DNA of 64,000 nt. Source: an uncultured Candidatus Saccharibacteria bacterium. Its GTDB lineage: Bacteria; Patescibacteriota; Minisyncoccia; Phycocordibacterales; Zambryskibacteraceae. Shown here one piece after another: positions 1 through 64,000 of the stretch. The notes beneath the pieces were generated by a model. That model worked only from the letters and a program-made list of their open reading frames with translations, was not told the origin of the DNA and searched no databases. The DNA lies in contig CAZDDU010000001.1 in NCBI GenBank assembly GCA_964504255.1, forward strand, positions 33,843-97,842. Reading direction: 5' to 3'. The position numbers and the translations under genes were made by a program. How positions within the stretch are numbered: position 1 is the first letter of the stretch; every line of letters begins with the position of its first letter.

Positions 1-463
1 GCAGGTTCATTACATCGATAACCACCTTGGTGAAGAAGAGACTGAAATTGACCAAGACCGCTGCGATGACCATCCGGACTATGAGAGCCTTGGTATCCTT
101 GTCTCTACCTACAATAGTCATGATGGAGGAGTACAAGAGCATGAAGATGAAGCCGATGTTCGCCACATCTCTTATAACAGTCCATGTGACGTTTATCGCA
201 GGAAGACTTCCAATGTTCTTCGACATGGCGATGACGGTGTAGTAGATGGAGGCGTTGAGTACTACTCCCGAGAGCATGGTCACCCAAGAGACCACTTGGA
301 CTAGCGCAATAACTAGTGGAGAGAGTATGACCCCCACGAAGTCGAATGTACCAAGGATCATGTTGCTGACGATCCCCTCGGCGTTCACAAGGTTTAAAGG
401 AATTAAGAAAACTAATCCTAAGAGCAAGACGGACATTAAGCTTGTGGGTAAGTACTTTCTCAT
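1..463 (-). CDS. polytopic membrane protein, 5' end only (runs off window start); third gene of operon with the two upstream secreted proteins
   Basis: Manual translation of minus frame not in ORF track: MRKYLPTSLMSVLLLGLVFLIPLNLVNAEG...IVRMVIAAVLVNFSLFFTKVVIDVMNL, several hydrophobic helices; ATG at 463-461 overlaps stop (460-462) of upstream gene; no stop before position 1. Confidence 0.5.
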   Translation of the reverse strand, partial: MRKYLPTSLMSVLLLGLVFLIPLNLVNAEGIVSNMILGTFDFVGVILSPLVIALVQVVSWVTMLSGVVLNASIYYTVIAMSKNIGSLPAINVTWTVIRDVANIGFIFMLLYSSIMTIVGRDKDTKALIVRMVIAAVLVNFSLFFTKVVIDVMNL

Positions 464-2373
464 ATACCGGCAGAGTTATTTCTGACACTATCAGAAACAG
501 TTATTGATCCACTACATGATATTGCTGCTGCCTGGCCGGATTGAGTGGTGGCCAAGATGTTTGCTGTCTTCGTGCCGACGAAGCTGTATCTCATTTGTAG
601 TGGCTCGACGAAGAAGGTGTCTGAAGAAACTATCTCATTTCCGAACCATCTATAAGTGGTACCAGTAGGATAATCACTCGTCATGATCCATTCGACATCT
701 GTGCCTACTTGGGTAGATGAGGTGGATGGGGCACAAGACAGAGTTTGGGTGCTTGTTGGGGGAGTTTGAGTCGTGGGTGCTGGAGCCTGTGGGGTTGTTG
801 TGTTGCCGACCTCCTCTCCTTCAAATGTTGGTGCAGGCACAAGGTTTATCGCATTGATGTTTGGATCCTCGCACTGGCCTATCCTGTCTTTGATACCTCG
901 TGAGTATTGAAGAGTTTTTAAAGTATTGTTCCTTATTTTTATGAGCTCGTTAACATCTGATTGACCACCGAACTTTAAGTCATCGTCTTGGAGCAATGAG
1001 CTGATTCGTCCACCAATATACTTCGAGTATTGGCTTAAGGTGAATACTACTGGATCCCATGCCATGATCTCGTATCTTGAGATCGTTGTTGTGAAATCAT
1101 CAACAGCGCTGTTTACTGCGGTCATTCTATTGCTCCAGGTGGTGGAGTTCTCTTTCTTGAAGTCGTTTCGAGTTATGAAATCGTTGAATACTTCGAGAGC
1201 TTTGATGGTGACTGGTATCTCCTTACAGATTGGTATGAAGTATGGAGAGCTGTTGACACTACCCGACATGAGGCAGTTCTCGTTGCTTGGATCTGAGTTG
1301 GGATTCTTTTGCCCATGATGACAAATGTCGAGTATGCCGTCTTCGTTGTAGTCGTATCCGTCGGGTATGTTGTCACTATCTACGTCGATTATTTCATTTC
1401 TCGTATCAGCTATAGAATTTTTGTTGAACAACCCCTTCCCCTTGTCGTTAAACACGTGTCTTTGGAGCAGTCCTGCTAGAAGAGCACTAGCTAATGAGTC
1501 GATATCATCTGCTGAAATGAGCTTGTCTAATCCAGTTCCAAGGGCATCATTTAATTGTTTAGAGATAACTGAACCAGGTGTAGTAACTTCTTCCTGAAGA
1601 CAAGCGGTCGGCTCCTTGTTTGGATCCCAGTTTGGATATTCGTTCAAAATATTCTGTGCCTCTTCGGGGTCCGCGTCGTAGTATCTGGCCATAACAGCCA
1701 TATTAGGAGTTTGGTTTTTCTTCAAGCAGGTTGTCTTGTTCATGAATCCAGTGTTGAGCACTCTGTCTTCTCTGCTGATGGCAAGTGTGTTTGCAAGACG
1801 ACCATCGATATCGAGTTTCGCCTTCACGAAGGCGCCTTGAGGAGTGTTCTGCTCATCTTGAGTCATCTTGATCCAGGCGTCCCAACCGCCTTGATTAAAG
1901 TCTTGATAAAAATTATCTATATTTACCCCAATCTCACTTAAGGTACATTGGTAATTTGAAGTATTTTCGGTGTATTGCTTTACCAACGACAATCTAATTT
2001 GTGCCTGGAATGGCGAGCAAAGGAAGCCAAAGGATGTATCGTTTATCGCCTCTCCGACTACGCCGTTCGCAATATCGCCAAAGTAATTTTTCGGATCAGT
2101 TACGAAGGCGGGATTGCCGTCGAAACCAGTGTTAGCCCATTTGATTGTTGATTGGATGATGTCGTCAATCATTTTCTGAGCAAGTTGTTTTCCAACTTTG
2201 TTCACTAAGAAATCTATGACTGTCGGAATACTCTCAAGATTTATATCTCCAACACCCAAAAACGCTTGCGCTCTAGGGGTACCCACAGGAGAGAAGTAGA
2301 TAGAAAGACAAATAAAAGAAACAGTAACAAGAGAGAGAAATCTATTTTTTAAAAATTTAAATTTGAACGCCAT
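460..2373 (-). CDS. large secreted protein (signal peptide; Thr/Pro-rich linker; C-terminal domain), function unknown
   Basis: 637 aa ORF; N-terminal MAFKFKFLKNRFLSLVTVSFICLSIYFSPVGTPRAQA signal-like; TTTPQAPAPTTQTPPTSTQT linker. Confidence 0.6.
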   Translation of the reverse strand: MAFKFKFLKNRFLSLVTVSFICLSIYFSPVGTPRAQAFLGVGDINLESIPTVIDFLVNKVGKQLAQKMIDDIIQSTIKWANTGFDGNPAFVTDPKNYFGDIANGVVGEAINDTSFGFLCSPFQAQIRLSLVKQYTENTSNYQCTLSEIGVNIDNFYQDFNQGGWDAWIKMTQDEQNTPQGAFVKAKLDIDGRLANTLAISREDRVLNTGFMNKTTCLKKNQTPNMAVMARYYDADPEEAQNILNEYPNWDPNKEPTACLQEEVTTPGSVISKQLNDALGTGLDKLISADDIDSLASALLAGLLQRHVFNDKGKGLFNKNSIADTRNEIIDVDSDNIPDGYDYNEDGILDICHHGQKNPNSDPSNENCLMSGSVNSSPYFIPICKEIPVTIKALEVFNDFITRNDFKKENSTTWSNRMTAVNSAVDDFTTTISRYEIMAWDPVVFTLSQYSKYIGGRISSLLQDDDLKFGGQSDVNELIKIRNNTLKTLQYSRGIKDRIGQCEDPNINAINLVPAPTFEGEEVGNTTTPQAPAPTTQTPPTSTQTLSCAPSTSSTQVGTDVEWIMTSDYPTGTTYRWFGNEIVSSDTFFVEPLQMRYSFVGTKTANILATTQSGQAAAISCSGSITVSDSVRNNSAGI

Positions 2374-3124
2374 TGTCTAAAAGAATTTCAATTATATCCT
2401 CCACAATTCTCTCTCTGGCATCGATACTACTTCTTGCGCCTAGTGCTCCAGCAAAAGCCAGAGCCGAGTCGGGGTTTTTATCAAAGATAGATTTCATACC
2501 GTTAGATATAGAAAGATAGTTGTTTATCAGATCTGTGTGGAGTATTAGCAGGGATGACGGAACCTCTATTTTTTTTAACTCGTTTGCTGCCTCTCCGTAC
2601 GCTACGGTAATTTTTTCTGCTGCATCGATCAAGGAGTCATCGGAGGTGTTTATTGTTGAGGGATTATTACCAATAGAATCAATTTTGTTAATTCTTCTTC
2701 TTTCTATCTCTGTCGTTATCAAGTCGTACTTTTGAAAGTTAGCTTTGGCGTTACTAACCACGTTGATATCCAAGGAGGTTACCTTTGGTGCGGTTTCGAT
2801 ATCAGCTATAGAGTCTGCGTATTTATCAGCAAGAGCGGTAATACTCTCTTCTGATATTTGGCCATTTGTCGCGAGACTAATGTATTCAGAAATGAGCTGT
2901 CTTCCCACTAGATCAGTCGTAGTCAGACTGGTATCCCCCTCATCCTTCCCTGCTGTACTTAGGTCAGAAATCGAGTTTGGCTCTGGGGTTTTGTAGGTGT
3001 CAATATTTGTAGGAGTTTCTACTGATACTTTGAAGACACTCTTCTCTTTATCAGCTCTTTGCCATGAGGCGCCGAGTACTAGTAGGAATGAAATAAAAAG
3101 TGCTAGCGTGACACGTGTTCGCAT
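2357..3124 (-). CDS. secreted protein, unknown function
   Basis: 255 aa ORF with signal peptide MRTRVTLALFISFLLVLGASW; 17-bp overlap with downstream gene start (coupled). Confidence 0.55.
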   Translation of the reverse strand: MRTRVTLALFISFLLVLGASWQRADKEKSVFKVSVETPTNIDTYKTPEPNSISDLSTAGKDEGDTSLTTTDLVGRQLISEYISLATNGQISEESITALADKYADSIADIETAPKVTSLDINVVSNAKANFQKYDLITTEIERRRINKIDSIGNNPSTINTSDDSLIDAAEKITVAYGEAANELKKIEVPSSLLILHTDLINNYLSISNGMKSIFDKNPDSALAFAGALGARSSIDARERIVEDIIEILLDNGVQI

Positions 3125-3214
3125 GTTCCTCTTATTATATCAGAGGTATGCAGACAAAATTATCTTTATATATAAGGAGTGGATACCGAACATTGATAAA
3201 TTCCCTATTAAGGT

Positions 3215-3991
3215 TTATGAGAGTTTGAGGCAGAGCTCCTTCCACACACTGAGCGGCACATCTTCGGCTCGGGTGTTCTCGCTTAACGAAAGATTTTTGA
3301 AAACTTCCAACACTTTGGCCTTATCGAAGACGACACTCAGGTTTGAGGACAACTTCTTCCTCTTTGAGGCGAATCCGGACTTCAGAATCCTGAAGAAATG
3401 CTCTTCTGTTACATTATTTTCCTCAAAAAAGCTCTTTGAGACGTTGTATATGGCCAAAATAGCCGAATCTACCTTGGGAGCAGGGCTAAATGACCCTGCC
3501 TTGACCGTGTCTACCAGCTTTGGCTCGCCATAGATCTTTATTGAGATTGAGAGGATGCTCTCTTTGTTATTTCGGGCAATAATCCTCTCTGCTACCTCCT
3601 TTTGAACCAAAACCACCATTAATTCTGGTTGATTACTGCTTGAAAGAAACTTCTCGAGTATTGCCCCAGTGATGTTGTAAGGTATGTTGGCTATCAGCTT
3701 GTACCTCTCCCACCTTGGATCGAAGTCCAAAATGTCTTCGTTCATGAGAGTTAGCTGGCCTGATTTGATCTCAGGTGCGAACATCTTTTCAAGTTCTATT
3801 GTTAGATCATCATCCTTCTCTACCCCGATGACCTTGGCGCCAGAATACAGTAGCCAGGATGTGAGTGCACCCAGTCCTGGGCCAATCTCTAAAACAGTAT
3901 CAGAGGACGAGAGTCTCCCCGCCTCGACAATCTGGTTTAGAGCCTTCTCCGACTTGAGGAAATTCTGACCTAAGGATTTCTTTGCGTACAT
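3215..3991 (-). CDS. rsmA: 16S rRNA (adenine1518/1519-N6)-dimethyltransferase
   Basis: KSLGQNFL start motif, SAM-MTase motif LEIGPGLGALT, NIPYNIT. Confidence 0.9.
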   Translation of the reverse strand: MYAKKSLGQNFLKSEKALNQIVEAGRLSSSDTVLEIGPGLGALTSWLLYSGAKVIGVEKDDDLTIELEKMFAPEIKSGQLTLMNEDILDFDPRWERYKLIANIPYNITGAILEKFLSSSNQPELMVVLVQKEVAERIIARNNKESILSISIKIYGEPKLVDTVKAGSFSPAPKVDSAILAIYNVSKSFFEENNVTEEHFFRILKSGFASKRKKLSSNLSVVFDKAKVLEVFKNLSLSENTRAEDVPLSVWKELCLKLS

Positions 3992-4015
3992 GGGTCTATA
4001 GTGAGCCTAGTTAGT

Positions 4016-5992
4016 CTAGAAGTCTATCTTGTATAAAATGTCTCTCCGAGTGTCTCGCCTGGGTACCGAGCCTTCGTTCCACACCTCTTCTTCGGTAAGC
4101 TCCTCTGGTATATCGAAGATGAATTCTGACGGGAGGTTCGTCTCTCTCTGGCCAAACACTGTTCTAACCTGAGCATTGGTTAAATAGAGCTTCTTCCTAG
4201 CTCTGGTGACTGCAACATAAAAGAGTCTCCTCTCCTCTTCTCTCTCCTCGGCGGTGATGTTCTCTCTAGTGATCTTGTTGTGGGGGAAGAGTCCGTCTTC
4301 GAGTCCCGAGATGAAGACGACGTTGAACTCGAGTCCCTTAGATGCGTGAATGGTCATAAGCCTGACTCCACTCTTATTTTCTTTTTCATTTTTCTTCCTG
4401 TCTAAATCATCCTGGTCACTTTGGAGTGCAGCGTCCTTGAGGAAATTCTCTATACCCTCGCCTTGCGGCAGGTGGTCATAGCGAGAGGCGAAGGCCACTA
4501 GCTCGAAGGCGTTCTCTAGTCTATCTTGGTCCTCGTCTCTACCTCCACGCCACTCGGCTTCTAGTCCTGTGCACTTAATAATGTGATTTATCACCTCGCT
4601 CGGCCTCAGCTCATTAGCCTTCTCCCCTATGTCGACGAGCAACTTTCTAAAGTCAGCTATCTTCACTCTTGTGCCTGCTGGCAGAGTGGTCTCGTCTCCG
4701 GTAAATATCTTTACCACTGTAGTCTTGCCGATACCTCGAGTAGGAGTGTTGATGATCCTCTTCACATCGGCAAGTGCGCCGGGGTTAAGTCCGGCCCTGA
4801 GATAAGAGATGATGTCCTTCACCTCGCGCCTCTCGAAGAAGCGTGTGCCGAGTAGTTGGTATGGTACTTGGTGTCGGAGAAATGCTTCTTCGAGAACTCT
4901 TGATTGGAAGTTTGCCCTATAAAGTACTGCAATCTCTTCGGTATTTTCTCCACTAGCAATCAAACTCTTAGCCTTTGTAGCGATGAACTCAGCTTCAGAG
5001 ATCTCGTCGAAGGTTGAAAGTAAACTTATCTTCTCCCCTGTCTCACTCTGGGTGAAAAGATTTTTCTCCACTCTGATCTTATTCTTTTTGATGATGGTGT
5101 TAGCCGCTTCTAGAATAGTTTTGGTAGAACGATAGTTCTCCTCGAGAAGAATTATTTTTGTCTCTGGATAGTCCTTCTCGAACTTCAAAATGTTTTGGAT
5201 GTCTGCTCCTCGCCAAGAATAGATGTTTTGGTCTATGTCACCCACCACAGTGATGTTCTTCTCCTCGCTTGTTAAGAGCTTAGCGATCTCGTACTGTACT
5301 TTGTTGGTGTCCTGATACTCGTCTATATGGATATACTTCCACACATGTCGATAATGGTCTCTAACCTTCGGGTTACCACGAAGTAGGCGCACGGTCTTTA
5401 AGAGTAGGTCGTCGAAGTCGAGTGCACTGTCGCGCCTGAGGATCTTCTCGTACTCACCCCATACCGACTTAACTGTAGAGGTGAAGTGACCTCCCTCTTC
5501 GTGTGACATGTATTCTTCGGATGTGGTGTCGCGTCCCTTCTCCTTCGAGATGATGGAGAGGATACGGTCTGGTTCGTGGGTCTTGGGGTCGAAGCCGGTA
5601 TTAACCAAAGCTTCTTTGATAGCTCTTTTCGCATCGTCCTTGTCGAAGATGGTGAAGTGTCTAGAAATGCCTAGAGCTTGGCTATTTTCCTTCAATATAT
5701 GTACCCCAAGGGAGTGGAAGGTGGATACAAAGGGTTTCTCGGTCATTGTGACTGGGCGACTGAGTTCTTTGTCTTCAAGGAGCATCTTCTCTACCCTCTC
5801 TCGCATCTCTTTGGCAGCCTTGTTGGTGAAGGTAATGGCCAAAATGGATGATGGAGCCACTCCGTGCTTCACCAAATTCCGTATTCTCTCGGCGATTGTC
5901 TTGGTTTTGCCCGCCCCGGCACCTGCGAGTATAAGAAGGGGCCCCTCTAGGGTATCCACCGCCTGCTGTTGTCGTTCGTTTAGAGTTGCCAT
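4016..5992 (-). CDS. uvrD: ATP-dependent DNA helicase UvrD/PcrA family
   Basis: MATLNERQQQAV...LAGAGAGKTKT Walker A, IHIDEYQDTN, UvrD motifs; start taken at internal Met15 of track ORF. Confidence 0.9.
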   Translation of the reverse strand: MATLNERQQQAVDTLEGPLLILAGAGAGKTKTIAERIRNLVKHGVAPSSILAITFTNKAAKEMRERVEKMLLEDKELSRPVTMTEKPFVSTFHSLGVHILKENSQALGISRHFTIFDKDDAKRAIKEALVNTGFDPKTHEPDRILSIISKEKGRDTTSEEYMSHEEGGHFTSTVKSVWGEYEKILRRDSALDFDDLLLKTVRLLRGNPKVRDHYRHVWKYIHIDEYQDTNKVQYEIAKLLTSEEKNITVVGDIDQNIYSWRGADIQNILKFEKDYPETKIILLEENYRSTKTILEAANTIIKKNKIRVEKNLFTQSETGEKISLLSTFDEISEAEFIATKAKSLIASGENTEEIAVLYRANFQSRVLEEAFLRHQVPYQLLGTRFFERREVKDIISYLRAGLNPGALADVKRIINTPTRGIGKTTVVKIFTGDETTLPAGTRVKIADFRKLLVDIGEKANELRPSEVINHIIKCTGLEAEWRGGRDEDQDRLENAFELVAFASRYDHLPQGEGIENFLKDAALQSDQDDLDRKKNEKENKSGVRLMTIHASKGLEFNVVFISGLEDGLFPHNKITRENITAEEREEERRLFYVAVTRARKKLYLTNAQVRTVFGQRETNLPSEFIFDIPEELTEEEVWNEGSVPRRDTRRDILYKIDF

Positions 5993-6237
5993 ATCAAAAA
6001 GAATATATAGAGGAATAATAGCATGCCTCAGCAAATATGGCTCAATTTAGCCCTTTTTGCTCTATACTAGAACACAATAATACGCCTTAGGCCCTTCATC
6101 TGACCCTCATTATCTGGTATAATAAACACCTACCGAAAAGGAGCCACGACCGAACTCAGATCTAAAAGTTTAACCAACTGTTTATTACTCAGGCAAAGGA
6201 TTCTAATATTGTTTTCCGAAACAAGAGGGCCGTCCTC

Positions 6238-7191
6238 TTGTTCTTGCTTGTTCTGGCTGCAACTTGGGATCTAAGTGTGACTGAGGCTCAGGGGGAGAAG
6301 GTTGCTAGAGCTCCACAAGTAGTCAGGTCTGCTAACTCTCAAAATATTGAGCTTCTTAAGGGCTCTTCTAATATAAATCCACACCCAAGTAAGGGTACTT
6401 ACCTCGCTGTGGTTGATAATAGTGCTCTCGTTGCCCAGAATACACCTGACTCCACAACCTTTGCTGACCAAGGGATCTCTGGATCTGGTCAAATTTCTGT
6501 ATATATAGTGCGAGAGGGTGATACATTGTCGACTATTGCCAAGATGTTCAAGGTCTCCATAAACACCATCGTTTGGGCGAATGATATTAAGGGCGGTTTG
6601 ATCAAACCAGGTCAGACTCTTGTGATCCTTCCAATCTCAGGGGTAAGGCACTTGGTAGCCAAGGGCGACACCATCGAGAGTATTGCCAAGAAGTACAAGG
6701 CCGATGCAGCAGAAATCCTTTCATATAACGACTTGACCAAGGCTTCCAAACTTACGGCCGGTGACGAGATCATTATTCCTGATGGAGAGATTAATTCGGT
6801 TGTCACCTACTCTTCTGGGTCTGGTTCTTCAAATACTACTGTTAGCTCGGGTTACTTCGGCCGTCCTGTCCAGGGTGGTAAGAGGACTCAGGGTCTACAC
6901 GGCCACAATGGTATAGACATTGGTGGTCCTATAGGTACTCCAATACTTGCCTCGGCGGGGGGTACCGTCATCATTGCTCGCTCGAGTGGATACAATGGAG
7001 GCTACGGTCTATATATAGTAGTCAGTCACCCTAATGGTACTCAGACTCTCTATGCCCACCTCTCGGCAGTAAATGTTTCGGTTGGAGACAGAGTGTCAAA
7101 AGGTCAAGTGATCGGTAAGCTCGGTAACTCGGGTAAGTCGACCGGCCCACACCTCCACTTCGAAGTTCGCGGTGCAAAGAACCCATTCTAG
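6238..7191 (+). CDS. LysM-domain M23 family peptidoglycan endopeptidase (TTG start in track)
   Basis: Two LysM-like segments (GDTLSTIAKMFKVSINTIVWAN; GDTIESIAKKYKADAAEILSYN) and M23 motifs HNGIDIG...HLHFEV. Confidence 0.85.
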   Translation: MFLLVLAATWDLSVTEAQGEKVARAPQVVRSANSQNIELLKGSSNINPHPSKGTYLAVVDNSALVAQNTPDSTTFADQGISGSGQISVYIVREGDTLSTIAKMFKVSINTIVWANDIKGGLIKPGQTLVILPISGVRHLVAKGDTIESIAKKYKADAAEILSYNDLTKASKLTAGDEIIIPDGEINSVVTYSSGSGSSNTTVSSGYFGRPVQGGKRTQGLHGHNGIDIGGPIGTPILASAGGTVIIARSSGYNGGYGLYIVVSHPNGTQTLYAHLSAVNVSVGDRVSKGQVIGKLGNSGKSTGPHLHFEVRGAKNPF

Positions 7192-7193
7192 TA

Positions 7194-8717
7194 TTACAAA
7201 TCGAATTTTTTGGGACGGTACTCGACAGCTTCGAGGATGTGCTCGCGCTTGATCTCTTCACTCTCATCTAAGTCAGCAATAGTGCGAGCTACTTTAAGCA
7301 TCCTGTGATAAACACGAGGTGAGAAATTCATCCTCTCGGCCGCCATGTTTAGGGTCTGCCTCGCTTCGTTACTTAAGGGTACGAAGTTAATGAGGTCCCT
7401 AGCACTCATCTCGGCGTTTTTGGTGATCTTACCCTTCTCTCCGAATCTTTTTATTTGTTTATTTCTTGCATCTGCAACTTTGCTTCTATATACATGACTT
7501 TTAGCACCCTCTGTCTCGCCCGACAAATCATTTGGTAACACTCGGTCAACTTCGAGCCACAAGTCTATTCGATCAACGATCGGGCCAGACATCTTGCGTC
7601 TGTATCTTTGGAGTGCCGATGGAGTACAGACACACTGCTTACCTCTGAAGCCGAAGTTCCCACAAGGACAAGGGTTCATCGCAGCGACGAGGATGACATC
7701 TGCGGGGAAGCGGGCCGTACCCTTAGCTCTCGCGACCGAGATTACCTTGTCTTCTAGTGGTTGTCTCAAGCTCTCTATCACTCGCCTCTCAAACTCTGGG
7801 AACTCGTCCATAAAGAGCACTCCACGGTGAGCGAGGGTCACCTCACCCGGCTTAGGAGTAGTGCCTCCGCCAACTAGTGATACATAGGAACTGGTGTGAT
7901 GAGGAGAGCGGAAGGGTGGATTAACAATAAATTGCTTGAGCACTCCTGCGACAGAGTGTATAGATGTAGCCTCGAGCGCTTCGTCGAAGGTAAGGGGTGG
8001 AAGTATCGAGGCGAAGGCCTTAGCGAGCATGGTCTTACCAGTACCGGGTGGTCCGTACATGGCGACATTGTGTCCGCCTGCAGCAGCGATGAGCAGTCCA
8101 CGCTTAGCCCTTTCTTGCCCACGAACATCACTGAAGTCAGTTAGTAACTCCTCAGTGCTTTTGTCGAAAACTGTTTTGGGTTGTCTTGGTATAAGTTTCT
8201 TCCCATCTAGGTGCGACAAGAGTTCCTTCAAGCTCTCCACTCCAAAGACCTTGATACCATCAACCAGGGCTGCTTCTTTGGCGTTGTCTTTGGGCACATA
8301 TATTTCTTCCACACCTTCGTCTTTAGCGAACTTAGAGATTGAGAGCACTCCCCTTGTACTTCGCAATGTGCCGTCTAGCGAGAGTTCGCCTAAAAATATT
8401 TTGTTCTTTGTATCAAAATGTATTTCTTCGCTCGCGAGTAAGTATGAGAGTGCTATAGGTAGGTCAAATATCGCACCCTCCTTCTTCTCGCTCGCGGGAG
8501 CGAGAGAGATGACGATCTTCTGGTTCTTCTGTTTAGGGCTTGTTAGCCCCGAGTTCTTGATAGCGGCACCAACTCGGTCCTTGGCCTCCTCGACTGCTTG
8601 GTCAGGGATACCGATAATAGAGAAAGCATATAAACCGCGGGAGAGGTCGGTTTCTATCTCAACTAGTGAGACTGAGAGCGCTGTAGTCTGAGCACTAAAA
8701 ACCCTTGATACAGACAT
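7194..8717 (-). CDS. comM: YifB/ComM family Mg-chelatase-like AAA+ ATPase
   Basis: 507 aa; N-terminal Lon-like domain, Walker A GPPGTGKTMLA, conserved C-terminal domain typical of ComM. Confidence 0.85.
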   Translation of the reverse strand: MSVSRVFSAQTTALSVSLVEIETDLSRGLYAFSIIGIPDQAVEEAKDRVGAAIKNSGLTSPKQKNQKIVISLAPASEKKEGAIFDLPIALSYLLASEEIHFDTKNKIFLGELSLDGTLRSTRGVLSISKFAKDEGVEEIYVPKDNAKEAALVDGIKVFGVESLKELLSHLDGKKLIPRQPKTVFDKSTEELLTDFSDVRGQERAKRGLLIAAAGGHNVAMYGPPGTGKTMLAKAFASILPPLTFDEALEATSIHSVAGVLKQFIVNPPFRSPHHTSSYVSLVGGGTTPKPGEVTLAHRGVLFMDEFPEFERRVIESLRQPLEDKVISVARAKGTARFPADVILVAAMNPCPCGNFGFRGKQCVCTPSALQRYRRKMSGPIVDRIDLWLEVDRVLPNDLSGETEGAKSHVYRSKVADARNKQIKRFGEKGKITKNAEMSARDLINFVPLSNEARQTLNMAAERMNFSPRVYHRMLKVARTIADLDESEEIKREHILEAVEYRPKKFDL

Positions 8718-8758
8718 ACATTAATTGTATATCAGCTCAAGGGTAATTAAATAGATTG

Positions 8759-9124
8759 CTAGGTGCTCTCGATATGGGTCTTGCAGGTAGGAGCGGCTGG
8801 GTTAGCCTCTAGTCTGTCGGCTTCGATCTCGTTACCGCACACCCTACACACACCGTATTCACCTGACTCGATCTTCTCTAGTGCTAGGACGACATCGTTT
8901 AATCTTGCTTCTAGTGAGTTTGTGATGGCCATGTTCTCCTCGAAGTCCTCTATTGCGTCTGCGGCTTCGTTCTCGTCGGCTGAGGCGTTCTCTCTCTCGC
9001 CCACTGCCGGGTCCCAGTTGGTAGGGTGGTTTGGATCCTTCTCAGCCACTGTTGCTAGCTCACCTTCTATCTTAGTCTTCTCCTCATTTAGCCTTGCTTT
9101 ATATTGGTCTGTGTTTGAAATCAT
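8759..9124 (-). CDS. DksA/TraR-family C4 zinc-finger protein
   Basis: C-terminal CRVCGNEI...PAAPTCKTH zinc-finger, acidic coiled-coil N-terminus. Confidence 0.7.
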   Translation of the reverse strand: MISNTDQYKARLNEEKTKIEGELATVAEKDPNHPTNWDPAVGERENASADENEAADAIEDFEENMAITNSLEARLNDVVLALEKIESGEYGVCRVCGNEIEADRLEANPAAPTCKTHIEST

Positions 9125-9155
9125 ATGGGAATTGTATCAAAGCCTGAGGTTTCGT

Positions 9156-10211
9156 CTACCTTGAGAGTTTCTCCGCCTGGAGTCGGTTAATAATGGTGCG
9201 GAAGGAGCTCTCATCGTCGGTCATTATCAAAGTATCGTTGTCGAAGAAGCCGTAGATGAGAACTATCTGGTTGTATGAGTTCCTGAGCACCCTAGTGTCG
9301 TGGTTCTGAATAGTTTTGTCCTTAAATATAGAGTTGGTGGCAATACCAGCAAGTTCAGTCGGGTCTATAAAGAGCGGCAACATGTCTTCAACTAATCTCC
9401 CCTCCCACTCGAGCATGCCAGGGAAGGCGTTCTCAAACGATTTCAACTTAACTATCAGTACTGAGTGACTTGGACTCGAGCTCAAAACACCGAACATGAA
9501 GAGTGGGTCAAAGGCCCTGACCAGTGGGTTTGGTGCATGTGAGTTAAGTCGAGTGAGGAAGTCAGAGAACGCGAGTAACTCAGATGTCTCTCCCGATCTT
9601 CTCTCAAATTGGATCTGGTCTAGTGAGTCTCCATCTCTTTGCTCACTTCGAACTCTCACTACTTCATCAATGACCGCTTGTCTTCCTAAGGTTGAGGCAT
9701 CGACTGAAATTGTTTTGCTCACTCCAAGGAATTGGTTCTTGGGAGTGTTCACTACTGGTAAAGCTGTCTTCTCCTGATAAGTAGTAAGTGCATAGTAGGC
9801 GCCGTATCCACCACCTCCGATGAAGATGATAGTGAAGAGCGCCATCATAAGTGGTTTGAAGGAGAAGTGGTGCTCGACTTGTTGCCCTGCATTAGGAGAT
9901 AGGGTTTGTACTGCGTCTCTCCTCTTCTCTTCCTTTCTTTGGATGGAAATGAGTGACTCATTCTGTTTCTTGATAGCATCAGCTACGTCACCCTCGAAGG
10001 TGCGTATTTGTTTTAGATGACTCCCCTCTGGTTCTTGGGTAGGTACATTATTCTGAGCGATCGCTTCTGCAATTGGGTTTGGAGGTACGACTTGAGGTAC
10101 TGGTGCTGGTGCTACAGTTGGTGGTGTTTGTGGCACTGCCTTAGGTACGAAAGTGATCTCGGGAGGAGTCTCTCCACTAGATTTAATTTGGAAGGAGCCT
10201 TCTGGTGGCAT
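9156..10211 (-). CDS. hypothetical membrane protein with Pro-rich cytoplasmic N-terminus
   Basis: 351 aa; PQTPPTVAPAPVPQVVPP stretch, single TM (LMMALFTIIFIGGGGYGAYYAL). Confidence 0.5.
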   Translation of the reverse strand: MPPEGSFQIKSSGETPPEITFVPKAVPQTPPTVAPAPVPQVVPPNPIAEAIAQNNVPTQEPEGSHLKQIRTFEGDVADAIKKQNESLISIQRKEEKRRDAVQTLSPNAGQQVEHHFSFKPLMMALFTIIFIGGGGYGAYYALTTYQEKTALPVVNTPKNQFLGVSKTISVDASTLGRQAVIDEVVRVRSEQRDGDSLDQIQFERRSGETSELLAFSDFLTRLNSHAPNPLVRAFDPLFMFGVLSSSPSHSVLIVKLKSFENAFPGMLEWEGRLVEDMLPLFIDPTELAGIATNSIFKDKTIQNHDTRVLRNSYNQIVLIYGFFDNDTLIMTDDESSFRTIINRLQAEKLSR

Positions 10212-10246
10212 GACTCTATTCTAACAGAGCTCTATATTAATGTGTG

Positions 10247-10816
10247 CTACTCAGTAGTTTCTTTAGGGGTTCTAACTTGTGGCTGTCTTCTGCTTTGCAT
10301 GCGAGGCTCAACACCCAAAAGGTACTTCTTAGGGTTAGAGTCGAGGTCGAGGAAGTCGTCCGCTGCTTCAATGAGCTTCGAAGATGATGACTTGCCGAAT
10401 GAAACAACTTCCACCTGAGTGCCATGAGTGTGCTTGAGATAATCAATAAGTGAAACGAAGTCACCGTCGCCTGATGCAATGATCACCGTGTCCAATTTGT
10501 TGGCAAGCTTAACCGCGTCCATGGCTAGGTCGATGTCCCAATTGGCTTTTTTGGCACCGCCGGCAAAGATTTGTAATGGCTTAGTACGAGTCTCGATACC
10601 AACCTTAGAGAGTGCGTCGAAGAACGCCTTCTCGTCTCCACCTTCTGTGGTGGCTACGTAAGCAATAGCGCGAACTAATACTCTACCGTCTAGTGCTTCT
10701 TTGATGATGGCACCGAAGTTCGCCTTAGCGTGGTAAAGGTTTTTGGCTGAGTGATATAGGTTTTGTGTATCGATGAAGATACCTACTCTCTGGGCCTTGT
10801 GTTTAATAACTGACAT
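10247..10816 (-). CDS. NYN-domain (LabA-like) protein
   Basis: VGIFIDTQNLYHSAKNLY...IIASGDGDF motifs typical of the NYN/LabA fold. Confidence 0.7.
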   Translation of the reverse strand: MSVIKHKAQRVGIFIDTQNLYHSAKNLYHAKANFGAIIKEALDGRVLVRAIAYVATTEGGDEKAFFDALSKVGIETRTKPLQIFAGGAKKANWDIDLAMDAVKLANKLDTVIIASGDGDFVSLIDYLKHTHGTQVEVVSFGKSSSSKLIEAADDFLDLDSNPKKYLLGVEPRMQSRRQPQVRTPKETTE

Positions 10817-10854
10817 ATTGTGTGAATCTATTTAATAAATAGATTTCAAAGACT

Positions 10855-11121
10855 CTACTTCTTCAAACCGAGTTTCTTCACTAGAGCGCTGTGACGCTTA
10901 GGGTGCTTCTTCTCCAAATATTTCATATGAGCTTGGCGACTAGCGACAAGTCCAAGTAGCCCGCGTCGAGAATGATTATCTTTATGATTCTTCTTTAAGT
11001 GAGAAGCAAGCTCCTCGATGCGAGCTGTAAGTATGGAAATTTGTGCCTCAGGAGAGCCAGTGTCCTTGTCGTGGACCCTAGCCTCTTTGATGACACGTGC
11101 TTTTTTTGTCTTTGAAATCAC
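10855..11121 (-). CDS. rpsO: 30S ribosomal protein S15
   Basis: 88 aa; HxKDxHSRRGLL motif. Confidence 0.95.
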   Translation of the reverse strand: MISKTKKARVIKEARVHDKDTGSPEAQISILTARIEELASHLKKNHKDNHSRRGLLGLVASRQAHMKYLEKKHPKRHSALVKKLGLKK

Positions 11122-11218
11122 GTATCTACAATAGCACGCCTTAGCCCCCTTAGCAAGGGCCTAATTTGAGTATGAAAAAGGCGCCGATTGGCGCCTTTGA
11201 ACTAGGCACGAGACCCAG

Positions 11219-11611
11219 TCACTGTTCCCTCCAGATTTCGCCAGAGGATTTTGGATCAAGAAAGCTGCTTGGGACCTCGGTGATGATACATCGGGCCATC
11301 CCTTCACCGACAAGTCCGCCATTATATCTGCCAACCCAATCATCACCGATCTTATGGAATTCATAGCGGATCGCATTATGGGCATCCTTTGGCCTTCTGT
11401 CATATCTCTTCACGAAGCATAACCGCGCCTCCCCGAACATGATCTCATGTAGAGTAGACGGCCCGTACATGTCATTCAGTACTCCCGCTCCTTCGCTTTC
11501 CCATTTACCCCAGATGGCTCCAGCGAACATTGTGAATCTCACTGCGTCACCAGGTGTCTCGAAGCCCCCAAATTCTTCAAAGAAAAACCCCTGAATCAAG
11601 AAGACTTTCAT
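11219..11611 (-). CDS. hypothetical protein
   Basis: 130 aa ORF, no recognisable motif; somewhat higher GC than neighbours. Confidence 0.4.
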   Translation of the reverse strand: MKVFLIQGFFFEEFGGFETPGDAVRFTMFAGAIWGKWESEGAGVLNDMYGPSTLHEIMFGEARLCFVKRYDRRPKDAHNAIRYEFHKIGDDWVGRYNGGLVGEGMARCIITEVPSSFLDPKSSGEIWREQ

Positions 11612-11718
11612 ATTCGTACCCTTGGCTGAGGTTAGTGTACTGACTCTGATACCAAAAGTACTCTTATAGAAAGTAAAAGTAAATACTGTAAATAATATAG
11701 ATAAGAAAAAGCGGACCG

Positions 11719-12081
11719 TTAGGCCCGCACGATCTCGAACACATTTGTTGTGACTGCCCCTGCATCTGCGAGATACTTCATAATCTCGTCGATGAAAGAT
11801 TCTGGCATGGATGAATGTTCATCTCCACACTTGTCGATGCCAATTTTGGAAGACATCTCGAGGTGGTGCCTCACCTCGCTCATCACCCTCTGTCTATCAT
11901 AAAGAGGAGGGATACCACGGATCACTGTCTCATCCCTTCCGTGGCCTCTGGCGATTATGGCACCGAACTTGTCGTCGAAGTGGTAGATCCTCACAGACAG
12001 GCACCCTGCGTTGATGTAGGTCTCGACAGCTTGGTTCACAGAGAAGGACATTTGGTCTCCAGTTAGATCTAACCGAGACAT
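11719..12081 (-). CDS. small hypothetical protein, possibly GlnB/P-II-like fold; start uncertain (track ORF extends to 12123 and would overlap xer start)
   Basis: GAIIARGHGRDETV and SKIGIDKCG segments resemble P-II-like loops; weak. Confidence 0.35.
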   Translation of the reverse strand: MSRLDLTGDQMSFSVNQAVETYINAGCLSVRIYHFDDKFGAIIARGHGRDETVIRGIPPLYDRQRVMSEVRHHLEMSSKIGIDKCGDEHSSMPESFIDEIMKYLADAGAVTTNVFEIVRA

Positions 12082-12114
12082 TACTAAAATGATTAGGATG
12101 ATGCAAATGCTATA

Positions 12115-13053
12115 ATGTCGCAAAACATGGCCAATACTTCAGAACTAGAGAACTTGAAGAGACAGTTCCTCGAACATACCGAGATCACTCGCGGTAGAAG
12201 TTTGAAGACTGTAGAGAACTACGACAGATACTTAACTCGTTTCATCGAGTTCGCTAAAGTTAAGTCACCGAAACAAATTACCGACTCTGTTATAAGAGAG
12301 TACCGACTGTGGTTGAACAGACAGCCAGTAACGAAGAATAAAAAGAATCAGGATACGCTGAAGAGGCGAACACAGAATTACTATATGATCGCGCTTCGCG
12401 CGTTTCTTAAATACTTAGCATCTCAAAACATCTCTACCCTATCCCCCGAGCGTATAGAACTCGCCAAAGTTTCTGAAAGACATTTGGATCTAATCACACT
12501 TAACGAACTTGAGAGGTTGATGAATGCTCCCGACACATCGACACTCCAAGGACTTCGCGACAAGGCGATGCTCGAGCTCTTCTTCTCTACTGGACTTCGT
12601 GTGTCCGAACTCGCCTCTTTATCACGCGACTTAGACATTGATGCCGACGAATTCTCTATAAGAGGTAAGGGAGAGAAGGTGCGCGTGGTATTCATCTCTA
12701 CTCATGCGCGTGATGCGGTGAAACTGTATTTGAAGAAGAGAAACGACTTGGAAGACGCTATGTTTGTGAACATCGTGAAGGATCATACCAAGACCGCCCC
12801 AAGCAGACTGACCACAAGATCAATAGAGAGGATAGTGAAACACTATGCAATCAAAGCTGGAATCTCGAAAAAGGTTACACCGCACGTCATTAGGCACTCC
12901 TTTGCCACTGATCTTTTGAGCAATGGCGCTGACCTTCGTTCAGTCCAGATGCTTCTGGGTCACGCCAATATCGCCACTACTCAGATATATACCCATGTAA
13001 CTGACAAGGCTCTGCGTGACACCCACAAGAAGTTTCATAGTAAGAGGAAGTAG
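12115..13053 (+). CDS. tyrosine recombinase XerC/XerD family
   Basis: Core-binding N-domain plus catalytic HVIRHSFATDLL...LLGHANIATTQIYTHV (R-H-R-Y). Confidence 0.85.
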   Translation: MSQNMANTSELENLKRQFLEHTEITRGRSLKTVENYDRYLTRFIEFAKVKSPKQITDSVIREYRLWLNRQPVTKNKKNQDTLKRRTQNYYMIALRAFLKYLASQNISTLSPERIELAKVSERHLDLITLNELERLMNAPDTSTLQGLRDKAMLELFFSTGLRVSELASLSRDLDIDADEFSIRGKGEKVRVVFISTHARDAVKLYLKKRNDLEDAMFVNIVKDHTKTAPSRLTTRSIERIVKHYAIKAGISKKVTPHVIRHSFATDLLSNGADLRSVQMLLGHANIATTQIYTHVTDKALRDTHKKFHSKRK

Positions 13054-13090
13054 AACTATTTGACTTTTCGTTCATCTTGTTACTAAATGG

Positions 13091-14059
13091 TTGCAGAAGG
13101 TTTGTAAATTAAACACGGAGGAATTAGTGTCTGAGAGTAAGAAGGATAAGAAGGGGTCTCTGGGTCTGCTTGTGATTCTAGGGAAGAGCAGCAAGTTGCT
13201 TAAGGTTTTGAAATTCTTCAAGGTCGCCAAACCGCTGGTTCTTCTAATCTCGATGTCACTGTCTGCGATTGCGTATGCATTTCTTCTCGGACCATGGTTG
13301 GCAATTCTTTTGGTATTGCTGATCCTGATCCATGAGATGGGTCATGTTGTCGCTATGAAGATCAAGGGGTTCGATACACCCACCCCAATCTTCATTCCAT
13401 TTCTTGGGGCTGCGATATTCGCACCGAAGTTCAAGGATAGAGACACTGAGGCCTATGTTGGCTACGGTGGACCGTTTCTCGGAACCATTGGAACTTTGCT
13501 GCTCTTCGTAGCATGGTTCTTCATTCCGAAGAATACGGCGATGTCACATATTGTTATCGTTGCTTGTTACTTGGGAACCTACCTCAACTTGTTTAATCTC
13601 TTACCGATAAGTCCACTCGATGGAGGGAGAATTACTCAAGCAGTGGGTCCTTGGTTCAAGTACATTGGTTTCATCATGCTTCTGGCATTCTCGCTTCTAA
13701 TCAGACAGCCCGTGATCCTGTATATTTGGGTTATCGTGTTGTATGAATTCGAATCCATGCCACTGAAGTTGCGTGGAATGCTCACTGCATCGTGTTGGAT
13801 TGCCATGGCCGCTCTTATGAGTTTGGGTTATGGTGAGCAACCTACATGGCTCAATATTTTCGACTGCGTATTGACCTTCCCGTTCATGTACGCAGCGGTT
13901 CGTGGCGCGATACAGAATGAGGACACTGTCGACAAGGATGATCGCCCTGCACTTGCGAGTGGTGATAGGTCAAGGTGGTTGTTTCTGTATTTTGTGATCA
14001 GCCTAGTTCTTGTCTCACTCATCTTCATTCAGTTTCCTCTCCTGCCCAAGAGAGCGTAG
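13091..14059 (+). CDS. site-2 protease family (peptidase M50) membrane metalloprotease
   Basis: HEMGHV zinc motif inside TM helix, NLLPISPLDGG motif. Confidence 0.75.
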   Translation: MQKVCKLNTEELVSESKKDKKGSLGLLVILGKSSKLLKVLKFFKVAKPLVLLISMSLSAIAYAFLLGPWLAILLVLLILIHEMGHVVAMKIKGFDTPTPIFIPFLGAAIFAPKFKDRDTEAYVGYGGPFLGTIGTLLLFVAWFFIPKNTAMSHIVIVACYLGTYLNLFNLLPISPLDGGRITQAVGPWFKYIGFIMLLAFSLLIRQPVILYIWVIVLYEFESMPLKLRGMLTASCWIAMAALMSLGYGEQPTWLNIFDCVLTFPFMYAAVRGAIQNEDTVDKDDRPALASGDRSRWLFLYFVISLVLVSLIFIQFPLLPKRA

Positions 14060-14066
14060 ATCAATC

Positions 14067-14093
14067 TAGACGCCAGCATGCTGGCGTCTTTTC
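14067..14093 (+). terminator. intrinsic terminator after the M50 protease gene
   Basis: Perfect palindrome AGACGCCAGCATGCTGGCGTCT followed by TTTTC. Confidence 0.7.
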
Positions 14094-14095
14094 AT

Positions 14096-14125
14096 TTGAC
14101 AAAGTGGGTACAGTATGTATATAAT
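14096..14125 (+). promoter_or_regulatory. sigma70-type promoter upstream of nusA
   Basis: TTGACA - 18 nt - TATAAT. Confidence 0.6.
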
Positions 14126-14155
14126 AGAGAGTGTAATAGTGCTTGTTTATGGGAC

Positions 14156-14180
14156 CCGCCTTTGGCGGGATTAATTTTTA
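14156..14180 (+). promoter_or_regulatory. leader hairpin plus U-tract immediately upstream of nusA (candidate attenuator)
   Basis: CCCGCCtttgGGCGGG followed by ATTAATTTTT, 8 nt before nusA ATG. Confidence 0.4.
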
Positions 14181-14187
14181 AAAAAAT

Positions 14188-15324
14188 ATGTTCGATCTTA
14201 AAGTCATCAACAGTGTGCTGGGCGAGCTAGAAGAAGTGCGCGGCATTCCTCGTGCCAAAATCATCGAGGCTATCGAAGCGGCTCTAGCTACGGCTTATAA
14301 GAAGGAGTACGGTAAGCGTGGTCAACTTATCCGCGCGGCTTTCGACATGAAGACCGGTCAGGTTGAGTTCATGCAAGTGAAGAATGTTGTTGATGATACT
14401 AAGGTCTTCTTCGACGAAGATGCAGAACTAGCGGACGGAGACGAAAGAGTTTTCTACAACCCAGAACAGCACATGCTCTTAGATGATGCGAAGAAGATGA
14501 AGCGTGATGCCAAGGTCGATGATGAGATCATCTTCCCTATCGAGTCTAAGGGTGACTACGGTCGCATTGCTGCTCAGACTGCCAAGCAAGTTATTATGCA
14601 GAAGATTCGTGAAGCAGAAAAAGTTTCTGTTTTAGGTGAGTTCGGCGCACGCGAAGGCGAGATCGTCTCTGGTACAGTGCAGAGAATCGAGAGAGGAAAT
14701 ATTTTCGTCGACATGGGTCGCGCTACTGGTCTCCTCGCATATGAAGAGCAGATCCCTGGCGAGCGCTTCTCACAAGGTGAGAGAGTAAGAGCATATCTAT
14801 ATAGAGTAGAAGAGTCTCCAAGAGGTGTCTTCCTCCGTCTTTCTCGCTCTCATCCAAAATTCCTAGAAAAGCTTTTTGAGGCTGAGGCTCCAGAGCTTGC
14901 GAATGGTGCAGTGGTTATCAAGTCTGTCGCACGCGAAGCGGGTTATAGATCTAAGATAGCGGCTCAAGCTCTCGACTCACACATCGATCCTGTTGGTGCA
15001 CTAGTTGGTCAGCGTGGAGTAAGAGTGTCTACAGTGATGTCGGAACTCAGAGGCGAGAAGATCGATGTCATCGAGTGGCAAGAAGAGCCAAAGAAGTTTA
15101 TCGAAGAGGCTCTCTCCCCTGCGAAGATCATGAAGATCGAAATGGATGAAGAGACAAAGACTGCAACAGTACATGTTGCTGAGTCAGAGCAGTCACTCGC
15201 TATTGGTAAGGGTGGACAAAATGTTCGCCTTGCGGCCAAGCTCACTGGATTCAAAATTGATATTCAATCTGCTAAGGGTGAGGAGCTTGCAACAGGAGAA
15301 GCATCAGAGGATAATAAAGAGTAA
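14188..15324 (+). CDS. nusA: transcription termination/antitermination factor NusA (no C-terminal AR repeats)
   Basis: MFDLKVINSVLGELEEVRGIPRAK N-terminus, S1 and KH domains. Confidence 0.95.
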   Translation: MFDLKVINSVLGELEEVRGIPRAKIIEAIEAALATAYKKEYGKRGQLIRAAFDMKTGQVEFMQVKNVVDDTKVFFDEDAELADGDERVFYNPEQHMLLDDAKKMKRDAKVDDEIIFPIESKGDYGRIAAQTAKQVIMQKIREAEKVSVLGEFGAREGEIVSGTVQRIERGNIFVDMGRATGLLAYEEQIPGERFSQGERVRAYLYRVEESPRGVFLRLSRSHPKFLEKLFEAEAPELANGAVVIKSVAREAGYRSKIAAQALDSHIDPVGALVGQRGVRVSTVMSELRGEKIDVIEWQEEPKKFIEEALSPAKIMKIEMDEETKTATVHVAESEQSLAIGKGGQNVRLAAKLTGFKIDIQSAKGEELATGEASEDNKE

Positions 15325-15326
15325 TT

Positions 15327-15854
15327 ATGAATCTTTGGCACGAAATATCTCCAGGTACAGCCGAGGAGATGAATGTGATAGTCGAGATCAACAAAGGCTC
15401 AAAGAACAAGTACGAGATAGACAAAGAGACTGGGCTTATCGCCCTCGATAGAGTGATGCATACCTCGCAGGACTACCCCTTCGACTACGGCTTCGTACCT
15501 CAGTCCTTGTGGCACGACGGTGACCCGCTTGATGTAGTGCTCCTAACTACTTACCCACTCTCCCCTGGTATCTTGGTAAAGTCTAGACCAGTAGCCATAC
15601 TACACATGATTGACGGTGGAGATGCTGATGAGAAGGTTATTGCCGTACCTGTGGAGGACCCTAGATTCGACGATGTTAAGGATTTGAAGGATATAAACAA
15701 GCACACCCTGAAGGAGATTCAGCATTTCTTCGCTACATACAAGAAACTTCAGAACAAAGAGGTCCAAGTTGGAGATATTGAGGATAAACAGGCTGCAACG
15801 AAGGCTTTTGAAGAGAGTTTGGATCTCTACAGAGCGAAATACCCAAAGAATTAG
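15327..15854 (+). CDS. ppa: inorganic pyrophosphatase
   Basis: EINKGSKNKYEIDKETG...DGDPLDVVLL motifs. Confidence 0.95.
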   Translation: MNLWHEISPGTAEEMNVIVEINKGSKNKYEIDKETGLIALDRVMHTSQDYPFDYGFVPQSLWHDGDPLDVVLLTTYPLSPGILVKSRPVAILHMIDGGDADEKVIAVPVEDPRFDDVKDLKDINKHTLKEIQHFFATYKKLQNKEVQVGDIEDKQAATKAFEESLDLYRAKYPKN

Positions 15855-15922
15855 TCAGTCTCTACCCTGTGCTATAATCAGTAATCACGGCTATGGCAGT
15901 ATTACTGGTTACTTAAATTAGA

Positions 15923-16645
15923 ATGAAGAATAAAATTGTTGTTTTAAGCCTTATATTATCAATAATCGCTCTACCTGCCTTTGCGGAGGACAACTCTGGC
16001 ACAAGTAAGGGAGTTAGAGAGGACTACGAGGCAAAGAAGGCCGAAATACAGGGTAGAATCAAGGAAAATAAGGATAAACTAAAGGAAAATAGAGAAATAA
16101 GGAAGGATGAAATAAAGGAAAATAGAGAAATAAGGAAGGAGGAGGTCAAGGATATAAGAGAGGATAGAAGAGAGGATCGCCAGGAAGACAGAAAGGATAG
16201 AAGAGAAGAAGCCGGCGAGAAGTCTGTAAAGGTCAGAGCAGATGTTGCTGTCCGTGTACTAGAAGCAACTATTACTCGACTTGAGACACTTGCGACTAGA
16301 ATTGACTCTAGAATAACCAAGCTAGGCTCAACTGGGACAAGTACCTCTGAGGCAACAGGTTTTGTGGCTTCAGCTAGGACTGATATCAGTACAGCGAAGA
16401 CTCATATAGCAAATATCAAGGGTATCGATCTTTCGGGAGATACAGCTAGCTCAACAGCTACCAGCACAAACAGAGTCAACCGAGACAAGATCAAGTCAGA
16501 GTCTAAGCTCGCAAGAGAGGCTCTTGTGAGTGCAAAGCAGAATCTTATGAAGGCCCTAAATGCTATAAAGAGAATCGAGGCACCACTAAGAAGGGAGGGT
16601 AAGTTGCCAGTGGCTACATCAACAGCTACTACCACAACTCCTTAA
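15923..16645 (+). CDS. secreted charged coiled-coil repeat protein
   Basis: Signal peptide; ENREIRKDEIK/ENREIRKEEVK repeats encoded by a 33-bp tandem DNA repeat at about 16088-16153. Confidence 0.6.
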   Translation: MKNKIVVLSLILSIIALPAFAEDNSGTSKGVREDYEAKKAEIQGRIKENKDKLKENREIRKDEIKENREIRKEEVKDIREDRREDRQEDRKDRREEAGEKSVKVRADVAVRVLEATITRLETLATRIDSRITKLGSTGTSTSEATGFVASARTDISTAKTHIANIKGIDLSGDTASSTATSTNRVNRDKIKSESKLAREALVSAKQNLMKALNAIKRIEAPLRREGKLPVATSTATTTTP

Positions 16646-16664
16646 TAGAAATAAGTAATTCACA

Positions 16665-16961
16665 ATGGAACCAAATCAAAACAATCAGCCAGTTCAGTCG
16701 AATAACGAAAACTCAATTGGTCCTGTTATTGCCATCATCATTGTTCTTCTTATGGTGATTTTGGGTGGAGTTTACTTCTGGGGTGAGAGAAATAACTCAG
16801 CACAACCAGCTTCTCAAGAAGTAGTTGTAAATGAGGCGAATGTAGATGCTGTATCGGGCAAGATTATGCAGCAATCAACTTCTGACGAGAGTGCATCCAT
16901 CGAGGCTGATCTCAACGGAACAGACGTAGATACAGTTGGTGCAGATCTAAACAATCTCTAA
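16665..16961 (+). CDS. small single-TM membrane protein
   Basis: 98 aa; GPVIAIIIVLLMVILGGVYFW helix. Confidence 0.45.
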   Translation: MEPNQNNQPVQSNNENSIGPVIAIIIVLLMVILGGVYFWGERNNSAQPASQEVVVNEANVDAVSGKIMQQSTSDESASIEADLNGTDVDTVGADLNNL

Positions 16962-17028
16962 AGTTAATTTGGAGGGCAAAAAACAGTCTCGATAGCTTCG
17001 GGACTGTTTTTTTGTTAGACTCGGAGAC

Positions 17029-17997
17029 ATGTCAAAACACGAGCACAAACATACTAATAACTTAAAGATCGAAAAGATCGACGGCGAGGCGCATATTACC
17101 GGAGAGATTACTCTAGAAGCACTAGAGGAAGCTCGTGGTGAGGCCATCAAGTCTCTCAATGCCCGCTTAGATATGCCTGGATTTAGGAAGGGTAATATTC
17201 CTGAAAATGTACTTGTGAAGAATGTTGGTGAGATGAGAGTACTCGAGGAAGTAGCCGAGATTGTCCTTGCACACGAATATGTCCACATCACGAGTGAGAA
17301 CAAGCTCTCCCCTATTGCTCGTCCTCAAATTGCTATTACTAAGCTCGCCCCTGGTATCCCACTAGAATTTAAAATCACAGTAGCACTTGAGCCCGAGTTT
17401 ACTCTCCCAGATTATAAAAAGATCGCCAAAGATTCTAAGAAAGAAGACGAAGACTTGAAGGTAGATGAAAAGGAGGTTGATGCGGTCCTAGCAGAGATTG
17501 AGAAGAGGGGATGGAAGCCAGAACTTAAGGAAGGTGAGGATCTCCGCACTAAGGCGAAAGAGAATCTACTAGAAGAGAAGAAGTTTAGAGCCAAGGAAAA
17601 GGTTCGACTCACTATCGTTGAGGAGTTAGTTAAAGCAACAGAGATAAAAATTCCTAAAGTTCTTGTTGAGAACGAACTAGATAGAATGATTGCACAATTT
17701 AAAGATGATGTGGTTAAACACAGCATGGTATGGACTGAATACTTGAAGTCTATTAAGAAGACAGAGGATGATATAAGAGTGGAATGGGAGGAGAAAGCTC
17801 TGAAGAGAGCCAAGGCCGAGCTCATCATGCAAAAGATTGCTGAAACGGAAAAACTTGAACCTACTAAAGAGGAAGTTGAGCACGAGACCACTCACCTGCT
17901 CACTCACTACAAGGATGCCGATCCTTTAAGACTCCGCATCTATGTATTTGAGCAGCTAAAGAATCAAAAAGTTTTCGAGTTTCTTGAAACAATGTAG
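17029..17997 (+). CDS. tig: trigger factor (short form, apparently lacking the PPIase domain)
   Basis: PGFRKGNIP ribosome-binding signature; directly upstream of clpP as in the canonical tig-clpP arrangement. Confidence 0.8.
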   Translation: MSKHEHKHTNNLKIEKIDGEAHITGEITLEALEEARGEAIKSLNARLDMPGFRKGNIPENVLVKNVGEMRVLEEVAEIVLAHEYVHITSENKLSPIARPQIAITKLAPGIPLEFKITVALEPEFTLPDYKKIAKDSKKEDEDLKVDEKEVDAVLAEIEKRGWKPELKEGEDLRTKAKENLLEEKKFRAKEKVRLTIVEELVKATEIKIPKVLVENELDRMIAQFKDDVVKHSMVWTEYLKSIKKTEDDIRVEWEEKALKRAKAELIMQKIAETEKLEPTKEEVEHETTHLLTHYKDADPLRLRIYVFEQLKNQKVFEFLETM

Positions 17998-18021
17998 GTT
18001 TTGGTATAGTGTAGTGGAACT

Positions 18022-18597
18022 ATGAGTTACCTAGTCCCAACAGTTATAGAGAAGAGCCAGTTCGGTGAGAGGGCGTATGACATATACTCTCGCCTACTTC
18101 GTGAGCGCATCATCTTCCTCGGAGGCCCGATTGACGACGTTGTGGCTAACCTAGTTATTGCTCAGCTCCTCTTTCTACAGTCTGAGGATGCCAAGAAGGA
18201 CATCTCTATATATATAAACTCCCCTGGAGGCTCTGCCTCAGCTACTTTGGCTATGATAGACACCATGAATCATATTAAGCCCGATGTTTCTACTGTGTGT
18301 GTTGGTATGGCTGCTTCGGGCGGAGCTTGGATGCTTTCAGCTGGTGCTAAGGGTAAGCGATTTGCGCTTCCAAATGCTGAGATCATGATCCATCAGCCTC
18401 TTGGTGGTGCCGAGGGTCAGGCGTCAGATATCGAGATCAGAGCCAAGCAGATAATCAAACTGAAGGAGAATCTAGCCAAGATTATGGCTAAGAACACAGG
18501 TCAGAGTGTGTCTAAGGTTGAGAAGGACTTAGATCGAGACTTCTTTATGAACCCAGAAGAGGCCAAGAAATACGGCATTATAGACAAGATTCTATAG
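18022..18597 (+). CDS. clpP: ATP-dependent Clp protease proteolytic subunit
   Basis: [21 protein letters not shown] catalytic Ser motif. Confidence 0.95.
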
Positions 18598-18701
18598 TTC
18601 TGGTACTCTCTACTTGTTCAATCGTTAAAGAATTTTTCCGAAATTAACACCCTGCGCAAGTGGGGCTCCCGAACTCCCGAAACGGCTGACACATCCCCAA
18701 T

Positions 18702-20231
18702 ATGTCTCTAAAATTAGCCCTATTATTGATGCTACTTGCCTTAGCTGCCGGCACCGGCTTCGGTTATTTGCTGCGTCTATTAGTCGCTTTGGGCAAGAAG
18801 AACTCGGTCGAGCTTGAGATCCAAGAGATGGAGTCCCGAGCTAAGGAAGAAGCTCAAGATATTATCGAGAAGGCCAACAAAGAAGCTAAGGCAGTACTTG
18901 AGGATGCAGAGGTCAACATCCGTGAGCGAGAGGACAGAGTACTTAAGAACGAAGACCGGTTGATTAAGAAGGAGGAGCTCCTAGACAACAGACAAACGGA
19001 TTTAGATAAAGAGGCTGATTATATTAAGGATAAGGTGGTAGAGATCAAGGCTATCAAGGATAGAGCAGATGAGCTTGTACTCGCTCGGTCAAAAGAACTC
19101 TCTAGAGTTGCTTCCCTATCAGAAGATGAGGCTAAGAATGAACTTTTCAAAAGAATTGAGCAGAGCGCCGAGGAGGATCTGCTTGTTAGAACTCAGAAGT
19201 TAGAGAACCAAGCCGAAGAAAAGCTGGGAGAGAGAGCCAAGGAAATACTTGCCACATCGATACAGCGTCTGGCTAACTCCATATCAAATGAGATCATGTC
19301 GACGAATGTCCCTCTCGCATCAGACGAGATCAAGGGCAAGATCATTGGTAAGGAAGGTAGGAATATTAAGGCATTCGAGCGAGTGACTGGTGTTGAAGTT
19401 ATTGTCGATGATACTCCTGGCGCTATCACCATCTCATCATTTGATCCAGTAAGGCGCGCAGTTGCTAAGCTTGCTCTAGAGAAGCTTATTGCCGATGGCA
19501 GGATCCAGCCTGCGAAGATTGAGGAATTCGTAGAGAACGCTAAGACCGAAATAAACAAAGTAATGAAGGAGAAGGGTGAGCAAGCCGCGTTTGAGTGTGG
19601 GGTGTACAATCTTGATCCCAAACTTCTCGCTATTCTAGGTAGACTCCACTTCCGTACTTCATATGGGCAAAATGTTTTGGAACACTCAGTTGAGATGGCA
19701 CATTTGTCAGGAATGATCGCTGAAGAGCTTGGAGCAAATATACTTGTAGCCAAGGCTGGGGCACTACTCCATGACTTAGGTAAGGCGCTCGATCATGAAG
19801 TTCAGGGTACTCATGTGGAGATTGGAAGACGAATTCTACAGAAATTTAATGTCGACGAAGCGGTGATCAAGGCTATGCAAGCACATCACGGGGAGTATCC
19901 ATACGAGACAGTTGAGTCGATGATAGTTCAAACAGCAGATGCAATATCGGGTGGAAGACCAGGAGCAAGGCGAGACACCGTAGAACACTATCTAAAACGC
20001 CTAGAAGAGTTAGAAAACATTGCAACATCCTTTGACGGAGTAGAGAAGGCTTATGCACTACAGGCCGGTAGAGAGATCAGGGTCTTTGTGGAGCCGGGTA
20101 AGGTCTCTGACCTTGAGGCTCGAAATATGGCTAGAAATATAGCTTTGCGTATAGAGAAGGAGCTCAAGTACCCCGGTGAGATCAAGGTCAGCGTCATCAG
20201 AGAGAATAGGGTCATTGAGTTCGCAAGATAG
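18702..20231 (+). CDS. rny: ribonuclease Y
   Basis: N-terminal TM, coiled coil, KH domain (GKEGRNIKAFERVTGV), HD domain (LLHDLGKA). Confidence 0.9.
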   Translation: MSLKLALLLMLLALAAGTGFGYLLRLLVALGKKNSVELEIQEMESRAKEEAQDIIEKANKEAKAVLEDAEVNIREREDRVLKNEDRLIKKEELLDNRQTDLDKEADYIKDKVVEIKAIKDRADELVLARSKELSRVASLSEDEAKNELFKRIEQSAEEDLLVRTQKLENQAEEKLGERAKEILATSIQRLANSISNEIMSTNVPLASDEIKGKIIGKEGRNIKAFERVTGVEVIVDDTPGAITISSFDPVRRAVAKLALEKLIADGRIQPAKIEEFVENAKTEINKVMKEKGEQAAFECGVYNLDPKLLAILGRLHFRTSYGQNVLEHSVEMAHLSGMIAEELGANILVAKAGALLHDLGKALDHEVQGTHVEIGRRILQKFNVDEAVIKAMQAHHGEYPYETVESMIVQTADAISGGRPGARRDTVEHYLKRLEELENIATSFDGVEKAYALQAGREIRVFVEPGKVSDLEARNMARNIALRIEKELKYPGEIKVSVIRENRVIEFAR

Positions 20232-20297
20232 AGGCCTGTTGCTTAAAAAATGGCTTCATATATAATCGGTATGGGTTTATAAGGATAATTTAAGTCA

Positions 20298-20570
20298 ATG
20301 AATAAGGTAGCAATTGTAGACGCAGTACATGCAAAACTCGGTGGCACCAAAGTTCAGGCCGAGGAAGTAGTCGATACCGTCATCGATTCAATCGTCAGCA
20401 CTTTGAAGAAAGGTGATGAGGTCTCGATTGCGGGCTTGGGCATTTTCTCAACCAAGACTCGTGCAGCAAGACAAGCTAGGAATCCTCGCACAGGCGAGTC
20501 TATCTCTGTCCCATCTATGCGAGTACCGAAGTTTCGTCCTGCAAAGGCACTCAAAGACGCAGTTCGTTAA
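20298..20570 (+). CDS. hup: HU family DNA-binding protein
   Basis: 90 aa; GFGxFxxxxRxARxGRNPxTGE arm motif. Confidence 0.9.
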   Translation: MNKVAIVDAVHAKLGGTKVQAEEVVDTVIDSIVSTLKKGDEVSIAGLGIFSTKTRAARQARNPRTGESISVPSMRVPKFRPAKALKDAVR

Positions 20571-20594
20571 TAACAAACTGCGTGCCAAACAAAA

Positions 20595-20618
20595 ATCCCG
20601 TCTTGAAGCGGGATTTTT
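20595..20618. terminator. bidirectional intrinsic terminator between hup (+) and cca (-)
   Basis: AAAAATCCCGtcttgaagCGGGATTTTT, with A-run and T-run on both sides. Confidence 0.7.
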
Positions 20619-20666
20619 GCTGCTTGTAGTGAGACTGTTTACACTGAGCGTAGTCGAAGGGTCGAA

Positions 20667-22142
20667 CTACTCTACTTTGTATTTATCCTTAATCTCCTCC
20701 ACTTCCTTATCGTCTTCTGATTCATTTTTCTTTCTTGCAACCTTTCCCAACTTTATCAATTCCTCTTGGTCTAGCTTGTAGAGATCACTCACGCGTTTCT
20801 CCAGATGTGATCTTTCATTTAACTTTGGATCCTCGAGCACTTCGGAGAGCAATATTTCTAAAATGCTTCCAATGTGTGGTCCTGCGTTCGAATTAGTAAG
20901 ACTCATAATGTCTCCCCCATTCATGTTTAGTTGTTTGACAGAGATAGGGTCGCGCATTACCTGCTCTATCATCGAGTGATACTTACGCAGTCTGTAGGTT
21001 ACAGCCTTCGGTCTGCCCATGCCGGTTCTATCAGACGATCTTACATTCATAAGGTCCCAGATGAGATCTGGACCCACATTTCTTACAATTCTTCTCACGG
21101 CAGAGAGCGAAATGGTCTCCGTTTCAGAGAAAAACATGTGCCATCTTACTAGTTTGACCACCTTCTCTATCACCTCTCTTGGAAACTTTAAATCAGTGAG
21201 AATGTTTCTAGCAATTTTTGCTCCAACCACCTCATGTCCGTAGAAGGTCCATTGTCCATTAATCATCTTCCTTGTATGAGGCTTGGCGATGTCGTGTAGA
21301 AGCACCGCGATTCGTACATGAAGCGGGAATTTTTTCTCAGCAGCATAATCAAGAGAACGTATAAGATGTTCCCAGACTGTATAAATGTGCGCCTTGTTCT
21401 GCTCTACTCCGACTCCCTTCTCCAGTTCTGGAGAAATATATTTAAGAAGGCCAAGTTGTGTAGCAAGGCCAAGAGCAACAGAAGGACTGTCTGACATCAC
21501 AATCTTTATGAACTCGTCTCTGATACGCTCTTTGGATATTTGAGAGAGTAGATCCTTCTTCTCTGAGATGGCCTTAACCGTCTCAGACTCGATGGCGAAG
21601 TTTAGCTCGGCTGCGAGCCTGATCGCTCGTAGAATCCTCAGTGCGTCCTCACCAAATCTTTCATTCGGGTCCCCTACTGTTCTAATTAATTTATTTTTCA
21701 GGTCTTCTCTACCGTCGAATAGATCTATCACTTCCCCACCCCTTAGGTCATAAGCAAGAGCATTAATGGTGAAGTCTCTCCTCTTGAGATCTTCGTCTAA
21801 TGTTTTAGACCACTTAACTTCATCAGGACGTCTGAAGTCAGAGTAAGCTCCTTCTGTACGAAACGGAGTAACTTCAATCACCCGAAGGTTTTCATTTGGT
21901 GGGTTGTCATTCACTATCCCCACAGTGCCGTAGTCATTCTCGTAGAAGGTGTGTTCAAAGAGTGGAGTAATCTCATCTGGCGTGGCCACGGTAGTAAGAT
22001 CCCAATCTTTGGGCTCTTTACTAAGCAAGATGTCTCTAACGCATCCGCCAACCAAGTAATTCTCAAACTTGGTACTACTTAAAACAGATGAGACTCGACT
22101 CACCTCCTCCGGAATCTCTAATTTTTCTTTAATTCTAGCCAT
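20667..22142 (-). CDS. cca: CCA-adding tRNA nucleotidyltransferase with HD domain
   Basis: GGCVRD nucleotidyltransferase motif, HD motif LLHDIAKP; start at Met20 of track ORF to avoid overlap with tRNA-Arg. Confidence 0.85.
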   Translation of the reverse strand: MARIKEKLEIPEEVSRVSSVLSSTKFENYLVGGCVRDILLSKEPKDWDLTTVATPDEITPLFEHTFYENDYGTVGIVNDNPPNENLRVIEVTPFRTEGAYSDFRRPDEVKWSKTLDEDLKRRDFTINALAYDLRGGEVIDLFDGREDLKNKLIRTVGDPNERFGEDALRILRAIRLAAELNFAIESETVKAISEKKDLLSQISKERIRDEFIKIVMSDSPSVALGLATQLGLLKYISPELEKGVGVEQNKAHIYTVWEHLIRSLDYAAEKKFPLHVRIAVLLHDIAKPHTRKMINGQWTFYGHEVVGAKIARNILTDLKFPREVIEKVVKLVRWHMFFSETETISLSAVRRIVRNVGPDLIWDLMNVRSSDRTGMGRPKAVTYRLRKYHSMIEQVMRDPISVKQLNMNGGDIMSLTNSNAGPHIGSILEILLSEVLEDPKLNERSHLEKRVSDLYKLDQEELIKLGKVARKKNESEDDKEVEEIKDKYKVE

Positions 22143-22149
22143 TTCACTT

Positions 22150-22177
22150 GGTTTACACTGAGTTTGTTGAAGTGTGC
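22150..22177. repeat. 28-bp direct repeat copy 1 (GGTTTACACTGAGTTTGTTGAAGTGTGC), 3' trailer of tRNA-Arg
   Basis: Identical 28-mer also at 22270-22297; 12-nt core TTTACACTGAG also at about 20633. Confidence 0.8.
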
Positions 22178-22246
22178 CCCCAGCAGGAATCGAACCCACA
22201 TCCCTTGTTCCGAAGACAAGTACTCTATCCGTTGAGCTATGGGGGC
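22175..22246 (-). tRNA. tRNA-Arg (anticodon TCG)
   Basis: Hand-folded cloverleaf: GCCCCCA acceptor, anticodon loop CTTCGGA, TTCGATT T-loop. Confidence 0.8.
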
Positions 22247-22269
22247 AGTATTAGTATTCTATCAGGTTT

Positions 22270-22297
22270 GGTTTACACTGAGTTTGTTGAAGTGTGC
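22270..22297. repeat. 28-bp direct repeat copy 2, 3' trailer of tRNA-Gly(GCC)
   Basis: Identical to 22150-22177. Confidence 0.8.
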
Positions 22298-22365
22298 GGC
22301 CAGGGAGAATCGAACTCCCATCTCATCCTTGGCAAGGACGTGTTCTACCACTAAACCATGGCCGC
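22295..22365 (-). tRNA. tRNA-Gly (anticodon GCC)
   Basis: GCGGCCA acceptor, anticodon loop TTGCCAA, GTTCGATTC T-arm. Confidence 0.8.
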
Positions 22366-22419
22366 AAGTATGATGATATTAGCCTAAAAGTGCTATAAAT
22401 GCTAGAGTAAATCTCTCCA

Positions 22420-22490
22420 CGGAGTGTAATACAGCGGTAGTATACACGATTCGGGTTCGTGAGACCCGGGTTCGATTCCCGGCACTCCGA
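22420..22490 (+). tRNA. tRNA-Pro (anticodon CGG)
   Basis: CGGAGTG/CACTCCG acceptor, anticodon stem CACGA/TCGTG, loop TTCGGGT. Confidence 0.8.
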
Positions 22491-22512
22491 AAGTGTATAA
22501 TCTAACCGAGCA

Positions 22513-22583
22513 CGGACTGTAGTATAACGGTAGTATACATCCATGGGGTGGATGCGGCCCGGGTTCAATTCCCGGCAGTCCGA
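22513..22583 (+). tRNA. tRNA-Pro (anticodon GGG)
   Basis: CGGACTG/CAGTCCG acceptor, anticodon stem CATCC/GGATG, loop ATGGGGT. Confidence 0.75.
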
Positions 22584-22606
22584 CAAGTTTTGGTTGGTGG
22601 TTCAGT

Positions 22607-22679
22607 CGGGGCGTGGTGTAACGGCTAACATGTCTGTTTTGGGTACAGATGACTCCGGGTTCGAATCCCGGCGCCCCGA
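22607..22679 (+). tRNA. tRNA-Pro (anticodon TGG)
   Basis: CGGGGCG/CGCCCCG acceptor, anticodon stem TCTGT/ACAGA, loop TTTGGGT. Confidence 0.8.
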
Positions 22680-22732
22680 CTGAGGCTCTAACTAGTTCAA
22701 ATAGGCCTCTAAATAAGGATATTTCAAATAAA

Positions 22733-22806
22733 GCGGGATTAGTTTAATGGTAGAATAAGAGTTTTCCAAACTTTAGGTGGGAGTTCGATTCTCCCATCCC
22801 GCACCA
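22733..22806 (+). tRNA. tRNA-Gly (anticodon TCC), CCA encoded
   Basis: GCGGGAT/ATCCCGC acceptor, anticodon loop TTTCCAA, genomic ACCA end. Confidence 0.85.
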
Positions 22807-22810
22807 AATC

Positions 22811-22845
22811 AAAAATCTCTAGTGTCTACTAGGGATTTTTGATTT
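22811..22845 (+). terminator. hairpin plus U-tract after the tRNA cluster
   Basis: AAATCTCTAGTgtctACTAGGGATTTTTG. Confidence 0.5.
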
Positions 22846-22946
22846 ATGGGAGAATTGAACAGGAAAGGGGTCGGGAAAACTCTAGTTTTCCCGTGGAGGA
22901 AGGTTTGGGAAAACCGTGGGTTTCCCAGGAGTGAGATAGCGAAGGG

Positions 22947-22961
22947 TCTCCCATCCCGCAC
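22947..22961. repeat. 15-nt duplicate of the tRNA-Gly(TCC) 3' end (TCTCCCATCCCGCAC), att-like
   Basis: Identical to 22790-22804 inside the tRNA, 143 bp upstream. Confidence 0.6.
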
Positions 22962-22976
22962 ACACTGTTTTGTCTC

Positions 22977-23330
22977 TTAAGTGTCCTTTTTTTCAGTATT
23001 TAGCCTATTGTCACGAATTTGGGCCTCAAGCTCCTGCAGCTTGCCCTCCCAGATCTTTTGATACTTGGCGAGCCATGTGGATACTCTCATTAAGCTGTCA
23101 GGTCGAATGTTACACATGACACGCCTTCCCCGCTTCTTAGTAGTTATGAGCTCTGACTCCTCAAGTATTCTTATGTGCTTTAGTATGGCAGGCAGTGAGA
23201 TCTTAAATGGTGCAGCCAACTCCCCCACACTTTGCTCCCCTCTTACTAACTCATCCAAAAAGTGTCTTCTGGTTGAGTCAGATATGGCATATAACATGCG
23301 ATCTAGCTCTACTTTTTGATACTTAACCAT
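22977..23330 (-). CDS. ArsR/SmtB-family HTH transcriptional regulator
   Basis: 117 aa; SVGELAAPFKISLPAILKHIRILEESELI HTH_20-like. Confidence 0.8.
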   Translation of the reverse strand: MVKYQKVELDRMLYAISDSTRRHFLDELVRGEQSVGELAAPFKISLPAILKHIRILEESELITTKKRGRRVMCNIRPDSLMRVSTWLAKYQKIWEGKLQELEAQIRDNRLNTEKKDT

Positions 23331-23384
23331 ATGGTTAAGTATACATGAAATATGTTGTTATATATAGATAGTGTGTGAATAGTA

Positions 23385-23747
23385 TCAAAACACATTCTCA
23401 ATTACCTGCACCTTCGCCTCTTTCGTGATCATATTGATATTCACCAACACCAAATCTAGTTGCCAGTCCATGTCTATCTTCTTTTCAGCCAGGTATGTCT
23501 GTATAGCTCTTTCCAACCTTTTGATCTTCTGGGGATGCATATTCTCCTCGCCTCTAATACCAGTTTCAGATGAAACAGACTTAACTTCCACAAAATGCAT
23601 CTTACTACCCTTTTTACACACGATGTCTATCTCACCCCACTTTCTTAGATAGTTCCTCTCGAGAACCATAAATCCATGTTTCTCAAGAAACACACAGGCT
23701 ACATTCTCACCAATATCCCCAAAACCTCTTTTGGCAGTCTTAGTCAT
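23385..23747 (-). CDS. YraN (UPF0102) family endonuclease
   Basis: 120 aa; GEIDIVCKK...HFVEVKS PD-(D/E)xK-like core. Confidence 0.75.
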   Translation of the reverse strand: MTKTAKRGFGDIGENVACVFLEKHGFMVLERNYLRKWGEIDIVCKKGSKMHFVEVKSVSSETGIRGEENMHPQKIKRLERAIQTYLAEKKIDMDWQLDLVLVNINMITKEAKVQVIENVF

Positions 23748-23760
23748 GTTTCTGGTGTAA

Positions 23761-23796
23761 CATATTTATATGTTTCACGTGAAATATAAATATGTA
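23761..23796. promoter_or_regulatory. imperfect palindrome centred on CACGTG upstream of the YraN gene (candidate operator)
   Basis: CATATTTATATGTTTCAC|GTGAAATATAAATATG. Confidence 0.35.
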
Positions 23797-23932
23797 TCAA
23801 TTTAGGATAATGGCTTAAATTAAAGACTTTTGTCCCTCTTGTCCTAAATAATATGTCTTTTATTAACACTTTCCACACAGTTATCCACATATAAAAGGAA
23901 ATCGCGGAATACTGGCTTCATTAAGCCATAAT

Positions 23933-23963
23933 GAAAAACCCGCCCAAGGGTTACTTGAGCGGG
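23933..23963 (-). terminator. strong intrinsic terminator about 275 nt downstream of the xth stop
   Basis: Minus strand reads CCCGCUCAAGuaacCUUGGGCGGG followed by UUUUUC. Confidence 0.7.
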
Positions 23964-24239
23964 GGATAGTCGCCTAAGCGACAAGGAAAGGGAACTCCAG
24001 TCAAAGACACTCGAAGTGGAGACGACAAACTTCAAAATATGTAGATTGGGGAAGTGTCGTATCCACGGTCTGGTATCAATAACCAGAACATCTTTCATGG
24101 GTGCGCGGCCCATAAGAACTATGCTACAGACTTCGTTGTCGAATGGGAGAAAACAACATCTCTGTCTGGCGTCTGTGTTAAGTATATGCTTAAAGGACAA
24201 ATAGTAAAACGCTTACTAGTAAATACTGTGGATAACTAA

Positions 24240-25046
24240 CTATTTGATGTCCTTTAATGTGATTTGTATAGGACAGTGATCAGATCCCATAATATGGCTA
24301 AGAATATTGACAGATTGAACCTTGTCTTTAAGTTTATTTGATACAAAAAAGTAATCAATTCTCCAGCCTACATTTCTCTCTCTCGATTTATTAAAGTGGT
24401 GCCACCAAGTGTAGTGACCATTGCCCTCCGCAAACATTCTGAAGGCATCAATGTAGCCAGTCTCAATCATTCTATCTACACCCTCGCGCTCTTCTGCGGT
24501 GAAGCCGTGCTCACCTACATTTTCCCTTGGTTTAGCCAAGTCATCCTCAGTATGAGCGACATTCAAGTCTCCAGTGAAGATAACTGGCTTCTTCTCCTCT
24601 AGACAGAGCACGAATTCTAGAAAGGCGGGGTCCCATTGCTTGTGACGGAGCTTCAATCTGGTGAGATCAGGCTTGGAGTTGGGTGTGTAGCTGTTAACTA
24701 GGTAAAAATCCTTATATTCAGCCGTTATTACGCGACCTTCTTCATTTGGGTTGCCATATTCGTCCTCACTAAGCTTATACTTGGTGACAATCTCTTTTGG
24801 AAAGCCTATTTGTATAGAAATAGGCTCATTCTTAGAAAATATGGCTGTACCACTGTATCCTTTCCTAGTTTTAGAGGAATTCCAATGCTCCTTATAATCT
24901 GGTAGGTCTATTACTGCCTGACCTTGCTCCGCCTTAGTCTCTTGTAGGGCTACTATGTCTGGTCCGTACTCTTCTATTAGGGGTATAAACAAGCCCTTTC
25001 TATGCACGGCTCGGATACCATTCACATTCCATGAAATTATTTGCAT
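24240..25046 (-). CDS. xth: exodeoxyribonuclease III (AP endonuclease)
   Basis: MQIISWNVNGIRA...SDHCP motifs. Confidence 0.9.
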   Translation of the reverse strand: MQIISWNVNGIRAVHRKGLFIPLIEEYGPDIVALQETKAEQGQAVIDLPDYKEHWNSSKTRKGYSGTAIFSKNEPISIQIGFPKEIVTKYKLSEDEYGNPNEEGRVITAEYKDFYLVNSYTPNSKPDLTRLKLRHKQWDPAFLEFVLCLEEKKPVIFTGDLNVAHTEDDLAKPRENVGEHGFTAEEREGVDRMIETGYIDAFRMFAEGNGHYTWWHHFNKSRERNVGWRIDYFFVSNKLKDKVQSVNILSHIMGSDHCPIQITLKDIK

Positions 25047-25070
25047 TTGAATACATGATATACTTTTTTT

Positions 25071-25538
25071 ATGAAGTTTATTGTTCCAATGGTCATTTTG
25101 GTTCTGGTCGTCCTCGGTGGGTGGCTATACATGAGAGGGTCAGAGTCCGCTCCTCAGGTAGTAGAGCAGGAGACTACGACAGTAAGTAATGGTGTTCAGG
25201 TCACAAAGACGGACACATCTAAGTCTGGTTCCATGCTCCCAGCTGGCTTCCCAAAGGATATTCCAGTAGAAGAGGCTAACATTAAAGATAGTTACAAGGC
25301 TTATTATGAGAAGGTTAAGGCCACCCAGTACACTGTTAGCTATGTTTCCAAGTTGAGTAAGGACACACTTTGGAAGGCCTACTCCGATTTTATGAACAGT
25401 GATAAGTACAGCGTCGACCCATCATCTTCTAGGAGCTTGGGCCAAATATCCGGGGTTATGGGTGACGATTCTATGTCGGTGGTAATAACAGCTAATGCTG
25501 GGGTGACTCTAGTGCAGATTGTTTACCTAGACAGATGA
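25071..25538 (+). CDS. N-terminally anchored hypothetical protein (paralogue of the next gene)
   Basis: TM helix; LPAGFPKDIP motif shared with ISGFPEDLIN in the downstream gene. Confidence 0.5.
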   Translation: MKFIVPMVILVLVVLGGWLYMRGSESAPQVVEQETTTVSNGVQVTKTDTSKSGSMLPAGFPKDIPVEEANIKDSYKAYYEKVKATQYTVSYVSKLSKDTLWKAYSDFMNSDKYSVDPSSSRSLGQISGVMGDDSMSVVITANAGVTLVQIVYLDR

Positions 25539-25560
25539 TTCGACAAGCTCACCATAAATA

Positions 25561-26055
25561 ATGCCGAGAAACAGTAATTTAGGCCCACTTTTGATAATTC
25601 TTGTATTTTTGGTGGCTCTAGTTGGGGGTTACGCTATTAGAGAGGATAGGTGGCCGGGCTTGCCTTGGAGCCTCGGACTTGCTCCAACAAAGTTTACTCT
25701 TGAGGCCGAGGCACCAAGTGGTCAGTTGATAAGCGGCTTCCCTGAAGATTTGATAAACATGACCAAGGACGCTCGTATTGAGCAGTCAGCTATGTACTTT
25801 CTGGCTGAGGAAGTGGGTAAGTCGGAGGTTCTAACCACTACATACAAAACGAAGGCTTCTATCTCAGAGCTTTTTGCTGCATATGTAGAGAAGCTCACCG
25901 GAGAGGGCTATACAATGACGAGAACTAAGTCAGGTAGTGGTGAGTCAGAGATAGAGGCCTTCAACTCTGTTTATTCGATTTCTATAAATATTTCTGTTTC
26001 GAGTAGATTGGAGAAGGAGGTTAGAGTTGATGTGAGAAAGGCCGTGGTACAATAA
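25561..26055 (+). CDS. N-terminally anchored hypothetical protein (paralogue of the previous gene)
   Basis: TM helix, shared GFP[KE]D[IL] motif and similar length. Confidence 0.5.
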   Translation: MPRNSNLGPLLIILVFLVALVGGYAIREDRWPGLPWSLGLAPTKFTLEAEAPSGQLISGFPEDLINMTKDARIEQSAMYFLAEEVGKSEVLTTTYKTKASISELFAAYVEKLTGEGYTMTRTKSGSGESEIEAFNSVYSISINISVSSRLEKEVRVDVRKAVVQ

Positions 26056-26062
26056 TTTGTAG

Positions 26063-28318
26063 ATGTTAAAAGATTATTTTAATAAAGTTACACAAATGAA
26101 AAGACTTTTTTTGGTGGTAGGTTTGATTGCGCTTTCTTTGGGTGTCGGCCAGGCATATGCTTGGGTCGAGCCAACTCTCGCACCACCAAACGGCAATGTC
26201 ACTGCACCTCTTCGACTTGATGCAAACGGTAGACTAGGCATAGGTATCACTAGTCCAGGAAAAATATTTGAAGTAATGAGTGAGATAGTAGCAAGAGCAT
26301 CTTCAGCTTCTGGTGGCGTTGCTTCTTCTTTTTCCTCCGACTCAACTGGTGCACAAATTTGGGTTAATTCGGCTTATGACCCTGCGAGTCCAGCTACGGG
26401 TTGGGGAAGGCGAGTAACGATAGCTCCGAACGGAAATGTTGGTATAAACAATCAGTTTCCATCTGCAAGACTTCATGTGAACCTTGATGCAAACAGGGAG
26501 ATTCGTGTGGGTACTGGTATCTCGACTGCTTTGACCGACGCATCAGTGTTCGGACCAGTACTGAGCTTCTCAAGAGGTTCGGACGGCGTAGATGATATCG
26601 CCGGAATCTTTCAGTACACAACCGCGGGGGCTGCAAACAGACTCGCTATTGCTTCGAGAGATGACATAGTTTTTGCTGCCGGCGGAGCCTCAACCTACCC
26701 ATCCGCTCCAGAAAGAGTCAGAATTACTTCAACAGGAAATGTTGGTATTGGTACGAGTGCTCCAAACGAGCCTTTAGAAGTGGCCAATTCAACTAACGGA
26801 GGTAGATTGATAGTCTCAGATGGTGCTGGTGCATCTAGAAGAACCTTACTTATGGTTTCGCCTACTGCTACTAACAACTTCGGGCGTATTGAGTCATACA
26901 ACTACGGCGCCTCTACTGGAGTGCCTCTATATATAAACAGCAGCGGTGGGGGGAACGTCTCTGTGGGCAACCTTGCTCCAACTTATAAGCTAACTGTCGC
27001 GGGAGATGTAAACGTACCAACTGGCAGTTGCTACAGAGTGAACGGTGTTTGTATTACTTCTGGTGGCATGTCTGGTAGCGGCACAGTGAACACACTCCCG
27101 TTGTTTACTGCAGCAAGTACTTTGGGTGATTCGAGACTTTCTCAACAAGCAGATGGTTCGGTGAGAACGACAAGCCCTACTGGTTGGGTGGAATTTGGTC
27201 CAAAAAATGCTGGTTTTAACCACATTTACACTGATAGACCTGCGACCATTTTCAACACAGGAGTCTGGGCTATTTCAGGAATCTTTAGTGCATACAACCT
27301 AGACAACCTTAGGCTTCAGACCAACGGTACCGACAGGATCACGGCCCTGGCATCTAACGGCAACGTAGGTATCGGTACAGCAGCCCCAACACAGCGCCTT
27401 ACGGTGAATGGTAATTTGAACAAACTCGGTTCTTGGATAATCGGAGATGCTAACTGGTCACCACAAGGACTCGAGGTTCATAATAGTTCATGGGACGGAT
27501 CATCGAACAATAATTATGGAGCTGTCGCAGGAGGTAAACTCTTTGCTTACAACGGCCTACAATCTGGTGGAGCTACTGGCGCCGAGGCAACAGACGGAGA
27601 ACTATATGTCTCTGGTCGCTCAATGCTTATGGGCAATGTTGGAATAGGAACATCCGCATCATCTGTGAATAAATTGAATGTTATACATACAGATACAAAT
27701 AACTATAATCCCACCTCAGCAGCTATCTATGGAGAACATTCGGCAGCCAACAGTCCAGCAATTTATGGAAAAAATACTGCAGCCACATCAAATGGTATAG
27801 GTGTTAAGGGAGATGGAATGATTTATGGTGTTCAGGGTTATGCTACCAATGCAGATGGAAGTGGAGTTTATGGTCAGGGAGCAGGTGGTGCGGCCGCAAG
27901 AGGTGTGCTTGGTGCGGCATCCGATGGCTATGGAGTATATGGGTTATCAAACTTTGGGTACGGCGTTTATTGCTCAGCTCCCCGTTGTGGAAGTACGGGA
28001 ATATCTTGGACAACTACATCAGATGGTAGGTTGAAGGAGAAAGTGAGTACCATTACTAATGGTCTAGATAAGATACTTAAACTTCGAGGTGTTAACTATA
28101 CTTGGAAAGATGGAAGAATTAATGGTAACCAGGTTGGGTTTATTGCGCAAGAAGCAATGAAAGTGGTTCCTGAGTCTGTGACCCAAGATAGTGATGGTAC
28201 CTACTCTATGTCATACGAAAGAATAGTTCCGGTATTAGTTGAAGCAATCAAAGAACTCAAGGCTGAAAATGATGATTTGAAGGCAAGGTTGGAGAGACTC
28301 GAAGCTAAGATCAAATAA
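26063..28318 (+). CDS. tail-fibre-like surface protein with C-terminal intramolecular-chaperone (peptidase S74-like) domain
   Basis: Signal/TM; five or more NGNVGIGTxAP repeats; C-terminal ...SDGRLKEKVSTITNGLDKILKLRGVNYTWKDG...YERIVPVLVEAIKELKAENDDLKARLERLEAKIK typical of the auto-cleaving chaperone domain. Confidence 0.7.
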   Translation: MLKDYFNKVTQMKRLFLVVGLIALSLGVGQAYAWVEPTLAPPNGNVTAPLRLDANGRLGIGITSPGKIFEVMSEIVARASSASGGVASSFSSDSTGAQIWVNSAYDPASPATGWGRRVTIAPNGNVGINNQFPSARLHVNLDANREIRVGTGISTALTDASVFGPVLSFSRGSDGVDDIAGIFQYTTAGAANRLAIASRDDIVFAAGGASTYPSAPERVRITSTGNVGIGTSAPNEPLEVANSTNGGRLIVSDGAGASRRTLLMVSPTATNNFGRIESYNYGASTGVPLYINSSGGGNVSVGNLAPTYKLTVAGDVNVPTGSCYRVNGVCITSGGMSGSGTVNTLPLFTAASTLGDSRLSQQADGSVRTTSPTGWVEFGPKNAGFNHIYTDRPATIFNTGVWAISGIFSAYNLDNLRLQTNGTDRITALASNGNVGIGTAAPTQRLTVNGNLNKLGSWIIGDANWSPQGLEVHNSSWDGSSNNNYGAVAGGKLFAYNGLQSGGATGAEATDGELYVSGRSMLMGNVGIGTSASSVNKLNVIHTDTNNYNPTSAAIYGEHSAANSPAIYGKNTAATSNGIGVKGDGMIYGVQGYATNADGSGVYGQGAGGAAARGVLGAASDGYGVYGLSNFGYGVYCSAPRCGSTGISWTTTSDGRLKEKVSTITNGLDKILKLRGVNYTWKDGRINGNQVGFIAQEAMKVVPESVTQDSDGTYSMSYERIVPVLVEAIKELKAENDDLKARLERLEAKIK

Positions 28319-28323
28319 CTTAA

Positions 28324-29730
28324 ATGAAGAGGCTACTCATCACAGCTAGCTTCTATCTCCTAGCCATAGGCTTCTTTGCTACGCCTGCATCAGCACAGAC
28401 TGTGGGCTTGAGTGGTTTCGCCTGGTCGGATCTTCCTCAATCTACTGCAGGTGGGGGGGATAGAGGAGCGGGTTGGATCAGTTTCTCTGGTCCAGGTTAC
28501 GGAGTGGTGGCAAGCCAAAGCACGGGCAACCTCTCTGGCTACGCCTGGTCAGAGCACTATGGGTGGCTCTCATTCAACTCTGCGGAAGTAGCGGGGTGTC
28601 CATCAGGTACTTGTCAGCCAAATATTAATCCTTCTACGGGAATCGCTACTGGTTGGGCGAGATTTATCAATGCTCCAGCAGGCACTTCGGGCCCATGGAA
28701 CGGTTGGGTGCGCCTTTCAGGCAGTAACTACGGTGTGACATATAGTAGTGGGACACAGACATTTTCTGGCTATGCTTGGGGAGACAGCGACATCGGTTGG
28801 GTAAGATGGGGAGGACCTGGATACACGGTTACCATGAGTCCTCTTACTCCACCTGAGGCAACTATAAATATTGTGACAGTGCCTGCGAATGCAACTTGGA
28901 GCATTGCTCCTGGTGCTATAGGTGGTACGGGTAACGGCACAGCCACTGTCACTCCGTCTCAAGCAGGTACTTCTTATACTGTGACTGGTGGAGCTGCACC
29001 AAGTGGATACGACTTCCCACCCACTATTACGAACTCTCAAGGTGGAGGGTCTTCCGCACTTATACTTCCAGGTACTTCAATCACCTTCACTATTACTTAT
29101 ACCCAGTCCTTCGACTACAGCTTGAGTAACTCAGGCAGTGTTGATGTTCAGAAGGCGGGTATCGCCCAGTCAGGTCAAAACACTATTACTGCTACTCGCA
29201 GTGCTGGTACTGGTCAGTCAGTAACTCTTTCGGCTTCTGGACTACCAAGTGGGGCATCGATAGGCTTCTCTGGTCAAGGTTGTGCTCCTAATGCGGGTAG
29301 TCCATGCAACTACACCACCACTATCACTGTCCAACCTTCGACAGTCTCGGGTACATATCCAATAACTATCACAGGTTCGCCCCTTGGTAGGACAACTAGC
29401 TTCAACCTTGTTGTTACAGATTCGCCGAACATGATAATAAGTTGTTCTGCTAACCCAAGCACAGCGCAGGTTGGTCAGGATGTTACGTGGACAGCAACTG
29501 TAGTCAACGATCCAAACAGCAACTCACCTTACACATATCAATGGTCAGGTAACGGAGTGCCTTCCGAACAGGCTGTAGAGGTTACTGCCACACAATCATT
29601 TGTAACCTCTTACTCAACAACTGGCATCAAACAAATTGAAGCTACCGTTTGGGATAATGTTAGGAACCAAGCTCTGTGTCCAACAAGTTTCATAAACATT
29701 GGTGTTAAACCTGACTTCGGAGAGTTCTAG
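28324..29730 (+). CDS. secreted repeat protein (GYAWSxxxGWxxF repeats)
   Basis: Signal peptide MKRLLITASFYLLAIGFFATPASA; four repeats of about 30 aa. Confidence 0.55.
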   Translation: MKRLLITASFYLLAIGFFATPASAQTVGLSGFAWSDLPQSTAGGGDRGAGWISFSGPGYGVVASQSTGNLSGYAWSEHYGWLSFNSAEVAGCPSGTCQPNINPSTGIATGWARFINAPAGTSGPWNGWVRLSGSNYGVTYSSGTQTFSGYAWGDSDIGWVRWGGPGYTVTMSPLTPPEATINIVTVPANATWSIAPGAIGGTGNGTATVTPSQAGTSYTVTGGAAPSGYDFPPTITNSQGGGSSALILPGTSITFTITYTQSFDYSLSNSGSVDVQKAGIAQSGQNTITATRSAGTGQSVTLSASGLPSGASIGFSGQGCAPNAGSPCNYTTTITVQPSTVSGTYPITITGSPLGRTTSFNLVVTDSPNMIISCSANPSTAQVGQDVTWTATVVNDPNSNSPYTYQWSGNGVPSEQAVEVTATQSFVTSYSTTGIKQIEATVWDNVRNQALCPTSFINIGVKPDFGEF

Positions 29731-29750
29731 TGTGTTAAAATATTTAGGAC

Positions 29751-31493
29751 ATGCACATTGATGAGACAGAACTTAAACGTCTGGTACTTGATTCTGGTCT
29801 AGTATCAAAGAAGGATATTGAAGATGCTGCGAAGTTCTCTGAGGAGAATGGTCAGAGTCTTGGTAAGGTCTTGGTAAGTAGGGGAGTAATTACCGAAGAC
29901 GAGTTTAGACGTCTCCAGAGTTATATCTTGGGTATCCCGTTTGTTGATCTGAAGAACCAGAAGTTAAATATCGAGGTACTCTCTCTCATTCCAGAGCCTA
30001 TTGCCCGTAACCACAACATCGTCGCCTTCAAGAAGAGCGCGACTAATTTGGAAGTGGCCATGCTCGACATCGAGGACATGACGGCAATTGATTTCGTAAG
30101 GAAGAAGGTTGGACTAAAGATCGACGCCAGACTCACAGATAATGAGTCTATGAAGTGGGCCCTAGTGTCTTATCAGAAGAGTTTGAAGGATGAATTCGGT
30201 TCAGTTATCGAGAAGGTAGCTGGTTCCATCAAGGCCGGCAATGCCAAGGGGGATGAGAATGCTTCGGACCTAAAGAAACTAGCCGAAGATGTGCCCGTTG
30301 TCAGGGTGGTGGATACACTTCTCAAGCACGCTATTGTACAGGATGCGTCCGACATTCATATAGAGCCGGAGGACGAGCAAGTACTTGTGCGTTACCGCAT
30401 AGACGGCATCCTCCATGATTCGATGGTTTTGCCCAAGAACACCGCTGCTGGTATTACCGCCCGTATCAAGGTACTTTCGAGCCTTAAGCTCGATGAGAAG
30501 CGCGTGCCTCAAGACGGTCGCTTCAAGATTGATCTCGATGGGGAGAAGGTCTCCTTCCGTGTCTCTACACTGCCTACTTACTATGGAGAGAAGACTGTTA
30601 TGAGAATTTTGCGCGAGAATGCTTCGGGCTTTACTCTAGAGTCTCTTGGTTTTCACGGTTATGGTCTTGAGACGATCCACAACGCGATCAAGCTCACAAC
30701 CGGAATGATCCTTACCACCGGACCAACAGGAAGCGGTAAGACCACCACTCTCTACACAGTGCTCGACTTGGTGAACACTCCAGATGTAAACATCTCTACT
30801 ATCGAAGACCCTATCGAATACCAAATGAAAAGGGTGAATCAAACTCAAGTAAGACCCGAGATCGGCTTCACTTTCGCACAGGGTATGCGTACACTTGTGC
30901 GTCAGGACCCTGACATTATCATGGTTGGCGAGATTCGCGACAATGAGACGGCCGCTCTTGCGGTTAATGCGGCTCTTACAGGCCACCTTGTGCTCTCAAC
31001 CCTTCATACCAACTCTGCTGCTGGAGCGATACCAAGACTGCTTGATATGCAGGTTGAGCCCTTTCTACTGACCTCCACACTTCAAGTCATCGTCGCTCAG
31101 AGGTTGGTGCGAAGACTCGGCCAAGGTAAGAAGAAATATAATTTAAATAAGACCGAGATAGAGTCCCTTGGGCACCTCATAGACTTGAACCGACTCCTAA
31201 CAATGCTTAAGGCAGAGAAGGTGGTTCCCAAGGATGCCGATTGGAAGGATGTGCCGTTCTACAAGCCGAATCCAGAAGACGATAACGAAGGATACCAGAG
31301 TCGTATCGGTATTCATGAGATACTCAAGGTTACTGAGCCGATCAAAGCCCTTATTTTAAAGAACGCACCAGGCAAGGAGATCGAGGAGGTGGGCAAGAAG
31401 GACGGAATGATGACCATGCTCGAAGACGGTATTTACAAGGCGGTGCTTGGTCAGACGTCTATTGAAGAGGTTCTAAGAGTTATCTCAGAATAG
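29751..31493 (+). CDS. pilB: type IV pilus assembly ATPase PilB (GspE family)
   Basis: N-terminal T2SE_N domain, Walker A GPTGSGKTTTLY, conserved His/Asp boxes. Confidence 0.9.
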   Translation: MHIDETELKRLVLDSGLVSKKDIEDAAKFSEENGQSLGKVLVSRGVITEDEFRRLQSYILGIPFVDLKNQKLNIEVLSLIPEPIARNHNIVAFKKSATNLEVAMLDIEDMTAIDFVRKKVGLKIDARLTDNESMKWALVSYQKSLKDEFGSVIEKVAGSIKAGNAKGDENASDLKKLAEDVPVVRVVDTLLKHAIVQDASDIHIEPEDEQVLVRYRIDGILHDSMVLPKNTAAGITARIKVLSSLKLDEKRVPQDGRFKIDLDGEKVSFRVSTLPTYYGEKTVMRILRENASGFTLESLGFHGYGLETIHNAIKLTTGMILTTGPTGSGKTTTLYTVLDLVNTPDVNISTIEDPIEYQMKRVNQTQVRPEIGFTFAQGMRTLVRQDPDIIMVGEIRDNETAALAVNAALTGHLVLSTLHTNSAAGAIPRLLDMQVEPFLLTSTLQVIVAQRLVRRLGQGKKKYNLNKTEIESLGHLIDLNRLLTMLKAEKVVPKDADWKDVPFYKPNPEDDNEGYQSRIGIHEILKVTEPIKALILKNAPGKEIEEVGKKDGMMTMLEDGIYKAVLGQTSIEEVLRVISE

Positions 31494-31520
31494 TTCGACA
31501 AGCTCACTATAAATAACATG
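31491..31520 (+). repeat. recurrent junction element TAGTTCGACAAGCTCACTATAAATAAC immediately before the pilC ATG
   Basis: Other copies: 25539-25563, 37245-37272(-), 52008-52041, 53489-53525, 54361-54390, 59843-59867, 62545-62571. Confidence 0.7.
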
Positions 31521-32726
31521 CTCTATACTTACACTGCCAAGAATACCAAAGGAGAACTCTATACAGGTGAGTTTGAGGCTAAGAGTAAGATCGAGGTTTA
31601 TACCAAGGTGCGAGACGAAGGAGGAAGAGTCTTGGGAGTGAGAGAGAAGGGTTTCGTTAACCTGAATGTCTCAATTGATTCTATATTAAGTAGGATAAAT
31701 GCTAGGGATAAAATAGTTTTTGCCAAGAATTTGAGCTCTATGCTCTCAGCAGGACTATCTGTTACGAGAGCTCTTGAGGTGATGGAAAAACAAGCTAGGA
31801 AGAATGCATTGAAGAAGCTCCTTCATGACCTGTCTCAAGATGTAAGTAAGGGTATACCATTCTCAGAAGCTTTGAGAAAAAAACCTAAGGTTTTTCCTCC
31901 GATCTTCGTTTCAATGGCTCTTGCTGGTGAGGAGTCGGGTAACCTCTCAGAGTCTTTGGGGGTAATAGCTTCTCAAATGGAGAAGTCTTATACACTAACC
32001 AAGAGAGTTAAGGGGGCAATGATTTACCCAACAGTGATCCTTTCTTTGATGGTCGTTATTTCAATTCTGCTTCTCATTTATATGGTGCCAACTTTAACAT
32101 CAACCTTCAGCGGTCTTGGAGTGGAATTACCTATTACCACAAGAGTGATAATTGCCGCATCTGACTTTATGATCAAGCATACAATTATTTTTGTTACCTC
32201 ACTTATATTGGGTGTGGTTTTGTTTTTGGCATTCGCGAGAAGCAAGGTGGGCAAAAAGCTTCTTGAGACCATTTCTTTGAAACTACCTGTTGTTGGTCTT
32301 ATTGTCATGGAGGTTAATAGTGCTCGCACTGCCCGCACAATGTCGTCTCTTCTTTCCTCGGGTGTCCCAATAGTTAATGCTCTTGAGGTCACCGAGTCAG
32401 TCGTGCCGAATCATTTGTATAAAGCCGCACTCCTAGACGCAAGGAACTCAATTCAAAAAGGAGAGACAATTTCGACAGTACTAGCTCGCTACGAGAAGAT
32501 CTATCCGCCATTCATTACAGAGATGACCGCGGTGGGGGAGGAGACGGGCAAGATCTCTGAGATGTTGCTTAATGTCGCACTCTTCTACGAAGAGGATGTG
32601 GATGATAAGACGAAGAACCTCTCTACCATTATCGAGCCGGTTCTCATGATCATCATAGGTATCGGTGTGGCTATCTTCGCTCTTTCGATGCTTGCTCCAA
32701 CTTACTCATTAGTAAATGTCATCTAA
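31518..32726 (+). CDS. pilC: type IV pilus platform protein PilC (GspF family)
   Basis: Two T2SSF repeats, three TM segments. Confidence 0.9.
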   Translation: MLYTYTAKNTKGELYTGEFEAKSKIEVYTKVRDEGGRVLGVREKGFVNLNVSIDSILSRINARDKIVFAKNLSSMLSAGLSVTRALEVMEKQARKNALKKLLHDLSQDVSKGIPFSEALRKKPKVFPPIFVSMALAGEESGNLSESLGVIASQMEKSYTLTKRVKGAMIYPTVILSLMVVISILLLIYMVPTLTSTFSGLGVELPITTRVIIAASDFMIKHTIIFVTSLILGVVLFLAFARSKVGKKLLETISLKLPVVGLIVMEVNSARTARTMSSLLSSGVPIVNALEVTESVVPNHLYKAALLDARNSIQKGETISTVLARYEKIYPPFITEMTAVGEETGKISEMLLNVALFYEEDVDDKTKNLSTIIEPVLMIIIGIGVAIFALSMLAPTYSLVNVI

Positions 32727-33163
32727 TGAGAAAAAACGCTTTTACTCTCGTCGAAACGGTCTTCGCAGTGAGTATTTTTTTGATTGTAACCTTAAGTGTT
32801 TATGAGGGCTACAGCGTGCTTTATTCATCACTGTCCCTAGCTCATCTAAAGGTGGTTGCTGCCAGCTTAGTAAACGAAAGATTTGAGATAGCAAGAAATT
32901 TGCCTTACACGGATGTCGGTATAGTGAACGGCAATCCATCTGGAAAACTAATAGCTAGTCAGGTTTTAGTCAGAGACGGTATATCTTGGAATGTGGAAAC
33001 CTTGGTAGAGAATATAGACGACTCATTTGATGGTGTGAGTCCTATAGATATAAGACCTGCAGATTATAAGTTAGTTGAGATAACAGTTGCTTGTAATACA
33101 TGCAAAAATTTCACGCCAGTTAAGATATCTGGTTGGATCGCACCTAGAAATCTAGAACCATGA
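32726..33163 (+). CDS. prepilin-type N-terminal cleavage/methylation domain protein
   Basis: MRKNA|FTLVETVFAVSIFLIV class-III signal. Confidence 0.75.
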   Translation: MRKNAFTLVETVFAVSIFLIVTLSVYEGYSVLYSSLSLAHLKVVAASLVNERFEIARNLPYTDVGIVNGNPSGKLIASQVLVRDGISWNVETLVENIDDSFDGVSPIDIRPADYKLVEITVACNTCKNFTPVKISGWIAPRNLEP

Positions 33164-33771
33164 TGAAAAACAAAGGATTCACATTGCTTGAGAGTATTAT
33201 GTCCGTGGCCATTATGGTGGCAATAGTTTTTGCAGCAACATTACTAGCTAAAGATGTTTTGAGTACAAACCAGAGTGCGGTACAGAGCTTAAGTGCACAA
33301 TCAGATACCAGGAGGGCAATTAAAAGTTGGATTGCAGAGCTTCGTACTGCGACTCCATCTGCCACAGGTGCATATACTATAGAATCAGCCTCAACTAGCA
33401 GCCTAGTGTTCTTTGCTGATTTGGATAGCGACAATAGATCAGAGAGAATTAGATACTTCATTAGCACATCCACTAGATCGTTCAACAGAGGTGTGGTCTC
33501 ACCAACAGGTAGTCCACCATCGTATGTTTTGTCAGGAGAAAGTGTGATAACGATGGTTTCAGATATGGTTCAAGGTACCTCAACTCCAGTGTTTGAATAT
33601 TTCGATACGAATTATGCTGGGACAAGCTCCCCAATGACCTATCCTCTTGATGTGTCTATGATCAGATTGATTAGGGTGAACATATCGGTAGACAAGGATC
33701 CGAATCGCTCACCTGACCCACTCACGGTCTCATCAGAAGTGACTCTTAGAAATTTGAAGGATAATTTATGA
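33160..33771 (+). CDS. prepilin-type protein (pilin/pseudopilin)
   Basis: MMKNKG|FTLLESIMSVAIMVAIV. Confidence 0.75.
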   Translation: MMKNKGFTLLESIMSVAIMVAIVFAATLLAKDVLSTNQSAVQSLSAQSDTRRAIKSWIAELRTATPSATGAYTIESASTSSLVFFADLDSDNRSERIRYFISTSTRSFNRGVVSPTGSPPSYVLSGESVITMVSDMVQGTSTPVFEYFDTNYAGTSSPMTYPLDVSMIRLIRVNISVDKDPNRSPDPLTVSSEVTLRNLKDNL

Positions 33772-35213
33772 AAAAAGAAAAAGGCTTTTTGATAATTTTA
33801 GTTATGGTCTTCTCCTCAATAGCAATTGTGGCAATTATTAGTCTTATCGGTTTTGCAAACATAAACATTATTGCTGGTAGGAGGGCTATAATTAGTGAGC
33901 AGGCCTTTCAATTATCTGAAGCCGGAATTGAGTACTATCGTTGGCATTTAGCACATAGTCAAAATGACTTTACTGATGGCGGCGGGGCGTTCCCGCACTT
34001 ACATGATTTTTTCGACAGTGATGGGAACTTAGTGGGGCAGTTCGAGTTAACTGTCACAGCTCCTCCTGTTGGATCAACTCTGGTAACAATGGAATCAGTT
34101 GGTATACCCGCAGTGGATCCAAGTGTTCGTAGGACGATAGTTTCTCAGTTGGGTAAACCATCTTTTGCTAGGTTTTCTCTAGTTTCAAACTCGGACATGC
34201 GCTTCGGACAGGGAACTGTTGTTATTGGCCCAGCACACTCTAATGGGGGTATTCGTTTCGACGGTTTGGCACAAAATCTTGTTACTAGCGGTGTAGCAAA
34301 CTACAACGATCCAGACCACAGTGGCAATAACGAGTTTGGGGTGCATACCCATGTTAATGCTCCACCTGGTAGTGGCGTGAATGATACCTTTAGAGCGAGT
34401 GAGGCTCCTCCAACTAATCCTGTGCCTAATAGACCCGATGTCTTTCTTGCTGGTAGGAGGTTCCCGGTACCACTTGTCAGTTTTACTGGTATCACTTCTG
34501 ATTTAACTAACCTGAAGAACCTGGCCCAGAGTGACGGCAGATATTTCGCATCTTCCACAGCTCAGGGTTATAGAATAACTTTTAATACCAACGATACTTA
34601 CACTGTCCACCGTGTTTCGAATTTAAGAGCAGCCCCAAACAATTGTACGAATACTGCAGGTCAGACTGGGTGGGGTACTTGGACTGCGAGCACTACTGTC
34701 TTAGTTGGCACCTACGCTAATCCAAATAACGGCGTTATCTATGTGGAAGATCATGTTTGGGTAGAGGGACAGATAGACACAGCCAGAATTACCCTAGTAG
34801 CAGCTGCTACTAGTACGGGTGTGCAAAGATCAATTACGATAAATAACAATCTTCTCTATACTAACTATGATGGACAAGATGTGATATCACTAATTGCAGA
34901 AAATAATATCAATGTAGGTTTGTACAGCTTGGATAACCTAAGAGTAGATGCTGCACTTATATCAAATAATGGGAGAATAGGTAGATATTACTACGAATCA
35001 GATTGTGCTCCGAATAATACCAGATCGACTATTACTTTGTATGGCATGATCGGCAGCTATTTGAGATACGGCTTCGCCTATGTGGATGGTACAGGTTATG
35101 TAAATAGAAATCTTATTTATGATGGTAGTCTGCTTTATGCCCCACCCCCATCATTCCCTCTAACTACCAACACCTATCAGATTGTCTCTTGGCAAGAGGT
35201 CGCAGGTAATTAA
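33768..35213 (+). CDS. pilus-associated large protein with atypical N-terminal prepilin-like helix
   Basis: MKKEKGFLIILVMVFSSIAIVAII; lies in the pilin operon. Confidence 0.5.
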   Translation: MKKEKGFLIILVMVFSSIAIVAIISLIGFANINIIAGRRAIISEQAFQLSEAGIEYYRWHLAHSQNDFTDGGGAFPHLHDFFDSDGNLVGQFELTVTAPPVGSTLVTMESVGIPAVDPSVRRTIVSQLGKPSFARFSLVSNSDMRFGQGTVVIGPAHSNGGIRFDGLAQNLVTSGVANYNDPDHSGNNEFGVHTHVNAPPGSGVNDTFRASEAPPTNPVPNRPDVFLAGRRFPVPLVSFTGITSDLTNLKNLAQSDGRYFASSTAQGYRITFNTNDTYTVHRVSNLRAAPNNCTNTAGQTGWGTWTASTTVLVGTYANPNNGVIYVEDHVWVEGQIDTARITLVAAATSTGVQRSITINNNLLYTNYDGQDVISLIAENNINVGLYSLDNLRVDAALISNNGRIGRYYYESDCAPNNTRSTITLYGMIGSYLRYGFAYVDGTGYVNRNLIYDGSLLYAPPPSFPLTTNTYQIVSWQEVAGN

Positions 35214-35240
35214 ACTTGGGTTTTTTGGTATAATACCCGG

Positions 35241-35996
35241 ATGAAATACATTCTTGCTGCGAACTGGAAGAGTCACCCAAGTTCAAAGGATGAGGCCAAG
35301 AGACTCCTTGTCGGTTTGAGCAAAAATAGTGATAAGTTCAGGAAACTGCATACCATTATAGCGCCACCAAACACCTTTCTAGAGCTAGTTGGATCAAAGA
35401 TTAAGTCCATGGGTATCCTGGCCTCACAAGACATATCCTTGTTATCTAAGGGTACATATACAGGAGAGACAACAGTTGAGATGCTTAAGGGTCAGGGCGT
35501 AATGGCGTCGATTATCGGTCACTCTGAGAGGAGGAAGCTTGGTGAAACTAACAGTCTCATCTCTAAGAAGGCTAATCAAGCCTTAAAGGAGGGGATCGCT
35601 CCAATAGTTTGTGTCGGGGAAGATGTTCACGATACCGAGGGTAACTATTTCGAAGTACTTAATGCTCAAATTAGGGGTTCTCTCGAGGGTCTGAAGAAGA
35701 CTGATGCTAAGAAACTTGTTGTCGCCTACGAACCTCTTTGGGCTATCGGCAAGTCAGCGAAGGATGCCATGCAGCCAAATGACCTTGCCCAGATGATTGT
35801 CTATATTAGAAAGGTTTTGACCGAGATGTTCGGTAGAGCAAGTGCTGATCAGGTAGCAATCATTTATGGAGGCTCAGTAGAGCCTGGTAATGCCAAAGAG
35901 TTACTTGGGTCAGGGGCACAGGGTTTCTTGGTTGGCCACGCGTCACTTAGTGCCAAGAGTTTTGTAGAGATTGCTAAAGCTATGCTAAATAAATGA
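35241..35996 (+). CDS. tpiA: triosephosphate isomerase
   Basis: AANWK, IGHSERR, VCVGE motifs. Confidence 0.9.
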   Translation: MKYILAANWKSHPSSKDEAKRLLVGLSKNSDKFRKLHTIIAPPNTFLELVGSKIKSMGILASQDISLLSKGTYTGETTVEMLKGQGVMASIIGHSERRKLGETNSLISKKANQALKEGIAPIVCVGEDVHDTEGNYFEVLNAQIRGSLEGLKKTDAKKLVVAYEPLWAIGKSAKDAMQPNDLAQMIVYIRKVLTEMFGRASADQVAIIYGGSVEPGNAKELLGSGAQGFLVGHASLSAKSFVEIAKAMLNK

Positions 35997-36919
35997 AGTC
36001 AGTCAAAGAAATAGGAGATATAACTGGGAAGAGGGTTTTGGTCAGGGTGGATTGGAATGTGCCACTTGTGGATGGTTTAGTAAGAGATGATCTCCGGATC
36101 AAGAGGAGTTTAGAGACAGTTAATCTCTTGGTGGGCAAGGGTGCCAAGGTTACACTCATGACCCACCTTGAGCCAGAGGATAGGACTGTAGAAGTTTTGA
36201 AACCCTTTCTTCCTGTTAGTGTCGAGATCTTAGAAAACCTAAGACAAAACAATGGCGAGAAGGAGAACTCAGAAGAGTTCGCAAAGGAGCTTGCAAGTCT
36301 AGCTGACATATATGTGAACGAAGCCTTTTCTGTCTCACATAGAGAGCACGCGTCAATTGTACTCGTACCTAAACTCCTACCTAGCTTCGCGGGACTCGGA
36401 TTTATAGACGAAGTGGAAAATCTCTCTAAAGTCTTCAACCCAAAACACCCATTCCTCTTTGTTCTTGGAGGATCGAAGTTTGAGACCAAGTTGCCTCTAG
36501 TGAAGAAGTTTTTAAATATTGCTGACGATATATTCATTGCAGGTCTCAATGCCAAACCGGCTCTGGAGATGGGTTTTGATAAAGAACAAAAAATAACACT
36601 CCCAGTTGGCGACATTTCTGCAGCTGACTTAACTAAAGAAAATCTAGATATTTTAGAAGAGAAGATAAAAACTGCAGAGTTCGTAGTTTGGAATGGACCG
36701 CTCGGCAAGTATGAAGACGGGCTCAAGGAGGGGACTTTGAGACTTGCTAAAATGCTTGGAGATTCGGGTAAGGAGGTCATAGTGGGAGGAGCAGATACAC
36801 TAGCTGCTATAAAGGAGTTAAATATTGCGGACAATTTTACCTTCGTATCTAGTGGGGGGGGTGCCATGCTTGATTTCTTGGCGAATGGTACTCTCCCGGG
36901 TATTGAGGCTTTAGGTTAG
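35993..36919 (+). CDS. pgk: phosphoglycerate kinase (short, 308 aa)
   Basis: RVDWNVPL, NEAFSVSHREHAS, VWNGPLG, GGADT motifs. Confidence 0.8.
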   Translation: MKSVKEIGDITGKRVLVRVDWNVPLVDGLVRDDLRIKRSLETVNLLVGKGAKVTLMTHLEPEDRTVEVLKPFLPVSVEILENLRQNNGEKENSEEFAKELASLADIYVNEAFSVSHREHASIVLVPKLLPSFAGLGFIDEVENLSKVFNPKHPFLFVLGGSKFETKLPLVKKFLNIADDIFIAGLNAKPALEMGFDKEQKITLPVGDISAADLTKENLDILEEKIKTAEFVVWNGPLGKYEDGLKEGTLRLAKMLGDSGKEVIVGGADTLAAIKELNIADNFTFVSSGGGAMLDFLANGTLPGIEALG

Positions 36920-37245
36920 AGCTCTGGTCCACCGTCTCCTATTCTCTGTGGGACAAGATGAATATGGGTATGTGGTACATCTTTGCCAACAATGCCAAGT
37001 CTTACGAAATCGGCACTGTGACTATCCTTCAGTATTTTTGCCACATCTTTAGCTTTAAGAAAAAGATTTGCATAGAGATCGTCAGGCATATCAATAAACC
37101 AACGATAATGTGCCTTGGGTATAAGTAGTGTGTGGCCTGGGGCTACGGGGTGAATGTTTGCGAAAGCTATAAAGCTATCGTCTTCATATAAAATTTTTGC
37201 TGGAGCCTCCTTCCTAGCAATTTTGCAAAAGATACAATCGTTCAT
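36916..37245 (-). CDS. HIT-family (histidine triad) hydrolase
   Basis: CIFCKI..., HTHIHLVP triad. Confidence 0.85.
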   Translation of the reverse strand: MNDCIFCKIARKEAPAKILYEDDSFIAFANIHPVAPGHTLLIPKAHYRWFIDMPDDLYANLFLKAKDVAKILKDSHSADFVRLGIVGKDVPHTHIHLVPQRIGDGGPEL

Positions 37246-37272
37246 GCTATTTATAGTGAGCTTGTCGAACTA
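37245..37272 (-). repeat. junction element copy on the minus strand (TAGTTCGACAAGCTCACTATAAATAGC) before the HIT gene ATG
   Basis: Reverse complement of the plus-strand sequence; begins with the stop codon of the LTD gene. Confidence 0.7.
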
Positions 37273-38214
37273 ATATGAAATACTATCTACTAATACTCCG
37301 CTTGGGTCGAAGAGCGAGATTTTTTCATCTTCGTTGGCCCACATCTCCCAAGGTCGATGGAGATATACATACCAGGTCTTGCCTTCGAAATCCTTATCGC
37401 CTATATGGTTAGCCAAGCACCCCTCATAACTGAAATGACTCTTAACATAAGCGATACACATGCTAGACAAACCCTCCTCGCCATCTACGCAGTCTCGACA
37501 TATTTCATTGTCATTATTCCTTCCGCCGTATTTAGGAGTATGACAAGTTTGTAGTTGATCTACGTATCTCTTGCAACTAGTGTCGAGCGTCGAGTACCCA
37601 ACTTCTTTTGCAGGTCTGACACAACTCTTCTCTAATCCTCTTGGGAACTCGTATGTTTCGTCTAGGTATCCTGTGCAGGAGTTCTCCTTGAAGCTCGTAA
37701 GTGTGTACGAGGTTAAGTTCCCTGGTCCGCCGGAGATGATTATCGCTCTCTCGCCACGTTTTAGAATAATGTTCTCAAGATGACTTCTGCCGTCGGGAGA
37801 GACGATCTTTGTTCCCTGTGGGATCATCCCTACATCTGATGTGTAGTGCATGTACTGACTTCCAATAGCATAGCTTCTAGCTGATTTGCCATTCTCTAGT
37901 CTGTATCCAGTAATGTTTACCTGGTTAGAACCATTGTTCTCTATTACCACATACTCGCTCATTGGATCGTTCTCGTATTTACTGTTACCCCTCTCTATTC
38001 TTAGAGTTCTCGTTCCACTGCTATTAGTACCAGATGTGTAACTCCTTGTTTCAGATCCATCTTGGTTTGAGTTCTCCCGATTGTTTATTTGGTTCCAGCC
38101 AGAGATATCGAACCGCACACCTTTTGGGATGAGTATAGCGAAGATGACTATACTTATAGCAAAGAAGGCCAAAAGCCATTCTACAAAGGCACCTTTCTCC
38201 AGAGTCTTCCTCAT
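37270..38214 (-). CDS. membrane-anchored lamin-tail-domain (LTD) protein with Cys-rich C-terminal domain
   Basis: TM; EYVVIENNGSNQVNITGYRLENG matches the LTD signature; 10 Cys in the last about 120 aa. Confidence 0.6.
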   Translation of the reverse strand: MRKTLEKGAFVEWLLAFFAISIVIFAILIPKGVRFDISGWNQINNRENSNQDGSETRSYTSGTNSSGTRTLRIERGNSKYENDPMSEYVVIENNGSNQVNITGYRLENGKSARSYAIGSQYMHYTSDVGMIPQGTKIVSPDGRSHLENIILKRGERAIIISGGPGNLTSYTLTSFKENSCTGYLDETYEFPRGLEKSCVRPAKEVGYSTLDTSCKRYVDQLQTCHTPKYGGRNNDNEICRDCVDGEEGLSSMCIAYVKSHFSYEGCLANHIGDKDFEGKTWYVYLHRPWEMWANEDEKISLFDPSGVLVDSISY

Positions 38215-38232
38215 AAAGGGTATAATACCACG

Positions 38233-39861
38233 ATGTCTTTAGACGATATTCTCCACAAATTGCTCCACGATAGGAGTATTACTGATAAAGAAGACTTCCT
38301 TACCCCCAACTACAGCAAGCTCCATGATCCACTTCTTTTGCCTGACATGGAAAAGGCTCGAGACAGGGTGCTCCGGGCGATTAAAGATAACGAGCATATT
38401 TTCGTCTTTTCTGATTATGATGCTGACGGTATCCCGGGTGCGGTGGTGATGAAAGATTTTTTTAGAAAAATAAAGTACGACGATGTTTCCTTCTACATCC
38501 CACACAGGCATGACGAAGGTTTTGGCCTTAATACCGATGCAATGGATGAGGCAGATAAGCGAGGTGCGAAACTTATTATCACAATAGACTGTGGTACTGC
38601 GGACTCGATAGAGGTGGCTCATGCAAACTCATTAGGGATTGATGTCATCATTACCGATCATCATGAAGCCAATGAGTTGCCAGACGCCTACGCGATAGTT
38701 AATCCGAAGATTAATCCGCCAGCTGGCGGAAAGAAGTATCCCTTCGATGGACTCTGTGGAGCAGGAGTACTCTATAAACTTATCCAAGCTATATATATGA
38801 AGGAGAGCTTTGGTTTGCCAACTGGAGTGGAGAAGTGGTCGCTTGATATGGTAGCCATAGCGACACTCTCTGATATGGTGCCACTAGTGGGGGAGAACAG
38901 GATCCTCTCTCACTTCGGACTCCAGGTGCTTCGTAAGTCTCCTCGCCCAGGGATACAGGCTCTGTGTAAAAAGCTTGGGATGGATCAGAGATACTTAAAT
39001 GAAGACGACATCGGCTTCATGATCACGCCCCGTATTAACGCCGCATCAAGGATGGGTAAACCCGAAGATGCATTTAACCTTCTTTCCACCACAGATCCGA
39101 GGGAAGCAGAGGAACTCGTCCTGCACCTTGAGAGTATTAATAATGAGAGGAAGGGTATAGTGGCTTCGATAGTGAAGGATGCTAAGAAGCATCTAAGTGA
39201 GAGAGAGAATATTTCTAAAGTAATTGTCATCGGTAACCCCGAGTGGCGACCTGCCCTCCTAGGACTCGTAGCGAACTCTCTTGTAGAAGAGTATGAGCGA
39301 CCAGCCTTCGTCTGGGGGAGAGATGGTGATGATAAGCTCAAGGGCTCATGCCGGTCATATAATGGTTATGATTTATTCGAACTGATGAATCATGTTAAAG
39401 AATCATTTGTAGAGTATGGAGGGCATGCTGGGGCAGGGGGCTTTTCTGTCACACTCGAGAGTTTGGTAACCCTGGAGGAGAGGCTATCAGAAGCGCTCAA
39501 TAAACTCGAGATGACACTCAATAAGACTCATAACAGTTTGGAGATTGAAATCAAAGATGTAGGAGAGGGCTTGTATAGAGTTTTAAATAAATTAGCACCA
39601 TTTGGGATGGGTAACCCGAAGCCAGTGTTTAGGATAAATAACGCTGAGATCAAGTCTTTGAAGCAGTTCGGCAAAGCCAAGGACCACCTCGAGCTAACTC
39701 TCGCACCGAATATCAAAGCGATCTCTTTCTTTTCTAATCCTGATTCATACTCAATCCTACCTACGACCACACTCTGCAATCTCGATGTCCATTTAGAGAA
39801 ATCCTACTTCCGCGGTCGCCCAGAGCTTCGACTTAGGATTGTTGATATAATCTCAACATGA
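38233..39861 (+). CDS. recJ: single-stranded-DNA-specific exonuclease RecJ
   Basis: DHH motifs (VFSDYDADG, IITDHH), DHHA1 region; start at Met49 of track ORF. Confidence 0.85.
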   Translation: MSLDDILHKLLHDRSITDKEDFLTPNYSKLHDPLLLPDMEKARDRVLRAIKDNEHIFVFSDYDADGIPGAVVMKDFFRKIKYDDVSFYIPHRHDEGFGLNTDAMDEADKRGAKLIITIDCGTADSIEVAHANSLGIDVIITDHHEANELPDAYAIVNPKINPPAGGKKYPFDGLCGAGVLYKLIQAIYMKESFGLPTGVEKWSLDMVAIATLSDMVPLVGENRILSHFGLQVLRKSPRPGIQALCKKLGMDQRYLNEDDIGFMITPRINAASRMGKPEDAFNLLSTTDPREAEELVLHLESINNERKGIVASIVKDAKKHLSERENISKVIVIGNPEWRPALLGLVANSLVEEYERPAFVWGRDGDDKLKGSCRSYNGYDLFELMNHVKESFVEYGGHAGAGGFSVTLESLVTLEERLSEALNKLEMTLNKTHNSLEIEIKDVGEGLYRVLNKLAPFGMGNPKPVFRINNAEIKSLKQFGKAKDHLELTLAPNIKAISFFSNPDSYSILPTTTLCNLDVHLEKSYFRGRPELRLRIVDIIST

Positions 39862-40337
39862 TTATTATATTTACCGATGGGGCAGCGAGGGGGAATCCTG
39901 GTGGAGGGGGTTGGGGGGCTATTATAGCCAAGGAGTTTGAGGTTAGGGAAATAGGAGGCAAGGATCCATACACCACCAACAATAAGATGGAGCTTACTGC
40001 TGCCATAGAGGCACTTAAAACTTTAGAATTCGGAGTTGAGGTAGAGCTCTATACAGACTCAGAGTATGTCATGAAGGGGATGACTGAATGGGTATGGAAC
40101 TGGCAAAAGAATGGCTGGAAGACAGCTGCGAAGAAACCGGTAGAGAATCAGGATCTTTGGAAGGATCTTGTATCAGCCAGCGAAGGAAAAAACATTTCTT
40201 GGAAGTATGTTGCCGGTCACTCGGGGAACGAGGCAAACGAGAGATGTGATGAGATAGCGACTAAGTACGCAGACCATTTATCCGTAGAACTATATGCAGG
40301 GAGTCGGGGCGAGTACCCAATCAGTCTCAAGGCCTAA
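39858..40337 (+). CDS. rnhA: ribonuclease HI
   Basis: IFTDGAARGNPGGGGWGAII, TNNKMELTAAIEAL, SGNEANERCDEIA. Confidence 0.9.
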   Translation: MIIIFTDGAARGNPGGGGWGAIIAKEFEVREIGGKDPYTTNNKMELTAAIEALKTLEFGVEVELYTDSEYVMKGMTEWVWNWQKNGWKTAAKKPVENQDLWKDLVSASEGKNISWKYVAGHSGNEANERCDEIATKYADHLSVELYAGSRGEYPISLKA

Positions 40338-41751
40338 TCTTAAAATCCTTCTAGCACTCTGGGGATTCATCTTTGGTATTCTCTTCGCTTCAATAATTTC
40401 GATACACCCCCTTGTATCTATCCTGATTATCTTTGTCGCGCTAACCATTTATGTATTGGATAGAAATGTTTTTATTTTAATAATACTGGTTGCTTTATCC
40501 TTAGGAATACTCAGATACGATATCAAAGACTTTCATGAGTTGTCGCCAGCGGGGAATATGGGTGTAGTGGTGTCCGAGCCCGAGAGCAGAGACAAAGACA
40601 CTCGTTATGCGGTTCTTACTAATACTAGAGAAAAAGTTTTGGTCACTGACGAGATCTTTAGCAAGGTTGAATATGGAGATGAAGTTAAGTGGATAGGAAC
40701 TCCTAAGACTCTAAAACCCGGTGGCTATGCCAACTATTTAGCCAAGGATGATATTTTCTACACCCTTGAGAGAGCGAAGGTGGAGATTGTTTCTCACGAT
40801 AAAGGAAACAGTGTTAAGAGCACTCTCATCAAGGTTAAAAGGTTTCTCACTGACAAAGTTAAAAGTATCTTGCCCGAGCCTGAGGCCAGCCTCCTCTCGG
40901 GCCTAATCGTCTCGGGCAAGCAAGCATTACCCAAAGAAACTTTAGAGAGCTTCAAGGATGCTGGAGTGGTACATATGGTCGTGCTCTCGGGTTACAACAT
41001 TACGATAATCGCTGAATTCTTGCTCATCGTCTTTGCGTTTCTTGGTTCTAGAATTTCAGGCTTTATCGCACTTGGGGGAGTAGTGCTCTTTACTATTATG
41101 TCTGGAGCGCCTGCGACGGTCGTTCGGGGTGCCATTATGGTTTCGTTCCTCTTGCTCGGCCGATTGATGAAACGACCCGGCTCGCCACCAAGAATACTTC
41201 TCTTCACTGCGGTATTGATGCTCCTACACAACCCAAAGATTCTGCTCTATGACCCATCCTTCCAGCTCTCATTCCTCGCTGTGCTCGGACTTATATACGG
41301 TACCCCTCTTGTCGAAAAGCTATTTGCCTCTCACGGTCAAGAGGGAAATTCGAGACAAACAGTTTTTCGACTTCGAGAATTAGTTTCCACCACTTTAGCT
41401 ACACAGCTCTTTGTCTTACCACTTCTTTTATATAGCATGGGCAACTTCTCACTCGTGTTCCTCTTCGCCAATATTCTTATCTTGCCCATTCTCCCAATCG
41501 TCATGCTCATCGGATTCATTGGCACACTACTTTCATTTGTACTTGGTGTCTTGGCTATGCCTATTAACTTCATTACTCACTTGCTACTCGCATACATACT
41601 TAAGGTTGCGGATTTCTTTGGTAACTTACCATTTGCGAGTTTAGAAATAGAAAACTTCCCCTTGTGGGGAAGTTTGGTGATGTATGCGTTGATATTTATT
41701 ATCGTCTGGCATTCTCGAAATTCATCTCCACGCTCTCCCAGTTTAGATTAG
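40294..41751 (+). CDS. comEC: ComEC/Rec2 DNA-internalisation channel, membrane part (DUF4131 + competence domain); no MBL domain in this ORF
   Basis: Multi-TM; LSGLIVSGKQALPKETLESFKDAGVVHMVVLSGYNITII competence motif; start may lie downstream of 40294. Confidence 0.75.
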   Translation: MQGVGASTQSVSRPNLKILLALWGFIFGILFASIISIHPLVSILIIFVALTIYVLDRNVFILIILVALSLGILRYDIKDFHELSPAGNMGVVVSEPESRDKDTRYAVLTNTREKVLVTDEIFSKVEYGDEVKWIGTPKTLKPGGYANYLAKDDIFYTLERAKVEIVSHDKGNSVKSTLIKVKRFLTDKVKSILPEPEASLLSGLIVSGKQALPKETLESFKDAGVVHMVVLSGYNITIIAEFLLIVFAFLGSRISGFIALGGVVLFTIMSGAPATVVRGAIMVSFLLLGRLMKRPGSPPRILLFTAVLMLLHNPKILLYDPSFQLSFLAVLGLIYGTPLVEKLFASHGQEGNSRQTVFRLRELVSTTLATQLFVLPLLLYSMGNFSLVFLFANILILPILPIVMLIGFIGTLLSFVLGVLAMPINFITHLLLAYILKVADFFGNLPFASLEIENFPLWGSLVMYALIFIIVWHSRNSSPRSPSLD

Positions 41752-42298
41752 AGAAGAAGGCTTCGACGTAATTCTTCTTCTCCGCAGGAGTGTAGTCGAG
41801 GTAGTAAGAATGCTCCCACATATCGAGTGCGAGTAGGGGTGTTGCTCCCTGTAGTTGTCCTAGATGTTGTTCATCTACCCAAGAAGCTAGGAAACGATCA
41901 TCTGCCTTGTCGTACCAAAGTATTGCCCAGCCTATTCCTCGAGTCAGTGCCAAGGCTTTAAATTCGGTTAGAAATTTATCCATTGAGCCAAAGAGTTCGA
42001 GAAGTCTCTTGCCTAGCTCGCTTTCCTTATTTAATTCTTTACCTCCACCAGAAAGGGAAGAGAAGTAAACTTCATGGTTTCTCATACCATTGTATTCAAA
42101 GCTGAAACGACGAAATAACTCTCCGACTATGTAAGGATCCTTTGCGCTATCAAGGGATGACATCTTTTCCATAATGAGGTTCGCGTTCTTCACATAACCG
42201 GCATATAGTTTAAGATGCTCATCAATAGTCTTTTTAGAAATGCCGACCAAGTCTCCGATTTCAAATTTCTTTTCTTCGAATGTTTTCATGTACTCCAT
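41699..42298 (-). CDS. sodA: Fe/Mn-family superoxide dismutase
   Basis: DMWEHSYYLDY C-terminal signature; overlaps both flanking ComEC pieces by about 50 bp. Confidence 0.7.
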   Translation of the reverse strand: MEYMKTFEEKKFEIGDLVGISKKTIDEHLKLYAGYVKNANLIMEKMSSLDSAKDPYIVGELFRRFSFEYNGMRNHEVYFSSLSGGGKELNKESELGKRLLELFGSMDKFLTEFKALALTRGIGWAILWYDKADDRFLASWVDEQHLGQLQGATPLLALDMWEHSYYLDYTPAEKKNYVEAFFSNLNWESVEMNFENARR

Positions 42299-43121
42299 TA
42301 TAGCAGTTTTGGTTTTCTCTAACCTTTTTGTGTGGTCGAGAGTTTATTCGAGTAATGAAAGTGAGCTCAAAGTCTACTTCCTCGATGTGGGGCAGGGTGA
42401 CGCGATACTCATTGAGTCGCCCACACAAGGTAGAGTACTTATAGACGGCGGGCCAGACAGGAAGGTGCTAAGTGAGCTTGGTCGAGTCCTGCCCTTCGGT
42501 GACAGACATATTGATGTGGTCATAGAGTCGCACCCAGATGCTGACCACATTACTGGCTTAGTGGAGGTGATAAATAGATTCGGTGTGGATACATTTGTCT
42601 CAACCGGCATGAGATCGACTAACTCACTTGATGAAACACTAGACGAAGTAATACAAGAAAAAGAAATAAATAAGATCCAAGCCAAGAGGGGGGTAAGTCT
42701 CGACCTCGGTGGTGGAGTTGTGCTCACATTGCTCTATCCAAGTGGAAGTATAGAGGGCCTCGAGACGAACGAAGCCTCAATAGTCTCGAAGCTTACTTTG
42801 GGTGAGATGGATTTTATCTTGACTGGAGATTCGACCAAGCTCGCAGAATATAAATTACTCTCATTAAACAAAGAGCTATTGGATTCAGAAGTGTTACAAG
42901 TTGGGCACCATGGGTCAGAGACCTCAAGCTCTCTACTGTATGTACAAGCCGTGAGCCCAGAGTACTCTGTCATCTCTTCGGGCAAAGATAATAGATATGG
43001 TCACCCACACAAGGTAACTCTCGACACATTAAACAAGATAAAGACAAATATATTAAATACTGCAGACGTCGGTAGAATCTTATTTAAAACAGATGGAGAG
43101 AAACTCGAGGTCGAGTATTAG
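42240..43121 (+). CDS. ComEC-type metallo-beta-lactamase domain protein (separate ORF with its own TM helix)
   Basis: VYFLDVGQGDAILIE...VIESHPDADHITGL...QVGHHGSETSSS MBL motifs. Confidence 0.75.
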   Translation: MPTKSPISNFFSSNVFMYSIIAVLVFSNLFVWSRVYSSNESELKVYFLDVGQGDAILIESPTQGRVLIDGGPDRKVLSELGRVLPFGDRHIDVVIESHPDADHITGLVEVINRFGVDTFVSTGMRSTNSLDETLDEVIQEKEINKIQAKRGVSLDLGGGVVLTLLYPSGSIEGLETNEASIVSKLTLGEMDFILTGDSTKLAEYKLLSLNKELLDSEVLQVGHHGSETSSSLLYVQAVSPEYSVISSGKDNRYGHPHKVTLDTLNKIKTNILNTADVGRILFKTDGEKLEVEY

Positions 43122-43360
43122 ATGATACCCGCTTTCTTGAGGACAGAGTGAGCACCACGCTTGTTGATGGTTTTGATAGCGCGAGTAGAGAGGGTGAGAG
43201 TGATAGTCTTCTTCAATTCAGGCACATATATGCGCTTCTTCTGGAGGTTGGGGTACTTCCTAACCATGCCTGTAGGGTTGAATTGGGTAGCACGAGTTCG
43301 GTTGGAGTAACCTCCACCCATGATCGAACCTTTATTATTGACTGGACATACTCTAGCCAT
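43118..43360 (-). CDS. rpmB: 50S ribosomal protein L28
   Basis: MARVCPV...; start at internal Met15 of track ORF. Confidence 0.85.
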   Translation of the reverse strand: MARVCPVNNKGSIMGGGYSNRTRATQFNPTGMVRKYPNLQKKRIYVPELKKTITLTLSTRAIKTINKRGAHSVLKKAGII

Positions 43361-43404
43361 AGTGGGCATTACTCTAACATAATTGATATAATTCGCCAAC
43401 AAGT

Positions 43405-44007
43405 ATGGAATTTATCTTTCAAATCGCAGTATTGATCATGTCGATTGTCATTCATGAGGTGGCCCACGGCTATGCTGCGCGCTACTATGGAGACCTGACT
43501 GCCGAGTATGAGGGGAGACTCACTCTTAACCCAATTAAGCATATTGACCCTGTGGGCTCGGTCTTTGTACCCCTGCTTTCATACCTGTTCGGTGGATTCG
43601 TCTTCGGTTGGGCGAAGCCGGTGCCTTATAATCCCTATAACCTTAAGCCTGGCAGGTGGCCCGAGGCCTTTGTCGCCCTAGCTGGTCCGCTATCTAATAT
43701 CGGTTTAGCTGTAGTATTTGGCCTACTTCTTAGGTTAATGGAGAATCCGAGCCTTAGTTTTGTAACTATCACAGCGGGGATTGTCTATATTAATGTGCTT
43801 CTCGCGGTCTTTAACTTAATGCCAGTACCACCCCTCGACGGGTCGAAGCTCCTCTTTGCTCTCTTCCCCGAGAATATATACAAGCTTCGAAGTTTTTTCG
43901 AAAGATACGGGCTCATCTTGGTACTCTTCTTCATCCTCTTCGTTTGGCAGCTCATTGCTCCTTTGGTCAGCATTTTCTTCACATTCTTGACCGGTTTGGC
44001 TATTTAA
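43405..44007 (+). CDS. site-2 protease family (peptidase M50) membrane protein
   Basis: IHEVAHG zinc motif, polytopic. Confidence 0.75.
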   Translation: MEFIFQIAVLIMSIVIHEVAHGYAARYYGDLTAEYEGRLTLNPIKHIDPVGSVFVPLLSYLFGGFVFGWAKPVPYNPYNLKPGRWPEAFVALAGPLSNIGLAVVFGLLLRLMENPSLSFVTITAGIVYINVLLAVFNLMPVPPLDGSKLLFALFPENIYKLRSFFERYGLILVLFFILFVWQLIAPLVSIFFTFLTGLAI

Positions 44008-44026
44008 GTTAAAGTGAACGCTCTAA

Positions 44027-44440
44027 ATGAGTACGATAAACCAGTTAGTAAAGAAGAGCCGAAACAAGCCAAAAAGGAAGTCCAAGGCTATTGCTTTGAC
44101 GCGCGGTTTCAACACTATTAAGAACCGCCCTGTTTTCTTCAATTCTCCATTCAAGCGTGGTGTGTGTATCAAGGTGACTACTAAGACCCCAAAGAAACCT
44201 AACTCCGCAATCCGTAAGATCGCCCGTGTCCGCCTAAGCAATGGTCAGGAAGTGACTGCCTACATCCCAGGAGAGGGTCACAACCTACAAGAGCACTCAG
44301 TGGTTATGCTCCGTGGTGGTCGTGTGAAGGACCTAGGTATCCGCTACACTATTGTCCGTGGAGTACTCGATACTCAGGGAGTAGAGAAGAGAAGGAAGGG
44401 TCGAAGTCAGTATGGTAACAAGCGCCCAAAGGCTAAATAA
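44027..44440 (+). CDS. rpsL: 30S ribosomal protein S12
   Basis: [10 protein letters not shown]..., [10 protein letters not shown] motif. Confidence 0.95.
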
Positions 44441-44445
44441 TTTTT

Positions 44446-44916
44446 ATGCGTAGAAAACTTAAAGCAAAACCAAAGATAACCCCAGACTCAGTCTATGACT
44501 CAGAGAAGGTGGCTAAGTTCATCAACTATGTGATGCTCGAGGGCAAGAAGACCACTGCTCGTGGTGTTGTTTACCGAGCACTAGACTCTGTGAAGGAGCT
44601 AAGCAAGAATCCGAATCCTTTGGAGATCTTCGAGACAGCTCTCAAGAACACAGGTCCTACTATGGAAGTCCGTTCAAGACGAGTGGGAGGTGCTAACTAC
44701 CAGATCCCTCGTGAGGTTAGACCAGAGCGTCGTCAATTTTTATCTATGAAGTGGATCGTTGATGCAGCTAGGGGTAAGAAAGGCAAGCCTATGCATGAGA
44801 AGTTGGCTGAGGAGATCATCGCAGCATCAAACAACGAAGGTGAGGCAATCAAGAAGAGAGAGAATACACATAAAATGGCGGAAGCAAACAAGGCCTTCGC
44901 TCACTTGGCTTGGTAA
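44446..44916 (+). CDS. rpsG: 30S ribosomal protein S7
   Basis: 156 aa, S7 signature. Confidence 0.95.
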
Positions 44917-44983
44917 TCCAATCCAACCCTAACAATTTGTGCTGTATAATTAGTGCTAGTTATTTATTAAGCATTAATTATCT

Positions 44984-45505
44984 TTGATGAGAAAATTACA
45001 AAATACTGCCGCCGTCTTCTTTATATGTGCGGTCTTTATCCTTACTATAGTCTCAGTATTCGGTGTGTGGGATCTGTTTGACGGAGATGTCGTTTGGAAG
45101 TCGTTCCAGACCCTAGGCCTGCTATCTATTGTTGCGCTAATAATTATCAAGGCAGGCAAGGTTATGGATGACAAGGCTGGCAGCGTCACTCCTCCACTTG
45201 AGATTTTCGCCTCAATAAGAAAGACGGCTTTCGCTATCCTCATTGTTTCAGCATCGCTCCTCGCTCTTCTCGGCGTGATGTCTATTTGGGATGTTATCGC
45301 TGACAAGGATGTGTTGTATAAGTCTCTCGGATCACTCGTAGTTATCGCCTTCTCTGCCGGAGTGGTCAAAGTAACTTGTGATGCTATGGAGGGTGAGGAT
45401 AGGGTTCATGCTCCTGCTACTACCTCAAACCCAGTTCCTGCGCCAGCACCTGCTCCAGCCCCCACGCAGTACACCCAGCAGAGCGTACCCCCACAGAATC
45501 AGTAG
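44984..45505 (+). CDS. hypothetical 4-TM membrane protein with Pro/Ala-rich tail, inserted between rpsG and fusA
   Basis: 173 aa; PAPAPAPAPT C-terminus. Confidence 0.5.
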   Translation: MMRKLQNTAAVFFICAVFILTIVSVFGVWDLFDGDVVWKSFQTLGLLSIVALIIIKAGKVMDDKAGSVTPPLEIFASIRKTAFAILIVSASLLALLGVMSIWDVIADKDVLYKSLGSLVVIAFSAGVVKVTCDAMEGEDRVHAPATTSNPVPAPAPAPAPTQYTQQSVPPQNQ

Positions 45506-45583
45506 GTCCACGCCTTCTTTCCTTGTATTTTTGTAGGTCGAAATGTACTCTAAGGTCAGACACATTCTCACTTTGAGGTAGCG

Positions 45584-45796
45584 ATGATACTTTCAGGTTT
45601 TTCTCCCAACCAGCAGTCTATGTATGGTGTCAGGAAACAGGTTCGGGTCATCAGGGTGACCGGCACCGTCAACGATCCTTGGTATACGATCAAGAACCCA
45701 CTCGGCAAGAAGTATGTTCTCGGCGTCAGAGACCTCCATGGAGTCAGGGTCCTGGGCGTCTTCAAGAGAGAACGCACTAAGAAACCTCGGGCATGA
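45584..45796 (+). CDS. small hypothetical protein (70 aa) with its own SD and terminator
   Basis: GAGGT 5 nt upstream of ATG; hairpin AACCTCGGGCAtgaTGCCTGAGGTT + TTTTC at 45774-45808. Confidence 0.5.
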   Translation: MILSGFSPNQQSMYGVRKQVRVIRVTGTVNDPWYTIKNPLGKKYVLGVRDLHGVRVLGVFKRERTKKPRA

Positions 45797-45897
45797 TGCC
45801 TGAGGTTTTTCATTTGATTATCTATTGAACTTGCGGTATCGTAAGGGCATCTAAGCCATTTAGGCTTTTTATTTTTATCCCAACAAATTAATAATTT

Positions 45898-48066
45898 ATG
45901 GAACGAGATTATCCTTTAGAGAGAGTTCGAAACTTCGGTATTATTGCGCACATCGATGCAGGCAAGACCACGACTTCAGAGCGCGTGCTCTTCTACACCG
46001 GAGCTCAACACAGTATTGGTGAGGTGCACGAAGGTGAGACTACTACTGACTGGATGGAGCAGGAGAGGGAGCGCGGTATTACTATTACTGCAGCTGCTAT
46101 TACATGTTTCTGGGCGCCAACATATCTAAGTGATGCAGATAGAAACGATGCGAAGAAGAAGTTCCGCTTCAACGTGATCGACACTCCTGGGCACATTGAC
46201 TTCACCGTGGAGGTTAAGAGAAGTCTTCGAGTGCTCGATGGCGCAGTGGTCGTCTTCGACGGCGTGGCAGGAGTAGAGCCTCAGTCTGAGACCAACTGGC
46301 GTTATGCCGAGGAAGCTCAGGTGCCTCGCATCTGCTTCATCAACAAGCTCGACCGTACAGGAGCTTCTTTCGAGCGCTCATACAAATCTATTTTAGACAG
46401 ACTTTCTAAGAAGGCGGTTCGCTTCCAGATCCCAATTGGTGAGGAGGACAAGCATGAGGGAGTTATAGACCTACTTAAGATGAAGGCGTACTTCTTCGAG
46501 GGCAACATGGGTAACAAGGTTATAGAGAAGGATATCCCAGCTGAGTACATGGCTGATGCTACCAAGTATCGTGCTGATCTTGTGGAGAGAATCGTAGAGA
46601 ACGACGAGGGTCTCATGACCGCGTACCTAGAGGGTAAGGAGATCTCTATCGAAGCACTCAAGGAGACTTTGAGAAAGGCTGTGATTGCGAACAAGATCTT
46701 CCCTGTGATGACGGGTTCTGCTCTTAAGAACAAGGGAGTACAGCTTGTACTCGATGCGGTTGTTGATTACCTACCAAGTCCACTCGACATCCCCCCAGTG
46801 AAGGGTATTAACCCAGAGACAAATGAAGAGGTACTTAGACATGCGTCTGACACAGAGCCTTTCTCTGCACTCGCCTTCAAGCTACAAGCAGACCCATTCG
46901 TTGGTCAGCTTACGTTCTTCCGCGTGTACTCAGGAACAATTGAGAGTGGTTCTTATATATACAACTCAACTACAGGCAACAAGGAGAGATTAGGACGCAT
47001 TGTTCGTCTTCAGGCCAACCAAAGAGAGGAGGTTAAGAAGGTTTTCGCAGGAGAGATTGCTGCAGCTGTAGGACTCAAGGAGGCGAAGACTTCGCACACC
47101 TTCTCTGACGAAGCAAACCCAATTATCCTCGATCAGATCACCTTCCCAGAGCCAGTTATCTCACTTCGTATCGAGCCTAAGACCAAGGCCGACCAAGAGA
47201 AGATGGGTATGGCACTTAAGCGTCTGTCAGACGAGGATCCAACATTCAGAATTAAGTCTGACTCAGAGACAGGGGAGACTGTGATCATGGGTATGGGTGA
47301 GCTACACCTCGAGATTATTGTCGACCGTATGAAGAGAGAGTTCTCAGTCGAGGCGAATGTGGGCAAGCCTCAGGTGGCATACAAAGAGACTATTACTGGA
47401 TCTGCAGAGGTGGAGAACAAGTACATCAAGCAGACAGGAGGTAAGGGTCAATACGGTCACGTTAAGATCACTATCAAACCAATTGAAGCACTCGACCCAG
47501 AGGCCAAGATTCCTAAGAATGTGCACCGTGAGGAAGGATTCGAGTTCATCGACTCTATTAAGGGAGGAGTTATTCCACAGGAGTTTATCCCAGCTGTTGA
47601 GAAGGGTATTAGAGAGGCAATGGACAGAGGTATCCTTGCAGGATTCAAGATGACAGATATTTCTGCCGAGCTCACTTATGGTTCTTACCACGATGTGGAT
47701 TCTTCGGAAATCGCATACAAGATTGCAGCCTCACAGGCGTTCCAAGAAGCAGCTAGGAAGGCGAAGCCGGTAATACTCGAGCCAATCATGAAGGTTGAGG
47801 TGGTTGTGCCAGAGAAGTTCATGGGAGATATTACTGGTAACCTCTCAAGTAAGCGCGCACAGATCGAAGCAATGGAAGACAGAAACGAACTCAAGGTCGT
47901 ACGTGCCAAGGTGCCTCTATCCGAGATGTTCGGTTATGTAACCAACCTCCGTTCAATGACCGAGGGTAGAGGATCATCAACTATGGAGTTCGACCACTAC
48001 GCTATCGTGCCTAAGAATGTCGAAGCCGATATTATTGAGAAGAGAACCGGTGCTAAGGCTGCATAA
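45898..48066 (+). CDS. fusA: translation elongation factor G
   Basis: [10 protein letters not shown]1, DTPGH; 722 aa. Confidence 0.95.
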
Positions 48067-48095
48067 ATAAAGTAAGTTAGAAAGACAAAACCTTC

Positions 48096-48124
48096 TTGAC
48101 AATCTAGGAGGTTTGTGCTATTAT
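48096..48124 (+). promoter_or_regulatory. near-consensus sigma70 promoter driving the GC-rich SPFH gene
   Basis: TTGACA - 17 nt - TATTAT; AAGGAGG SD 8 nt before the ATG at 48212. Confidence 0.6.
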
Positions 48125-48211
48125 CGAAGTAGAGTACTTTTAGTTGTAAGTTGTGTGTACATGCTTCAAATTCGTAGGTCCACGTAGTTCCCCCTCAAGG
48201 AGGAGTTTCGA

Positions 48212-49273
48212 ATGCCCGGGTTGAAGTTCGTTCTCAACGCTGTTGTCGTACTGCTCTTGGTCTACATCTCGAGCTTCGCGTTCGACCTCATGAACTACCC
48301 CGACGACTTCGCGGTCGCCGGAGGGATCGCCATCCTCGTGGTGGAGTTCCTGGTGGCGATGTACATGATCAAGAAGAACCCCTTCTCCGCGATCTCTCGC
48401 AAGGGAGCGAGCGGGAAGAAGAAGCCGACGAACAAGACGGCGGCCATCATGCTGATCGTCGGTATCGTCGGGGCAAACACGGCCTGCTATCAGGTCGTCG
48501 AGCCCGGACACGCTGGGATCAAGATCAACATGGCCGGTAGTGACCGAGGTGTCTCTGACATCACGGTCCAGACCGGACGTGTGTGGTACAACCCGGTCAA
48601 TACGCGGGTGTTCGAATACCCGACCTTCGTCCAGACAGCTGTTTGGAAGAGGGATTCGGAGCTGAACGAAGAGATCTCGTTCAACAGCAAGGAAGGAATC
48701 ACCTTCACCGCTGATCTGTCGCTTTCGTGGCAGATCCAGACTGACAAGGTGCCGAACTTCTACGTCATGTTCCGCAACGATGATGTGACGGCGTTCACGC
48801 ACGGGTTCCTTCGGAACATCGCGCGCGACGCCTTCACCGAGATCGCGCCCAGTTACACAAGCGAAGAGATCTACAGCACCAAGATGGGCGAACTCGTCAC
48901 TCGGGTCAAGGCCCGCACGGACTCGCTCATCGTCGCATACGGCGTGCATCTCCAGCAGTTCGGCTTCATCGGAGCCCCTCGCCCACCTGAGAACATCGTC
49001 AAGTCTCTCAACCTGAAGACCCAGGCGATCCAGGACGCGAGTGCGGCCGAGAACAAGCTCCGGCAGACGACTGCCGAAGCTCGGATGGCTGTTGCAAAGG
49101 CGCAGGGCGAGGCAGAGGCTAATCGCGCCCTTGCCAGCTCCCTCACCACTTCGATGCTCGAGTGGCGAAGACTGGAGATCACCGAGCAGAGCATCAAGAA
49201 GTGGGATGGGAAGTTGCCGGTCTATTCCGGTGGTACACTTCCCCTGATCCAACTGCCGACGCCGAATCGGTAA
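48212..49273 (+). CDS. SPFH/band-7 (HflC/stomatin-like) membrane protein; GC-rich
   Basis: N-terminal TM; SPFH core (ELNEEISFNSKEGITFTADLSLSWQI...) and AEARMAVAKAQGEAEANRAL coiled-coil tail; about 60% GC versus about 45% in flanks. Confidence 0.7.
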   Translation: MPGLKFVLNAVVVLLLVYISSFAFDLMNYPDDFAVAGGIAILVVEFLVAMYMIKKNPFSAISRKGASGKKKPTNKTAAIMLIVGIVGANTACYQVVEPGHAGIKINMAGSDRGVSDITVQTGRVWYNPVNTRVFEYPTFVQTAVWKRDSELNEEISFNSKEGITFTADLSLSWQIQTDKVPNFYVMFRNDDVTAFTHGFLRNIARDAFTEIAPSYTSEEIYSTKMGELVTRVKARTDSLIVAYGVHLQQFGFIGAPRPPENIVKSLNLKTQAIQDASAAENKLRQTTAEARMAVAKAQGEAEANRALASSLTTSMLEWRRLEITEQSIKKWDGKLPVYSGGTLPLIQLPTPNR

Positions 49274-49339
49274 CTAAGCCGCAAGATGTAAGGAAAAGTC
49301 GTTCGACTGCTCCACATCGAGCGGCTTTTCTGTTGTGTT

Positions 49340-49368
49340 TTGACAACTAGGGAGTTTTGCTTTAACTT
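49340..49368 (+). promoter_or_regulatory. sigma70-like promoter upstream of the cold-shock gene
   Basis: TTGACA - 16/17 nt - TTAACT/TAACTT. Confidence 0.45.
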
Positions 49369-49512
49369 ACGACACAGACTTGTAGGACGACGAGCAATCC
49401 AGCCGTCGAACGATAGGGGGCAGCAATAGTGCACATGTCTCGGAGTAGCGGACAGGCTCGCGCGGGTGCTCATGGTCACAGGGGCAACAAGCGTCGAAGC
49501 AAGAAACCGAAG

Positions 49513-49749
49513 AGCATGCCTGTGAGTCTGCTTGTCTCGGAGAGGCAGCACGGAGTGGTGAAGTGGTTCAGTGAGAGTATGGGCTACGGCTTCATCGGTC
49601 GGAAGAAGGGGACTCCCGATGTCTTCGTCCATTACTCGAGTATTCTCGGCACCGGCTTCAAGAGCCTCGCCGAAGGCAACAGGGTTGCCTTCGATGTCGA
49701 GAGGACGAAGAAGGGTCTCGCGGCTACGAATGTGAGGGTTGTGGACTAA
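49513..49749 (+). CDS. cold-shock domain protein (CspA family); GC-rich; long 5' UTR
   Basis: GVVKWFSESMGYGFI RNP1 motif, VFVHYS RNP2 motif; start chosen at internal Met (track ORF starts at 49429). Confidence 0.75.
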   Translation, partial: SMPVSLLVSERQHGVVKWFSESMGYGFIGRKKGTPDVFVHYSSILGTGFKSLAEGNRVAFDVERTKKGLAATNVRVVD

Positions 49750-49750
49750 T

Positions 49751-49777
49751 CCCGCCAAATGGCGGGTTTTTCTTTTC
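49751..49777 (+). terminator. intrinsic terminator after csp
   Basis: CCCGCCaaatGGCGGG followed by TTTTTCTTTTC. Confidence 0.7.
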
Positions 49778-49819
49778 TAGATCCTCATGTATAGTGCTTA
49801 ACAGGCCCTTATTCCGGAG

Positions 49820-50194
49820 GTGGGGATGTACACGGATGGTAGTATTGGTGGTGATGAGGAGACGGTGGGGAGGGATGCTCAACCTATCACAGCTGAGGAG
49901 TGGATCATTCTCGAGAGACTCTTCTCGAGCGATCGCACAAGGGAGGTGTTGGTGGCCCTTCGCCTGAACGACAACGATCCCGTCGAGGTGTCGGAGTTCA
50001 CTGAGATCCGCTTCACGAGGAGTGTCCTCGGGGGTATGTGTTCTGTCCTCACCCGAGAGAAGGTTGAATTAACCCTAGCTCTGCTTTACCCCAAGAAGCC
50101 CATGCGGGCTAACAAGGTCTTCTTCAAGCGAGTGGTGAGACCCAAGGTCACCGACTTCCAAATGTCTCAGATTCGAGCTGCGCCCTGTCACTAG
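49820..50194 (+). CDS. hypothetical protein, GC-rich
   Basis: 124 aa; about 55% GC; no motif recognised. Confidence 0.45.
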   Translation: MGMYTDGSIGGDEETVGRDAQPITAEEWIILERLFSSDRTREVLVALRLNDNDPVEVSEFTEIRFTRSVLGGMCSVLTREKVELTLALLYPKKPMRANKVFFKRVVRPKVTDFQMSQIRAAPCH

Positions 50195-50210
50195 ACGGGG
50201 CTTTTTCTTT
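50182..50210 (+). terminator. intrinsic terminator after hypothetical gene
   Basis: GCCCTGTCactaGACGGGGC followed by TTTTTCTTT. Confidence 0.55.
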
Positions 50211-50217
50211 GCTGGGA

Positions 50218-50246
50218 TTGACTATTATTGGGCTAAACAGTAATAT
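50218..50246 (+). promoter_or_regulatory. near-consensus sigma70 promoter about 175 nt upstream of tuf
   Basis: TTGACT - 17 nt - TAATAT. Confidence 0.55.
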
Positions 50247-50420
50247 GTCGCGAGCGCTATACCGCTTCTGCTTGTTCTTTGAGGCCTCTCAATATGGGCT
50301 GAGCTAAGCGGTTTTGCGTTCCTCGTCACTACGAGGTTGAATCGGAACTGGAAGAAGATGTGTTCTCGAACTTCTTCTGTTTCTGAAAAACTTAATTAAT
50401 TAAATTTATACATAAAATAT

Positions 50421-51623
50421 ATGGCAGACGCTTTTGATCGCTCAAAGCCACACGTAAACGTCGGTACTATCGGCCACGTTGACCACGGCAAGACGACTCT
50501 AACCGCAGGTATTCTCCATGTCCTCGACATGAATAAGGACAAGGGTTACGGTGCTCGTGTTGAAGCAATTGATAAGATCGACTCAGCTCCTGAGGAGCGT
50601 GAGAGAGGTATTACTATCGCCCTCCACCACTCAGAGTACTGGACACCAGCTCGTCACTACGCACACATCGATGCGCCAGGACACGCTGACTACATCAAGA
50701 ACATGATCACCGGTGCCGCTCAAATGGACGGTGCAGTGCTCGTGGTTGCAGCAACTGACGGTGTTATGCCTCAGACTCGTGAACACATCCTTCTTGCTAA
50801 GCAGGTTGGTGTGCCTAAGATTATCGTCTTCCTAAACAAGTGTGACATGGTTCCTGACAAGGAGCTTATCGACCTTGTGGAAGAGGAGATCCGCGATCTT
50901 CTTACTAAGCACGACTTCGACGGTGCTAACGCGCCTGTGATCCGTGGCTCAGGTCTTAAGGCTCTTGAGGCTAAGGATATGAGTGATGAATGGGCACAAA
51001 AGGTGTTCGAACTCATTTCTACTCTTGATACCTACTTCCCAAATCCAGTTCGTGAGATGGACAAGCCATTCCTTATGCCAATTGAGGACATCTTCTCTAT
51101 CGAAGGTCGTGGAACAGTGGTTACAGGTCGTATCGAGAGAGGTATGGTCAAGGTTGGTGAGGATGCAGAGATCATCGGTCTCCGCGACACCATGAAGACT
51201 ACTGTTACTGGAATTGAAATGTTCAACAAGCAGCTCCAAGAGGGTATGGCCGGAGACAACGCCGGAATCCTACTCAGAGGTGTGAAGAAGGAGGACCTAT
51301 CTCGCGGTCAAGTTATCGCAAAACCAGGTTCAGTTACTCCTCACACTGAGTTTACAGCTGAGGTGTACATCTTGAAGAAGGAGGAAGGTGGTCGCCACAC
51401 TCCATTCTTCACTGGATACAAGCCACAGTTCTACATCCGTACAACTGACGTTACCGGAGAAGTAACTCTAAACGCAGGTGTCGAGATGATCATGCCTGGA
51501 GACACAGCAACCTTCAATGTGAAGTTGACCGCTCCTGTCGCTCTTGAGGATCAGACTCACTTCGCTATTCGCGAGGGTGGTAAGACAGTGGGTGCCGGTG
51601 TCGTAACAAAGGTCGTTAAGTAA
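50421..51623 (+). CDS. tuf: translation elongation factor Tu
   Basis: [22 protein letters not shown]. Confidence 0.95.
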
Positions 51624-51648
51624 TCCTGTTCGCAAGAACAAAGCCACA

Positions 51649-52011
51649 ATGGCTAAAGCAAAAGTAACAACAAAAAAAGCTGTGAAAGCAGGAGCATCCG
51701 AGGGTGTCGGCAAGCTTCGAATCCGTGTCAGAGCTTATGAGAGCAAGATCCTTGATGTATCAGTGAAGCAAATCATCGACACTGCTCTCCGCTATGACGC
51801 AGAGATTCAGGGTCCGATACCTCTTCCAACAGAGATTAAGAAGTACACAGTGAACCGCGCTGCGTTCGTATACAAGAATGCTCGAGAACAATTCGAAATG
51901 CGAATACACAAGCGCTTAGTGGACATTGTTAATCCTTCTGGTAAGGTAATCGAGGCTCTAACAAACTTGTCTCTCCCCAGTGGAGTGAACATAGATGTGA
52001 AGATGATCTAG
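51649..52011 (+). CDS. rpsJ: 30S ribosomal protein S10 (N-terminal Lys/Ala-rich extension)
   Basis: LRIRVRAYESKILD...GPIPLPT. Confidence 0.9.
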   Translation: MAKAKVTTKKAVKAGASEGVGKLRIRVRAYESKILDVSVKQIIDTALRYDAEIQGPIPLPTEIKKYTVNRAAFVYKNAREQFEMRIHKRLVDIVNPSGKVIEALTNLSLPSGVNIDVKMI

Positions 52012-52041
52012 TTCGACAAGCTCACTACGAGTAAAAACATG
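52008..52041 (+). repeat. junction element copy (TAGTTCGACAAGCTCACTACGAGTAAAAAC) between rpsJ stop and rplC ATG
   Basis: See the copy at 31491. Confidence 0.7.
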
Positions 52042-52473
52042 AAATCCATCATTACCAAGAAAGTAAATATGACCCAAATCTTCGACGAAAGTGGACGGGC
52101 TTTGCCCGTGACCATCCTTGTTGCAGCCGAGCCTATTGGCGAGGGTGCCCTTGTAGAGGGGGATATGGTTGTAATAACAGGTACTTCTAAGGGTAAGGGA
52201 TTCCAAGGTGTCGTTAAACGTCACGGCTTCAAAGGAGGCAGACGCTCACACGGTCAGAAGCACTCAGAACGTGAGCCAGGCTCCATTGGTGGAGGTGGAC
52301 GCGCTGGAGGTAGAGTGGCTAAGGGTATGCGCATGGCAGGTCGTATGGGTAACGAAACCGTTACTCAGAAGAACCTAAAGGTGGTTAAGATTCTTCCTGA
52401 ATCTAACGAGATCTTTATCCATGGTGCAGTCCCTGGTAGACGTGGAAGCAAGGTAATGATTAAGACCAACTAA
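52039..52473 (+). CDS. rplC: 50S ribosomal protein L3 (short form)
   Basis: [13 protein letters not shown]...GRMG. Confidence 0.85.
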
Positions 52474-52474
52474 C

Positions 52475-53158
52475 ATGGAAGCTCAGATCTACAACAGCAA
52501 GGGGGTGGAGGCGGGAATGATCAAACTACCTGAGGAACTCTTTGGTCTCTCTTGGAATGCTGATCTTGTGCACCAGGTGGCCACCTCTCTTCAGAGCAAC
52601 ATGAGAAAGAACATTGCTCACACCAAGACTCGTGGTGAGGTTCGCGGAGGAGGTAAGAAGCCATGGCAGCAGAAGGGTACCGGTCGCGCTCGCCATGGAT
52701 CAACTCGCTCTCCTATATGGGTTGGTGGAGGTGTTGCTCATGGTCCAAGAAACGACAAGAACTTCCAAAGAGTGGTAAACAAGTCTATGCGCACCAAGGC
52801 TCTCTACACCATCCTCTCAAAGAAATTTAAGGAAGGTGAGGTGCTCTTTGTCGACAGTCTCAACCTCTCTACACCAAAGACCAAGGATGCGGTAGCTCTT
52901 ATGAAGAACCTCTCTAAGGTTAAGGGCTTCGAGAAGCTTGAGAACAAGAGGAAGAATGCTGCTCTCTTCGCCACTGCAACCAAGAGTGTTGGGGTAGAGA
53001 AGAGTATGAAGAACATTGGTAGCCTAGAAGTAGTGGAGGCAAGAAACTTGAATCCAATCTCACTTCTAAGTTACAAGTACTTGGTAATCGAGAACCCAGA
53101 GGCATCACTCAAGGTCCTCCCAGGAGCCTCTTCTACTGAGGTCAGAGCAAGCAAATAA
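52475..53158 (+). CDS. rplD: 50S ribosomal protein L4
   Basis: [15 protein letters not shown]. Confidence 0.9.
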
Positions 53159-53162
53159 TTTT

Positions 53163-53492
53163 ATGGCTGAAAAGAAAACAACAAAGAAGGAGAAGAAGGT
53201 GGTTGAGAAGACAGAAGTGTCGAAGTCTGTCATCGTCTCTCCAAGAATGACCGAGAAGGCGGTACTCTCTCAGGAGTCTAGAGGAGTCTATGTCTTCAAT
53301 GTGAAGCGTGACTCAACCAAGAAGCAGATTACCGCTTCTGTTAAGGCGGACTACAAGGTAACTCCACTTAAGGTGAGAACCTCCCAAGTCCCTTCTAAGC
53401 AGAAGTTCTCTCGCGGCAAGTGGGGTGTGAAGGGCGGCGGCAAGAAGGCGTATGTATATTTGAAGAAGGGCGATAAGATCGCAATCGCATAG
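53163..53492 (+). CDS. rplW: 50S ribosomal protein L23
   Basis: Position and composition; 109 aa. Confidence 0.85.
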   Translation: MAEKKTTKKEKKVVEKTEVSKSVIVSPRMTEKAVLSQESRGVYVFNVKRDSTKKQITASVKADYKVTPLKVRTSQVPSKQKFSRGKWGVKGGGKKAYVYLKKGDKIAIA

Positions 53493-53525
53493 TTCGACTG
53501 CGCTCACTACATGTAAACCAAAATG
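53489..53525 (+). repeat. junction element copy (TAGTTCGACTGCGCTCACTACATGTAAACC) between rplW and rplB
   Basis: See the copy at 31491. Confidence 0.65.
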
Positions 53526-54362
53526 AAACGATACAAACCAACAACCAAATCGAGGAGAAACATGACTGGAATCAACTTCCGCAAGTTGATCACGTCTACT
53601 ACTCCAGTTAAGTCACTCACTACTGGGTTCAAGAGAGGTGACGGACGCAACAACACTGGTCGTATCACTACTCGTCACAAGGGAGGTGGACACAAGAGAC
53701 GCTTCCGAGATATTGATTTCGTATTTGATAAGAAGAATGTTCCCTTCACTGTGAAGACAATTGAGTACGATCCAAACCGCTCTGGCTTTATCGGACTTGT
53801 AGCTTACAAGGATGGAGAGAGGAGATACATCTTGCTCTCAAAGAGTATGCGAGTTGGAGACACTTTTGTCGCAAGTGAGACAGCAACCATTACTCCTGGC
53901 AACAGACTCCCACTTAAGAGCATCCCAGTTGGTACTTTCGTATATAACGTAGAGCTTAAACCTCAAGGTGGTTCTAAGATCGCTCGCTCAGCTGGTAACT
54001 ATGTAGAAGTGTCTGCTAAGGATGCTGGTTATGTAGACTTGAAGATGCCATCAAGTGAGGTTCGCAAAGTTCTGGAGACTTGTTGGGCAACTATTGGTGA
54101 AGTGTCGAACGACGAGAATAGACTCGTAAACCTAGGCAAGGCAGGACGCTCAAGATGGCTTGGTATCCGCCCAACTACTCGAGGTACTGCGATGAACCCA
54201 GTAGACCACCCACACGGAGGAGGAGAGGGTAGACAGGGTCGAGGTCGCAGACGCGCTATCTCAGTCTACGGTAAGCCAACAGGCAAGGGCCAGAAGTCGA
54301 GAAGAGCAAAGAAGTACTCGAACAAGCATATTGTCAGAAGAAGAAAGGTTGGAAAGAAATAG
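53523..54362 (+). CDS. rplB: 50S ribosomal protein L2
   Basis: GRNNTGRITTRHKGGGHKR...GTAMNPVDHPHGGGEG. Confidence 0.95.
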   Translation: MKRYKPTTKSRRNMTGINFRKLITSTTPVKSLTTGFKRGDGRNNTGRITTRHKGGGHKRRFRDIDFVFDKKNVPFTVKTIEYDPNRSGFIGLVAYKDGERRYILLSKSMRVGDTFVASETATITPGNRLPLKSIPVGTFVYNVELKPQGGSKIARSAGNYVEVSAKDAGYVDLKMPSSEVRKVLETCWATIGEVSNDENRLVNLGKAGRSRWLGIRPTTRGTAMNPVDHPHGGGEGRQGRGRRRAISVYGKPTGKGQKSRRAKKYSNKHIVRRRKVGKK

Positions 54363-54395
54363 CAGGTCCGCTCACTACAAGTAAGAACCAAAAAA

Positions 54396-54419
54396 ACTCG
54401 CTCAAGGGCGAGTTTTTTG
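54396..54419 (+). terminator. intrinsic terminator (copy 1 of 3 identical hairpins)
   Basis: ACTCGCtcaaggGCGAGT followed by TTTTTTG. Confidence 0.75.
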
Positions 54420-54459
54420 TTAAGGTGGTGGGAGATACGACCTCAACCAGGAGCCCATT

Positions 54460-54843
54460 ATGTCTAAAAGGCATGGTACCGCCAGACCAGTTGGTTCTTT
54501 CCGTGATGGAGATGTTGTTAAGGGTAAAATAATCACCGTCTTTGCAACTACTCGTAATACCGATCTCGCCGAAGGTCGCGGCCAAACAATTGACCATTCA
54601 TATCATTTGAGCGCGCACGACGCGAAGACTGGAGCTCATGGTATCGATGTGATGGGATCAGATGGTAAGACCAAAGAAGTTTTGGCTCTTCAAGAAGACG
54701 AAAGCGGGAGAGTTTATCTCTTCGCCAACAACTCTTCACCGGTTACCATTAAAGAGGATCCTGAAGCACTTGCCAAACTTCGGAAAAGCGCCTTCAACAA
54801 GTTGAGTTCTAGTGAGAGGGCGGCACTGAATCTTGGTGATTAG
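54460..54843 (+). CDS. hypothetical small protein (cassette between rplB and rplJ)
   Basis: 127 aa, no motif recognised. Confidence 0.45.
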   Translation: MSKRHGTARPVGSFRDGDVVKGKIITVFATTRNTDLAEGRGQTIDHSYHLSAHDAKTGAHGIDVMGSDGKTKEVLALQEDESGRVYLFANNSSPVTIKEDPEALAKLRKSAFNKLSSSERAALNLGD

Positions 54844-54858
54844 ATCTTGTTGGTCATG

Positions 54859-54881
54859 ACTCGCTCAAGGGCGAGTTTTTT
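54859..54881 (+). terminator. intrinsic terminator (copy 2, identical hairpin)
   Basis: ACTCGCTCAAGGGCGAGTTTTTTG. Confidence 0.75.
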
Positions 54882-54895
54882 GATATATTCGACAA

Positions 54896-55384
54896 ATGAA
54901 AAAATTAGATAAAAAGGCTGTTTGGTTGTTCTTCCTTCAGTACGTTTGGAGCTTTGTTTACCTTGGAGCTTTCGTGGTCGCTATTACACTTTCTGCTCTT
55001 GATGGGGAGATTTCTGTTATGGCGGTACTTAACCTGATTGGCTGGGTTCTGCTGACCGTATTACTTGTTTCCTATTTTGTATCACATCTTGCTTACAAGT
55101 TTTATCTATACGAACTTTCGAATATTGGGTTCAAAAAGGAATCTGGAATTATTTGGAAGCAGTATGTCACCATCCCTTACGATAGAATTCAGAATGTAGA
55201 TATTTATCGAGGAGTTCTAGCAAGAATCCTTGGTCTCTCGGACCTGCAAATTCACACCGCTGGAGTTGGTGGAGTAGCGATGGGTGAAGGTAGGTTACCT
55301 GGACTCTCGATGGCCGATGCGGAAGTAATGCGAGATGAGCTAATAAACAGATCTAGACAATCAAGATCAGGTCAGGGTCTTTAA
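54896..55384 (+). CDS. bacterial PH-domain (bPH_2/YdbS-like) membrane protein
   Basis: Two TM helices then YVTIPYDRIQNVDIYRGVLARILGLSDLQIHTAG, typical of the bPH_2 fold. Confidence 0.6.
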   Translation: MKKLDKKAVWLFFLQYVWSFVYLGAFVVAITLSALDGEISVMAVLNLIGWVLLTVLLVSYFVSHLAYKFYLYELSNIGFKKESGIIWKQYVTIPYDRIQNVDIYRGVLARILGLSDLQIHTAGVGGVAMGEGRLPGLSMADAEVMRDELINRSRQSRSGQGL

Positions 55385-55391
55385 AGAAAAA

Positions 55392-55414
55392 ACTCGCTCA
55401 AGGGCGAGTTTTTT
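55392..55414 (+). terminator. intrinsic terminator (copy 3, identical hairpin)
   Basis: ACTCGCTCAAGGGCGAGTTTTTTG. Confidence 0.75.
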
Positions 55415-55450
55415 GATAGTCTCAAGGCAGACGACTCCAGGGAGGATTAA

Positions 55451-55669
55451 ATGGCGCATGGGCCTTTAGTGTTGACGATCAATCGAGATGAAGAGCGGGC
55501 GCTTAAGTTCGCAGAAGAAGTAGTAGAGCGATGTCCAGAAGTTCGCGTGAGCAAGATGATTGATTTCGGTCCACCAGAACTCTGCCATGGGATTGGTCGC
55601 TACATCTGGCCGGAAGGCAAGATCAGGAAGTTTTTGAACAAGAAGTTCAATTTGGAGCCCCCGCTGTGA
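55451..55669 (+). CDS. small hypothetical protein (72 aa) with GGGAGG SD
   Basis: SD GGGAGG 7 nt upstream; terminator AGCCCCcgctgtgaGGGGCT + TTTTTC at 55656-55679. Confidence 0.45.
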   Translation: MAHGPLVLTINRDEERALKFAEEVVERCPEVRVSKMIDFGPPELCHGIGRYIWPEGKIRKFLNKKFNLEPPL

Positions 55670-55689
55670 GGGGCTTTTTCTTATCTACA

Positions 55690-55887
55690 CATTTATACCA
55701 AGGCCCGGCCTTGGTAAGGGGAGGTTGTCAGGGTAGGCAAATTGATGTAGAGTAGTCGACAAAGGTCAAAGACAGAAGGCCCTTCGAATACCTCAGGGTA
55801 AACGATATAAGCCCTTCCGAGATCACTCTCAATCCGAGACCTTTGTGGTCGATTTTATTTGTCTAAATAACAGACAAACACAAAACA
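55690..55887 (+). promoter_or_regulatory. candidate ribosomal protein L10 leader (autoregulatory 5' UTR of rplJ-rplL)
   Basis: About 200-nt structured ORF-less region directly upstream of rplJ, begins with perfect hairpin ACCAAGGCCcgGGCCTTGGT; identity by position only. Confidence 0.35.
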
Positions 55888-56376
55888 ATGGCAATTAATA
55901 AACAAAAGAAAGGAGAGATCATAGATAAGCTCTCGAAGGCTGTCAAGGATGCAAAGTCCTTGGTCTTCGTGAACTTCCATGGACTCAAGGTATCCGACAC
56001 TACCAACCTCAGGCGCGAGCTTAGGAAGGAGGGTGTGGAGTACCAAGTATCTAAGAAGACTCTCACCAAGCGCGTACTCGATTCCGAGAAGTTTGAGGGC
56101 ACAATGCCCGAACTCGAGGGCGAGCTCGCTATGGCATGGAGTGAGGATCTCATCGCACCTGCACGAGGTGTACACACTTTCGCTAAGAAATTTCCAGAGG
56201 CTCTAAAGATCCTTGGAGGAGTCTTCGAAGGTAGGTATATGAGTAAGGCAGAGATGATGGAGATCGCTACCATACCTCCAGTTGAGGTACTTAGAGGTAA
56301 GTTTGTAAACATTATTAACTCACCAATCCAGCGCTTCGCAATAGCTCTTGGAGAGGTAGCAAAGAAGAAAAATTAA
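55888..56376 (+). CDS. rplJ: 50S ribosomal protein L10
   Basis: [45 protein letters not shown]. Confidence 0.9.
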
Positions 56377-56377
56377 A

Positions 56378-56737
56378 ATGACAAAAGAACAAATCATCGA
56401 GGCAGTTGAGAAGTTGTCAGTCCTCGAACTCAACACACTCGTAAAGGCAATTGAGGAGAAGTGGGGAGTATCAGCTACAGCGGTTGCTGCCGCTGGTCCT
56501 GCCGCTGGTCCTGCTGAGGAGGCTAAGAGTACAGCCGATGTAGAACTTACTGACGGCGGTGCAAACAAGATTGCAGTCATCAAGGTCGTGAAGGAAGTAC
56601 TAGGACTTGGTCTCAAGGAGGCTAAGGACATGGTAGACGGTGCTCCAGCAATGCTTAAGGCCGGTATGAAGAAGGAGGACGCCGACGCTCTTAAGAAGAA
56701 GATCGAGGAGGCTGGTGGAAAGGTTACTCTTAAGTAA
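56378..56737 (+). CDS. rplL: 50S ribosomal protein L7/L12
   Basis: [31 protein letters not shown]...[22 protein letters not shown]. Confidence 0.95.
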
Positions 56738-56763
56738 GTTTTCTCCAAAAGTTTCTCATCACA

Positions 56764-56790
56764 AAACTCCCCGAAAGGGGAGTTTTGTTC
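56764..56790 (+). terminator. intrinsic terminator after rplL
   Basis: AAACTCCCCgaaaGGGGAGTTT followed by TGTTC. Confidence 0.7.
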
Positions 56791-56831
56791 ATACTAGCGC
56801 TTTCGGGGGAGTGGGAGTAAAATACGCCCAC

Positions 56832-57404
56832 ATGGGGAAATCAATTTCACACTTATTTGGGAGTGAAGCGAAGGTCAAGATCATGCGTCTCTTTGTCTTC
56901 AACAAAGGATCAATATTTACTGCGAAGACTATTAGCGAGAGAGTGCAGGCAAGTGCCAAGGTGGTGAGGAAGGAGCTCACTAGTCTTATCAAGGCTGGTC
57001 TTGTATATAAGAGAGCAAGGGGTTATGTCCTTAATGCTGAGTATGACTATCTTAAGGCGGTAGAACGATTCTTGATCGAGGCCACACCAATCTCGGAGAA
57101 GGAGATCATAAGGAAGCTCTCTAAGGCGGGTAGTATGCGACTCATCCTTACTTCCGGCGTCTTCAAGCAGGACTCTGAGGCTAGAGTAGATCTACTTGTG
57201 GTGGGGGATAAGATCAAGGAGAGCACTCTTCTTCGCGCTATTAGCTCTCTTGAGGCAGATTTGGGCAAGGAGCTCCGCTTTGCGGCCTTTGAGACTCCTG
57301 ATTTCAAGTACCGCCTAGGTATATATGACAAACTTGTTCGCGACATCTTAGACTATCCACACAGGAAATTGGTCGATAAGGTCGGTCTCCAACCTAAGGT
57401 ATAA
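56832..57404 (+). CDS. winged-helix domain protein, function unknown
   Basis: TISERVQASAKVVRKELTSLIKAGLV wHTH-like N-terminus; start at Met40 of track ORF. Confidence 0.5.
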   Translation: MGKSISHLFGSEAKVKIMRLFVFNKGSIFTAKTISERVQASAKVVRKELTSLIKAGLVYKRARGYVLNAEYDYLKAVERFLIEATPISEKEIIRKLSKAGSMRLILTSGVFKQDSEARVDLLVVGDKIKESTLLRAISSLEADLGKELRFAAFETPDFKYRLGIYDKLVRDILDYPHRKLVDKVGLQPKV

Positions 57405-57455
57405 TATTTAGAAGCCCGCAAGGGCATTACTAGATAAACTGTACAGTAAGGATTT

Positions 57456-58148
57456 ATGTATATCAGCAACTGGGGAAACGTGCTTACGCTCTCGTTCCAG
57501 AATCTCTGGATGGGTATCGTTAGTTTCGTCCCGAACCTTGTCGTCGCGCTTATCATCGTCATTCTCGGATGGCTCGTTGGCGCATTGCTCGGCCGGGCAA
57601 TTTGGCAAGTGTTCCGCTCTTTGAAGGTTGACGAAGCACTTCGTCGCGCAGGATTCGAAGGATTCCTCCGCCGTGGTGGTGTTGATCTTGACTCGGGCGC
57701 GTTTATTGGCGGTCTTGTAAAGTGGTTTGTAGTAGTTGTTTTCTTGGTAGCGGCCTTCGACGTTCTCGGCCTTACTCAGGTTAACCTCTTCCTACAGCAG
57801 GTTGTTATAGCTTACCTTCCTCGCGTTATCGTAGCCGCTTTGGTCATCCTCGTTGGAGGTGTCATCGGCGACGTAGTCGAGAGAGTTGTAGTTACAGCAG
57901 CTCGTACTGCAGAGATTCGCTCAGCACACTTCGCTGGAGCAGTGTCTAAGTGGGCGGTTTGGGTCTTCGCTATATTGGTAGCGCTTTCTCAACTCGGCAT
58001 CGCAACGGCTTTCAGCCAGACACTCTTCACCGGTATCGTTATCGCTATCTCACTAGCACTTGGTCTCTCCTTTGGTCTTGGTGGCCAGGAGGCAGCAGCT
58101 CGATTCATCGAGAGGCTCCGAGGCGACATGGGTGGCAAGCACAACTAA
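57456..58148 (+). CDS. membrane protein with duplicated conserved-TM-helix repeats (MscS-N-terminal-like)
   Basis: Two repeats of amphipathic-helix + TM segments; elevated GC (about 54%). Confidence 0.5.
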   Translation: MYISNWGNVLTLSFQNLWMGIVSFVPNLVVALIIVILGWLVGALLGRAIWQVFRSLKVDEALRRAGFEGFLRRGGVDLDSGAFIGGLVKWFVVVVFLVAAFDVLGLTQVNLFLQQVVIAYLPRVIVAALVILVGGVIGDVVERVVVTAARTAEIRSAHFAGAVSKWAVWVFAILVALSQLGIATAFSQTLFTGIVIAISLALGLSFGLGGQEAAARFIERLRGDMGGKHN

Positions 58149-58184
58149 TCAGGGTATTTCGCTAGATAATACCTAGATAACAAA

Positions 58185-58209
58185 AAGAGGCTCTAAACAG
58201 CCTCTTTTT
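58185..58209 (+). terminator. intrinsic terminator
   Basis: AAGAGGCTctaaacAGCCTCTT followed by TTTTG. Confidence 0.7.
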
Positions 58210-58225
58210 GCTACTTATAAATTGC

Positions 58226-58254
58226 TTGACAAGTAGGGCGAAGTATGCTAAGGT
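58226..58254 (+). promoter_or_regulatory. sigma70-like promoter of GC-rich cassette gene A
   Basis: TTGACA - 17 nt - TAAGGT; AGGAGG SD 7 nt before the ATG at 58316. Confidence 0.5.
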
Positions 58255-58315
58255 TAATACAGTAGTTTCCCGTTCCTTCAGCAGCAAAGGCACCCAACTT
58301 CTAGGAGGCAGTCGT

Positions 58316-58951
58316 ATGACCAAGCCCGCCAAGCAGTCGAAGCCCCAGTCCACGCGCTTCTCGCTCGACCACGATGGGCTCACCGAGTTCCTCGTAGCGT
58401 TCCAGATCATCTGGGCCGCGGTGCGGGCGCTCTACAAGGGTCCCCACGGCGAGAACGACCAGACGCGGAACTTCGTCCGACGCATGGAGCAGATGGTCCG
58501 GCACGCCAGCCCTCTCCTCGAGGACGGCGAGACCGACCACAACTCCTACGAGAAGACGATCAAGCTCGGCGCGGCGCTCATGCGCCAGATCGAGGAGTAC
58601 ATCGACGACATCCTCGATTCCGACCGCGCGAGGGAGTTCTTCGACCGCGCTTCGAGCGAGATCCAGGAGATCTGGCCCGAGGTCTGGGCGGCGAAGAAGA
58701 ACGAGATCCTCGAGAGCCGTGCCCGCTTCCAGCAGGCGAACGCCTCGGAGACCGCGGAGGACCTCAAGAAGATCGTCCTCGCATACAACGCGACGACCGA
58801 GCTCCTTGCCAGGGCCAAGGCCGAGGCCGAGAACAAGGCGTCTGCCGAAGCCAACCGTCTCCGTCAGGCGAAGGAGGCTCAGGAGAAGCTCGCCCGGTTC
58901 GAGAAGAACCGCACGCGCGGCCGCTCTGTCCTGGCCCAGCTCTCGGCCTGA
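58316..58951 (+). CDS. hypothetical protein A, very GC-rich (about 65%), coiled-coil C-half; C-terminal tail RTRGRSVLAQLSA
   Basis: Diverse amino-acid composition on + strand versus L/R/G-rich antisense ORF; SD AGGAGG. Confidence 0.6.
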   Translation: MTKPAKQSKPQSTRFSLDHDGLTEFLVAFQIIWAAVRALYKGPHGENDQTRNFVRRMEQMVRHASPLLEDGETDHNSYEKTIKLGAALMRQIEEYIDDILDSDRAREFFDRASSEIQEIWPEVWAAKKNEILESRARFQQANASETAEDLKKIVLAYNATTELLARAKAEAENKASAEANRLRQAKEAQEKLARFEKNRTRGRSVLAQLSA

Positions 58952-58992
58952 ACTGCACAACGCACGCTAACGCGTGCCCGCCCCACGAAAGT

Positions 58993-59019
58993 CCCCACGG
59001 ACAATCGTGGGGCTTTCTT
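58993..59019 (+). terminator. intrinsic terminator after gene A
   Basis: CCCCACGgacaatCGTGGGG followed by CTTTCTT; second hairpin GCACGCtaaGCGTGC just upstream. Confidence 0.6.
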
Positions 59020-59028
59020 ATTCATACA

Positions 59029-59057
59029 TTGACATTACTGCTATATTGTGATAATAT
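59029..59057 (+). promoter_or_regulatory. consensus sigma70 promoter of GC-rich cassette gene B
   Basis: TTGACA - 17 nt - TAATAT. Confidence 0.6.
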
Positions 59058-59118
59058 TAAATTAGATAAGCATTGTCTTAGCTGTACTTGAACAACTTAC
59101 CCTATTCCGGAGTTCTTG

Positions 59119-59700
59119 ATGAACCAGAAGAAGGCTGTTTCCGAACGAGCCCTGGGCTCTGTCCCGGTGGTCATGTTCTTCCTCAACGTGAACGGCGAGC
59201 ACCTCGTCCCCGACTCGGCGACGAAGGTTCCCGACAACCAGACGGCAGGGAAGTCACACACCGGTAAGCCCGGTATCATGCTCTGCCAAGGCAAGTCGGT
59301 GGATCTCGAGGGAGCACTCAAGGAGATCGAGCTCCGAGGGTACCTCCCCAAGAAGTTCACCTCCATCCATCGGTTCCAAGGAATCATGCATCGCATGGTG
59401 CTCGTCTGCGTTCACAAGGACGCGCCCGACAACGGCGAGGCGGCGAGCTTCACCGCCGAGCAGAGGGAGGATTTCCTCAAGCTGCTTCAGGGCTACAACT
59501 GGGACACCACCGTCTACCGGAATTTCTCCGAGACGGGAGGTAACTTCATCCTCATGGCCGGCAACCCCGATCGCCGGGAGGAGAAGGAGATCCTTCGGGT
59601 GAACGACGCGAACGAGTTCGAGATGGTGGATGCGGAGAAGGTCAAGACCGACCAGTCTCGGACGCGTGGTCGGGAAGCCCTCTCGCAGATCAGCGCGTAG
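59119..59700 (+). CDS. hypothetical protein B, GC-rich; C-terminal tail RTRGREALSQISA
   Basis: 193 aa; GGAG SD; shares a 12-aa C-terminal motif with gene A. Confidence 0.6.
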   Translation: MNQKKAVSERALGSVPVVMFFLNVNGEHLVPDSATKVPDNQTAGKSHTGKPGIMLCQGKSVDLEGALKEIELRGYLPKKFTSIHRFQGIMHRMVLVCVHKDAPDNGEAASFTAEQREDFLKLLQGYNWDTTVYRNFSETGGNFILMAGNPDRREEKEILRVNDANEFEMVDAEKVKTDQSRTRGREALSQISA

Positions 59701-59729
59701 GATCAGTTGGTGAGCCCTTCCTCGGGCTA

Positions 59730-59754
59730 GGCCGTCACATTGTGACGGCCTTTT
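59730..59754 (+). terminator. intrinsic terminator after gene B
   Basis: GGCCGTCACattGTGACGGCC followed by TTTTAC. Confidence 0.7.
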
Positions 59755-59776
59755 ACTTATCTATTGTTGCCCTCGT

Positions 59777-59805
59777 TTGACAATAGAGCCCCATTTCTAT
59801 ACTAT
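59777..59805 (+). promoter_or_regulatory. sigma70-like promoter upstream of rpsS
   Basis: TTGACA - 17 nt - TACTAT. Confidence 0.5.
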
Positions 59806-59864
59806 ATTTGCCTACGTCCCGCATGCGGGATTAAGTTTTAAATAGTTCGAATACCTAACTTAAA

Positions 59865-60209
59865 GTGACCAGATCAAGCAAAAAAGGACCATATGTAGAC
59901 CCTCGCGTGATGAAGAAGATCGAGGGCAAGAAGCCAGGCGAAACCGGGGTTATTAAGACCTGGTCTCGCGCATGCCAAATCGCTCCAGAGATGATCGGAT
60001 TCACCTTCGGAGTGCACAACGGTCGCGACCATGTCGAGGTCTTCGTCACAGAGGACATGATCGGTCACAGACTAGGTGAGTTCTCACTCACTCGTAAGTT
60101 CGTGAAGCACGGTGGTAAGATGCAGAAGGATATTGAGTCTAAGGCTAAGGAGGCCGAGATCAACGCAGCTAAGGCAGCTAAGGCTTCTACCGACACTAAG
60201 AAGAAATAA
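59865..60209 (+). CDS. rpsS: 30S ribosomal protein S19 (GTG start, Lys/Ala-rich C-terminal extension)
   Basis: [15 protein letters not shown]...GHRLGEF. Confidence 0.9.
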
Positions 60210-60213
60210 TTTT

Positions 60214-60591
60214 ATGAACGAGGCTAAAGCAACACTAAAGAATTATCGTCAGTCACCAAGGAAGGTCCGTGTTGTGGCAGATCTCGTAAGAGGCAGGAGA
60301 GTAGATGATGCACTCGTTACTTTGATGTACACCACTAAGAGAGCGACAAATCCATTGAGCAAACTTCTTTCGTCAGCAATTGCAAACGCAAAGAATCTTT
60401 CTATACCTACGGAAAACTTAGTGGTGAAGGAGATCAGTGTCGATGGGGGAGCTATTCTATACAGAAGACTACCAAAGAGTCGTGGTCAGGCCACCCCAAT
60501 AAGGAAGCGCACCAGCCATGTTACTATCACTCTAGGAGAAGGTAAGCCAAAGAAGGTTAAGATTGCCAAGGCTAAAGTAGCTAAGAAATAA
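60214..60591 (+). CDS. rplV: 50S ribosomal protein L22
   Basis: MNEAKATLKNYRQSPRKVRVVADLVRGRRVDDAL; start at internal Met of track ORF. Confidence 0.9.
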   Translation: MNEAKATLKNYRQSPRKVRVVADLVRGRRVDDALVTLMYTTKRATNPLSKLLSSAIANAKNLSIPTENLVVKEISVDGGAILYRRLPKSRGQATPIRKRTSHVTITLGEGKPKKVKIAKAKVAKK

Positions 60592-60592
60592 T

Positions 60593-61264
60593 ATGTCACA
60601 CACAGTACACCCATATTCACATAGACTAGGGATCCTCAGAGACTGGAAGAGTCGCTGGTTTTCTCCTAAGGGCAAGTTCAAGGAGTACTTGGAGGCCGAT
60701 GTTGTTATCCGCCGCTACCTAGAGAAGAAACTCAAGGGTTTCTTCATCGCAGACATAGAGATAGAGAGAAGTCAGAAGGCTCTCCGCATCGTCCTCTCTA
60801 CCTCACGCCCAGGCATGATCATTGGTCGTGCTGGCGACGGCTCACAGAAGCTACTTGCCGATGTGAAGAAGTTGCTCGAGAAGAAGAAGCTCTTGCCTGC
60901 TAAGGTCGAGCTTAAGCTTGATGTGAAGGAGGTAAAAAGTCCTGAGTCTAACGCGGCCATTGTCGCTGAGATGGTAGTTGACGGTCTAGAGAAGCGCATG
61001 CCATTCCGTCGCGTCATGAAGAGTATGCTCGAGAAGGTGATGGCTAACCGTGATGTGCAAGGAGTAAGAATCTTCCTCGCAGGACGTTTGGGCGGAGCTA
61101 CTATGAGTAGAACAGAGGACAGGAAGCTCGGACGTATTCCACTTCAGACCTTCAGAGCAGATGTAGACTACTCTTGCACCAAGGCAGTCATGCCATACGG
61201 CGCTATCGGAGTGAAGGTCTGGATCTATCGTGGAGAGATCTTTGATAAGGACGCGCAGAAATAA
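60593..61264 (+). CDS. rpsC: 30S ribosomal protein S3
   Basis: KH domain, GRAGDGSQKLL; 223 aa. Confidence 0.95.
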   Translation: MSHTVHPYSHRLGILRDWKSRWFSPKGKFKEYLEADVVIRRYLEKKLKGFFIADIEIERSQKALRIVLSTSRPGMIIGRAGDGSQKLLADVKKLLEKKKLLPAKVELKLDVKEVKSPESNAAIVAEMVVDGLEKRMPFRRVMKSMLEKVMANRDVQGVRIFLAGRLGGATMSRTEDRKLGRIPLQTFRADVDYSCTKAVMPYGAIGVKVWIYRGEIFDKDAQK

Positions 61265-61275
61265 TTTTTACTATC

Positions 61276-61698
61276 ATGCTTTTCCCTAAGAAAGTTAAAT
61301 ACCGAAAGTGGCACACCATGAGGAAGAACCCTCTAAAGGTGGGCCCAGCTACCCGCGGTATTACCGTTGCTTTCGGTTCATACGGTCTTAAGGCTATGGA
61401 TCAAGTTCGTATCAAGTCGAATCAAATCGAAGCCGCAAGAAAGGTGCTCTCAAGAGCGCTTGGTAAGACTGGTAGACTTTGGATTCGCATTTTCCCTGAT
61501 ATGCCTTATACTGCGAAGCCTGCAGAGGTTAAGCTAGGTAAGGGTAAGGGAGACCTACAGGGTTATGTGGCTCCAGTTAGAGCGGGCCGAATGCTTTTTG
61601 AGGTAGATGGAGTGTCTGAGGCTATTGCCAAGGAGGCTCTAAGGAAGGCGGGTACCAAGCTCCCTGTGAAGACTAAGATCGTCGCTCGCGAACAATAA
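61276..61698 (+). CDS. rplP: 50S ribosomal protein L16
   Basis: MLFPKKVKYRKWHTMR... Confidence 0.95.
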   Translation: MLFPKKVKYRKWHTMRKNPLKVGPATRGITVAFGSYGLKAMDQVRIKSNQIEAARKVLSRALGKTGRLWIRIFPDMPYTAKPAEVKLGKGKGDLQGYVAPVRAGRMLFEVDGVSEAIAKEALRKAGTKLPVKTKIVAREQ

Positions 61699-61699
61699 T

Positions 61700-61942
61700 A
61701 TGAATACAAAGACAAACAAGAAAAAGGTTTTCACCGGTACAGTCGTCTCAACAAAGATGAAGGACACTGTCGTTGTGCTTGTCGAGAGATATGAGAAGCA
61801 TCCAAAGTACGAGAAGTTTATGAAGTCTTCAAAGAAGTTCAAGGCTCATGATGCGGGTAACACTGCCAAGGTAGGGGATAAGGTGTCTATCACTGAGACC
61901 AAGCCAATTTCTAAGGATAAGCATTTCATTTTAACCAAGTAA
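61700..61942 (+). CDS. rpsQ: 30S ribosomal protein S17 (directly after L16; no L29 gene between)
   Basis: FTGTVVSTKMKDTVVVLVER...HDAGNTAKVGDKVSITETKPISKDKHF. Confidence 0.9.
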   Translation: MNTKTNKKKVFTGTVVSTKMKDTVVVLVERYEKHPKYEKFMKSSKKFKAHDAGNTAKVGDKVSITETKPISKDKHFILTK

Positions 61943-61943
61943 T

Positions 61944-62315
61944 ATGATACAGCCACGCTCAATCGTAGAGATCGCAGACAACTCCGGTGCAAAGATCGGC
62001 AGAATCTTCAAAGTGCTCGGATCTTCGAAGAAGCGCTACGCTCGTATCGGCGACATCGTCGTCCTCTCAGTGCAGAAGGCAGAGCCAAGGAAGCAGGTGA
62101 AGAAGAAGGACGTCCTTTACGCAGTAGTAGTACGCAGTCGTGCACCTATGAAGCGTGCCGACGGTTCGTACGTCCGCTTCGATGAGAATGCAGTCGTCAT
62201 CCTAGACAACTCCAAGGAAGAGCCAATGGCAGGACGTGTCTTCGGACCAATACCTCGCGAGCTAGGCGAGAGAGGTTTCCAGAAGATTATTTCTCTAGCA
62301 CCTGAGGTCGTTTAA
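61944..62315 (+). CDS. rplN: 50S ribosomal protein L14
   Basis: MIQPRSIVEIADNSGAK. Confidence 0.95.
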   Translation: MIQPRSIVEIADNSGAKIGRIFKVLGSSKKRYARIGDIVVLSVQKAEPRKQVKKKDVLYAVVVRSRAPMKRADGSYVRFDENAVVILDNSKEEPMAGRVFGPIPRELGERGFQKIISLAPEVV

Positions 62316-62325
62316 TAATACCGCC

Positions 62326-62541
62326 ATGCATATCAAGAAGAATGACAATGTAATAGTTCTCACAGGCAAGGACAAGGGCAAGACCGGCAAGGTCCTTCGT
62401 GCTTTCCCTAAGTTAAACCGAGTACTTATCGAGGGTGTGAATGTGAAGAAGGTGCACCAGAAGAAGACCAAGAAGGATGGTAAGGGTCAGATCATCGAGA
62501 AGTCCTTCCCAGTAGATGCATCTAACGTCAAAGTAAAATAA
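62326..62541 (+). CDS. rplX: 50S ribosomal protein L24
   Basis: MHIKKNDNVIVLTGKDKGKTGKV KOW motif. Confidence 0.9.
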   Translation: MHIKKNDNVIVLTGKDKGKTGKVLRAFPKLNRVLIEGVNVKKVHQKKTKKDGKGQIIEKSFPVDASNVKVK

Positions 62542-62568
62542 TTTTAGTTCGATAAACTCACTACAAGT

Positions 62569-63117
62569 ATGGAAACTCTAAAGACAAAGGTAGCAAAGGC
62601 ATTCAAGGAGATGAAGTCACATGGCTACAAGAATGCTATGCAGTCACCAAAGATCGAGAAGGTGATTGTTAATGTCGGTGTCGGCTCAATGAAGGATAAG
62701 AACAAGATCAAGGTTGTTGAGGACCGCTTGATGAAGATCACTGGCCAGAAGGCCTCACCAAGAGGAGCTAAGGTAGCTATTGCTAACTTCAAGAGTCGTC
62801 AGGGTGACATCGTTGGTTACCAAGTAACTCTAAGAGGTGCACGCATGTACGACTTCCTCGAGCGACTTCTACACATCGCTCTTCCTCGTACCAAGGACTT
62901 CAGGGGTATCTCGAAGACCTCAGCTGACGAGATGGGTAACTACACCCTAGGTATCAAGGAGCACACCATCTTCCCCGAGACAGCAGACGAAGAGCTCAAG
63001 GATGTCTTCGGTCTCTCAGTAACTGTCGTCACCTCAGCCAAGAGCAAGAGCGAGGTCCAAGACTTCCTCGAATACCTCGGCTTCCCATTTAAGAAGGTAG
63101 AAGAAAAGAAGAAATAG
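62569..63117 (+). CDS. rplE: 50S ribosomal protein L5
   Basis: 182 aa; L5 core motifs. Confidence 0.95.
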   Translation: METLKTKVAKAFKEMKSHGYKNAMQSPKIEKVIVNVGVGSMKDKNKIKVVEDRLMKITGQKASPRGAKVAIANFKSRQGDIVGYQVTLRGARMYDFLERLLHIALPRTKDFRGISKTSADEMGNYTLGIKEHTIFPETADEELKDVFGLSVTVVTSAKSKSEVQDFLEYLGFPFKKVEEKKK

Positions 63118-63139
63118 TTCACAGAAAATAATTTTGACT

Positions 63140-63166
63140 TAATAGCGCGAAGGCGCTATTTTGTTT
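63140..63166 (+). terminator. intrinsic terminator after rplE
   Basis: AATAGCGCgaagGCGCTATT followed by TTGTTTG. Confidence 0.7.
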
Positions 63167-63191
63167 GAAGACCCACATCTCAGGAGACGCT

Positions 63192-63377
63192 ATGAGCGAG
63201 AAGAAGAAGCCACCAGTACCGCTGAACGAGATCGTGCTCACGCCAGAAGAGCGACAATTCCTCACGCCCGAGTTTGTCGAAGAGACGACTATGGGCGCTA
63301 TCAGGTATGTTGAGGAGAGGCTCTCCGTCACAGAGTCACCAGAGTTCAGTGCGTCGAGAACCAAGCCAGCAAAGTAA
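63192..63377 (+). CDS. small hypothetical protein (61 aa) with SD
   Basis: CAGGAGAcgctATG; followed by hairpin GCCAGCaaagtaaGCTGGC + TTTTT at 63365-63388. Confidence 0.45.
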   Translation: MSEKKKPPVPLNEIVLTPEERQFLTPEFVEETTMGAIRYVEERLSVTESPEFSASRTKPAK

Positions 63378-63415
63378 GCTGGCTTTTTCATATAAAACGA
63401 CATAAATTTGAGTAC

Positions 63416-63443
63416 TTGACAATAGTTGTGAAGTGTGTATAAT
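63416..63443 (+). promoter_or_regulatory. perfect-consensus sigma70 promoter
   Basis: TTGACA - 16 nt - TATAAT. Confidence 0.65.
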
Positions 63444-63447
63444 ATAA

Positions 63448-63873
63448 ATGTACGGTGAGAGTCTGGCAGAAGCCGGGCACTGCCGTATGAAGTACAAGAT
63501 TCATTTCCTTACACCGGTGACGGAATGGTTCTGCTCTCGAGACAGAGTGCGAATGGTTCCCGATGGCGATGAAGCCGGTATCTCCCTGCAGTCGCGTATG
63601 CTCGGAAGAGGCGCGATCAAGTTAATTTGGTAAAGTGGTAACCTGATCTTCGCTGCCCTACGGCCGCGCGAACTACCGAGAGAGGCGGTTTCCTCTCCAG
63701 GTTATCTCGTAGGGATAGAAAGTCGGGGCGTTCTAGACGCCTAAAGGAGATCCGAGTGATGTCTCGCAATACTCACTCCCTCTGTAAGTCCGACAACTAC
63801 TCTCTGCGATTCTCGCACAATGTGGCCTCGGCCACTCACAATACAGCGCTCACCTTCGGGTAGAGCGCTTTTT
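63448..63873 (+). ncRNA. candidate about 430-nt structured transcript of unknown identity; contains only a 61-codon leaderless ORF (63448-63633)
   Basis: Consensus promoter ends 5 nt before 63448; GC-rich, hairpin-dense; ends in intrinsic terminator AGCGCTCaccttcgggtaGAGCGCT + TTTTC (63845-63873); expected rpsN/rpsH/rplF genes are absent here. Confidence 0.35.
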
Positions 63874-63881
63874 CAATTTAT

Positions 63882-63905
63882 AAAAAACCCACGCACGCGC
63901 GTGGG
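63882..63905 (-). terminator. intrinsic terminator of the convergent minus-strand gene
   Basis: Minus strand reads AGCCCCACGCgcgtGCGTGGG followed by UUUUUUA. Confidence 0.65.
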
Positions 63906-63907
63906 GC

Positions 63908-64000
63908 TAATAGATACTCGTCACATTACAACGACTCTGAAGATCCTCTGGGGTGACGTGCCTGCTTGCGGCAATCTCATCTTGGATCTGTCGTATGCCA
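63908..64000 (-). CDS. 3' end of an unidentified minus-strand gene that enters from beyond the window
   Basis: Open frame ...GIRQIQDEIAASRHVTPEDLQSRCNVTSIY*; stop codon at 63908-63910. Confidence 0.4.

Follow-up and report, generated by a model that had tools for sequence, protein, structure and literature searches.

In recent structural work, the OB fold, the channel and the nuclease of ComEC are argued to cooperate within one chain. As resolved by cryo-EM, TM10 and TM11 are peripheral with a cytoplasmic helix in between, one protomer is without TM11, and the metallo-beta-lactamase (MBL) domain, a rigid body, is attached by a flexible linker and takes its orientation from a small OB contact (PMC13539106). 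An MBL-less ComEC was reported in 2019 by Méheust et al. as the norm in the CPR, with an MBL fusion in only six genomes (PMC6744442), and such proteins form the "DC" profile of Pimentel and Zhang 2018 (PMC6299819). Neither a split ComEC nor a linkage between sod and ComEC is described in the literature that we searched. Here, we analyzed a stretch of DNA of 64,000 nucleotides (the window), whose genome is that of a member of the Parcubacteria (CPR), specifically of the Parcubacteria/Paceibacteria lineage, and carries comEC as two genes with a superoxide dismutase gene (sod) wedged between them. The free-standing MBL partner gene and the conserved sod wedge both appear to be undescribed in that literature.

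The two comEC genes and the point of the cut

The gene order at 40–43 kb is comEC core (+), sod (−) and MBL gene (+), with a complete sod lying antisense between the comEC halves (Table 1). These three ORFs had been proposed in a sequence-only reading of the window, and all of them were confirmed with Pfam and NCBIfam. The core closes a co-directional run, recJ-rnhA-comEC(core), that begins with recJ, whose true start is probably ~150 nt inside the longest ORF and which is kept ahead of the core in almost every relative. Specifically, the recJ stop and the rnhA start overlap as ATGA, and rnhA overlaps the start of the core by 44 nt, as it does in three relatives (L003, L005 and L006). Overlaps of about 50 bp had also been claimed on both sides of sod. 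The 3′ overlap with the core is exactly 53 nt, placing the last ~13 to 17 codons of the core antisense to the 3′ end of sod, while the extent of the 5′ overlap depends on the starts chosen: 59 nt for the longest ORFs only, 50 nt from the first methionine of the MBL gene (M1, 42240) and 2 nt, within a shared CATG, from its second candidate start (M17, 42288), which is not conserved in L003. At its other end, the MBL gene shares TTAG with the stop of the convergent rpmB (L28).

Table 1. Features of the split comEC locus (window positions)
Feature	Position	Strand	Basis
recJ	38089..39861	+	longest ORF; Pfam DHH, DHHA1, RecJ_OB
rnhA (RNase HI)	39858..40337	+	Pfam RNase_H, E = 1.7e-44
comEC core (ORF1)	40294..41751	+	485 aa; PF03772, TIGR00361, PRK11539 matches
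candidate sod terminator hairpin	41652..41675	−	perfect 10-bp stem, T-rich tail
sod	41699..42289 (longest ORF to 42298)	−	Pfam and NCBIfam matches; alignment with solved SODs
comEC nuclease gene (ORF3)	42240 or 42288 to 43121	+	TIGR00361, PRK11539, PDB matches
sod extended −10 TGCTATAAT	42297..42305	−	direct sequence reading

The core gene, ORF1, encodes N-terminal TM helices, a DUF4131/OB-like region and the Competence channel, corresponding to TM1–TM10 of a fused ComEC, and contains no MBL domain. Its Competence domain (PF03772) is matched over profile positions 2–266 of 270 (E = 4.4e-50), as the sequence-only reading had proposed, whereas the DUF4131 that it had also named scores below threshold (PF13567, 15.4 bits against a cut-off of 31.6; residues 40–164, profile positions 8–163 of 165). 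This region can nevertheless be aligned to a fused Dehalococcoidia ComEC (P0387), and the DUF4131 model is matched by ORF1 homologs at 67% identity and below. The best 120 core homologs are all 427–538 aa long and all without an MBL domain.

ORF3 encodes one N-terminal TM helix, equivalent to TM11, followed by a ComEC-type MBL domain (Lactamase_B). Its motifs DxGQGD, HPDxDH, GD, HHGS and YGHPH are all present and at least 95% conserved in 56 species, which bears out the TM helix and ComEC-type motifs first noticed in the sequence. Conservation of the family starts at the TM helix, a hydrophobic stretch at about residues 18–36 that aligns with 30bt from position 513 and with the P0387 helix at 536–552. 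The nuclease is predicted to lie outside the membrane on its TM11 anchor, a topology that we infer from the sequence. Among PDB entries, ORF3 matches the ComEC MBL domain 9ic4 (E = 4.6e-30) and residues 513–793 of 30bt. Its best homologs are likewise free-standing genes, namely all of the best 120 and ~140 of the 150 best hits in a search of representatives.

ORF3 has a generic Lactamase_B match in Pfam and is weakly similar to models of B3-like lactamases and of defence MBLs, which might suggest an unrelated membrane MBL hydrolase lying near comEC by chance. We regard this as very unlikely, since ORF3 finds its best NCBIfam match in the C-terminal third of ComEC_Rec2 (128 bits; equivalog cut-off 190) and the best PDB matches are ComEC nuclease domains, the motif is the ComEC-type HxDxDH and not HxHxDH, the N-terminal helix aligns with ComEC TM11, and an MBL gene of this type still adjoins the core after sod has been lost.

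On TIGR00361, ORF1 covers positions 114–349 (80.6 bits, below the 190-bit equivalog cut-off, which calls for a full-length single chain) and ORF3 positions 428–663; the two ORFs therefore match different parts of the model and jointly make it up, as a split form of ComEC. Similarly, they cover positions 191–471 and 483–727 of PRK11539, with ORF1 residue 472 falling on position 471 and ORF3 residue 23 on position 483. The fused P0387 is tiled by ORF1 (residues 54–524) and ORF3 (561–815, 44% identity), its TM helix at 536–552 corresponding to the ORF3 helix, and the solved ComECs 9vc6 (residues 46–504 for ORF1) and 30bt are tiled in the same way. The clean domain boundary that was at issue in the sequence-only reading is found in these alignments: as judged from them, the break is clean, with nothing missing, and its predicted site is the cytoplasmic loop between TM10 and TM11.

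The sod gene and the divergent spacer

The sod product matches Sod_Fe_C (PF02777, 84.8 bits) and Sod_Fe_N (PF00081, 27.9 bits, just over the cut-off of 27) and can be aligned end to end with solved SODs, e.g., 8bhx and 1coj. The family alignment, with the N-terminal consensus MKxFEEKKF, starts at M4 (42289) and gives a product of 196 aa. The metal ligands H28, H75, D159 and H163, together with Y35, W124, W161 and E162, are invariant in 63 species (63/63 members; 62/62 aligned for H28 and Y35), and the gene is predicted to encode a working Fe/Mn superoxide dismutase. Aligning H28 requires a 1-residue deletion. An apparent H26→E change, which would make the protein an inactive pseudo-enzyme, proved to be an alignment effect of this deletion and was rejected as such, the ligand His being invariant. 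In comparison with tetrameric-type SODs (Aquifex 1coj, Mycobacterium 1ids and archaeal 1p7g), the family shares full-length homology, the four ligands, the gateway Tyr and the second-sphere His; unlike them, it lacks one residue between the first ligand His and Tyr34 and has an invariant LY in place of the HH pair. A SOD had been called notable for a presumed anaerobe or episymbiont, which is overstated given that SOD occurs in 66–83% of Patescibacteria MAGs (PMC8672522).

A hairpin lies within the coding sequence of the core, 24 nt past the sod stop. It is identical in one relative (L001) and not conserved in most other species, and is a candidate lineage-specific intrinsic terminator for sod. 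An embedded sod terminator as a feature of the whole family was rejected, as most overlapping loci have no stem of at least 6 bp.

The sod and MBL genes diverge from a 20- to 25-bp spacer in which both strands carry a −10 box and neither carries a Shine-Dalgarno sequence; its motif TATAGTATAAT/ATTATACTATA is conserved among relatives. A −10 box is found 6–10 nt ahead of the ATG of sod in 32 of 39 loci and of the MBL gene in 30 of 39 (background 4%), and SD-like motifs are found in 1 of 39 loci on each side. Such a divergent, −10-bearing spacer without a Shine-Dalgarno sequence suggests that the nuclease gene has its own promoter, which is probably leaderless.

In the subclade of the window itself, the spacer has collapsed, and the start regions of the two genes overlap. 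In the window, the sod −10 reads TGCTATAAT-N7-ATG(M4) and lies inside the MBL coding sequence, which implies that the sod mRNA would be leaderless or near-leaderless. This pattern occurs in the window on the sod side only: no good −10 was found ahead of MBL M17, and ahead of M1 there is only AATAGT, 10 nt upstream. The MBL-side promoter bases of the window are also constrained by sod coding. A sigma-70 consensus scan of the window gave matches not above shuffled controls and missed the sod extended −10 because it has no −35.

Conservation and ancestry of the arrangement

For comparison, 82 related loci were taken from the 80 closest species out of >590 matches in a contig scan. Among these closest species, a fused core-MBL ORF occurs in 0 of 82 related loci, and the order core→←sod→MBL occurs in 53 of 83 loci (the window and 52 of its 82 relatives). 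The core/sod overlap ranges from 20 to 143 nt among relatives and is almost always ≡2 mod 3; in some relatives, the core stop lies inside the MBL frame, the two being separate, overlapping ORFs.

Superficially, two frames with another gene between them could be taken for a pseudogene or for a sequencing or assembly artefact. We put the chance of either close to nil. The identical structure recurs in independent assemblies of dozens of species, which places it beyond chance and rules out the frameshift or read error considered in the sequence-only reading; furthermore, both halves have their full length and keep their motifs across 35–97% identity, and each has its own start and stop codon. On this comparative evidence, the layout is ancient and common to dozens of species, and represents neither a broken gene nor a recent insertion.

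Neighbour-joining trees were built from one 736-column concatenate and rooted on fused ComECs. Taxa with sod in between occur in both children of the root in 200 of 200 bootstraps, and Fitch parsimony places sod at the root, followed by at least four losses. Accordingly, the sod wedge is reconstructed as ancestral to the Zambryski-, Kaiser-, Campbell-, Taylor- and Terrybacteria-like species sampled, with "ancestral" limited to this clade because the sample consists of the 80 closest species of the >590 matches. Split loci without sod (L024, L050, L055, L075 and L079) are all nested in the tree and represent secondary losses, and L024 retains a sod scar consisting of exactly those parts that neighbouring genes use. 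Relatives with a split comEC and no sod had been proposed as a refutation of insertion. Such loci exist, but they do not discriminate between split-first and insertion-first, because they are nested and because of the L024 scar.

Two origins had been proposed for the split, an insertion of sodA into an ancestral comEC and natively separate modules. It is possible, though in our view rather doubtful, that an ancient sod cassette landed in reverse orientation in the TM10–TM11 loop of a fused comEC, and that its near-palindromic −10 region gave the downstream fragment a divergent leaderless promoter, so that both halves stayed functional. Two results of the tree are consistent with such an event: sod already lies between the two genes at the root of the sampled clade, and a sod-free lineage was basal in 0 of 200 bootstraps. 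The free-standing MBL family has the MBL domains of fused ComECs as its nearest outgroups. An exhaustive search of representatives, meant to date the split through free-standing MBLs from beyond the clade, yielded little other than ingroup members and fused ComECs. In addition, with a bidirectional spacer −10 and leaderless starts common in the lineage, one event could yield two expressed genes. However, the near-absence of ComEC-MBL fusions across the CPR, where only six genomes have one, suggests that the MBL-less core predates the clade and hints at a split older than the wedge. A fused, sod-interrupted intermediate was not found among the relatives sampled, and four sod-free lineages have tidy, overlapping core/MBL pairs, which might represent the older state should the tree be wrong. 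Of the two origins, natively separate modules fit best in this lineage, because free-standing halves occur in every relative examined, the break is clean and the motifs are kept, while a recent sodA insertion is excluded by the ancestral wedge.

The high conservation of the wedge could also reflect a functional link. In such a scheme, sod and the nuclease would use one bidirectional promoter that makes them co-regulated or mutually exclusive, and the overlap of sod with the convergent channel gene would exert an excludon-like antisense control, so that DNA uptake would be coupled to oxidative stress. The wedge has been kept in most species over deep divergence, the −10 boxes of opposite strands overlap within 20–25 bp, and the 3′ overlap of core and sod is locked in phase; in many species, a terminator would not fit between the two genes. 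Nevertheless, we consider a functional position of sod unlikely, given that sod was lost at least four times with the core and MBL gene still together and that five loci keep sod with no MBL gene found in the flank downstream of it. An overlap of 3′ ends also occurs between the MBL gene and L28, so that genes in this genome are tightly packed in general. Moreover, the surrounding 12 kb forms a conserved synteny block that includes unrelated housekeeping genes (TIM, PGK, HIT, L28, M50, S12, S7 and EF-G). In our view, the position of sod is most likely a frozen accident, maintained by its overlaps and by this strong regional synteny, and not a functional part of DNA uptake.

The same block bears on the neighbouring genes. 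RecJ, RNase H, the LTD protein, PilB, PilC, pilins and a ComM-type Mg-chelatase ATPase were all identified by Pfam, as predicted, but describing them as a DNA-uptake toolkit goes too far, since within a long conserved housekeeping block their adjacency is weak evidence for functional coupling. The associated idea of nucleotide scavenging is tempered by a cultivated Saccharibacterium, in which comEC is required for transformation and dispensable for growth (PMC10633639).

A probable two-gene ComEC and its relation to known systems

Taken together, we consider it probable, on sequence evidence, that ComEC in this lineage is natively encoded by two genes, with an ancestral sod wedge, a separate promoter for the MBL gene and a sod gene retained as a frozen accident. 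The second gene would contribute the last TM helix (TM11) and an MBL nuclease outside the membrane that degrades the non-transported strand. The chain would be cut in the short cytoplasmic TM10–TM11 loop, where fused ComECs have a mobile peripheral helix and a flexible linker that tether an independently moving nuclease. The two polypeptides may come together in the membrane, where TM11 would pack at the periphery and the nuclease would be positioned by the small OB-MBL contact; the assembled pair would take up DNA in the manner of a fused ComEC. The nuclease gene would form no part of the recJ-rnhA-comEC(core) transcript, being transcribed from its own promoter, divergently from sod, into an mRNA with no leader or almost none.

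A large natural lineage with a separate nuclease and TM11 suggests that the covalent tether is dispensable and marks a point at which the chain can be cut; it also permits asking whether the OB contact and TM11 packing alone recruit the nuclease. At least in this Parcubacteria clade, the notion of a CPR ComEC without a nuclease needs correcting, as the nuclease is encoded next door, and in these genomes the ~285-aa "MBL fold metallo-hydrolase" that follows sod should be annotated as the second half of ComEC. In a small space, the locus also illustrates how an unrelated gene can stay lodged within a functional pair over long evolutionary times through overlaps of gene ends and a shared promoter of 20 bp. 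The wedge might even be a regulatory device, in which a minimal bidirectional leaderless promoter and sod/channel antisense interference would let oxidative stress switch between self-protection and DNA import. We think this quite improbable; if true, competence would be coupled to redox state in CPR bacteria in a conserved manner and across a whole class.

The locus shares with excludons and other overlapping convergent and divergent gene pairs an antisense overlap at both ends, a likeness in layout only. In Streptococcus pneumoniae, ComEC and the membrane nuclease EndA are likewise a channel and a strand-degrading nuclease that cooperate as separate polypeptides (PMC12455585), but EndA is unrelated to the MBL fold, whereas here it is the MBL domain of ComEC that forms the separate nuclease, together with its own TM helix from ComEC. 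Like the MBL-less ComECs (PMC6744442, PMC6299819), the core has Competence, preceded by a putative DUF4131 region, and no nuclease; unlike in those reports, the nuclease is kept as a TM-anchored, ComEC-type MBL gene ~0.5 kb downstream. Compared with the canonical fused ComEC/Rec2 (Bacillus subtilis; Neomoorella carbonis by cryo-EM), the three modules, with DUF4131 as a putative one, their order (DUF4131-Competence-Lactamase_B) and the catalytic motifs are the same, and both pieces align to it end to end; what differs is that there are two genes, cut between TM10 and TM11, with an antisense gene between them and probably different promoters.

Three intact genes and the point at which ComEC is cut

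We found that the three ORFs of the sequence-only reading, i.e., a ComEC core and a metallo-beta-lactamase (MBL) gene flanking an antisense superoxide dismutase gene (sod), are all present in the window with the boundaries that it had assigned. ORF1, the core, covers positions 114–349 of the ComEC_Rec2 model TIGR00361; its DUF4131/OB region is matched end to end (residues 40–164) but below threshold, at 15.4 bits against a cut-off of 31.6; ORF1 homologs do match DUF4131.

Features of the window discussed in the text
Feature	Position (nt)	Strand	Evidence or remark
Six tRNA genes, cluster	22175–22803	both	
751-aa protein, C-terminal Peptidase_S74 (endosialidase intramolecular chaperone)	26063–28318	+	
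LTD (lamin-tail-domain) protein	37270–38214	−	conserved divergent neighbor of recJ
ORF1, ComEC core, 485 aa	40294–41751	+	PF03772 Competence channel domain, E = 4e-50
Fe/Mn superoxide dismutase (longest ORF)	41699–42298	−	Sod_Fe_C, 84.8 bits; Sod_Fe_N, 27.9 bits
ORF3, N-terminal hydrophobic helix + MBL domain, 293 aa	42240–43121	+	TIGR00361 positions 428–663

Aligning both ORFs with full-length ComEC, a check proposed in that reading, revealed a clean domain break. Specifically, residue 472 of ORF1 falls on position 471 of PRK11539 (the E. coli-type ComEC model) and residue 23 of ORF3 on position 483, while in P0387, a fused ComEC of 818 aa from a Dehalococcoidia MAG, ORF1 aligns with residues 54–524, the MBL domain of ORF3 with 561–815 (44% identity), and a helix at 536–552 stands where ORF3 has its N-terminal helix. 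Among solved structures, ORF1 residues 19–472 matched residues 46–504 of full-length ComEC 9vc6, and ORF3 matched residues 513–793 of ComEC 30bt as well as 9ic4, an isolated ComEC nuclease domain (E = 4.6e-30). Cryo-EM of full-length ComEC revealed 11 TM helices, with TM4–9 lining the channel, TM10 and TM11 peripheral and separated by a short cytoplasmic helix, one protomer without TM11, and the MBL domain moving as a rigid unit whose linker is flexible and whose orientation is set by a small contact between OB and MBL (PMC13539106). Together, the alignments and this layout place the cut in the window between TM10 and TM11, a site at which ComEC is arguably most permissive.

On sequence grounds, the core, MBL and sod genes all look functional. 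The core alignment contains 89 invariant columns. Across 56 species, conservation of the MBL family starts at the TM helix, and the motifs DxGQGD, HPDxDH, GD, HHGS and YGHPH are at least 95% kept. Among 63 species, the SOD metal ligands H28, H75, D159 and H163 (H26, H73, D156 and H160 of E. coli FeSOD) are invariant, as are Y35, W124, W161 and E162; the unusual segment DEHLKLY results from a one-residue deletion.

Spread of the arrangement and polarity of the sod wedge

Next, we explored how widely this arrangement occurs. The best 120 ORF1 homologs (44–97% identity) are all 427–538 aa long with DUF4131 and/or Competence only, and the best 120 ORF3 homologs are all free-standing (243–313 aa). 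When 1.84 billion representatives were searched exhaustively, ~140 of the best 150 ORF3 matches were free-standing proteins and six were fused ComECs (793–818 aa). P0321, P0375 and P0379, free-standing MBL proteins of ~365 aa that each have a ~90-aa N-terminal extension, cluster with the fused ComECs, not with the Parcubacteria MBL family; they may represent separate splitting events of ComEC in other lineages, or gene calls that are truncated.

Four relatives (core identity 84, 67, 61 and 47%) share the gene block of the window, in the order TIM-PGK-HIT-LTD-RecJ-RNaseH-core→ ←sod →MBL ←L28 M50-S12-S7-EF-G. The species-level scan added 80 loci at 35–59% identity (the closest 80 of >590 matches) from Zambryski-, Kaiser-, Campbell-, Taylor- and Terrybacteria-like MAGs, among others. 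With the window included, 83 loci were scored: 53 have core→←sod→MBL (37 tightly packed, 16 more widely spaced or with genes inserted), 10 have sod with the MBL gene undetected in the flank or lying past the contig end, eight have core and MBL without sod (five abutting), eight lack both sod and MBL within ~6 kb, and four were too short for scoring; no fused core-MBL ORF was found among the 83. The free-standing homologs and the recurrence across relatives rule out a recent event or artefact as the cause of the split, including the frameshift or read error at 41700–42300 that had been raised as a concern.

In the 16 species with extra spacing, some with additional genes, it lies at the core/sod or the sod/MBL junction, e.g., a 107-aa ORF at 7184–7507 of locus L006 and 1.2–1.5 kb at L011, L043 and L067. 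Junctions tolerate insertion in lineages without gene overlap.

Whether sod was gained or lost was addressed with a neighbor-joining tree of concatenated core and MBL sequences, rooted on six fused ComECs. The ingroup was monophyletic and both children of its root contained sod-between species (200/200 bootstraps each), while a purely sod-free lineage sister to the rest appeared in 0/200; Fitch parsimony placed sod at the root, with four losses. In a Zambryskibacteria MAG (L024), positions 7352–7450 hold a sod scar left by internal deletion, retaining the last ~19 sod codons (under the core tail), ~9 N-terminal codons in which ACG has replaced ATG, and an intact promoter spacer before the MBL ATG. 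These remnants are exactly the sod parts used by the neighboring genes. In four abutting sod-free loci (L050, L055, L075 and L079), the core and MBL ORFs are co-directional with an 11–26-nt overlap, and no trace of sod was found. The sequence-only reading had held that split relatives without sod would argue for natively separate modules over insertion into comEC; such loci do exist, but the rooted tree and the L024 scar indicate that they reflect secondary loss, and they do not discriminate between split first and wedge first. ComEC-MBL fusion is reported to be essentially absent in CPR, occurring in six genomes only (Méheust et al. 2019, PMC6744442), which suggests that the MBL-less core predates the Parcubacteria clade sampled.

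Overlaps, expression signals and the position of sod

The overlaps of ~50 bp reported earlier on both sides of sod held for the core, whose stop codon TAG (41749–41751; antisense of a Leu codon in sod) lies 53 nt within the sod 3′ end; the sod/MBL overlap reaches 59 nt only with the longest ORFs. By the family consensus MKxFEEKKF, sod starts at M4 (42289), giving 50 nt with the MBL start at ATG 42240 (M1) or 2 nt with ATG 42288 (M17, immediately before the TM helix). A 67% identical relative (L003) has ATA at the M17 position, so M1 is the sole MBL start common to the window's subclade. Across species, core/sod overlaps measure 20, 23, 29, 44, 47, 50, 53, 56, 71, 104, 107, 125 and 143 nt, almost all ≡2 mod 3, and the relative phase is therefore fixed; the final 13–17 residues of the core are encoded simply antisense to the conserved sod C-terminus.

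The divergent sod and MBL starts are typically 20–33 bp apart (26/49 loci at 0–50 bp, six overlapping), and the spacer holds a conserved near-palindrome (TATAGTATAAT / ATTATACTATA). A −10 box (≥5/6 matches, ending 6–10 nt before ATG) occurs on the sod side at 32/39 loci and on the MBL side at 30/39 (background, 4%), with SD-like motifs at 1/39 on either side. The sod gene of the window is preceded by a perfect extended −10, TGCTATAAT (42305→42297), located within MBL codons, seven nt upstream of ATG(M4); on the MBL side of the window, no good −10 stands ahead of M17. A −10 box 6–10 nt from the ATG, with no Shine-Dalgarno sequence, also precedes M50 (28/40), rnhA (21/39) and LTD (7/12); S12 is without it (2/53) and has SD-like motifs at 16/53. 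From such signals we infer the modes of expression of the core, sod and MBL genes: starts of the leaderless type seem to be usual in this lineage, which suggests that leaderless mRNAs are widespread among these Parcubacteria. The literature was searched for leaderless starts in Patescibacteria, and nothing on the subject was found. Within the core gene, 24 nt past the sod stop, lies a hairpin with a perfect 10-bp stem and a T-rich tail; it is common to the window and its closest relative only.

The deep conservation of the wedge and its interlocked gene ends could point to a regulatory role for the position of sod. However, sod was lost at least four times independently with the core-MBL pair kept, five loci have sod with no MBL found in the flank, and the entire region is strongly syntenic, unrelated housekeeping genes included. 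Comparable tight overlaps also occur elsewhere: the MBL and convergent rpmB (L28) stops share TTAG (43118–43121; a 4-nt overlap also in L001, L003 and L004), ATGA at 39858 is common to recJ and rnhA, and there are 44 nt of overlap between rnhA and the core. We consider it more likely that sod is locked in by the overlaps than that it has a regulatory role. Gene packing is extreme across the region. The SOD itself, previously singled out as notable, is unremarkable here since SOD genes occur in 66–83% of Patescibacteria MAGs (PMC8672522).

The LTD gene keeps its place as the divergent neighbor of recJ in every relative whose core identity is at least ~42%, and tblastn gave no match to it in the more distant clade; its product might be a DNA-binding surface protein in place of ComEA. 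The Peptidase_S74 gene lies directly upstream of a gene for a 468-aa protein without Pfam match and of pilB/pilC/pilin genes. Since the domain is characteristic of phage tail fibers, its carrier could be a surface fiber or adhesin that cleaves itself.

Relation to known systems

In the searched literature, we did not find a nuclease persisting as a TM11-MBL gene beside the core, a ComEC cut between TM10 and TM11, an antisense sod wedge ancestral to a large Parcubacteria clade, or a minimal bidirectional promoter common to sod and the nuclease. Public annotations of some ~285-aa MBL proteins read "ComEC/Rec2 family" or "MBL fold metallo-hydrolase." It is already known that CPR ComEC lacks the MBL fusion that ComEC domain profiles vary, and that ComEC can work with a separate nuclease (EndA).

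Follow-up and report, generated by a model that had tools for sequence, protein, structure and literature searches.

The interval between fusA and tuf in the genome studied here measures 2354 bp and holds three genes, which encode an SPFH/prohibitin-type membrane protein, a CspA-type cold-shock protein (csp) and an orphan, ORF3. A sequence-only reading of the same DNA had described a GC-rich stretch of three genes between the end of fusA at 48066 and the start of tuf at 50421, and both the gene layout and the composition confirm that description. We refer to the fusA–tuf interval as the slot, to its three genes and their control elements as the island, and to the whole 64,000-nucleotide stretch of DNA that was analyzed as the window, in whose positions all coordinates are given. 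The features of the locus are as follows.

45898–48066, + strand: fusA (EF-G), with Pfam domains GTP_EFTU, EFG_III, EFG_IV and EFG_C; conserved left flank of the slot
48096–48124, + strand: SPFH promoter, TTGACA-17-TATTAT with TG ahead of the −10, matching at 11 of 12 positions (promoter scan)
48096–48119, + strand: left copy of an imperfect 24-nt direct repeat (strain alignment); strains without SPFH have a single copy
48120–49339, + strand: SPFH cassette (5′ UTR, Shine–Dalgarno, CDS, terminator), delimited by presence or absence between strains (blastn, gene tables)
48197–48203, + strand: SPFH Shine–Dalgarno AAGGAGG
48212–49273, + strand: SPFH/prohibitin-family membrane protein, 353 aa (Pfam Band_7, PF01145, 1.6e-23, residues 95–289)
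49307–49334, + strand: SPFH terminator-like hairpin and T-run (terminator scan)
49340–49368, + strand: csp promoter, TTGACA-17-TAACTT, position conserved in L001–L003 (alignment); includes the right copy of the 24-nt repeat
49369–49428, + strand: csp 5′ UTR, about 55–60 nt, more conserved than the csp CDS (alignment)
49416–49420, + strand: csp Shine–Dalgarno GGGGG, 8 nt upstream of the GTG start
49429–49749, + strand: csp, CspA-type cold-shock-domain (CSD) protein, 106 aa (Pfam CSD, 3.6e-24)
49751–49776, + strand: csp intrinsic terminator, 6 G-C pairs, then TTTTTCTTTT (terminator scan)
49788–49795, + strand: candidate extended −10 of ORF3, TGTATAGT, read from the sequence; an apparently similar element precedes ORF3 in L116 and L115
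49826–50194, + strand: ORF3, orphan, 122 aa, hypervariable between strains, with no Pfam match
50182–50211, + strand: ORF3 intrinsic terminator, 8 pairs, then TTTTTCTTTG (terminator scan); overlaps the last ORF3 codons
50218–50246, + strand: tuf promoter, TTGACT-17-TAATAT (promoter scan), conserved in L086, L115 and L116; native, outside the island
50247–50420, + strand: structured tuf leader (fold z = −4.45; structure conserved, some covariation), right border of the slot
50421–51623, + strand: tuf (EF-Tu; Pfam), conserved right flank of the slot

The island promoters and terminators are predictions from matches to consensus. They delimit stand-alone units of promoter, Shine–Dalgarno sequence and terminator, much as the earlier reading had held in giving every gene a promoter and a terminator of its own, but the promoter at 50218 had been misassigned to ORF3: it sits downstream of ORF3, belongs to tuf and is conserved even where relatives lack the island. 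The promoter claimed at 49340 survives in part, with a TTGACA-17 element at a conserved position but a weak −10 (TAACTT), and it was not called by the promoter scan. What had been taken for a long csp 5′ UTR shortens to about 55–60 nt with translation starting at the GTG at 49429, a start kept in the divergent alleles of L001 and L002. The third gene, previously given as 124 aa, more likely begins at the ATG at 49826 and encodes 122 aa, as judged from a GGAGG placed 5 nt before it and from the N-terminal MYTDGS, which is conserved.

No intrinsic terminator was found by the terminator scan between fusA and the first island unit. Pfam and phrog searches and the gene table revealed no integrase or recombinase domain and no phage structural or replication gene in or beside the island, the tRNA scan gave no tRNA within 25 kb of it, and at its borders the repeat search detected no long repeats, either direct or inverted. 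The sole repeat is the imperfect 24-nt promoter repeat around SPFH, which came to light only through the strain alignment and not through the repeat search. Rfam yielded no RNA family in the island, either at the gathering threshold across the whole window or at an E-value threshold over 47900–50600, and PADLOC assigned no defense system to the island, its sole match there being the generic CSD_V model. ComEC, a type IV pilus (PilB, PilC) and RecJ are encoded in the window, 5–20 kb upstream of the slot.

The island proteins

The SPFH protein belongs to the SPFH/Band 7 superfamily, combining the Band_7 domain with an N-terminal membrane anchor and a C-terminal coiled coil. Hydropathy gives three hydrophobic segments, all N-terminal (residues 1–29, 30–55 and 77–96), and the AlphaFold2 model (pLDDT 80) contains a long coiled coil with helices at 260–310 and 313–330. 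A Foldseek search with this model returned prohibitin, HflK/C, erlin and stomatin at E 3e-14 and probability 1.0; at the sequence level there was no PDB match, and NCBIfam gave nothing. An identity as HflK or HflC was rejected, given a single gene between fusA and csp, no hflK/hflC pair and no NCBIfam match, and so was an SPFH-NfeD operon, as the gene lies beside fusA and a CSD gene and no NfeD domain was found; L021 and L118 likewise lack an NfeD partner. The protein matches phrog_200 (9.6e-66), and its subfamily occurs on phage-like contigs, with 64% identity on a 231-kb contig and 58% on a 56% GC contig that carries a phage replication module. In all, the subfamily was found on 317 IMG/VR contigs and in 723 GenBank phages, the IMG/VR scan being negative with a single SPFH sequence and positive once an alignment was used as the query. 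Cellular Patescibacteria copies, in L021 and L118, likewise stand alone, are shifted in GC and lie at unrelated sites.

The csp product consists of a 38-aa Arg/Lys/Gly-rich basic N-terminal tail followed by a cold-shock domain with both RNP1 (GYGFI) and RNP2 (VFVHY) motifs, which places it in the CspA family, and it matches CspC, CspE and CspA in the PDB at 1e-16 to 1e-18. Its CSD core is 60–69% identical to non-CPR CspA proteins, as against 34–40% to the CSDs in Paceibacteria loci. The 5′ UTR has no significant fold (z = −0.4) and no match to the Rfam cspA thermoregulator. The gene therefore does not conform to the cspA type, a single domain of ~70 aa behind a long thermosensing 5′ UTR, as it encodes 106 aa including the tail and its UTR is ~55–60 nt. 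A retron with a CSD effector (Se72 type) was also rejected: NF038236 scored 51 bits against a cut-off of 82, the locus has no RT gene, and there was no Rfam match.

For ORF3, searches of 5.8e9 proteins and 1.84e9 representatives returned three clusters and three matches, respectively, and no relatives outside this lineage; Pfam, phrog, PADLOC and NCBIfam searches assigned it to no family. Because it has no relatives beyond the lineage, the argument for its foreign origin is the compositional one alone. Neither csp nor ORF3 has phage homologs beyond the generic CSD, and no donor of either was identified.

Composition

GC content is 55–62% over 48200–50200 (200-nt windows) versus 46.4% for the whole window, with 58.6% in SPFH, 57.6% in csp and 54.7% in ORF3. 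The GC3 values of these genes (0.80, 0.71 and 0.675) correspond to z = 4.7, 3.4 and 2.8 relative to 50 host genes (0.486 ± 0.067, maximum 0.63), and G occupies 28–37% of four-fold degenerate sites in the island genes versus 7–17% in host genes. The sliding-window GC and codon-usage check proposed with the sequence-only reading thus marks all three genes as compositional outliers. The shift tracks the CDS boundaries, with host-like island spacers at 39–50% GC, in agreement with the claim that the spacers are AT-rich and the GC shift confined to coding sequences. Other strain-variable cassettes of the same operon cluster, namely a 127-aa ORF, a bPH_2 gene and a 506-aa ORF, are host-like in GC. 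A second GC-rich island lies at 58316–59700, and some proteins of the two islands share a C-terminal tail, ..RxRGR..L.Q(I/L).A-COOH.

Variation among strains and relatives

The fusA protein is 99–100% identical in amino acid sequence across strains L001–L006 and L011–L015, and an identical EF-Tu protein occurs on 13 contigs with differing slot contents, among them strains that lack SPFH or carry other alleles. In L001–L006 the blastn alignment jumps from about 48116–48119 to 49340, and the SPFH segment is present in L011–L020; the limits of this indel are sharp and lie at the imperfect 24-nt promoter repeat (48096–48119 / 49340–49363). The limits of the ORF3 swap are sharp as well, at 49831 and 50201, with alleles 31–32% identical set in flanks that are 99–100% identical. 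Other ORF3 allele pairs are 72–74% and 55% identical, and csp alleles are 42–61% identical between strains. Further slot configurations are fusA-ORF3-tuf in L116, without csp, and csp-ORF3-tuf in L115, and in every configuration seen ORF3 directly precedes the tuf promoter. The tuf-leader pattern, used to scan metagenomes, recovered two loci only, both of already known types.

Synonymous divergence follows the same mosaic, with dS running from 0.7 to saturated in the island genes versus 0.04–0.34 in fusA and 0.004–0.08 in tuf. Compared with L001, dS is 0.31 for fusA, 0.07 for tuf, 0.25 for rpsJ, 2.5 for csp and 0.9 for ORF3; compared with L003 it is 0.04 for fusA and saturated for ORF3; and between L001 and L002 it is 0.22 for fusA, 0.075 for ORF3 and 0.97 for csp. 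The dN/dS of the island genes is 0.16–0.42 (0.16–0.20 for ORF3). Taken together, dS far above that of fusA and tuf and dN/dS of 0.16–0.42 indicate that the alleles are functional and were imported by recombination. Of the four possible combinations of SPFH and ORF3 allele only three were seen, which falls short of strict proof that the two markers recombined.

The description of the genes as recently acquired needs to be divided. The distribution of SPFH points to a recent, strain-variable gain found only in some strains, but csp and ORF3 are not recent, as they occupy this site across a species complex with fusA dS up to 0.3 and their alleles are very deep. Nor do SPFH and csp form the SPFH plus stress-protein module that had been proposed, since they assort independently and are not co-inherited.

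Across 80 relatives, the fusA–tuf gap can be as short as 114 bp or exceed 4.8 kb, and in many of them tuf is not within 6 kb. The gaps contain toxin-antitoxin-like pairs, membrane or secreted proteins or pyrimidine genes, and the SPFH/csp/ORF3 trio stands next to fusA in none of the 80. Interruption of fusA–tuf, which had been called unusual, is therefore common in the class. The proposed synteny comparison bears out that the relatives nearest at species level lack the trio: in L086 (88% EF-G identity) the gap measures 436 bp and is occupied by another ORF, of 52 aa, with a promoter and terminator of its own, and L025 (81% EF-G identity) has no tuf downstream of fusA. The canonical str operon, in which rpsL-rpsG-fusA-tuf are contiguous, was rejected as a description of the locus, with fusA and tuf not adjacent and tuf equipped with its own conserved promoter and leader. 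Because these are present even in relatives without the island, no operon has been broken.

Discussion

The present analysis makes it likely that, in this lineage of ultra-small, Paceibacteria-type (CPR/Patescibacteria) bacteria, the fusA–tuf spacer serves as a slot for accessory genes, bordered by two genes that are among the most conserved of the genome, in which one-gene units are swapped by recombination. The locus is a core-gene-flanked accessory-gene hot spot, and the gene transfer is real but fairly ordinary. A published survey found islands and horizontal gene transfer to be frequent in Patescibacteria and enriched near tuf and ribosomal-protein genes (PMC12455944). In the mechanism that we propose, a slot unit would begin with a sigma-70-like promoter and a short 5′ UTR bearing a strong Shine–Dalgarno sequence, continue with a CDS that is GC3-rich and foreign in codon usage, and end in an intrinsic terminator; the terminators would insulate the units from one another and from tuf. 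Units and alleles would be gained, lost and exchanged by homologous recombination in the conserved flanks and in the promoter/terminator spacers, most plausibly after DNA uptake, given the genes for ComEC, a type IV pilus and RecJ that lie 5–20 kb upstream. From the distribution, ORF3 would be the oldest, constant resident, csp intermediate and SPFH recent, the SPFH unit probably stemming from a gene pool that phages share. Judged by family membership, SPFH could assemble into an oligomeric scaffold or cage in the membrane and so buffer stress on the membrane or stress related to phages, and Csp, with its basic tail, may act as an RNA chaperone. The small ORF3 protein is probably cytoplasmic; that its alleles are ancient and under purifying selection hints at balancing or frequency-dependent selection, for instance through interaction with phages or a host.

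Several other explanations were weighed. The abrupt GC shift might point to an assembly chimera, with DNA of a GC-rich organism joined into a low-GC contig. However, the same junctions turn up in 10 or more independent assemblies spanning several runs, projects and assemblers, which excludes a chimera for practical purposes; the shift also follows the CDS limits with host-like spacers between them, and the related configurations in L115 and L116 share the same flanks. An unlikely but weightier alternative is that the genes are native and lineage specific, and that their high GC3 arose in place, for instance through GC-biased gene conversion at a recombination hot spot or codon/mRNA selection, with no GC-rich donor. 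All csp and ORF3 alleles have GC3 of 0.58–0.81 despite saturated dS, ORF3 has no relatives elsewhere, and the locus clearly recombines, all of which such a process would accommodate. It accords poorly with the AT-rich spacers between the genes, with the host-like GC of the other strain-variable cassettes in the operon cluster, with SPFH relatives that occur on a phage-like contig of 56% GC and, in two other genomes, are GC-shifted at unrelated sites, and with a CSD closer to non-CPR Csps than to those of Paceibacteria loci.

The moron-like build of each gene, with its own promoter, terminator and deviant composition, and the abundance of the SPFH subfamily in phages would suit the remnant of an integrated phage or mobile element, its morons left behind after decay. 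We consider this very unlikely: the island neither contains nor adjoins an integrase, tRNA or phage structural or replication gene, its sole repeat is the 24-nt promoter duplication, csp and ORF3 lack phage homologs other than the generic CSD, and the units assort independently. Less probable still is a reading in which csp and ORF3 have joined the translation operon in a functional sense, regulated together with fusA and tuf; csp would then be an RNA chaperone and ORF3 a factor associated with tuf or the ribosome, and neither would be neutral cargo. In its favor are the constant position of ORF3 immediately ahead of the tuf promoter, the lack of a terminator between fusA and the first unit, the action of Csps on RNA and the purifying selection on both genes; yet the nearest species has neither gene, each gene ends in a terminator of its own, L116 has no csp, and the extreme allelic divergence of ORF3 is unlike that of translation factors. 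A wider proposal, which we regard as quite doubtful, would unite the fusA–tuf island and the second GC-rich island (58316–59700) in one undescribed CPR cassette-exchange phenomenon, with ribosomal-operon junctions as expression-ready docking slots for GC3-rich single-gene units from a GC-rich pool, the shared C-terminal tail as a targeting or secretion signal, and ORF3 as a phage- or host-interaction determinant under balancing selection.

The accessory-gene slot shows that genome-reduced CPR bacteria keep flexible, strain-specific cargo even inside the most conserved gene cluster, and this cargo may be part of the reason that island predictors pick out the tuf and ribosomal-protein regions of Patescibacteria (PMC12455944). 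It also calls for caution with marker genes, as the ribosomal-protein blocks routinely used for concatenation, binning and synteny here carry inserts of foreign composition that differ between strains with identical EF-Tu. The phage-linked SPFH subfamily and the orphan ORF3 with its ancient alleles are candidates for studies of symbiont–phage or symbiont–host interaction.

Comparison with known systems

The island SPFH protein resembles the prohibitin, HflK/C, stomatin, erlin and QmcA cages in its Band_7 domain, N-terminal anchor and long coiled coil, but has two additional N-terminal transmembrane segments and falls in a Patescibacteria/phage subfamily. Within the CspA family, csp is set apart by its basic 38-aa N-terminal tail, which is confined to this lineage, and by its very high divergence between strains.

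A classical genomic island or integrative element was rejected, as the locus lacks a recombinase domain, has no tRNA within 25 kb and shows only the 24-nt imperfect repeat. Integron cassettes were rejected on inspection only: the units have their own promoters, and no recombinase domain was present among the proteins scanned. Phage morons are extra genes with their own promoter and terminator and deviant composition. The island units share this promoter–gene–terminator build and a GC content unlike that of their neighbors, and the SPFH subfamily (phrog_200) is typical phage cargo; in contrast to morons, the island lies in a cellular chromosome with no prophage around it, and csp and ORF3 have no phage relatives.

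The closest likeness is to core-gene-flanked hot spots of horizontal gene transfer. In such chromosomal hotspots, as Oliveira et al. reportedly described in 2017, accessory genes are exchanged by homologous recombination in conserved flanks. As there, variable cargo lies between invariant core genes, divergence is mosaic, no integrase is involved, and near-identical strains may have the cargo, lack it or carry other alleles in its place. The present slot differs in being bordered by fusA and tuf, within the str/S10 cluster, and in that its cargo is a string of single-gene promoter/terminator units with breakpoints at the CDS limits.

The fusA-tuf island

A GC-rich island of three genes, encoding an SPFH protein, a CspA-type cold-shock protein (csp) and an orphan protein (ORF3), lies between fusA and tuf. 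The sequence-only reading had claimed as much, and the ORF table, Pfam searches and GC and GC3 values confirm it, with four corrections.

Genes of the fusA-tuf interval
45898-48066, fusA (Pfam)
48212-49273, SPFH/Band_7 gene (Pfam, 1.6e-23)
49429-49749, cold-shock-domain gene csp (Pfam, 3.6e-24)
49826-50194, ORF3 (ORF table; no Pfam match)
50421-51623, tuf (Pfam)

Mean GC of the window is 46.4% and reaches 55-62% (200-nt windows) within 48200-50200, the excess lying mainly at codon position 3 of the island genes: GC3 is 0.80, 0.71 and 0.675 for SPFH, csp and ORF3 (z = 4.7, 3.4 and 2.8), against 0.486 +/- 0.067 (maximum 0.63) for 50 host genes. At four-fold degenerate sites, G accounts for 28-37% in island genes versus 7-17% in host genes; the island spacers have a GC of 39-50%. 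Consensus scans placed a nearly perfect promoter at 48096 and hairpin-plus-T-run terminators at 49307, 49751 and 50182, while tRNA and Rfam scans of the island found no tRNA and no Rfam family. The 50218 promoter, previously assigned to the unknown gene, lies downstream of ORF3 and is the tuf promoter. That gene, earlier read as 124 aa, most likely begins at ATG 49826, which GGAGG precedes by 5 nt, and every ORF3 allele has the N-terminus MYTDGS or MYEDSS; an extended -10 element, TGTATAGT (49788-49795), probably serves as the gene's own promoter. Because csp starts at GTG 49429 (GGGGG 8 nt upstream; same start in divergent alleles), its supposedly long 5' UTR measures only ~55-60 nt, and the protein gains a 38-aa basic N-terminal tail.

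An assembly chimera, the mis-assembly about which the first reading had been cautious, is excluded: the exact SPFH protein and the same junctions recur on at least 10 contigs from several sequencing runs and projects, the order fusA-SPFH-csp-ORF3-tuf holds on every SPFH-bearing contig long enough to show it, and across all junctions these contigs match the window at 99.5-100% identity.

An EF-G search with one genome per species returned Patescibacteria only, labelled Kaiser-, Nomura- and Zambryskibacteria, Paceibacterota and Minisyncoccia, the closest being the relatives L086 (88%) and L025 (81%). Across 80 related loci the fusA-tuf gap measures between 114 bp and more than 4.8 kb, and in many no tuf lies within 6 kb of fusA; interruption, first thought unusual, is the rule in this class. 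The relatives' gaps carry RelB/RelE-like pairs, a nucleotidyltransferase/HEPN-like pair, membrane and secreted proteins, pyrimidine genes and, occasionally, other GC-shifted ORFs (e.g., loci L076 and L077). SPFH, csp and ORF3 occur in the gap in none of the 80, and the trio is specific to one species complex. L086 has another gene at this position, a 52-aa membrane ORF equipped with a promoter and a terminator of its own; the tuf promoter and leader that come after it recognisably resemble those of the window. Since tuf carries a separate promoter and leader both in this lineage and in L086, inserts break nothing.

The tuf promoter and 174-nt leader occupy 50218-50420, and the leader folds far more strongly than shuffled sequence (z = -4.45). 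Its 5' domain is kept in L086, a second hairpin covaries, and in many relatives a hairpin and U-run directly follow the tuf promoter. The leader may be an attenuator or a ribosomal-protein-binding leader of the tuf-S10 operon.

Strain variation and divergence

Identical EF-Tu is encoded on 13 contigs whose slot contents nevertheless differ.

Contents of the fusA-tuf slot in the window and in compared contigs
Window, L016: SPFH, csp, ORF3 (122-aa allele)
L011, L013-L015, L017: SPFH, csp, ORF3 (113-aa allele)
L003, L004, L006: csp, ORF3 (113-aa allele); without SPFH
L001, L002: divergent csp alleles, ORF3 (119-aa allele); without SPFH
L115: csp, ORF3 (55% allele), tuf
L116: fusA, ORF3, tuf; without csp

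In SPFH-less strains the alignment skips from ~48116-48119 to 49340. At the SPFH junctions the promoter occurs as two imperfect direct copies of 24 nt, TTGACAATCTAGGAGGTTTGTGCT and TTGACAACTAGGGAGTTTTGCTTT; those strains carry it once. In many strains the ORF3 coding sequence (49832 to 50200) is swapped for the 113-aa allele, which shares 32% identity (BLASTP; 31% in global alignment) with that of the window, between flanks that are 99-100% identical; further ORF3 alleles show 72-74% and 55% identity, and the csp alleles of L001 and L002 share 42% and 61% identity with the window's. SPFH presence and ORF3 allele assort independently, with three of the four possible combinations seen.

Nei-Gojobori dS values between the window and L001 are 0.31 for fusA, 0.35 for rpsG, 0.25 for rpsJ and 0.07 for tuf, versus 2.5 for csp and 0.9 for ORF3. 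Between the window and L003, fusA and tuf give 0.04 and 0.004 and ORF3 is saturated; between L001 and L002, the values are 0.22 (fusA), 0.075 (ORF3) and 0.97 (csp). The island alleles are far older than the backbone carrying them, and each gene has a separate history, a pattern characteristic of alleles repeatedly imported by recombination. The dN/dS of the island genes, 0.16-0.42 by the same method, indicates functional proteins, not decaying DNA.

The island proteins

The named homologues of the SPFH protein are annotated Patescibacteria "prohibitin family" members. Almost the whole protein aligns with phrog_200 (9.6e-66), and relatives occur in 723 GenBank phages (30-35% identity) and on 317 IMG/VR contigs (up to 51%). 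The closest partial homologues lie on phage-like contigs: one of 64% on L022 (JGI Ga0672870_0000004), a 231-kb contig of tiny unannotated ORFs plus ThyX, and one of 58% on L117 (SRR21686421_16202, 51 kb, 56% GC), with PD-(D/E)XK, AAA_24, PolA and DnaB-like genes. The closest cellular copies, on contigs L021 (66%) and L118 (46%), sit at unrelated sites, each a stand-alone promoter-UTR-CDS-terminator unit with GC3 of 0.75 and 0.62, respectively, versus 0.23-0.52 in neighbours. Together, the phage matches and these GC-shifted cellular copies support an origin of SPFH in a mobile, phage-linked gene pool. The L022 and L117 genes encode 280 aa and lack the window protein's two extra N-terminal transmembrane segments.

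An AlphaFold2 model (pLDDT 80) has three N-terminal helices, the SPFH domain and a 50-residue coiled coil, and Foldseek matched it to prohibitin, HflK/C, erlin, stomatin and flotillin cages (E 3e-14). SPFH lacks an NfeD or HflK/C partner and matched nothing in NCBIfam or PADLOC. By analogy with its family, it would build a membrane scaffold or cage and play an accessory role related to stress or phages.

The long Csp form occurs in this lineage only. Its cold-shock domain shares 60-69% identity with CspA proteins, among which the few named matches stem from non-CPR bacteria, but only 34-40% with the cold-shock domains in Paceibacteria loci; so short a domain does not allow the donor to be named firmly. 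With RNP1 and RNP2 intact, Csp is presumably an RNA chaperone, whose basic tail would be expected to strengthen RNA binding unspecifically. ORF3 forms three clusters in 5.8 billion proteins, and a profile search gave three matches in 1.84 billion representatives, all from the same lineage. Its C-terminus reads ..SQIRAAPCH.

Other variable regions

A second GC-rich island (58316-59700) lies between an MscS-like gene and rpsS.

Genes of the second island
58316-58951, isl2A
59119-59700, isl2B

Its GC is 60-65% and GC3 0.84-0.92, with the same promoter-UTR-CDS-terminator build as in the fusA-tuf island. In contigs L105-L109, isl2B is replaced by a 506-aa ORF of normal GC and a 179-aa GC-rich ORF (L105 5861-8747). 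The island-2 and replacement proteins have no Pfam, PHROGs, NCBIfam or phage match, and PADLOC gave none for the window's island-2 proteins and the 506-aa ORF. A ~20-aa C-terminal tail, ..(S/T)R(T/G)RGR(E/S)(A/V)L(S/E/A)Q(I/L)(S/R)A-stop, is common to three GC-rich proteins that are not related otherwise (window 58900-58951 and 59650-59700; L105 8690-8747). Because its codons differ between them, the signal lies in the protein sequence. The tail may serve as a tag for targeting, secretion or degradation; its RxRxR is reminiscent of C-terminal type IV secretion signals.

The rpsG-fusA junction (44917-45897) is interrupted too, by a 173-aa membrane ORF (44984-45505) and a 70-aa ORF (45584-45796; not called in some strains, L003, L004 and L012) with a strong 14-bp terminator (45780-45810). 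The 5.5 kb from rplB to rpsS (54363-59864) hold island 2, a 127-aa ORF present or absent by strain (weak phrog_5370 match), a bPH_2 membrane protein, a 72-aa ORF, rplJ-rplL, the MscS-like channel and a 229-aa winged-helix protein resembling PADLOC PDC-M05A/Csa3-like regulators (2.5e-13).

Discussion

The fusA-tuf island is real and well-defined, a strain-variable hot spot of accessory genes between core genes. That it is a true extension of the operon is weakened by the absence of its genes from the nearest species, by the terminators of its units and by its hypervariability, and a prophage remnant by the lack of any integrase, att site, tRNA or phage gene. The high GC might instead have arisen in place, as the GC3 richness of every allele would allow; the AT-rich spacers, other variable cassettes with host-like GC and the evidence linking SPFH to a phage-associated pool weaken this explanation.

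As to how units would turn over in this hot spot, the slot lies between stretches of very conserved DNA that could act as homology arms even when lineages have diverged: to the left the 3' end of fusA, to the right the tuf promoter, leader and gene. Internal crossovers would fall in the conserved promoter/terminator spacers between units, which fits breakpoints at the limits of the coding sequences. DNA-uptake machinery lies near the variable region (29751-35213 and 38089-43121). The window encodes type IV pilus components (PilB, T2SSE; PilC, T2SSF; pseudopilin-like genes), RecJ and a split ComEC (Competence domain, 40294-41751; metallo-beta-lactamase domain, 42240-43121), which makes DNA uptake followed by homologous recombination plausible. 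In a survey of 125 Patescibacteria genomes, genomic islands and horizontal transfer were frequent and mostly intra-phylum, with tuf and ribosomal-protein genes enriched in acquired regions (PMC12455944). The phenomenon is of a known kind; what is new is its location, the phage-type SPFH and an orphan ORF3 with deep alleles. In their build, the island units resemble phage morons.

Follow-up and report, generated by a model that had tools for sequence, protein, structure and literature searches.

A 23-24 nt hairpin-forming sequence at gene ends in a Patescibacteria genome is probably a miniature dispersed repeat

The gap between rpsJ and rplC, in the 64 kb stretch of DNA from a Parcubacteria/Patescibacteria bacterium that was analyzed here (the window), holds a short sequence that returns at other stop-to-start junctions of the same stretch, raising the question of whether it serves the expression of the genes it separates or has been copied into these sites for other reasons. 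An earlier note on this DNA had described it as a recurrent junction element, and the recurrence is real: the consensus TTCGACAAGCTCACTAYAARTAA, allowing up to three mismatches, matched the window five times (at 25539, 31494, 37269 on the minus strand, 52012 and 62548) and not once in 100 shuffles. A covariance model built from family members of other genomes and four window copies gave nine matches at E<0.01, at 25534, 31489, 52007, 53488 and 62543 on the plus strand and at 20634-20663, 22148-22176, 22268-22296 and 37246-37274 on the minus strand; these are the clear copies, to which 3-4 degenerate ones can be added (Table 1). The element occupies 23-27 nt between genes, with a repeat unit of 23-24 nt. 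Window copies are singletons, not inverted doublets; every one is co-oriented with the adjoining gene or tRNA, and none of the 9-13 lies inside an ORF except for the shared stop codon. The main copies were already on the earlier list, whose variants at 53490, 54360 and 59843 were borne out by reading the sequence and whose gene labels agree with Pfam (T2SSE and T2SSF for pilB and pilC, and LTD, HIT, S10, L3, L23, L2, L24, L5, S19 and ClpP). That list had missed the composite copy at 20669(-), the partial copy at 4018(-), the copies at 22176(-) and 22296(-) and the weak candidate at 55778, and two of its entries, a fragment TTCGACAAATG at 54886 and a degenerate copy following clpP at 18598, were not supported as copies.

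Table 1. Copies and candidate copies of the element in the window, with their neighbors and the evidence for each.
Copy	Position	Strand	Neighboring features	Evidence
Canonical 23-nt copy TAGTTCGACAAGCTCACTATAAA+TAA (old stop)	31491..31516	+	TAG is the pilB (T2SSE) stop; pilC (T2SSF) ATG at 31518	Model, 39.5 bits, E 2e-7
Canonical copy TAGTTCGACAAGCTCACTATAAA+TAG	37247..37272	-	TAG (37272-37270) is the stop of the LTD-domain gene; HIT ATG at 37245	Consensus and model
TAGTTCGACAAGCTCACTACGAG+TAA	52009..52034	+	TAG is the rpsJ (S10) stop; rplC ATG at 52039	Consensus and model
Both stem sides changed, TGATTCGACAAGCTCACCATAAATAA	25536..25561	+	ORF 25071-25538 ends with TGA; final TAA (25561) overlapped by the next ATG	Model, E 9e-6
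24-nt type (spacer TGCG), TAGTTCGACTGCGCTCACTACATG+TAA	53490..53516	+	TAG is the rplW (L23) stop; rplB ATG at 53523	Sequence reading and model
Diverged 5' loop half, TAGCAGGTCCGCTCACTACAAG+TAA	54360..54384	+	TAG is the rplB stop; then terminator hairpin (54397-54418), no gene	Filled/empty alignment
Variant TAGTTCGATAAACTCACTACAAGT	62545..62568	+	3 nt past the rplX TAA stop; abuts the rplE ATG (62569)	Model, E 3.5e-5
Composite: GTG-type TTCGACTACGCTCAGTGTAAACAG nested in the apical loop of a TAG/CTA element	20623..20669	-	CCA-adding enzyme/poly(A) polymerase gene ends with TAG; terminator-like hairpin next	Model, E 8e-5
CAC/GTG-stem member (CAC TTCAAC AA ACTCA GTG TAAACC)	22148..22176	-	Begins at the tRNA-Arg 3' end	Model, E 0.002
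CAC/GTG-stem copy identical to that at 22148-22176(-)	22268..22296	-	Begins at the tRNA-Gly(GCC) 3' end	Model, E 0.002
Partial/degenerate, TAG + 10 nt + CTCACTATAG	3992..4018	-	TAG is the uvrD-like helicase stop; rRNA adenine dimethylase ATG at 3991	Missed by model
Degenerate TAGTTCGAATACCTAACTTAAA	59843..59864	+	Directly 5' of the rpsS GTG start (59865)	Missed by model
Possible CCC/GGG-stem member (CCC TTCGAA TA CCTCA GGG TAAAC), weak	55778..55806	+	Upstream of rplJ	13 bits, E about 1

The unit has the form NNN-TTCGAC-N2-4-GCTCA-N'N'N'-YAAR, and its flanking triplets covary as complements (TAG/CTA, TGG/CCA, CCC/GGG, CAC/GTG and others), so that together with an invariant T...A they make a stem of 4 bp. 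This stem encloses a conserved loop whose apex varies, and a short 3' tail follows. TAG/CTA is the dominant stem subfamily in this genome. Among 59 family members picked by the loop consensus alone, without selection by the collection scan, the three flanking pairs were Watson-Crick in 43-44, compared to 18-28 in shuffles, and 10 different complementary triplet pairs were represented. An alignment of 90 sequences contained 79 cells changed on both sides, compared to 21 in shuffles (the observed value was reached by 0 of 500), and slid controls collapsed; G-U mispairs were not in excess over A-C, so the pairing bears no mark of the RNA strand. Spacer length is 2-4 nt, rising to 27 nt in the composite copy, and half of the copies have CAAG, CGAG or CATG in place of the TATAAA tail. 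Among the matches listed, the last spacer base is G in most copies and the base 3' of the element is T in 91 of 124. Folding, one of the checks proposed in the earlier note, gave -0.8 to -3.5 kcal/mol for the element hairpin, with z-scores near 0. An Rfam scan of the window found only six tRNAs, and a permissive scan around 52009 returned matches at chance level only.

The position of the copies had been described as fixed relative to start codons. A fixed position does exist, but the emphasis on the start was wrong: the ATG lies anywhere from 0 to 13 nt away, and the anchor is the upstream stop codon or tRNA 3' end. In 8 of about 10 TAG-type window copies the upstream gene stops on the opening triplet of the element, TAG (once TGA), and the old TAA usually lies directly 3' of the element. 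Among the matches listed from the genome collection, this TAG closes an ORF of 50 codons or more in 44 of 62 Patescibacteria copies versus 10 of 62 in other phyla, and the next three bases are TAA in 47 of about 64 listed Patescibacteria copies. A downstream start is not required, since terminators come after two window copies, those at 54360 and 20669(-), and two others abut tRNA 3' ends; what fixes the position of the element is the 3' end of the gene before it, not a start codon. New copies would land right before, or in the TA of, a stop codon, which is seen in the alignments and which we infer as the general rule. The element's own TAG would then end the upstream protein, and the old TAA, with the original spacer of a few nucleotides, would be left between the element and the next ATG. 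What looks like a stop-to-start junction element thus arises because copies dock on gene 3' ends in operons whose spacers, in Patescibacteria, are very short. TAG-to-ATG spacing was in frame in 30 of 48 copies of a first set (29% baseline) and in 24 of 51 of an independent metagenome set, with no replication for the 24-nt type (2 of 11); for the 23-nt type, 40 of 65 were in frame compared to about 41% expected. Most of this effect comes about because a 23-nt insertion precedes natural TAA-N1/N4-ATG junctions, and the remainder hints weakly at a modest in-frame excess for the 23-nt type.

Relatives, reached through homologues, show that gain and loss of copies is fast enough to separate strains. 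Orthologous junctions are empty in L001, L002, L004 and L013. At rpsJ-rplC the element is missing from these four and from L008, L009 and L014, and at rplW-rplB the junction is empty in L001-L013 and holds a different subtype in L103. At the 3' end of rplB, L008, L010 and L015 have the element and L009, L006 and L014 lack it; L008 and L010 (filled) and L009 and L006 (empty) have one identical L2 protein, and L015 (filled) and L014 (empty) have another identical L2 protein in common. Aligning filled with empty sites at rplB reveals a clean block of about 24 nt between the TA and the A of the stop codon. The subtype also differs by lineage at rpsH-rplF, as it does at rplW-rplB, both being empty in other lineages. 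The earlier note had reasoned that absence of the motif from these junctions in related genomes would suggest a recent repeat rather than a functional element, and such absence is what the comparison found. At LTD-HIT the same element is present in a distant syntenic relative (L038) at 64-70% nucleotide identity, and rpsH-rplF, rpsN-rpsH, ssb-rpsR and LTD-HIT all carry it in very distant lineages with the core perfectly conserved, which could mean selection for function.

The family reaches far beyond this lineage. We found at least 119 family stretches in the genome collection, for which the chance estimate was about 35, and at least 120 in the metagenome collection; they fall in at least 10 phyla, and half of the matches listed are from Patescibacteria. 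Cyanobacteria, Bacteroidota, Omnitrophota, Chloroflexota and Planctomycetota all have the same 23-24 nt sequence, as do viral contigs. Outside Patescibacteria, copies are non-junctional and are nested in related copies or lie in frame inside proteins. Nesting in the apical loop of a related copy was seen at L020, L043 and L058, as at 20669 in the window, and tandem copies at L130 and L131. Four loci (L021, L029, L041 and L109; Nodosilinea and other filamentous cyanobacterial loci) have a context of heptamer tandem repeats. In cyanobacteria, three proteins that are unrelated to one another contain the element in frame, read as SSTSLTIK; one of them is ChlB, where it is present in three genera. 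The viral copies are single ones whose stems differ, followed in some contigs by a Shine-Dalgarno sequence and an ATG, and no match was found in 50,697 cultured phage genomes. A search of open-access literature found the sequence strings only as unrelated primers. At Patescibacteria junctions, about 53 copies were sense and about 8-9 antisense, orientation being classed by the stop and start codons; ORF-based counts were misled by spurious antisense ORFs.

Taken together, we interpret the motif as a copy of a 23-24 nt hairpin-forming dispersed repeat, REP/SDR-like and tolerated at gene ends, to which we assign a probability of roughly 0.6, and we do not think that it is built as a translation-initiation signal. 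Nesting, tandem copies, in-frame insertions and single viral copies are behavior typical of inserted DNA. Of the four options that the earlier note had offered, the miniature repeat is the one retained, and positive support was lacking for re-initiation or coupling, an RNase site and an operator. As a working guess, a trans-acting enzyme that recognizes the folded hairpin on single-stranded DNA, HUH/RAYT-like, may mobilize the repeat; no transposase or other mobilizing gene was found among the 40 window ORFs scanned with Pfam, in 64 kb that make up a small part of the genome. Being part of operon transcripts, the element probably affects the mRNA in secondary ways, such as by a weakly folded hairpin at the stop codon and a leader rich in A, and it may have a secondary RNA-level role in coupling or processing in this lineage. 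Several observations sit less easily with a repeat: the predicted hairpin is thermodynamically weak, the sense bias is not predicted by purely selfish, orientation-blind insertion, the junctions that carry it in very distant lineages keep a perfectly conserved core, and the 23-nt type has a possible in-frame excess. The repeat is not a MITE, as the unit is far below 50-500 bp, terminal inverted repeats were not seen in the element and a TA duplication fits the Patescibacteria stop-codon sites only, flank duplications in other phyla being absent or variable in length.

In a rival reading, which the sense bias favors, the sequence would be a selected, cis-acting RNA element of Patescibacteria polycistronic mRNAs, working in termination-reinitiation or as an endonuclease processing or stabilization site between cistrons and after tRNAs, with mobility spreading a useful module. 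A hairpin at the stop codon with an A-rich tail would promote coupling where Shine-Dalgarno sequences are rare (12 of 80 window ORFs), and an RNase Y gene lies in the window. That very distant lineages have it at the same ribosomal-protein junctions, the core being unchanged, that it is conserved at LTD-HIT between flanking genes of only 64-70% identity, that family members lie exactly at tRNA 3' ends and that the 23-nt type has a modest in-frame excess argue in the same direction. Nevertheless, we regard selection for an RNA function as unlikely to be the main explanation. Close relatives do without the element at the same junctions, including strains with identical L2; two copies (54360 and 20669) have no following gene, antisense junction copies exist and the identical sequence is nested or inside proteins in other phyla. 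The hairpin is barely stable, G-U is not favored over A-C and the in-frame signal of the 24-nt type did not replicate.

A promoter or an operator is far less probable still. A promoter, whether a compact sigma-70-like one (TTCGAC / TATAAAT, with leaderless or short-leader mRNAs as products) or one for a phage-type single-subunit RNA polymerase, draws its support from sequence resemblance and from the viral copies that precede a Shine-Dalgarno sequence and ATG. The core CGAC...CTCACTATA resembles the T7 promoter TAATACGACTCACTATAG, and TAYAAGTA the yeast mitochondrial promoter. The hexamers are 7-8 nt apart, however, compared to 16-19 nt for sigma-70, and no sigma-70-like site was called at any element, in line with the earlier note, which had already thought it too compact. 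The exchangeable TATAAA tail and the occurrence before terminators, after tRNAs and inside cyanobacterial proteins also speak against promoters. A T7-like or mitochondrial-type promoter was rejected because of the covariation of the flanking triplets, which a promoter does not predict, the variable spacer, the viral contigs with single copies of different stems instead of many identical ones, and the empty search of cultured phages, so the promoter reading is largely refuted. We give equally little credence to an operator, a double-stranded DNA site for a regulator co-ordinating the flanked genes. The sequence is short and conserved and its ends are partly palindromic (TAGT...ACTA), but its center is not, the genes beside it share no function (pilus, HIT, ribosomal proteins, helicase, tRNAs), presence varies between strains and the same sequence lies in many phyla and inside genes. 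Three other identities were discarded. In a tRNA-like element, with GTTCGA as a T-loop and AGCTCA as a D-arm, positions 53-61 do not pair by inspection. An intrinsic-terminator scan called only separate hairpins at 54391-54418 and 54858-54877, not the elements. A ribosome-binding site is contradicted by the lack of GGAG, GAGG or AGGA in the element, the host's own 16S lying outside the window; that junctions with the element have no Shine-Dalgarno sequence had been claimed before, and GGAG-type motifs are indeed absent there.

If the motif is a dispersed repeat, it may belong to something larger. We tentatively propose, while considering it rather less likely than the repeat reading itself, a mobile pan-bacterial and viral class of "nano-elements" of about 24 nt, defined by the conserved hairpin loop TTCGAC-N2-4-GCTCA and a free 4-bp stem, of which the Patescibacteria TAG/CTA subfamily would be a portable gene-end cassette. 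Such a class would imply active mobility in Patescibacteria, Cyanobacteria, Bacteroidota and Chloroflexota, and its constancy across phyla would imply a widely shared mobilizing enzyme or a universal host machine that recognizes the loop; the TAG/CTA cassette would supply the stop codon and intercistronic spacer of housekeeping operons in ultra-small Patescibacteria genomes. Short hairpin repeats such as REPs are regarded as species- or genus-specific. Here the conserved part is shared by at least 10 phyla and by viral contigs, and one must ask what agent copies the element. It also shows how inserted DNA can persist in genomes with almost no non-coding space: with its own stop codon within a palindromic stem, the element can sit exactly on a gene end in either orientation. 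In ribosomal-protein operons the copies change stop codons and the spacing between cistrons, and proteins such as ChlB gain insertions of 8 residues; gene callers, strain-level alignment and searches for "non-SD ribosome-binding motifs" can be misled by them. Should the element turn out to act in coupling or RNA processing, it would represent a novel kind of operon punctuation, in organisms whose gene expression has hardly been studied.

Among known systems, termination-reinitiation signals such as the calicivirus TURBS, and bacterial translational coupling, likewise place a conserved sequence between a stop and a nearby restart without a Shine-Dalgarno sequence; TURBS is located 5' of the stop and base-pairs with rRNA, whereas the present element also occurs away from restart codons, in a window that includes no 16S. 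Rickettsia palindromic elements (RPE) insert in frame into protein genes, as the SSTSLTIK copies do, and Neisseria Correia elements duplicate a TA target and alter the expression of neighboring genes. Unlike the element, RPE and Correia elements are 100-150 bp long with terminal inverted repeats and are confined to one genus each. In E. coli, translation of a gene is reportedly affected by a REP that lies within about 15 nt of its stop codon, according to work of Liang, Rudd and Deutscher in 2015.

REPs, with BIMEs and REPINs, are repetitive extragenic palindromes mobilized by RAYT tyrosine transposases (Di Nocera et al. 2013, PMC3733652; Bertels and Rainey 2011, PMC3116915). Like the element they are short (20-40 nt), high-copy and hairpin-forming, mostly sit just 3' of coding regions between co-directional genes, where they are probably transcribed, and also occur inside genes; in both, complementary stem changes define subfamilies, and on its reverse strand the TAG/CTA subfamily reads RTAG and then a hairpin, as a REP does. 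The differences are equally plain. REP stems are 6-13 bp with loops of 2-3 nt and are species- or genus-specific, whereas the element has a 4-bp stem, of which the stop codon is a part, and a conserved loop of 13-15 nt that is the same across phyla. The GTAG (or CGTC) tag is unpaired in REPs; RTAG here is paired and comes from the TAG/CTA stem only, stems such as TGG/CCA, CCC/GGG and TCC/GGA being without a tag. REPINs are inverted doublets, in contrast to the singletons of the window and the tandem or nested copies elsewhere, and none of the 40 window ORFs scanned is a RAYT gene. In the supplements of the GTAG/CGTC REP survey (PMC3733652), neither strand of the element's two conserved halves is present.

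A likeness in behavior is offered by the small dispersed repeats SDR1-8 of Nostoc and relatives. The class was reportedly described by Elhai et al. in Genome Research (2008, 18:1484), and docking on stop codons is not known to be part of that description. SDRs are 21-27 nt, dispersed and mobile on an evolutionary time-scale, they nest in each other and sit in heptamer tandem repeats and protein-coding genes, and they have a shared secondary structure with compensatory changes, all as in the element. SDRs are reported in PMC5861425 to be restricted to Nostocaceae, and are also cited in PMC4390886. The present family, by contrast, extends to at least 10 phyla, with half of the matches listed coming from Patescibacteria.

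The recurrent junction element that an earlier note had proposed from sequence alone was real, as its consensus had five matches at ≤3 mismatches in the window and none in 100 dinucleotide-preserving shuffles. A covariance model, trained mostly on copies from other genomes, returned nine window matches (E<0.01), four of which were in its training set, and a simpler mismatch-tolerant scan found 13 sites against ~3 in Markov-shuffled sequence. Variants claimed at 53490, 54360, 62545 and 59843 were present when those coordinates were read, and the gene names given to the junctions agreed with Pfam (T2SSE to T2SSF, LTD to HIT, S10 to L3, L23 to L2, L24 to L5, S19 and ClpP). We did not accept a fragment at 54886 or a "degenerate copy" after clpP, and other copies had been overlooked (see table). 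The window also contained a six-tRNA cluster (22174-22806) adjoining a gene of the CCA-adding enzyme/poly(A) polymerase family (20667-22199). An encoded CCA end was absent in five of the six tRNAs and present only in tRNA-Gly(TCC), and two of the six carried an identical 26-nt hairpin-repeat trailer.

Window copies overlooked by the earlier note, and copies in frame within Nostocaceae proteins
Feature	Location	Strand	Context
Composite copy	20669-20623	minus	3' of CCA-adding-enzyme gene
Partial copy	4018-3992	minus	between helicase and rRNA dimethylase genes
Different-stem (CAC/GTG) relative	22176	minus	directly 3' of tRNA-Arg; identical to 22296 copy
Different-stem (CAC/GTG) relative	22296	minus	directly 3' of tRNA-Gly; identical to 22176 copy
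Weak copy	55778		
In-frame 24-nt copies	L016, L034, L072: ~1351-1374, 2165-2188, 1535-1558		Nostocaceae
In-frame 24-nt copy	L059: 1555-1578		Nostocaceae
In-frame 24-nt copy	L050: 173-196		Nostocaceae

The unit can be written as NNN-TTCGAC-N2-4-GCTCA-N'N'N'-YAAR. In 59 sequences from the fetched loci that matched the loop consensus only, and were not picked by the collection scan, the triplets flanking TTCGAC...GCTCA were Watson-Crick paired in 43-44 of 59 per position against 18-28 when shuffled, with ten complementary triplet pairs represented (TAG/CTA, TGG/CCA, TCC/GGA, CCC/GGG, CAC/GTG, CAG/CTG, TAC/GTA, TGT/ACA, GGT/ACC and CGC/GCG). In an alignment of 90 sequences, both partners had changed in 79 stem cells, compared with 21 when shuffled (0/500 shuffles reached 79), and covariation collapsed in controls once the partner column was shifted by 1-3 positions; as this alignment was pre-filtered for at least two of three pairs, the 59-sequence test is the unbiased one. 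The window copy at 25536 reads TGA...CCA, with one pair altered on both sides. Such complementary, covarying triplets make the element a small hairpin. Its 4-bp stem, with three free pairs and one T-A pair that never changes, encloses a conserved interior and, at the apex, the variable spacer; a short tail follows on the 3' side. The hairpin was of low predicted stability (-0.8 to -3.5 kcal/mol, z-scores near zero); a fold that mattered would need a binding partner. Since G-U and A-C mispairs were equally rare in the stem of the 90-sequence alignment, nothing marks the RNA strand.

The element was anchored to the stop codon of the upstream gene rather than to the start codon of the next. Its first three bases (TAG, once TGA) were the stop of the upstream ORF in eight of the ~10 TAG-type window copies, in line with the earlier note's remark that the element often supplies the TAG; the distance to the next ATG ranged from 0 to 13 nt, at odds with the fixed position relative to start codons that it had also described. 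Terminator hairpins rather than genes followed the copies 3' of rplB (54360) and of the CCA-adding enzyme gene (20669), and both CAC/GTG copies started at the 3' ends of tRNA genes. TAG was not rare in the window (the stop of 29/80 ORFs), so a TAG stop at the element is in itself ordinary. The absence of Shine-Dalgarno sequences from these junctions held, with no GGAG-type motif at any of them; such motifs were rarely used in the window (12/80 ORFs). Among the matches listed, TAG terminated an ORF of 50 codons or more in 44/62 Patescibacteria copies against only 10/62 elsewhere, and among ~64 Patescibacteria copies listed, the three bases 3' of the element were TAA in 47 and TAG in six.

The window came from a Parcubacteria/Patescibacteria bacterium, and orthologous junctions, which the earlier note had suggested comparing, mostly lacked the element in relatives, favouring its option of a miniature repeat. 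Four syntenic loci (L001, L002, L004 and L013; L2 83-90% identical) had plain junctions such as TAA-ACAGAG-ATG at the element sites, and the element was absent at rpsJ-rplC and rplW-rplB even in the nearest relatives (86-91% nucleotide identity). The rplB 3' end was filled in L008, L010 and L015 and empty in L009, L006 and L014, yet one identical L2 protein was common to L008/L010 and L009/L006, and another to L015 and L014. In alignment, a ~24-nt block lay between TA and A of the stop codon (empty AAATAAG-ATC, filled AAATA[GTTCGACTCCGCTCACTGCAAGTA]AGAATC), and thus the old TAA and old spacer stay behind the element, an arrangement that agrees with the TAA most often found 3' of Patescibacteria copies. 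Empty versions of rpsH-rplF read TGG-TAA-N1-7-ATG. Filled junctions recurred in very distant lineages (rpsH-rplF, rpsN-rpsH, ssb-rpsR, rplW-rplB and LTD-HIT) with differing spacer subtypes and empty alleles in between, a pattern of vertical retention mixed with repeated gain. The "empty" rplB 3' site of L009 (2925-2960) and L006 (2057-2092) held an 11-nt stretch (TCAATTGAAAG) that, with its neighbours, resembled a duplication of rplB's final bases (TTGGAAAGAAATAA / TTGAAAGAAATCAA) and may be a repair footprint.

The S10 operon was broken between rplB and rpsS (54400-59860), where rplJ-rplL, several ORFs of unknown nature and a mechanosensitive-channel-like gene lay; the same arrangement in L001, L002, L004 and L013 makes this interruption a feature of the clade rather than an insertion of recent date. 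Three copies of a 22-nt terminator hairpin (CTCGCTCAAGGGCGAGTTTTTT) were present (54397-54418, 54860-54881 and 55393-55414; spacing 463 and 533 nt), bracketing two small ORFs, 54460-54843 (no Pfam match) and 54896-55384 (bacterial PH domain). As 54423-55386 was entirely absent from the closest relatives (L006-L012), we regard it as an insertion or duplication of ~960 bp with the repeated terminator at its borders. Segments 48000-50200 and 58000-60000 had a G+C of 0.55-0.57 against ~0.45, contained an SPFH/Band 7 gene, ORFs without Pfam match and long ORFs overlapping on both strands, and are possibly foreign DNA. Ribosomal protein L3 (52039-52473) had 144 residues and matched only the central part of its Pfam model; the short form was shared with the nearest relatives (L001, L008, L013 and L014), with 179-195 residues in more distant ones.

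We scanned a collection of one genome per species with the pattern TAGTTCGAC-N3-4-CTCACTAYRWR, which gave at least 119 stretches against a chance estimate of ~35 for the whole collection; a metagenome scan gave at least 120. Half of the genome matches listed were Patescibacteria. Others were Cyanobacteria, including cultured Nostoc, Nodosilinea, Anabaena, Dolichospermum and Halotia, and Bacteroidota, Omnitrophota, Chloroflexota, Planctomycetota, Gammaproteobacteria, Spirochaetota, Elusimicrobia, Fibrobacter and others. Positions that the pattern left unspecified were non-random, the last spacer base being G in most copies listed and the base 3' of the element T in 91/124 copies listed. Outside Patescibacteria, copies lay in intergenic DNA, between heptamer tandem repeats, or within short duplicated flanks of variable length (e.g. 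TGTGCTAA on both sides in L117), and some, like the window composite copy, were nested in the apical loop of other-stem relatives (L020, L043 and L058). In Nostocaceae, a 24-nt copy sat in frame as the 8-residue insertion SSTSLTIK in three unrelated proteins: a glycosidase-like protein, a large TamB-like protein and ChlB (three genera), which we take from its N-terminal sequence to be protochlorophyllide reductase subunit B. Twelve viral contigs carried single copies beside other-stem relatives, and none was found in cultured phage genomes. A Dehalococcoidia chromosome (L098; OZ244809.1, 1760001-1768000) had at least eight copies of a relative with a TGG/CCA stem (GGATGGTTCGAC-NN-GCTCACCATGAGCGG), oriented either way within 8 kb. 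Pairing between the TGAGC tail and GCTCA offers this subfamily a stronger hairpin as an alternative. The densest case seen of TAG/CTA junction copies was a 13.9-kb Patescibacteria-like contig from Hainich groundwater (L150), with at least six.

The element is a dispersed hairpin repeat whose copies differ between strains; in the clade of the window it occupies stop codons, with the former stop lying just behind. It also occurs nested within its relatives and, in some proteins, in frame with the coding sequence. The "miniature repeat" option was the right one, and start-codon-centred functional readings were not supported. We postulate that the element spreads by insertion, that survivors in a spacer-poor genome would be those landing at gene ends, and that the TAG arm would there take over as stop codon. 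A TAG/CTA stem gives both strands a TAG at the start, and antisense junction copies exist (e.g. L033, where the hairpin's TAG terminates the upstream ORF and the hairpin's last A is shared with the next ATG). HUH/RAYT (REP-associated tyrosine transposase) enzymes work on folded single-stranded DNA, and a conserved-loop hairpin inserting into the single-stranded apex of others suggests, by analogy, an enzyme of that habit. No HUH/RAYT-type gene was found in the 40 window ORFs scanned, and unlike REP-RAYT pairs the element has a loop constant across phyla.

The main rival is that Patescibacteria recruited the element as operon "punctuation" for coupling, processing or stability, which would account for the predominance of the sense orientation (every window copy; ~53 sense and 8-9 antisense among junction copies), its deep conservation at some junctions and the copies abutting tRNAs. 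We consider such recruitment unlikely, as the element was polymorphic between strains, had copies without a downstream gene and occupied non-junction contexts elsewhere. The promoter reading was rejected on the stem covariation, the single copies in viral contigs, the lack of copies in cultured phages and the lack of any sigma-70-like site called at the elements; the operator reading was rejected too, as the flanked genes have unrelated functions. An apparently strong in-frame TAG-to-ATG effect (30/48 in a first set against a 29% baseline) mostly dissolved on replication, with 24/51 in an independent metagenome set and 2/11 for the 24-nt type. In-frame spacing arises by arithmetic when a 23-nt insertion precedes the commonest natural junctions (TAA-N-ATG and TAA-N4-ATG), leaving a modest excess for the pooled 23-nt type (40/65 against ~41% expected).

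In its behaviour the element resembles a repetitive extragenic palindrome (REP) or a cyanobacterial small dispersed repeat (SDR). Unlike REP elements, it lacks the unpaired GTAG/CGTC tag as a family trait, forms no inverted doublets, and combines a loop independent of phylum with a very short stem (PMC3733652). SDRs are described as confined to Nostocaceae (PMC5861425). The sequence of the element was not found in any open-access paper, nor did the literature that could be searched yield a description of its cross-phylum spread and stop-codon docking in Patescibacteria. It is unexpected that one 24-nt sequence should recur in at least ten phyla and rewrite stop codons in ribosomal-protein operons; the element is open to further study, and its interest rests on these two properties rather than on the translation signal originally proposed. 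The SDRs of Elhai et al. 2008 reportedly are small, nest in one another, lie in a heptamer context, occur within genes and show compensatory changes in their stems. The element shares all of these traits, and we liken it to SDRs by behaviour.
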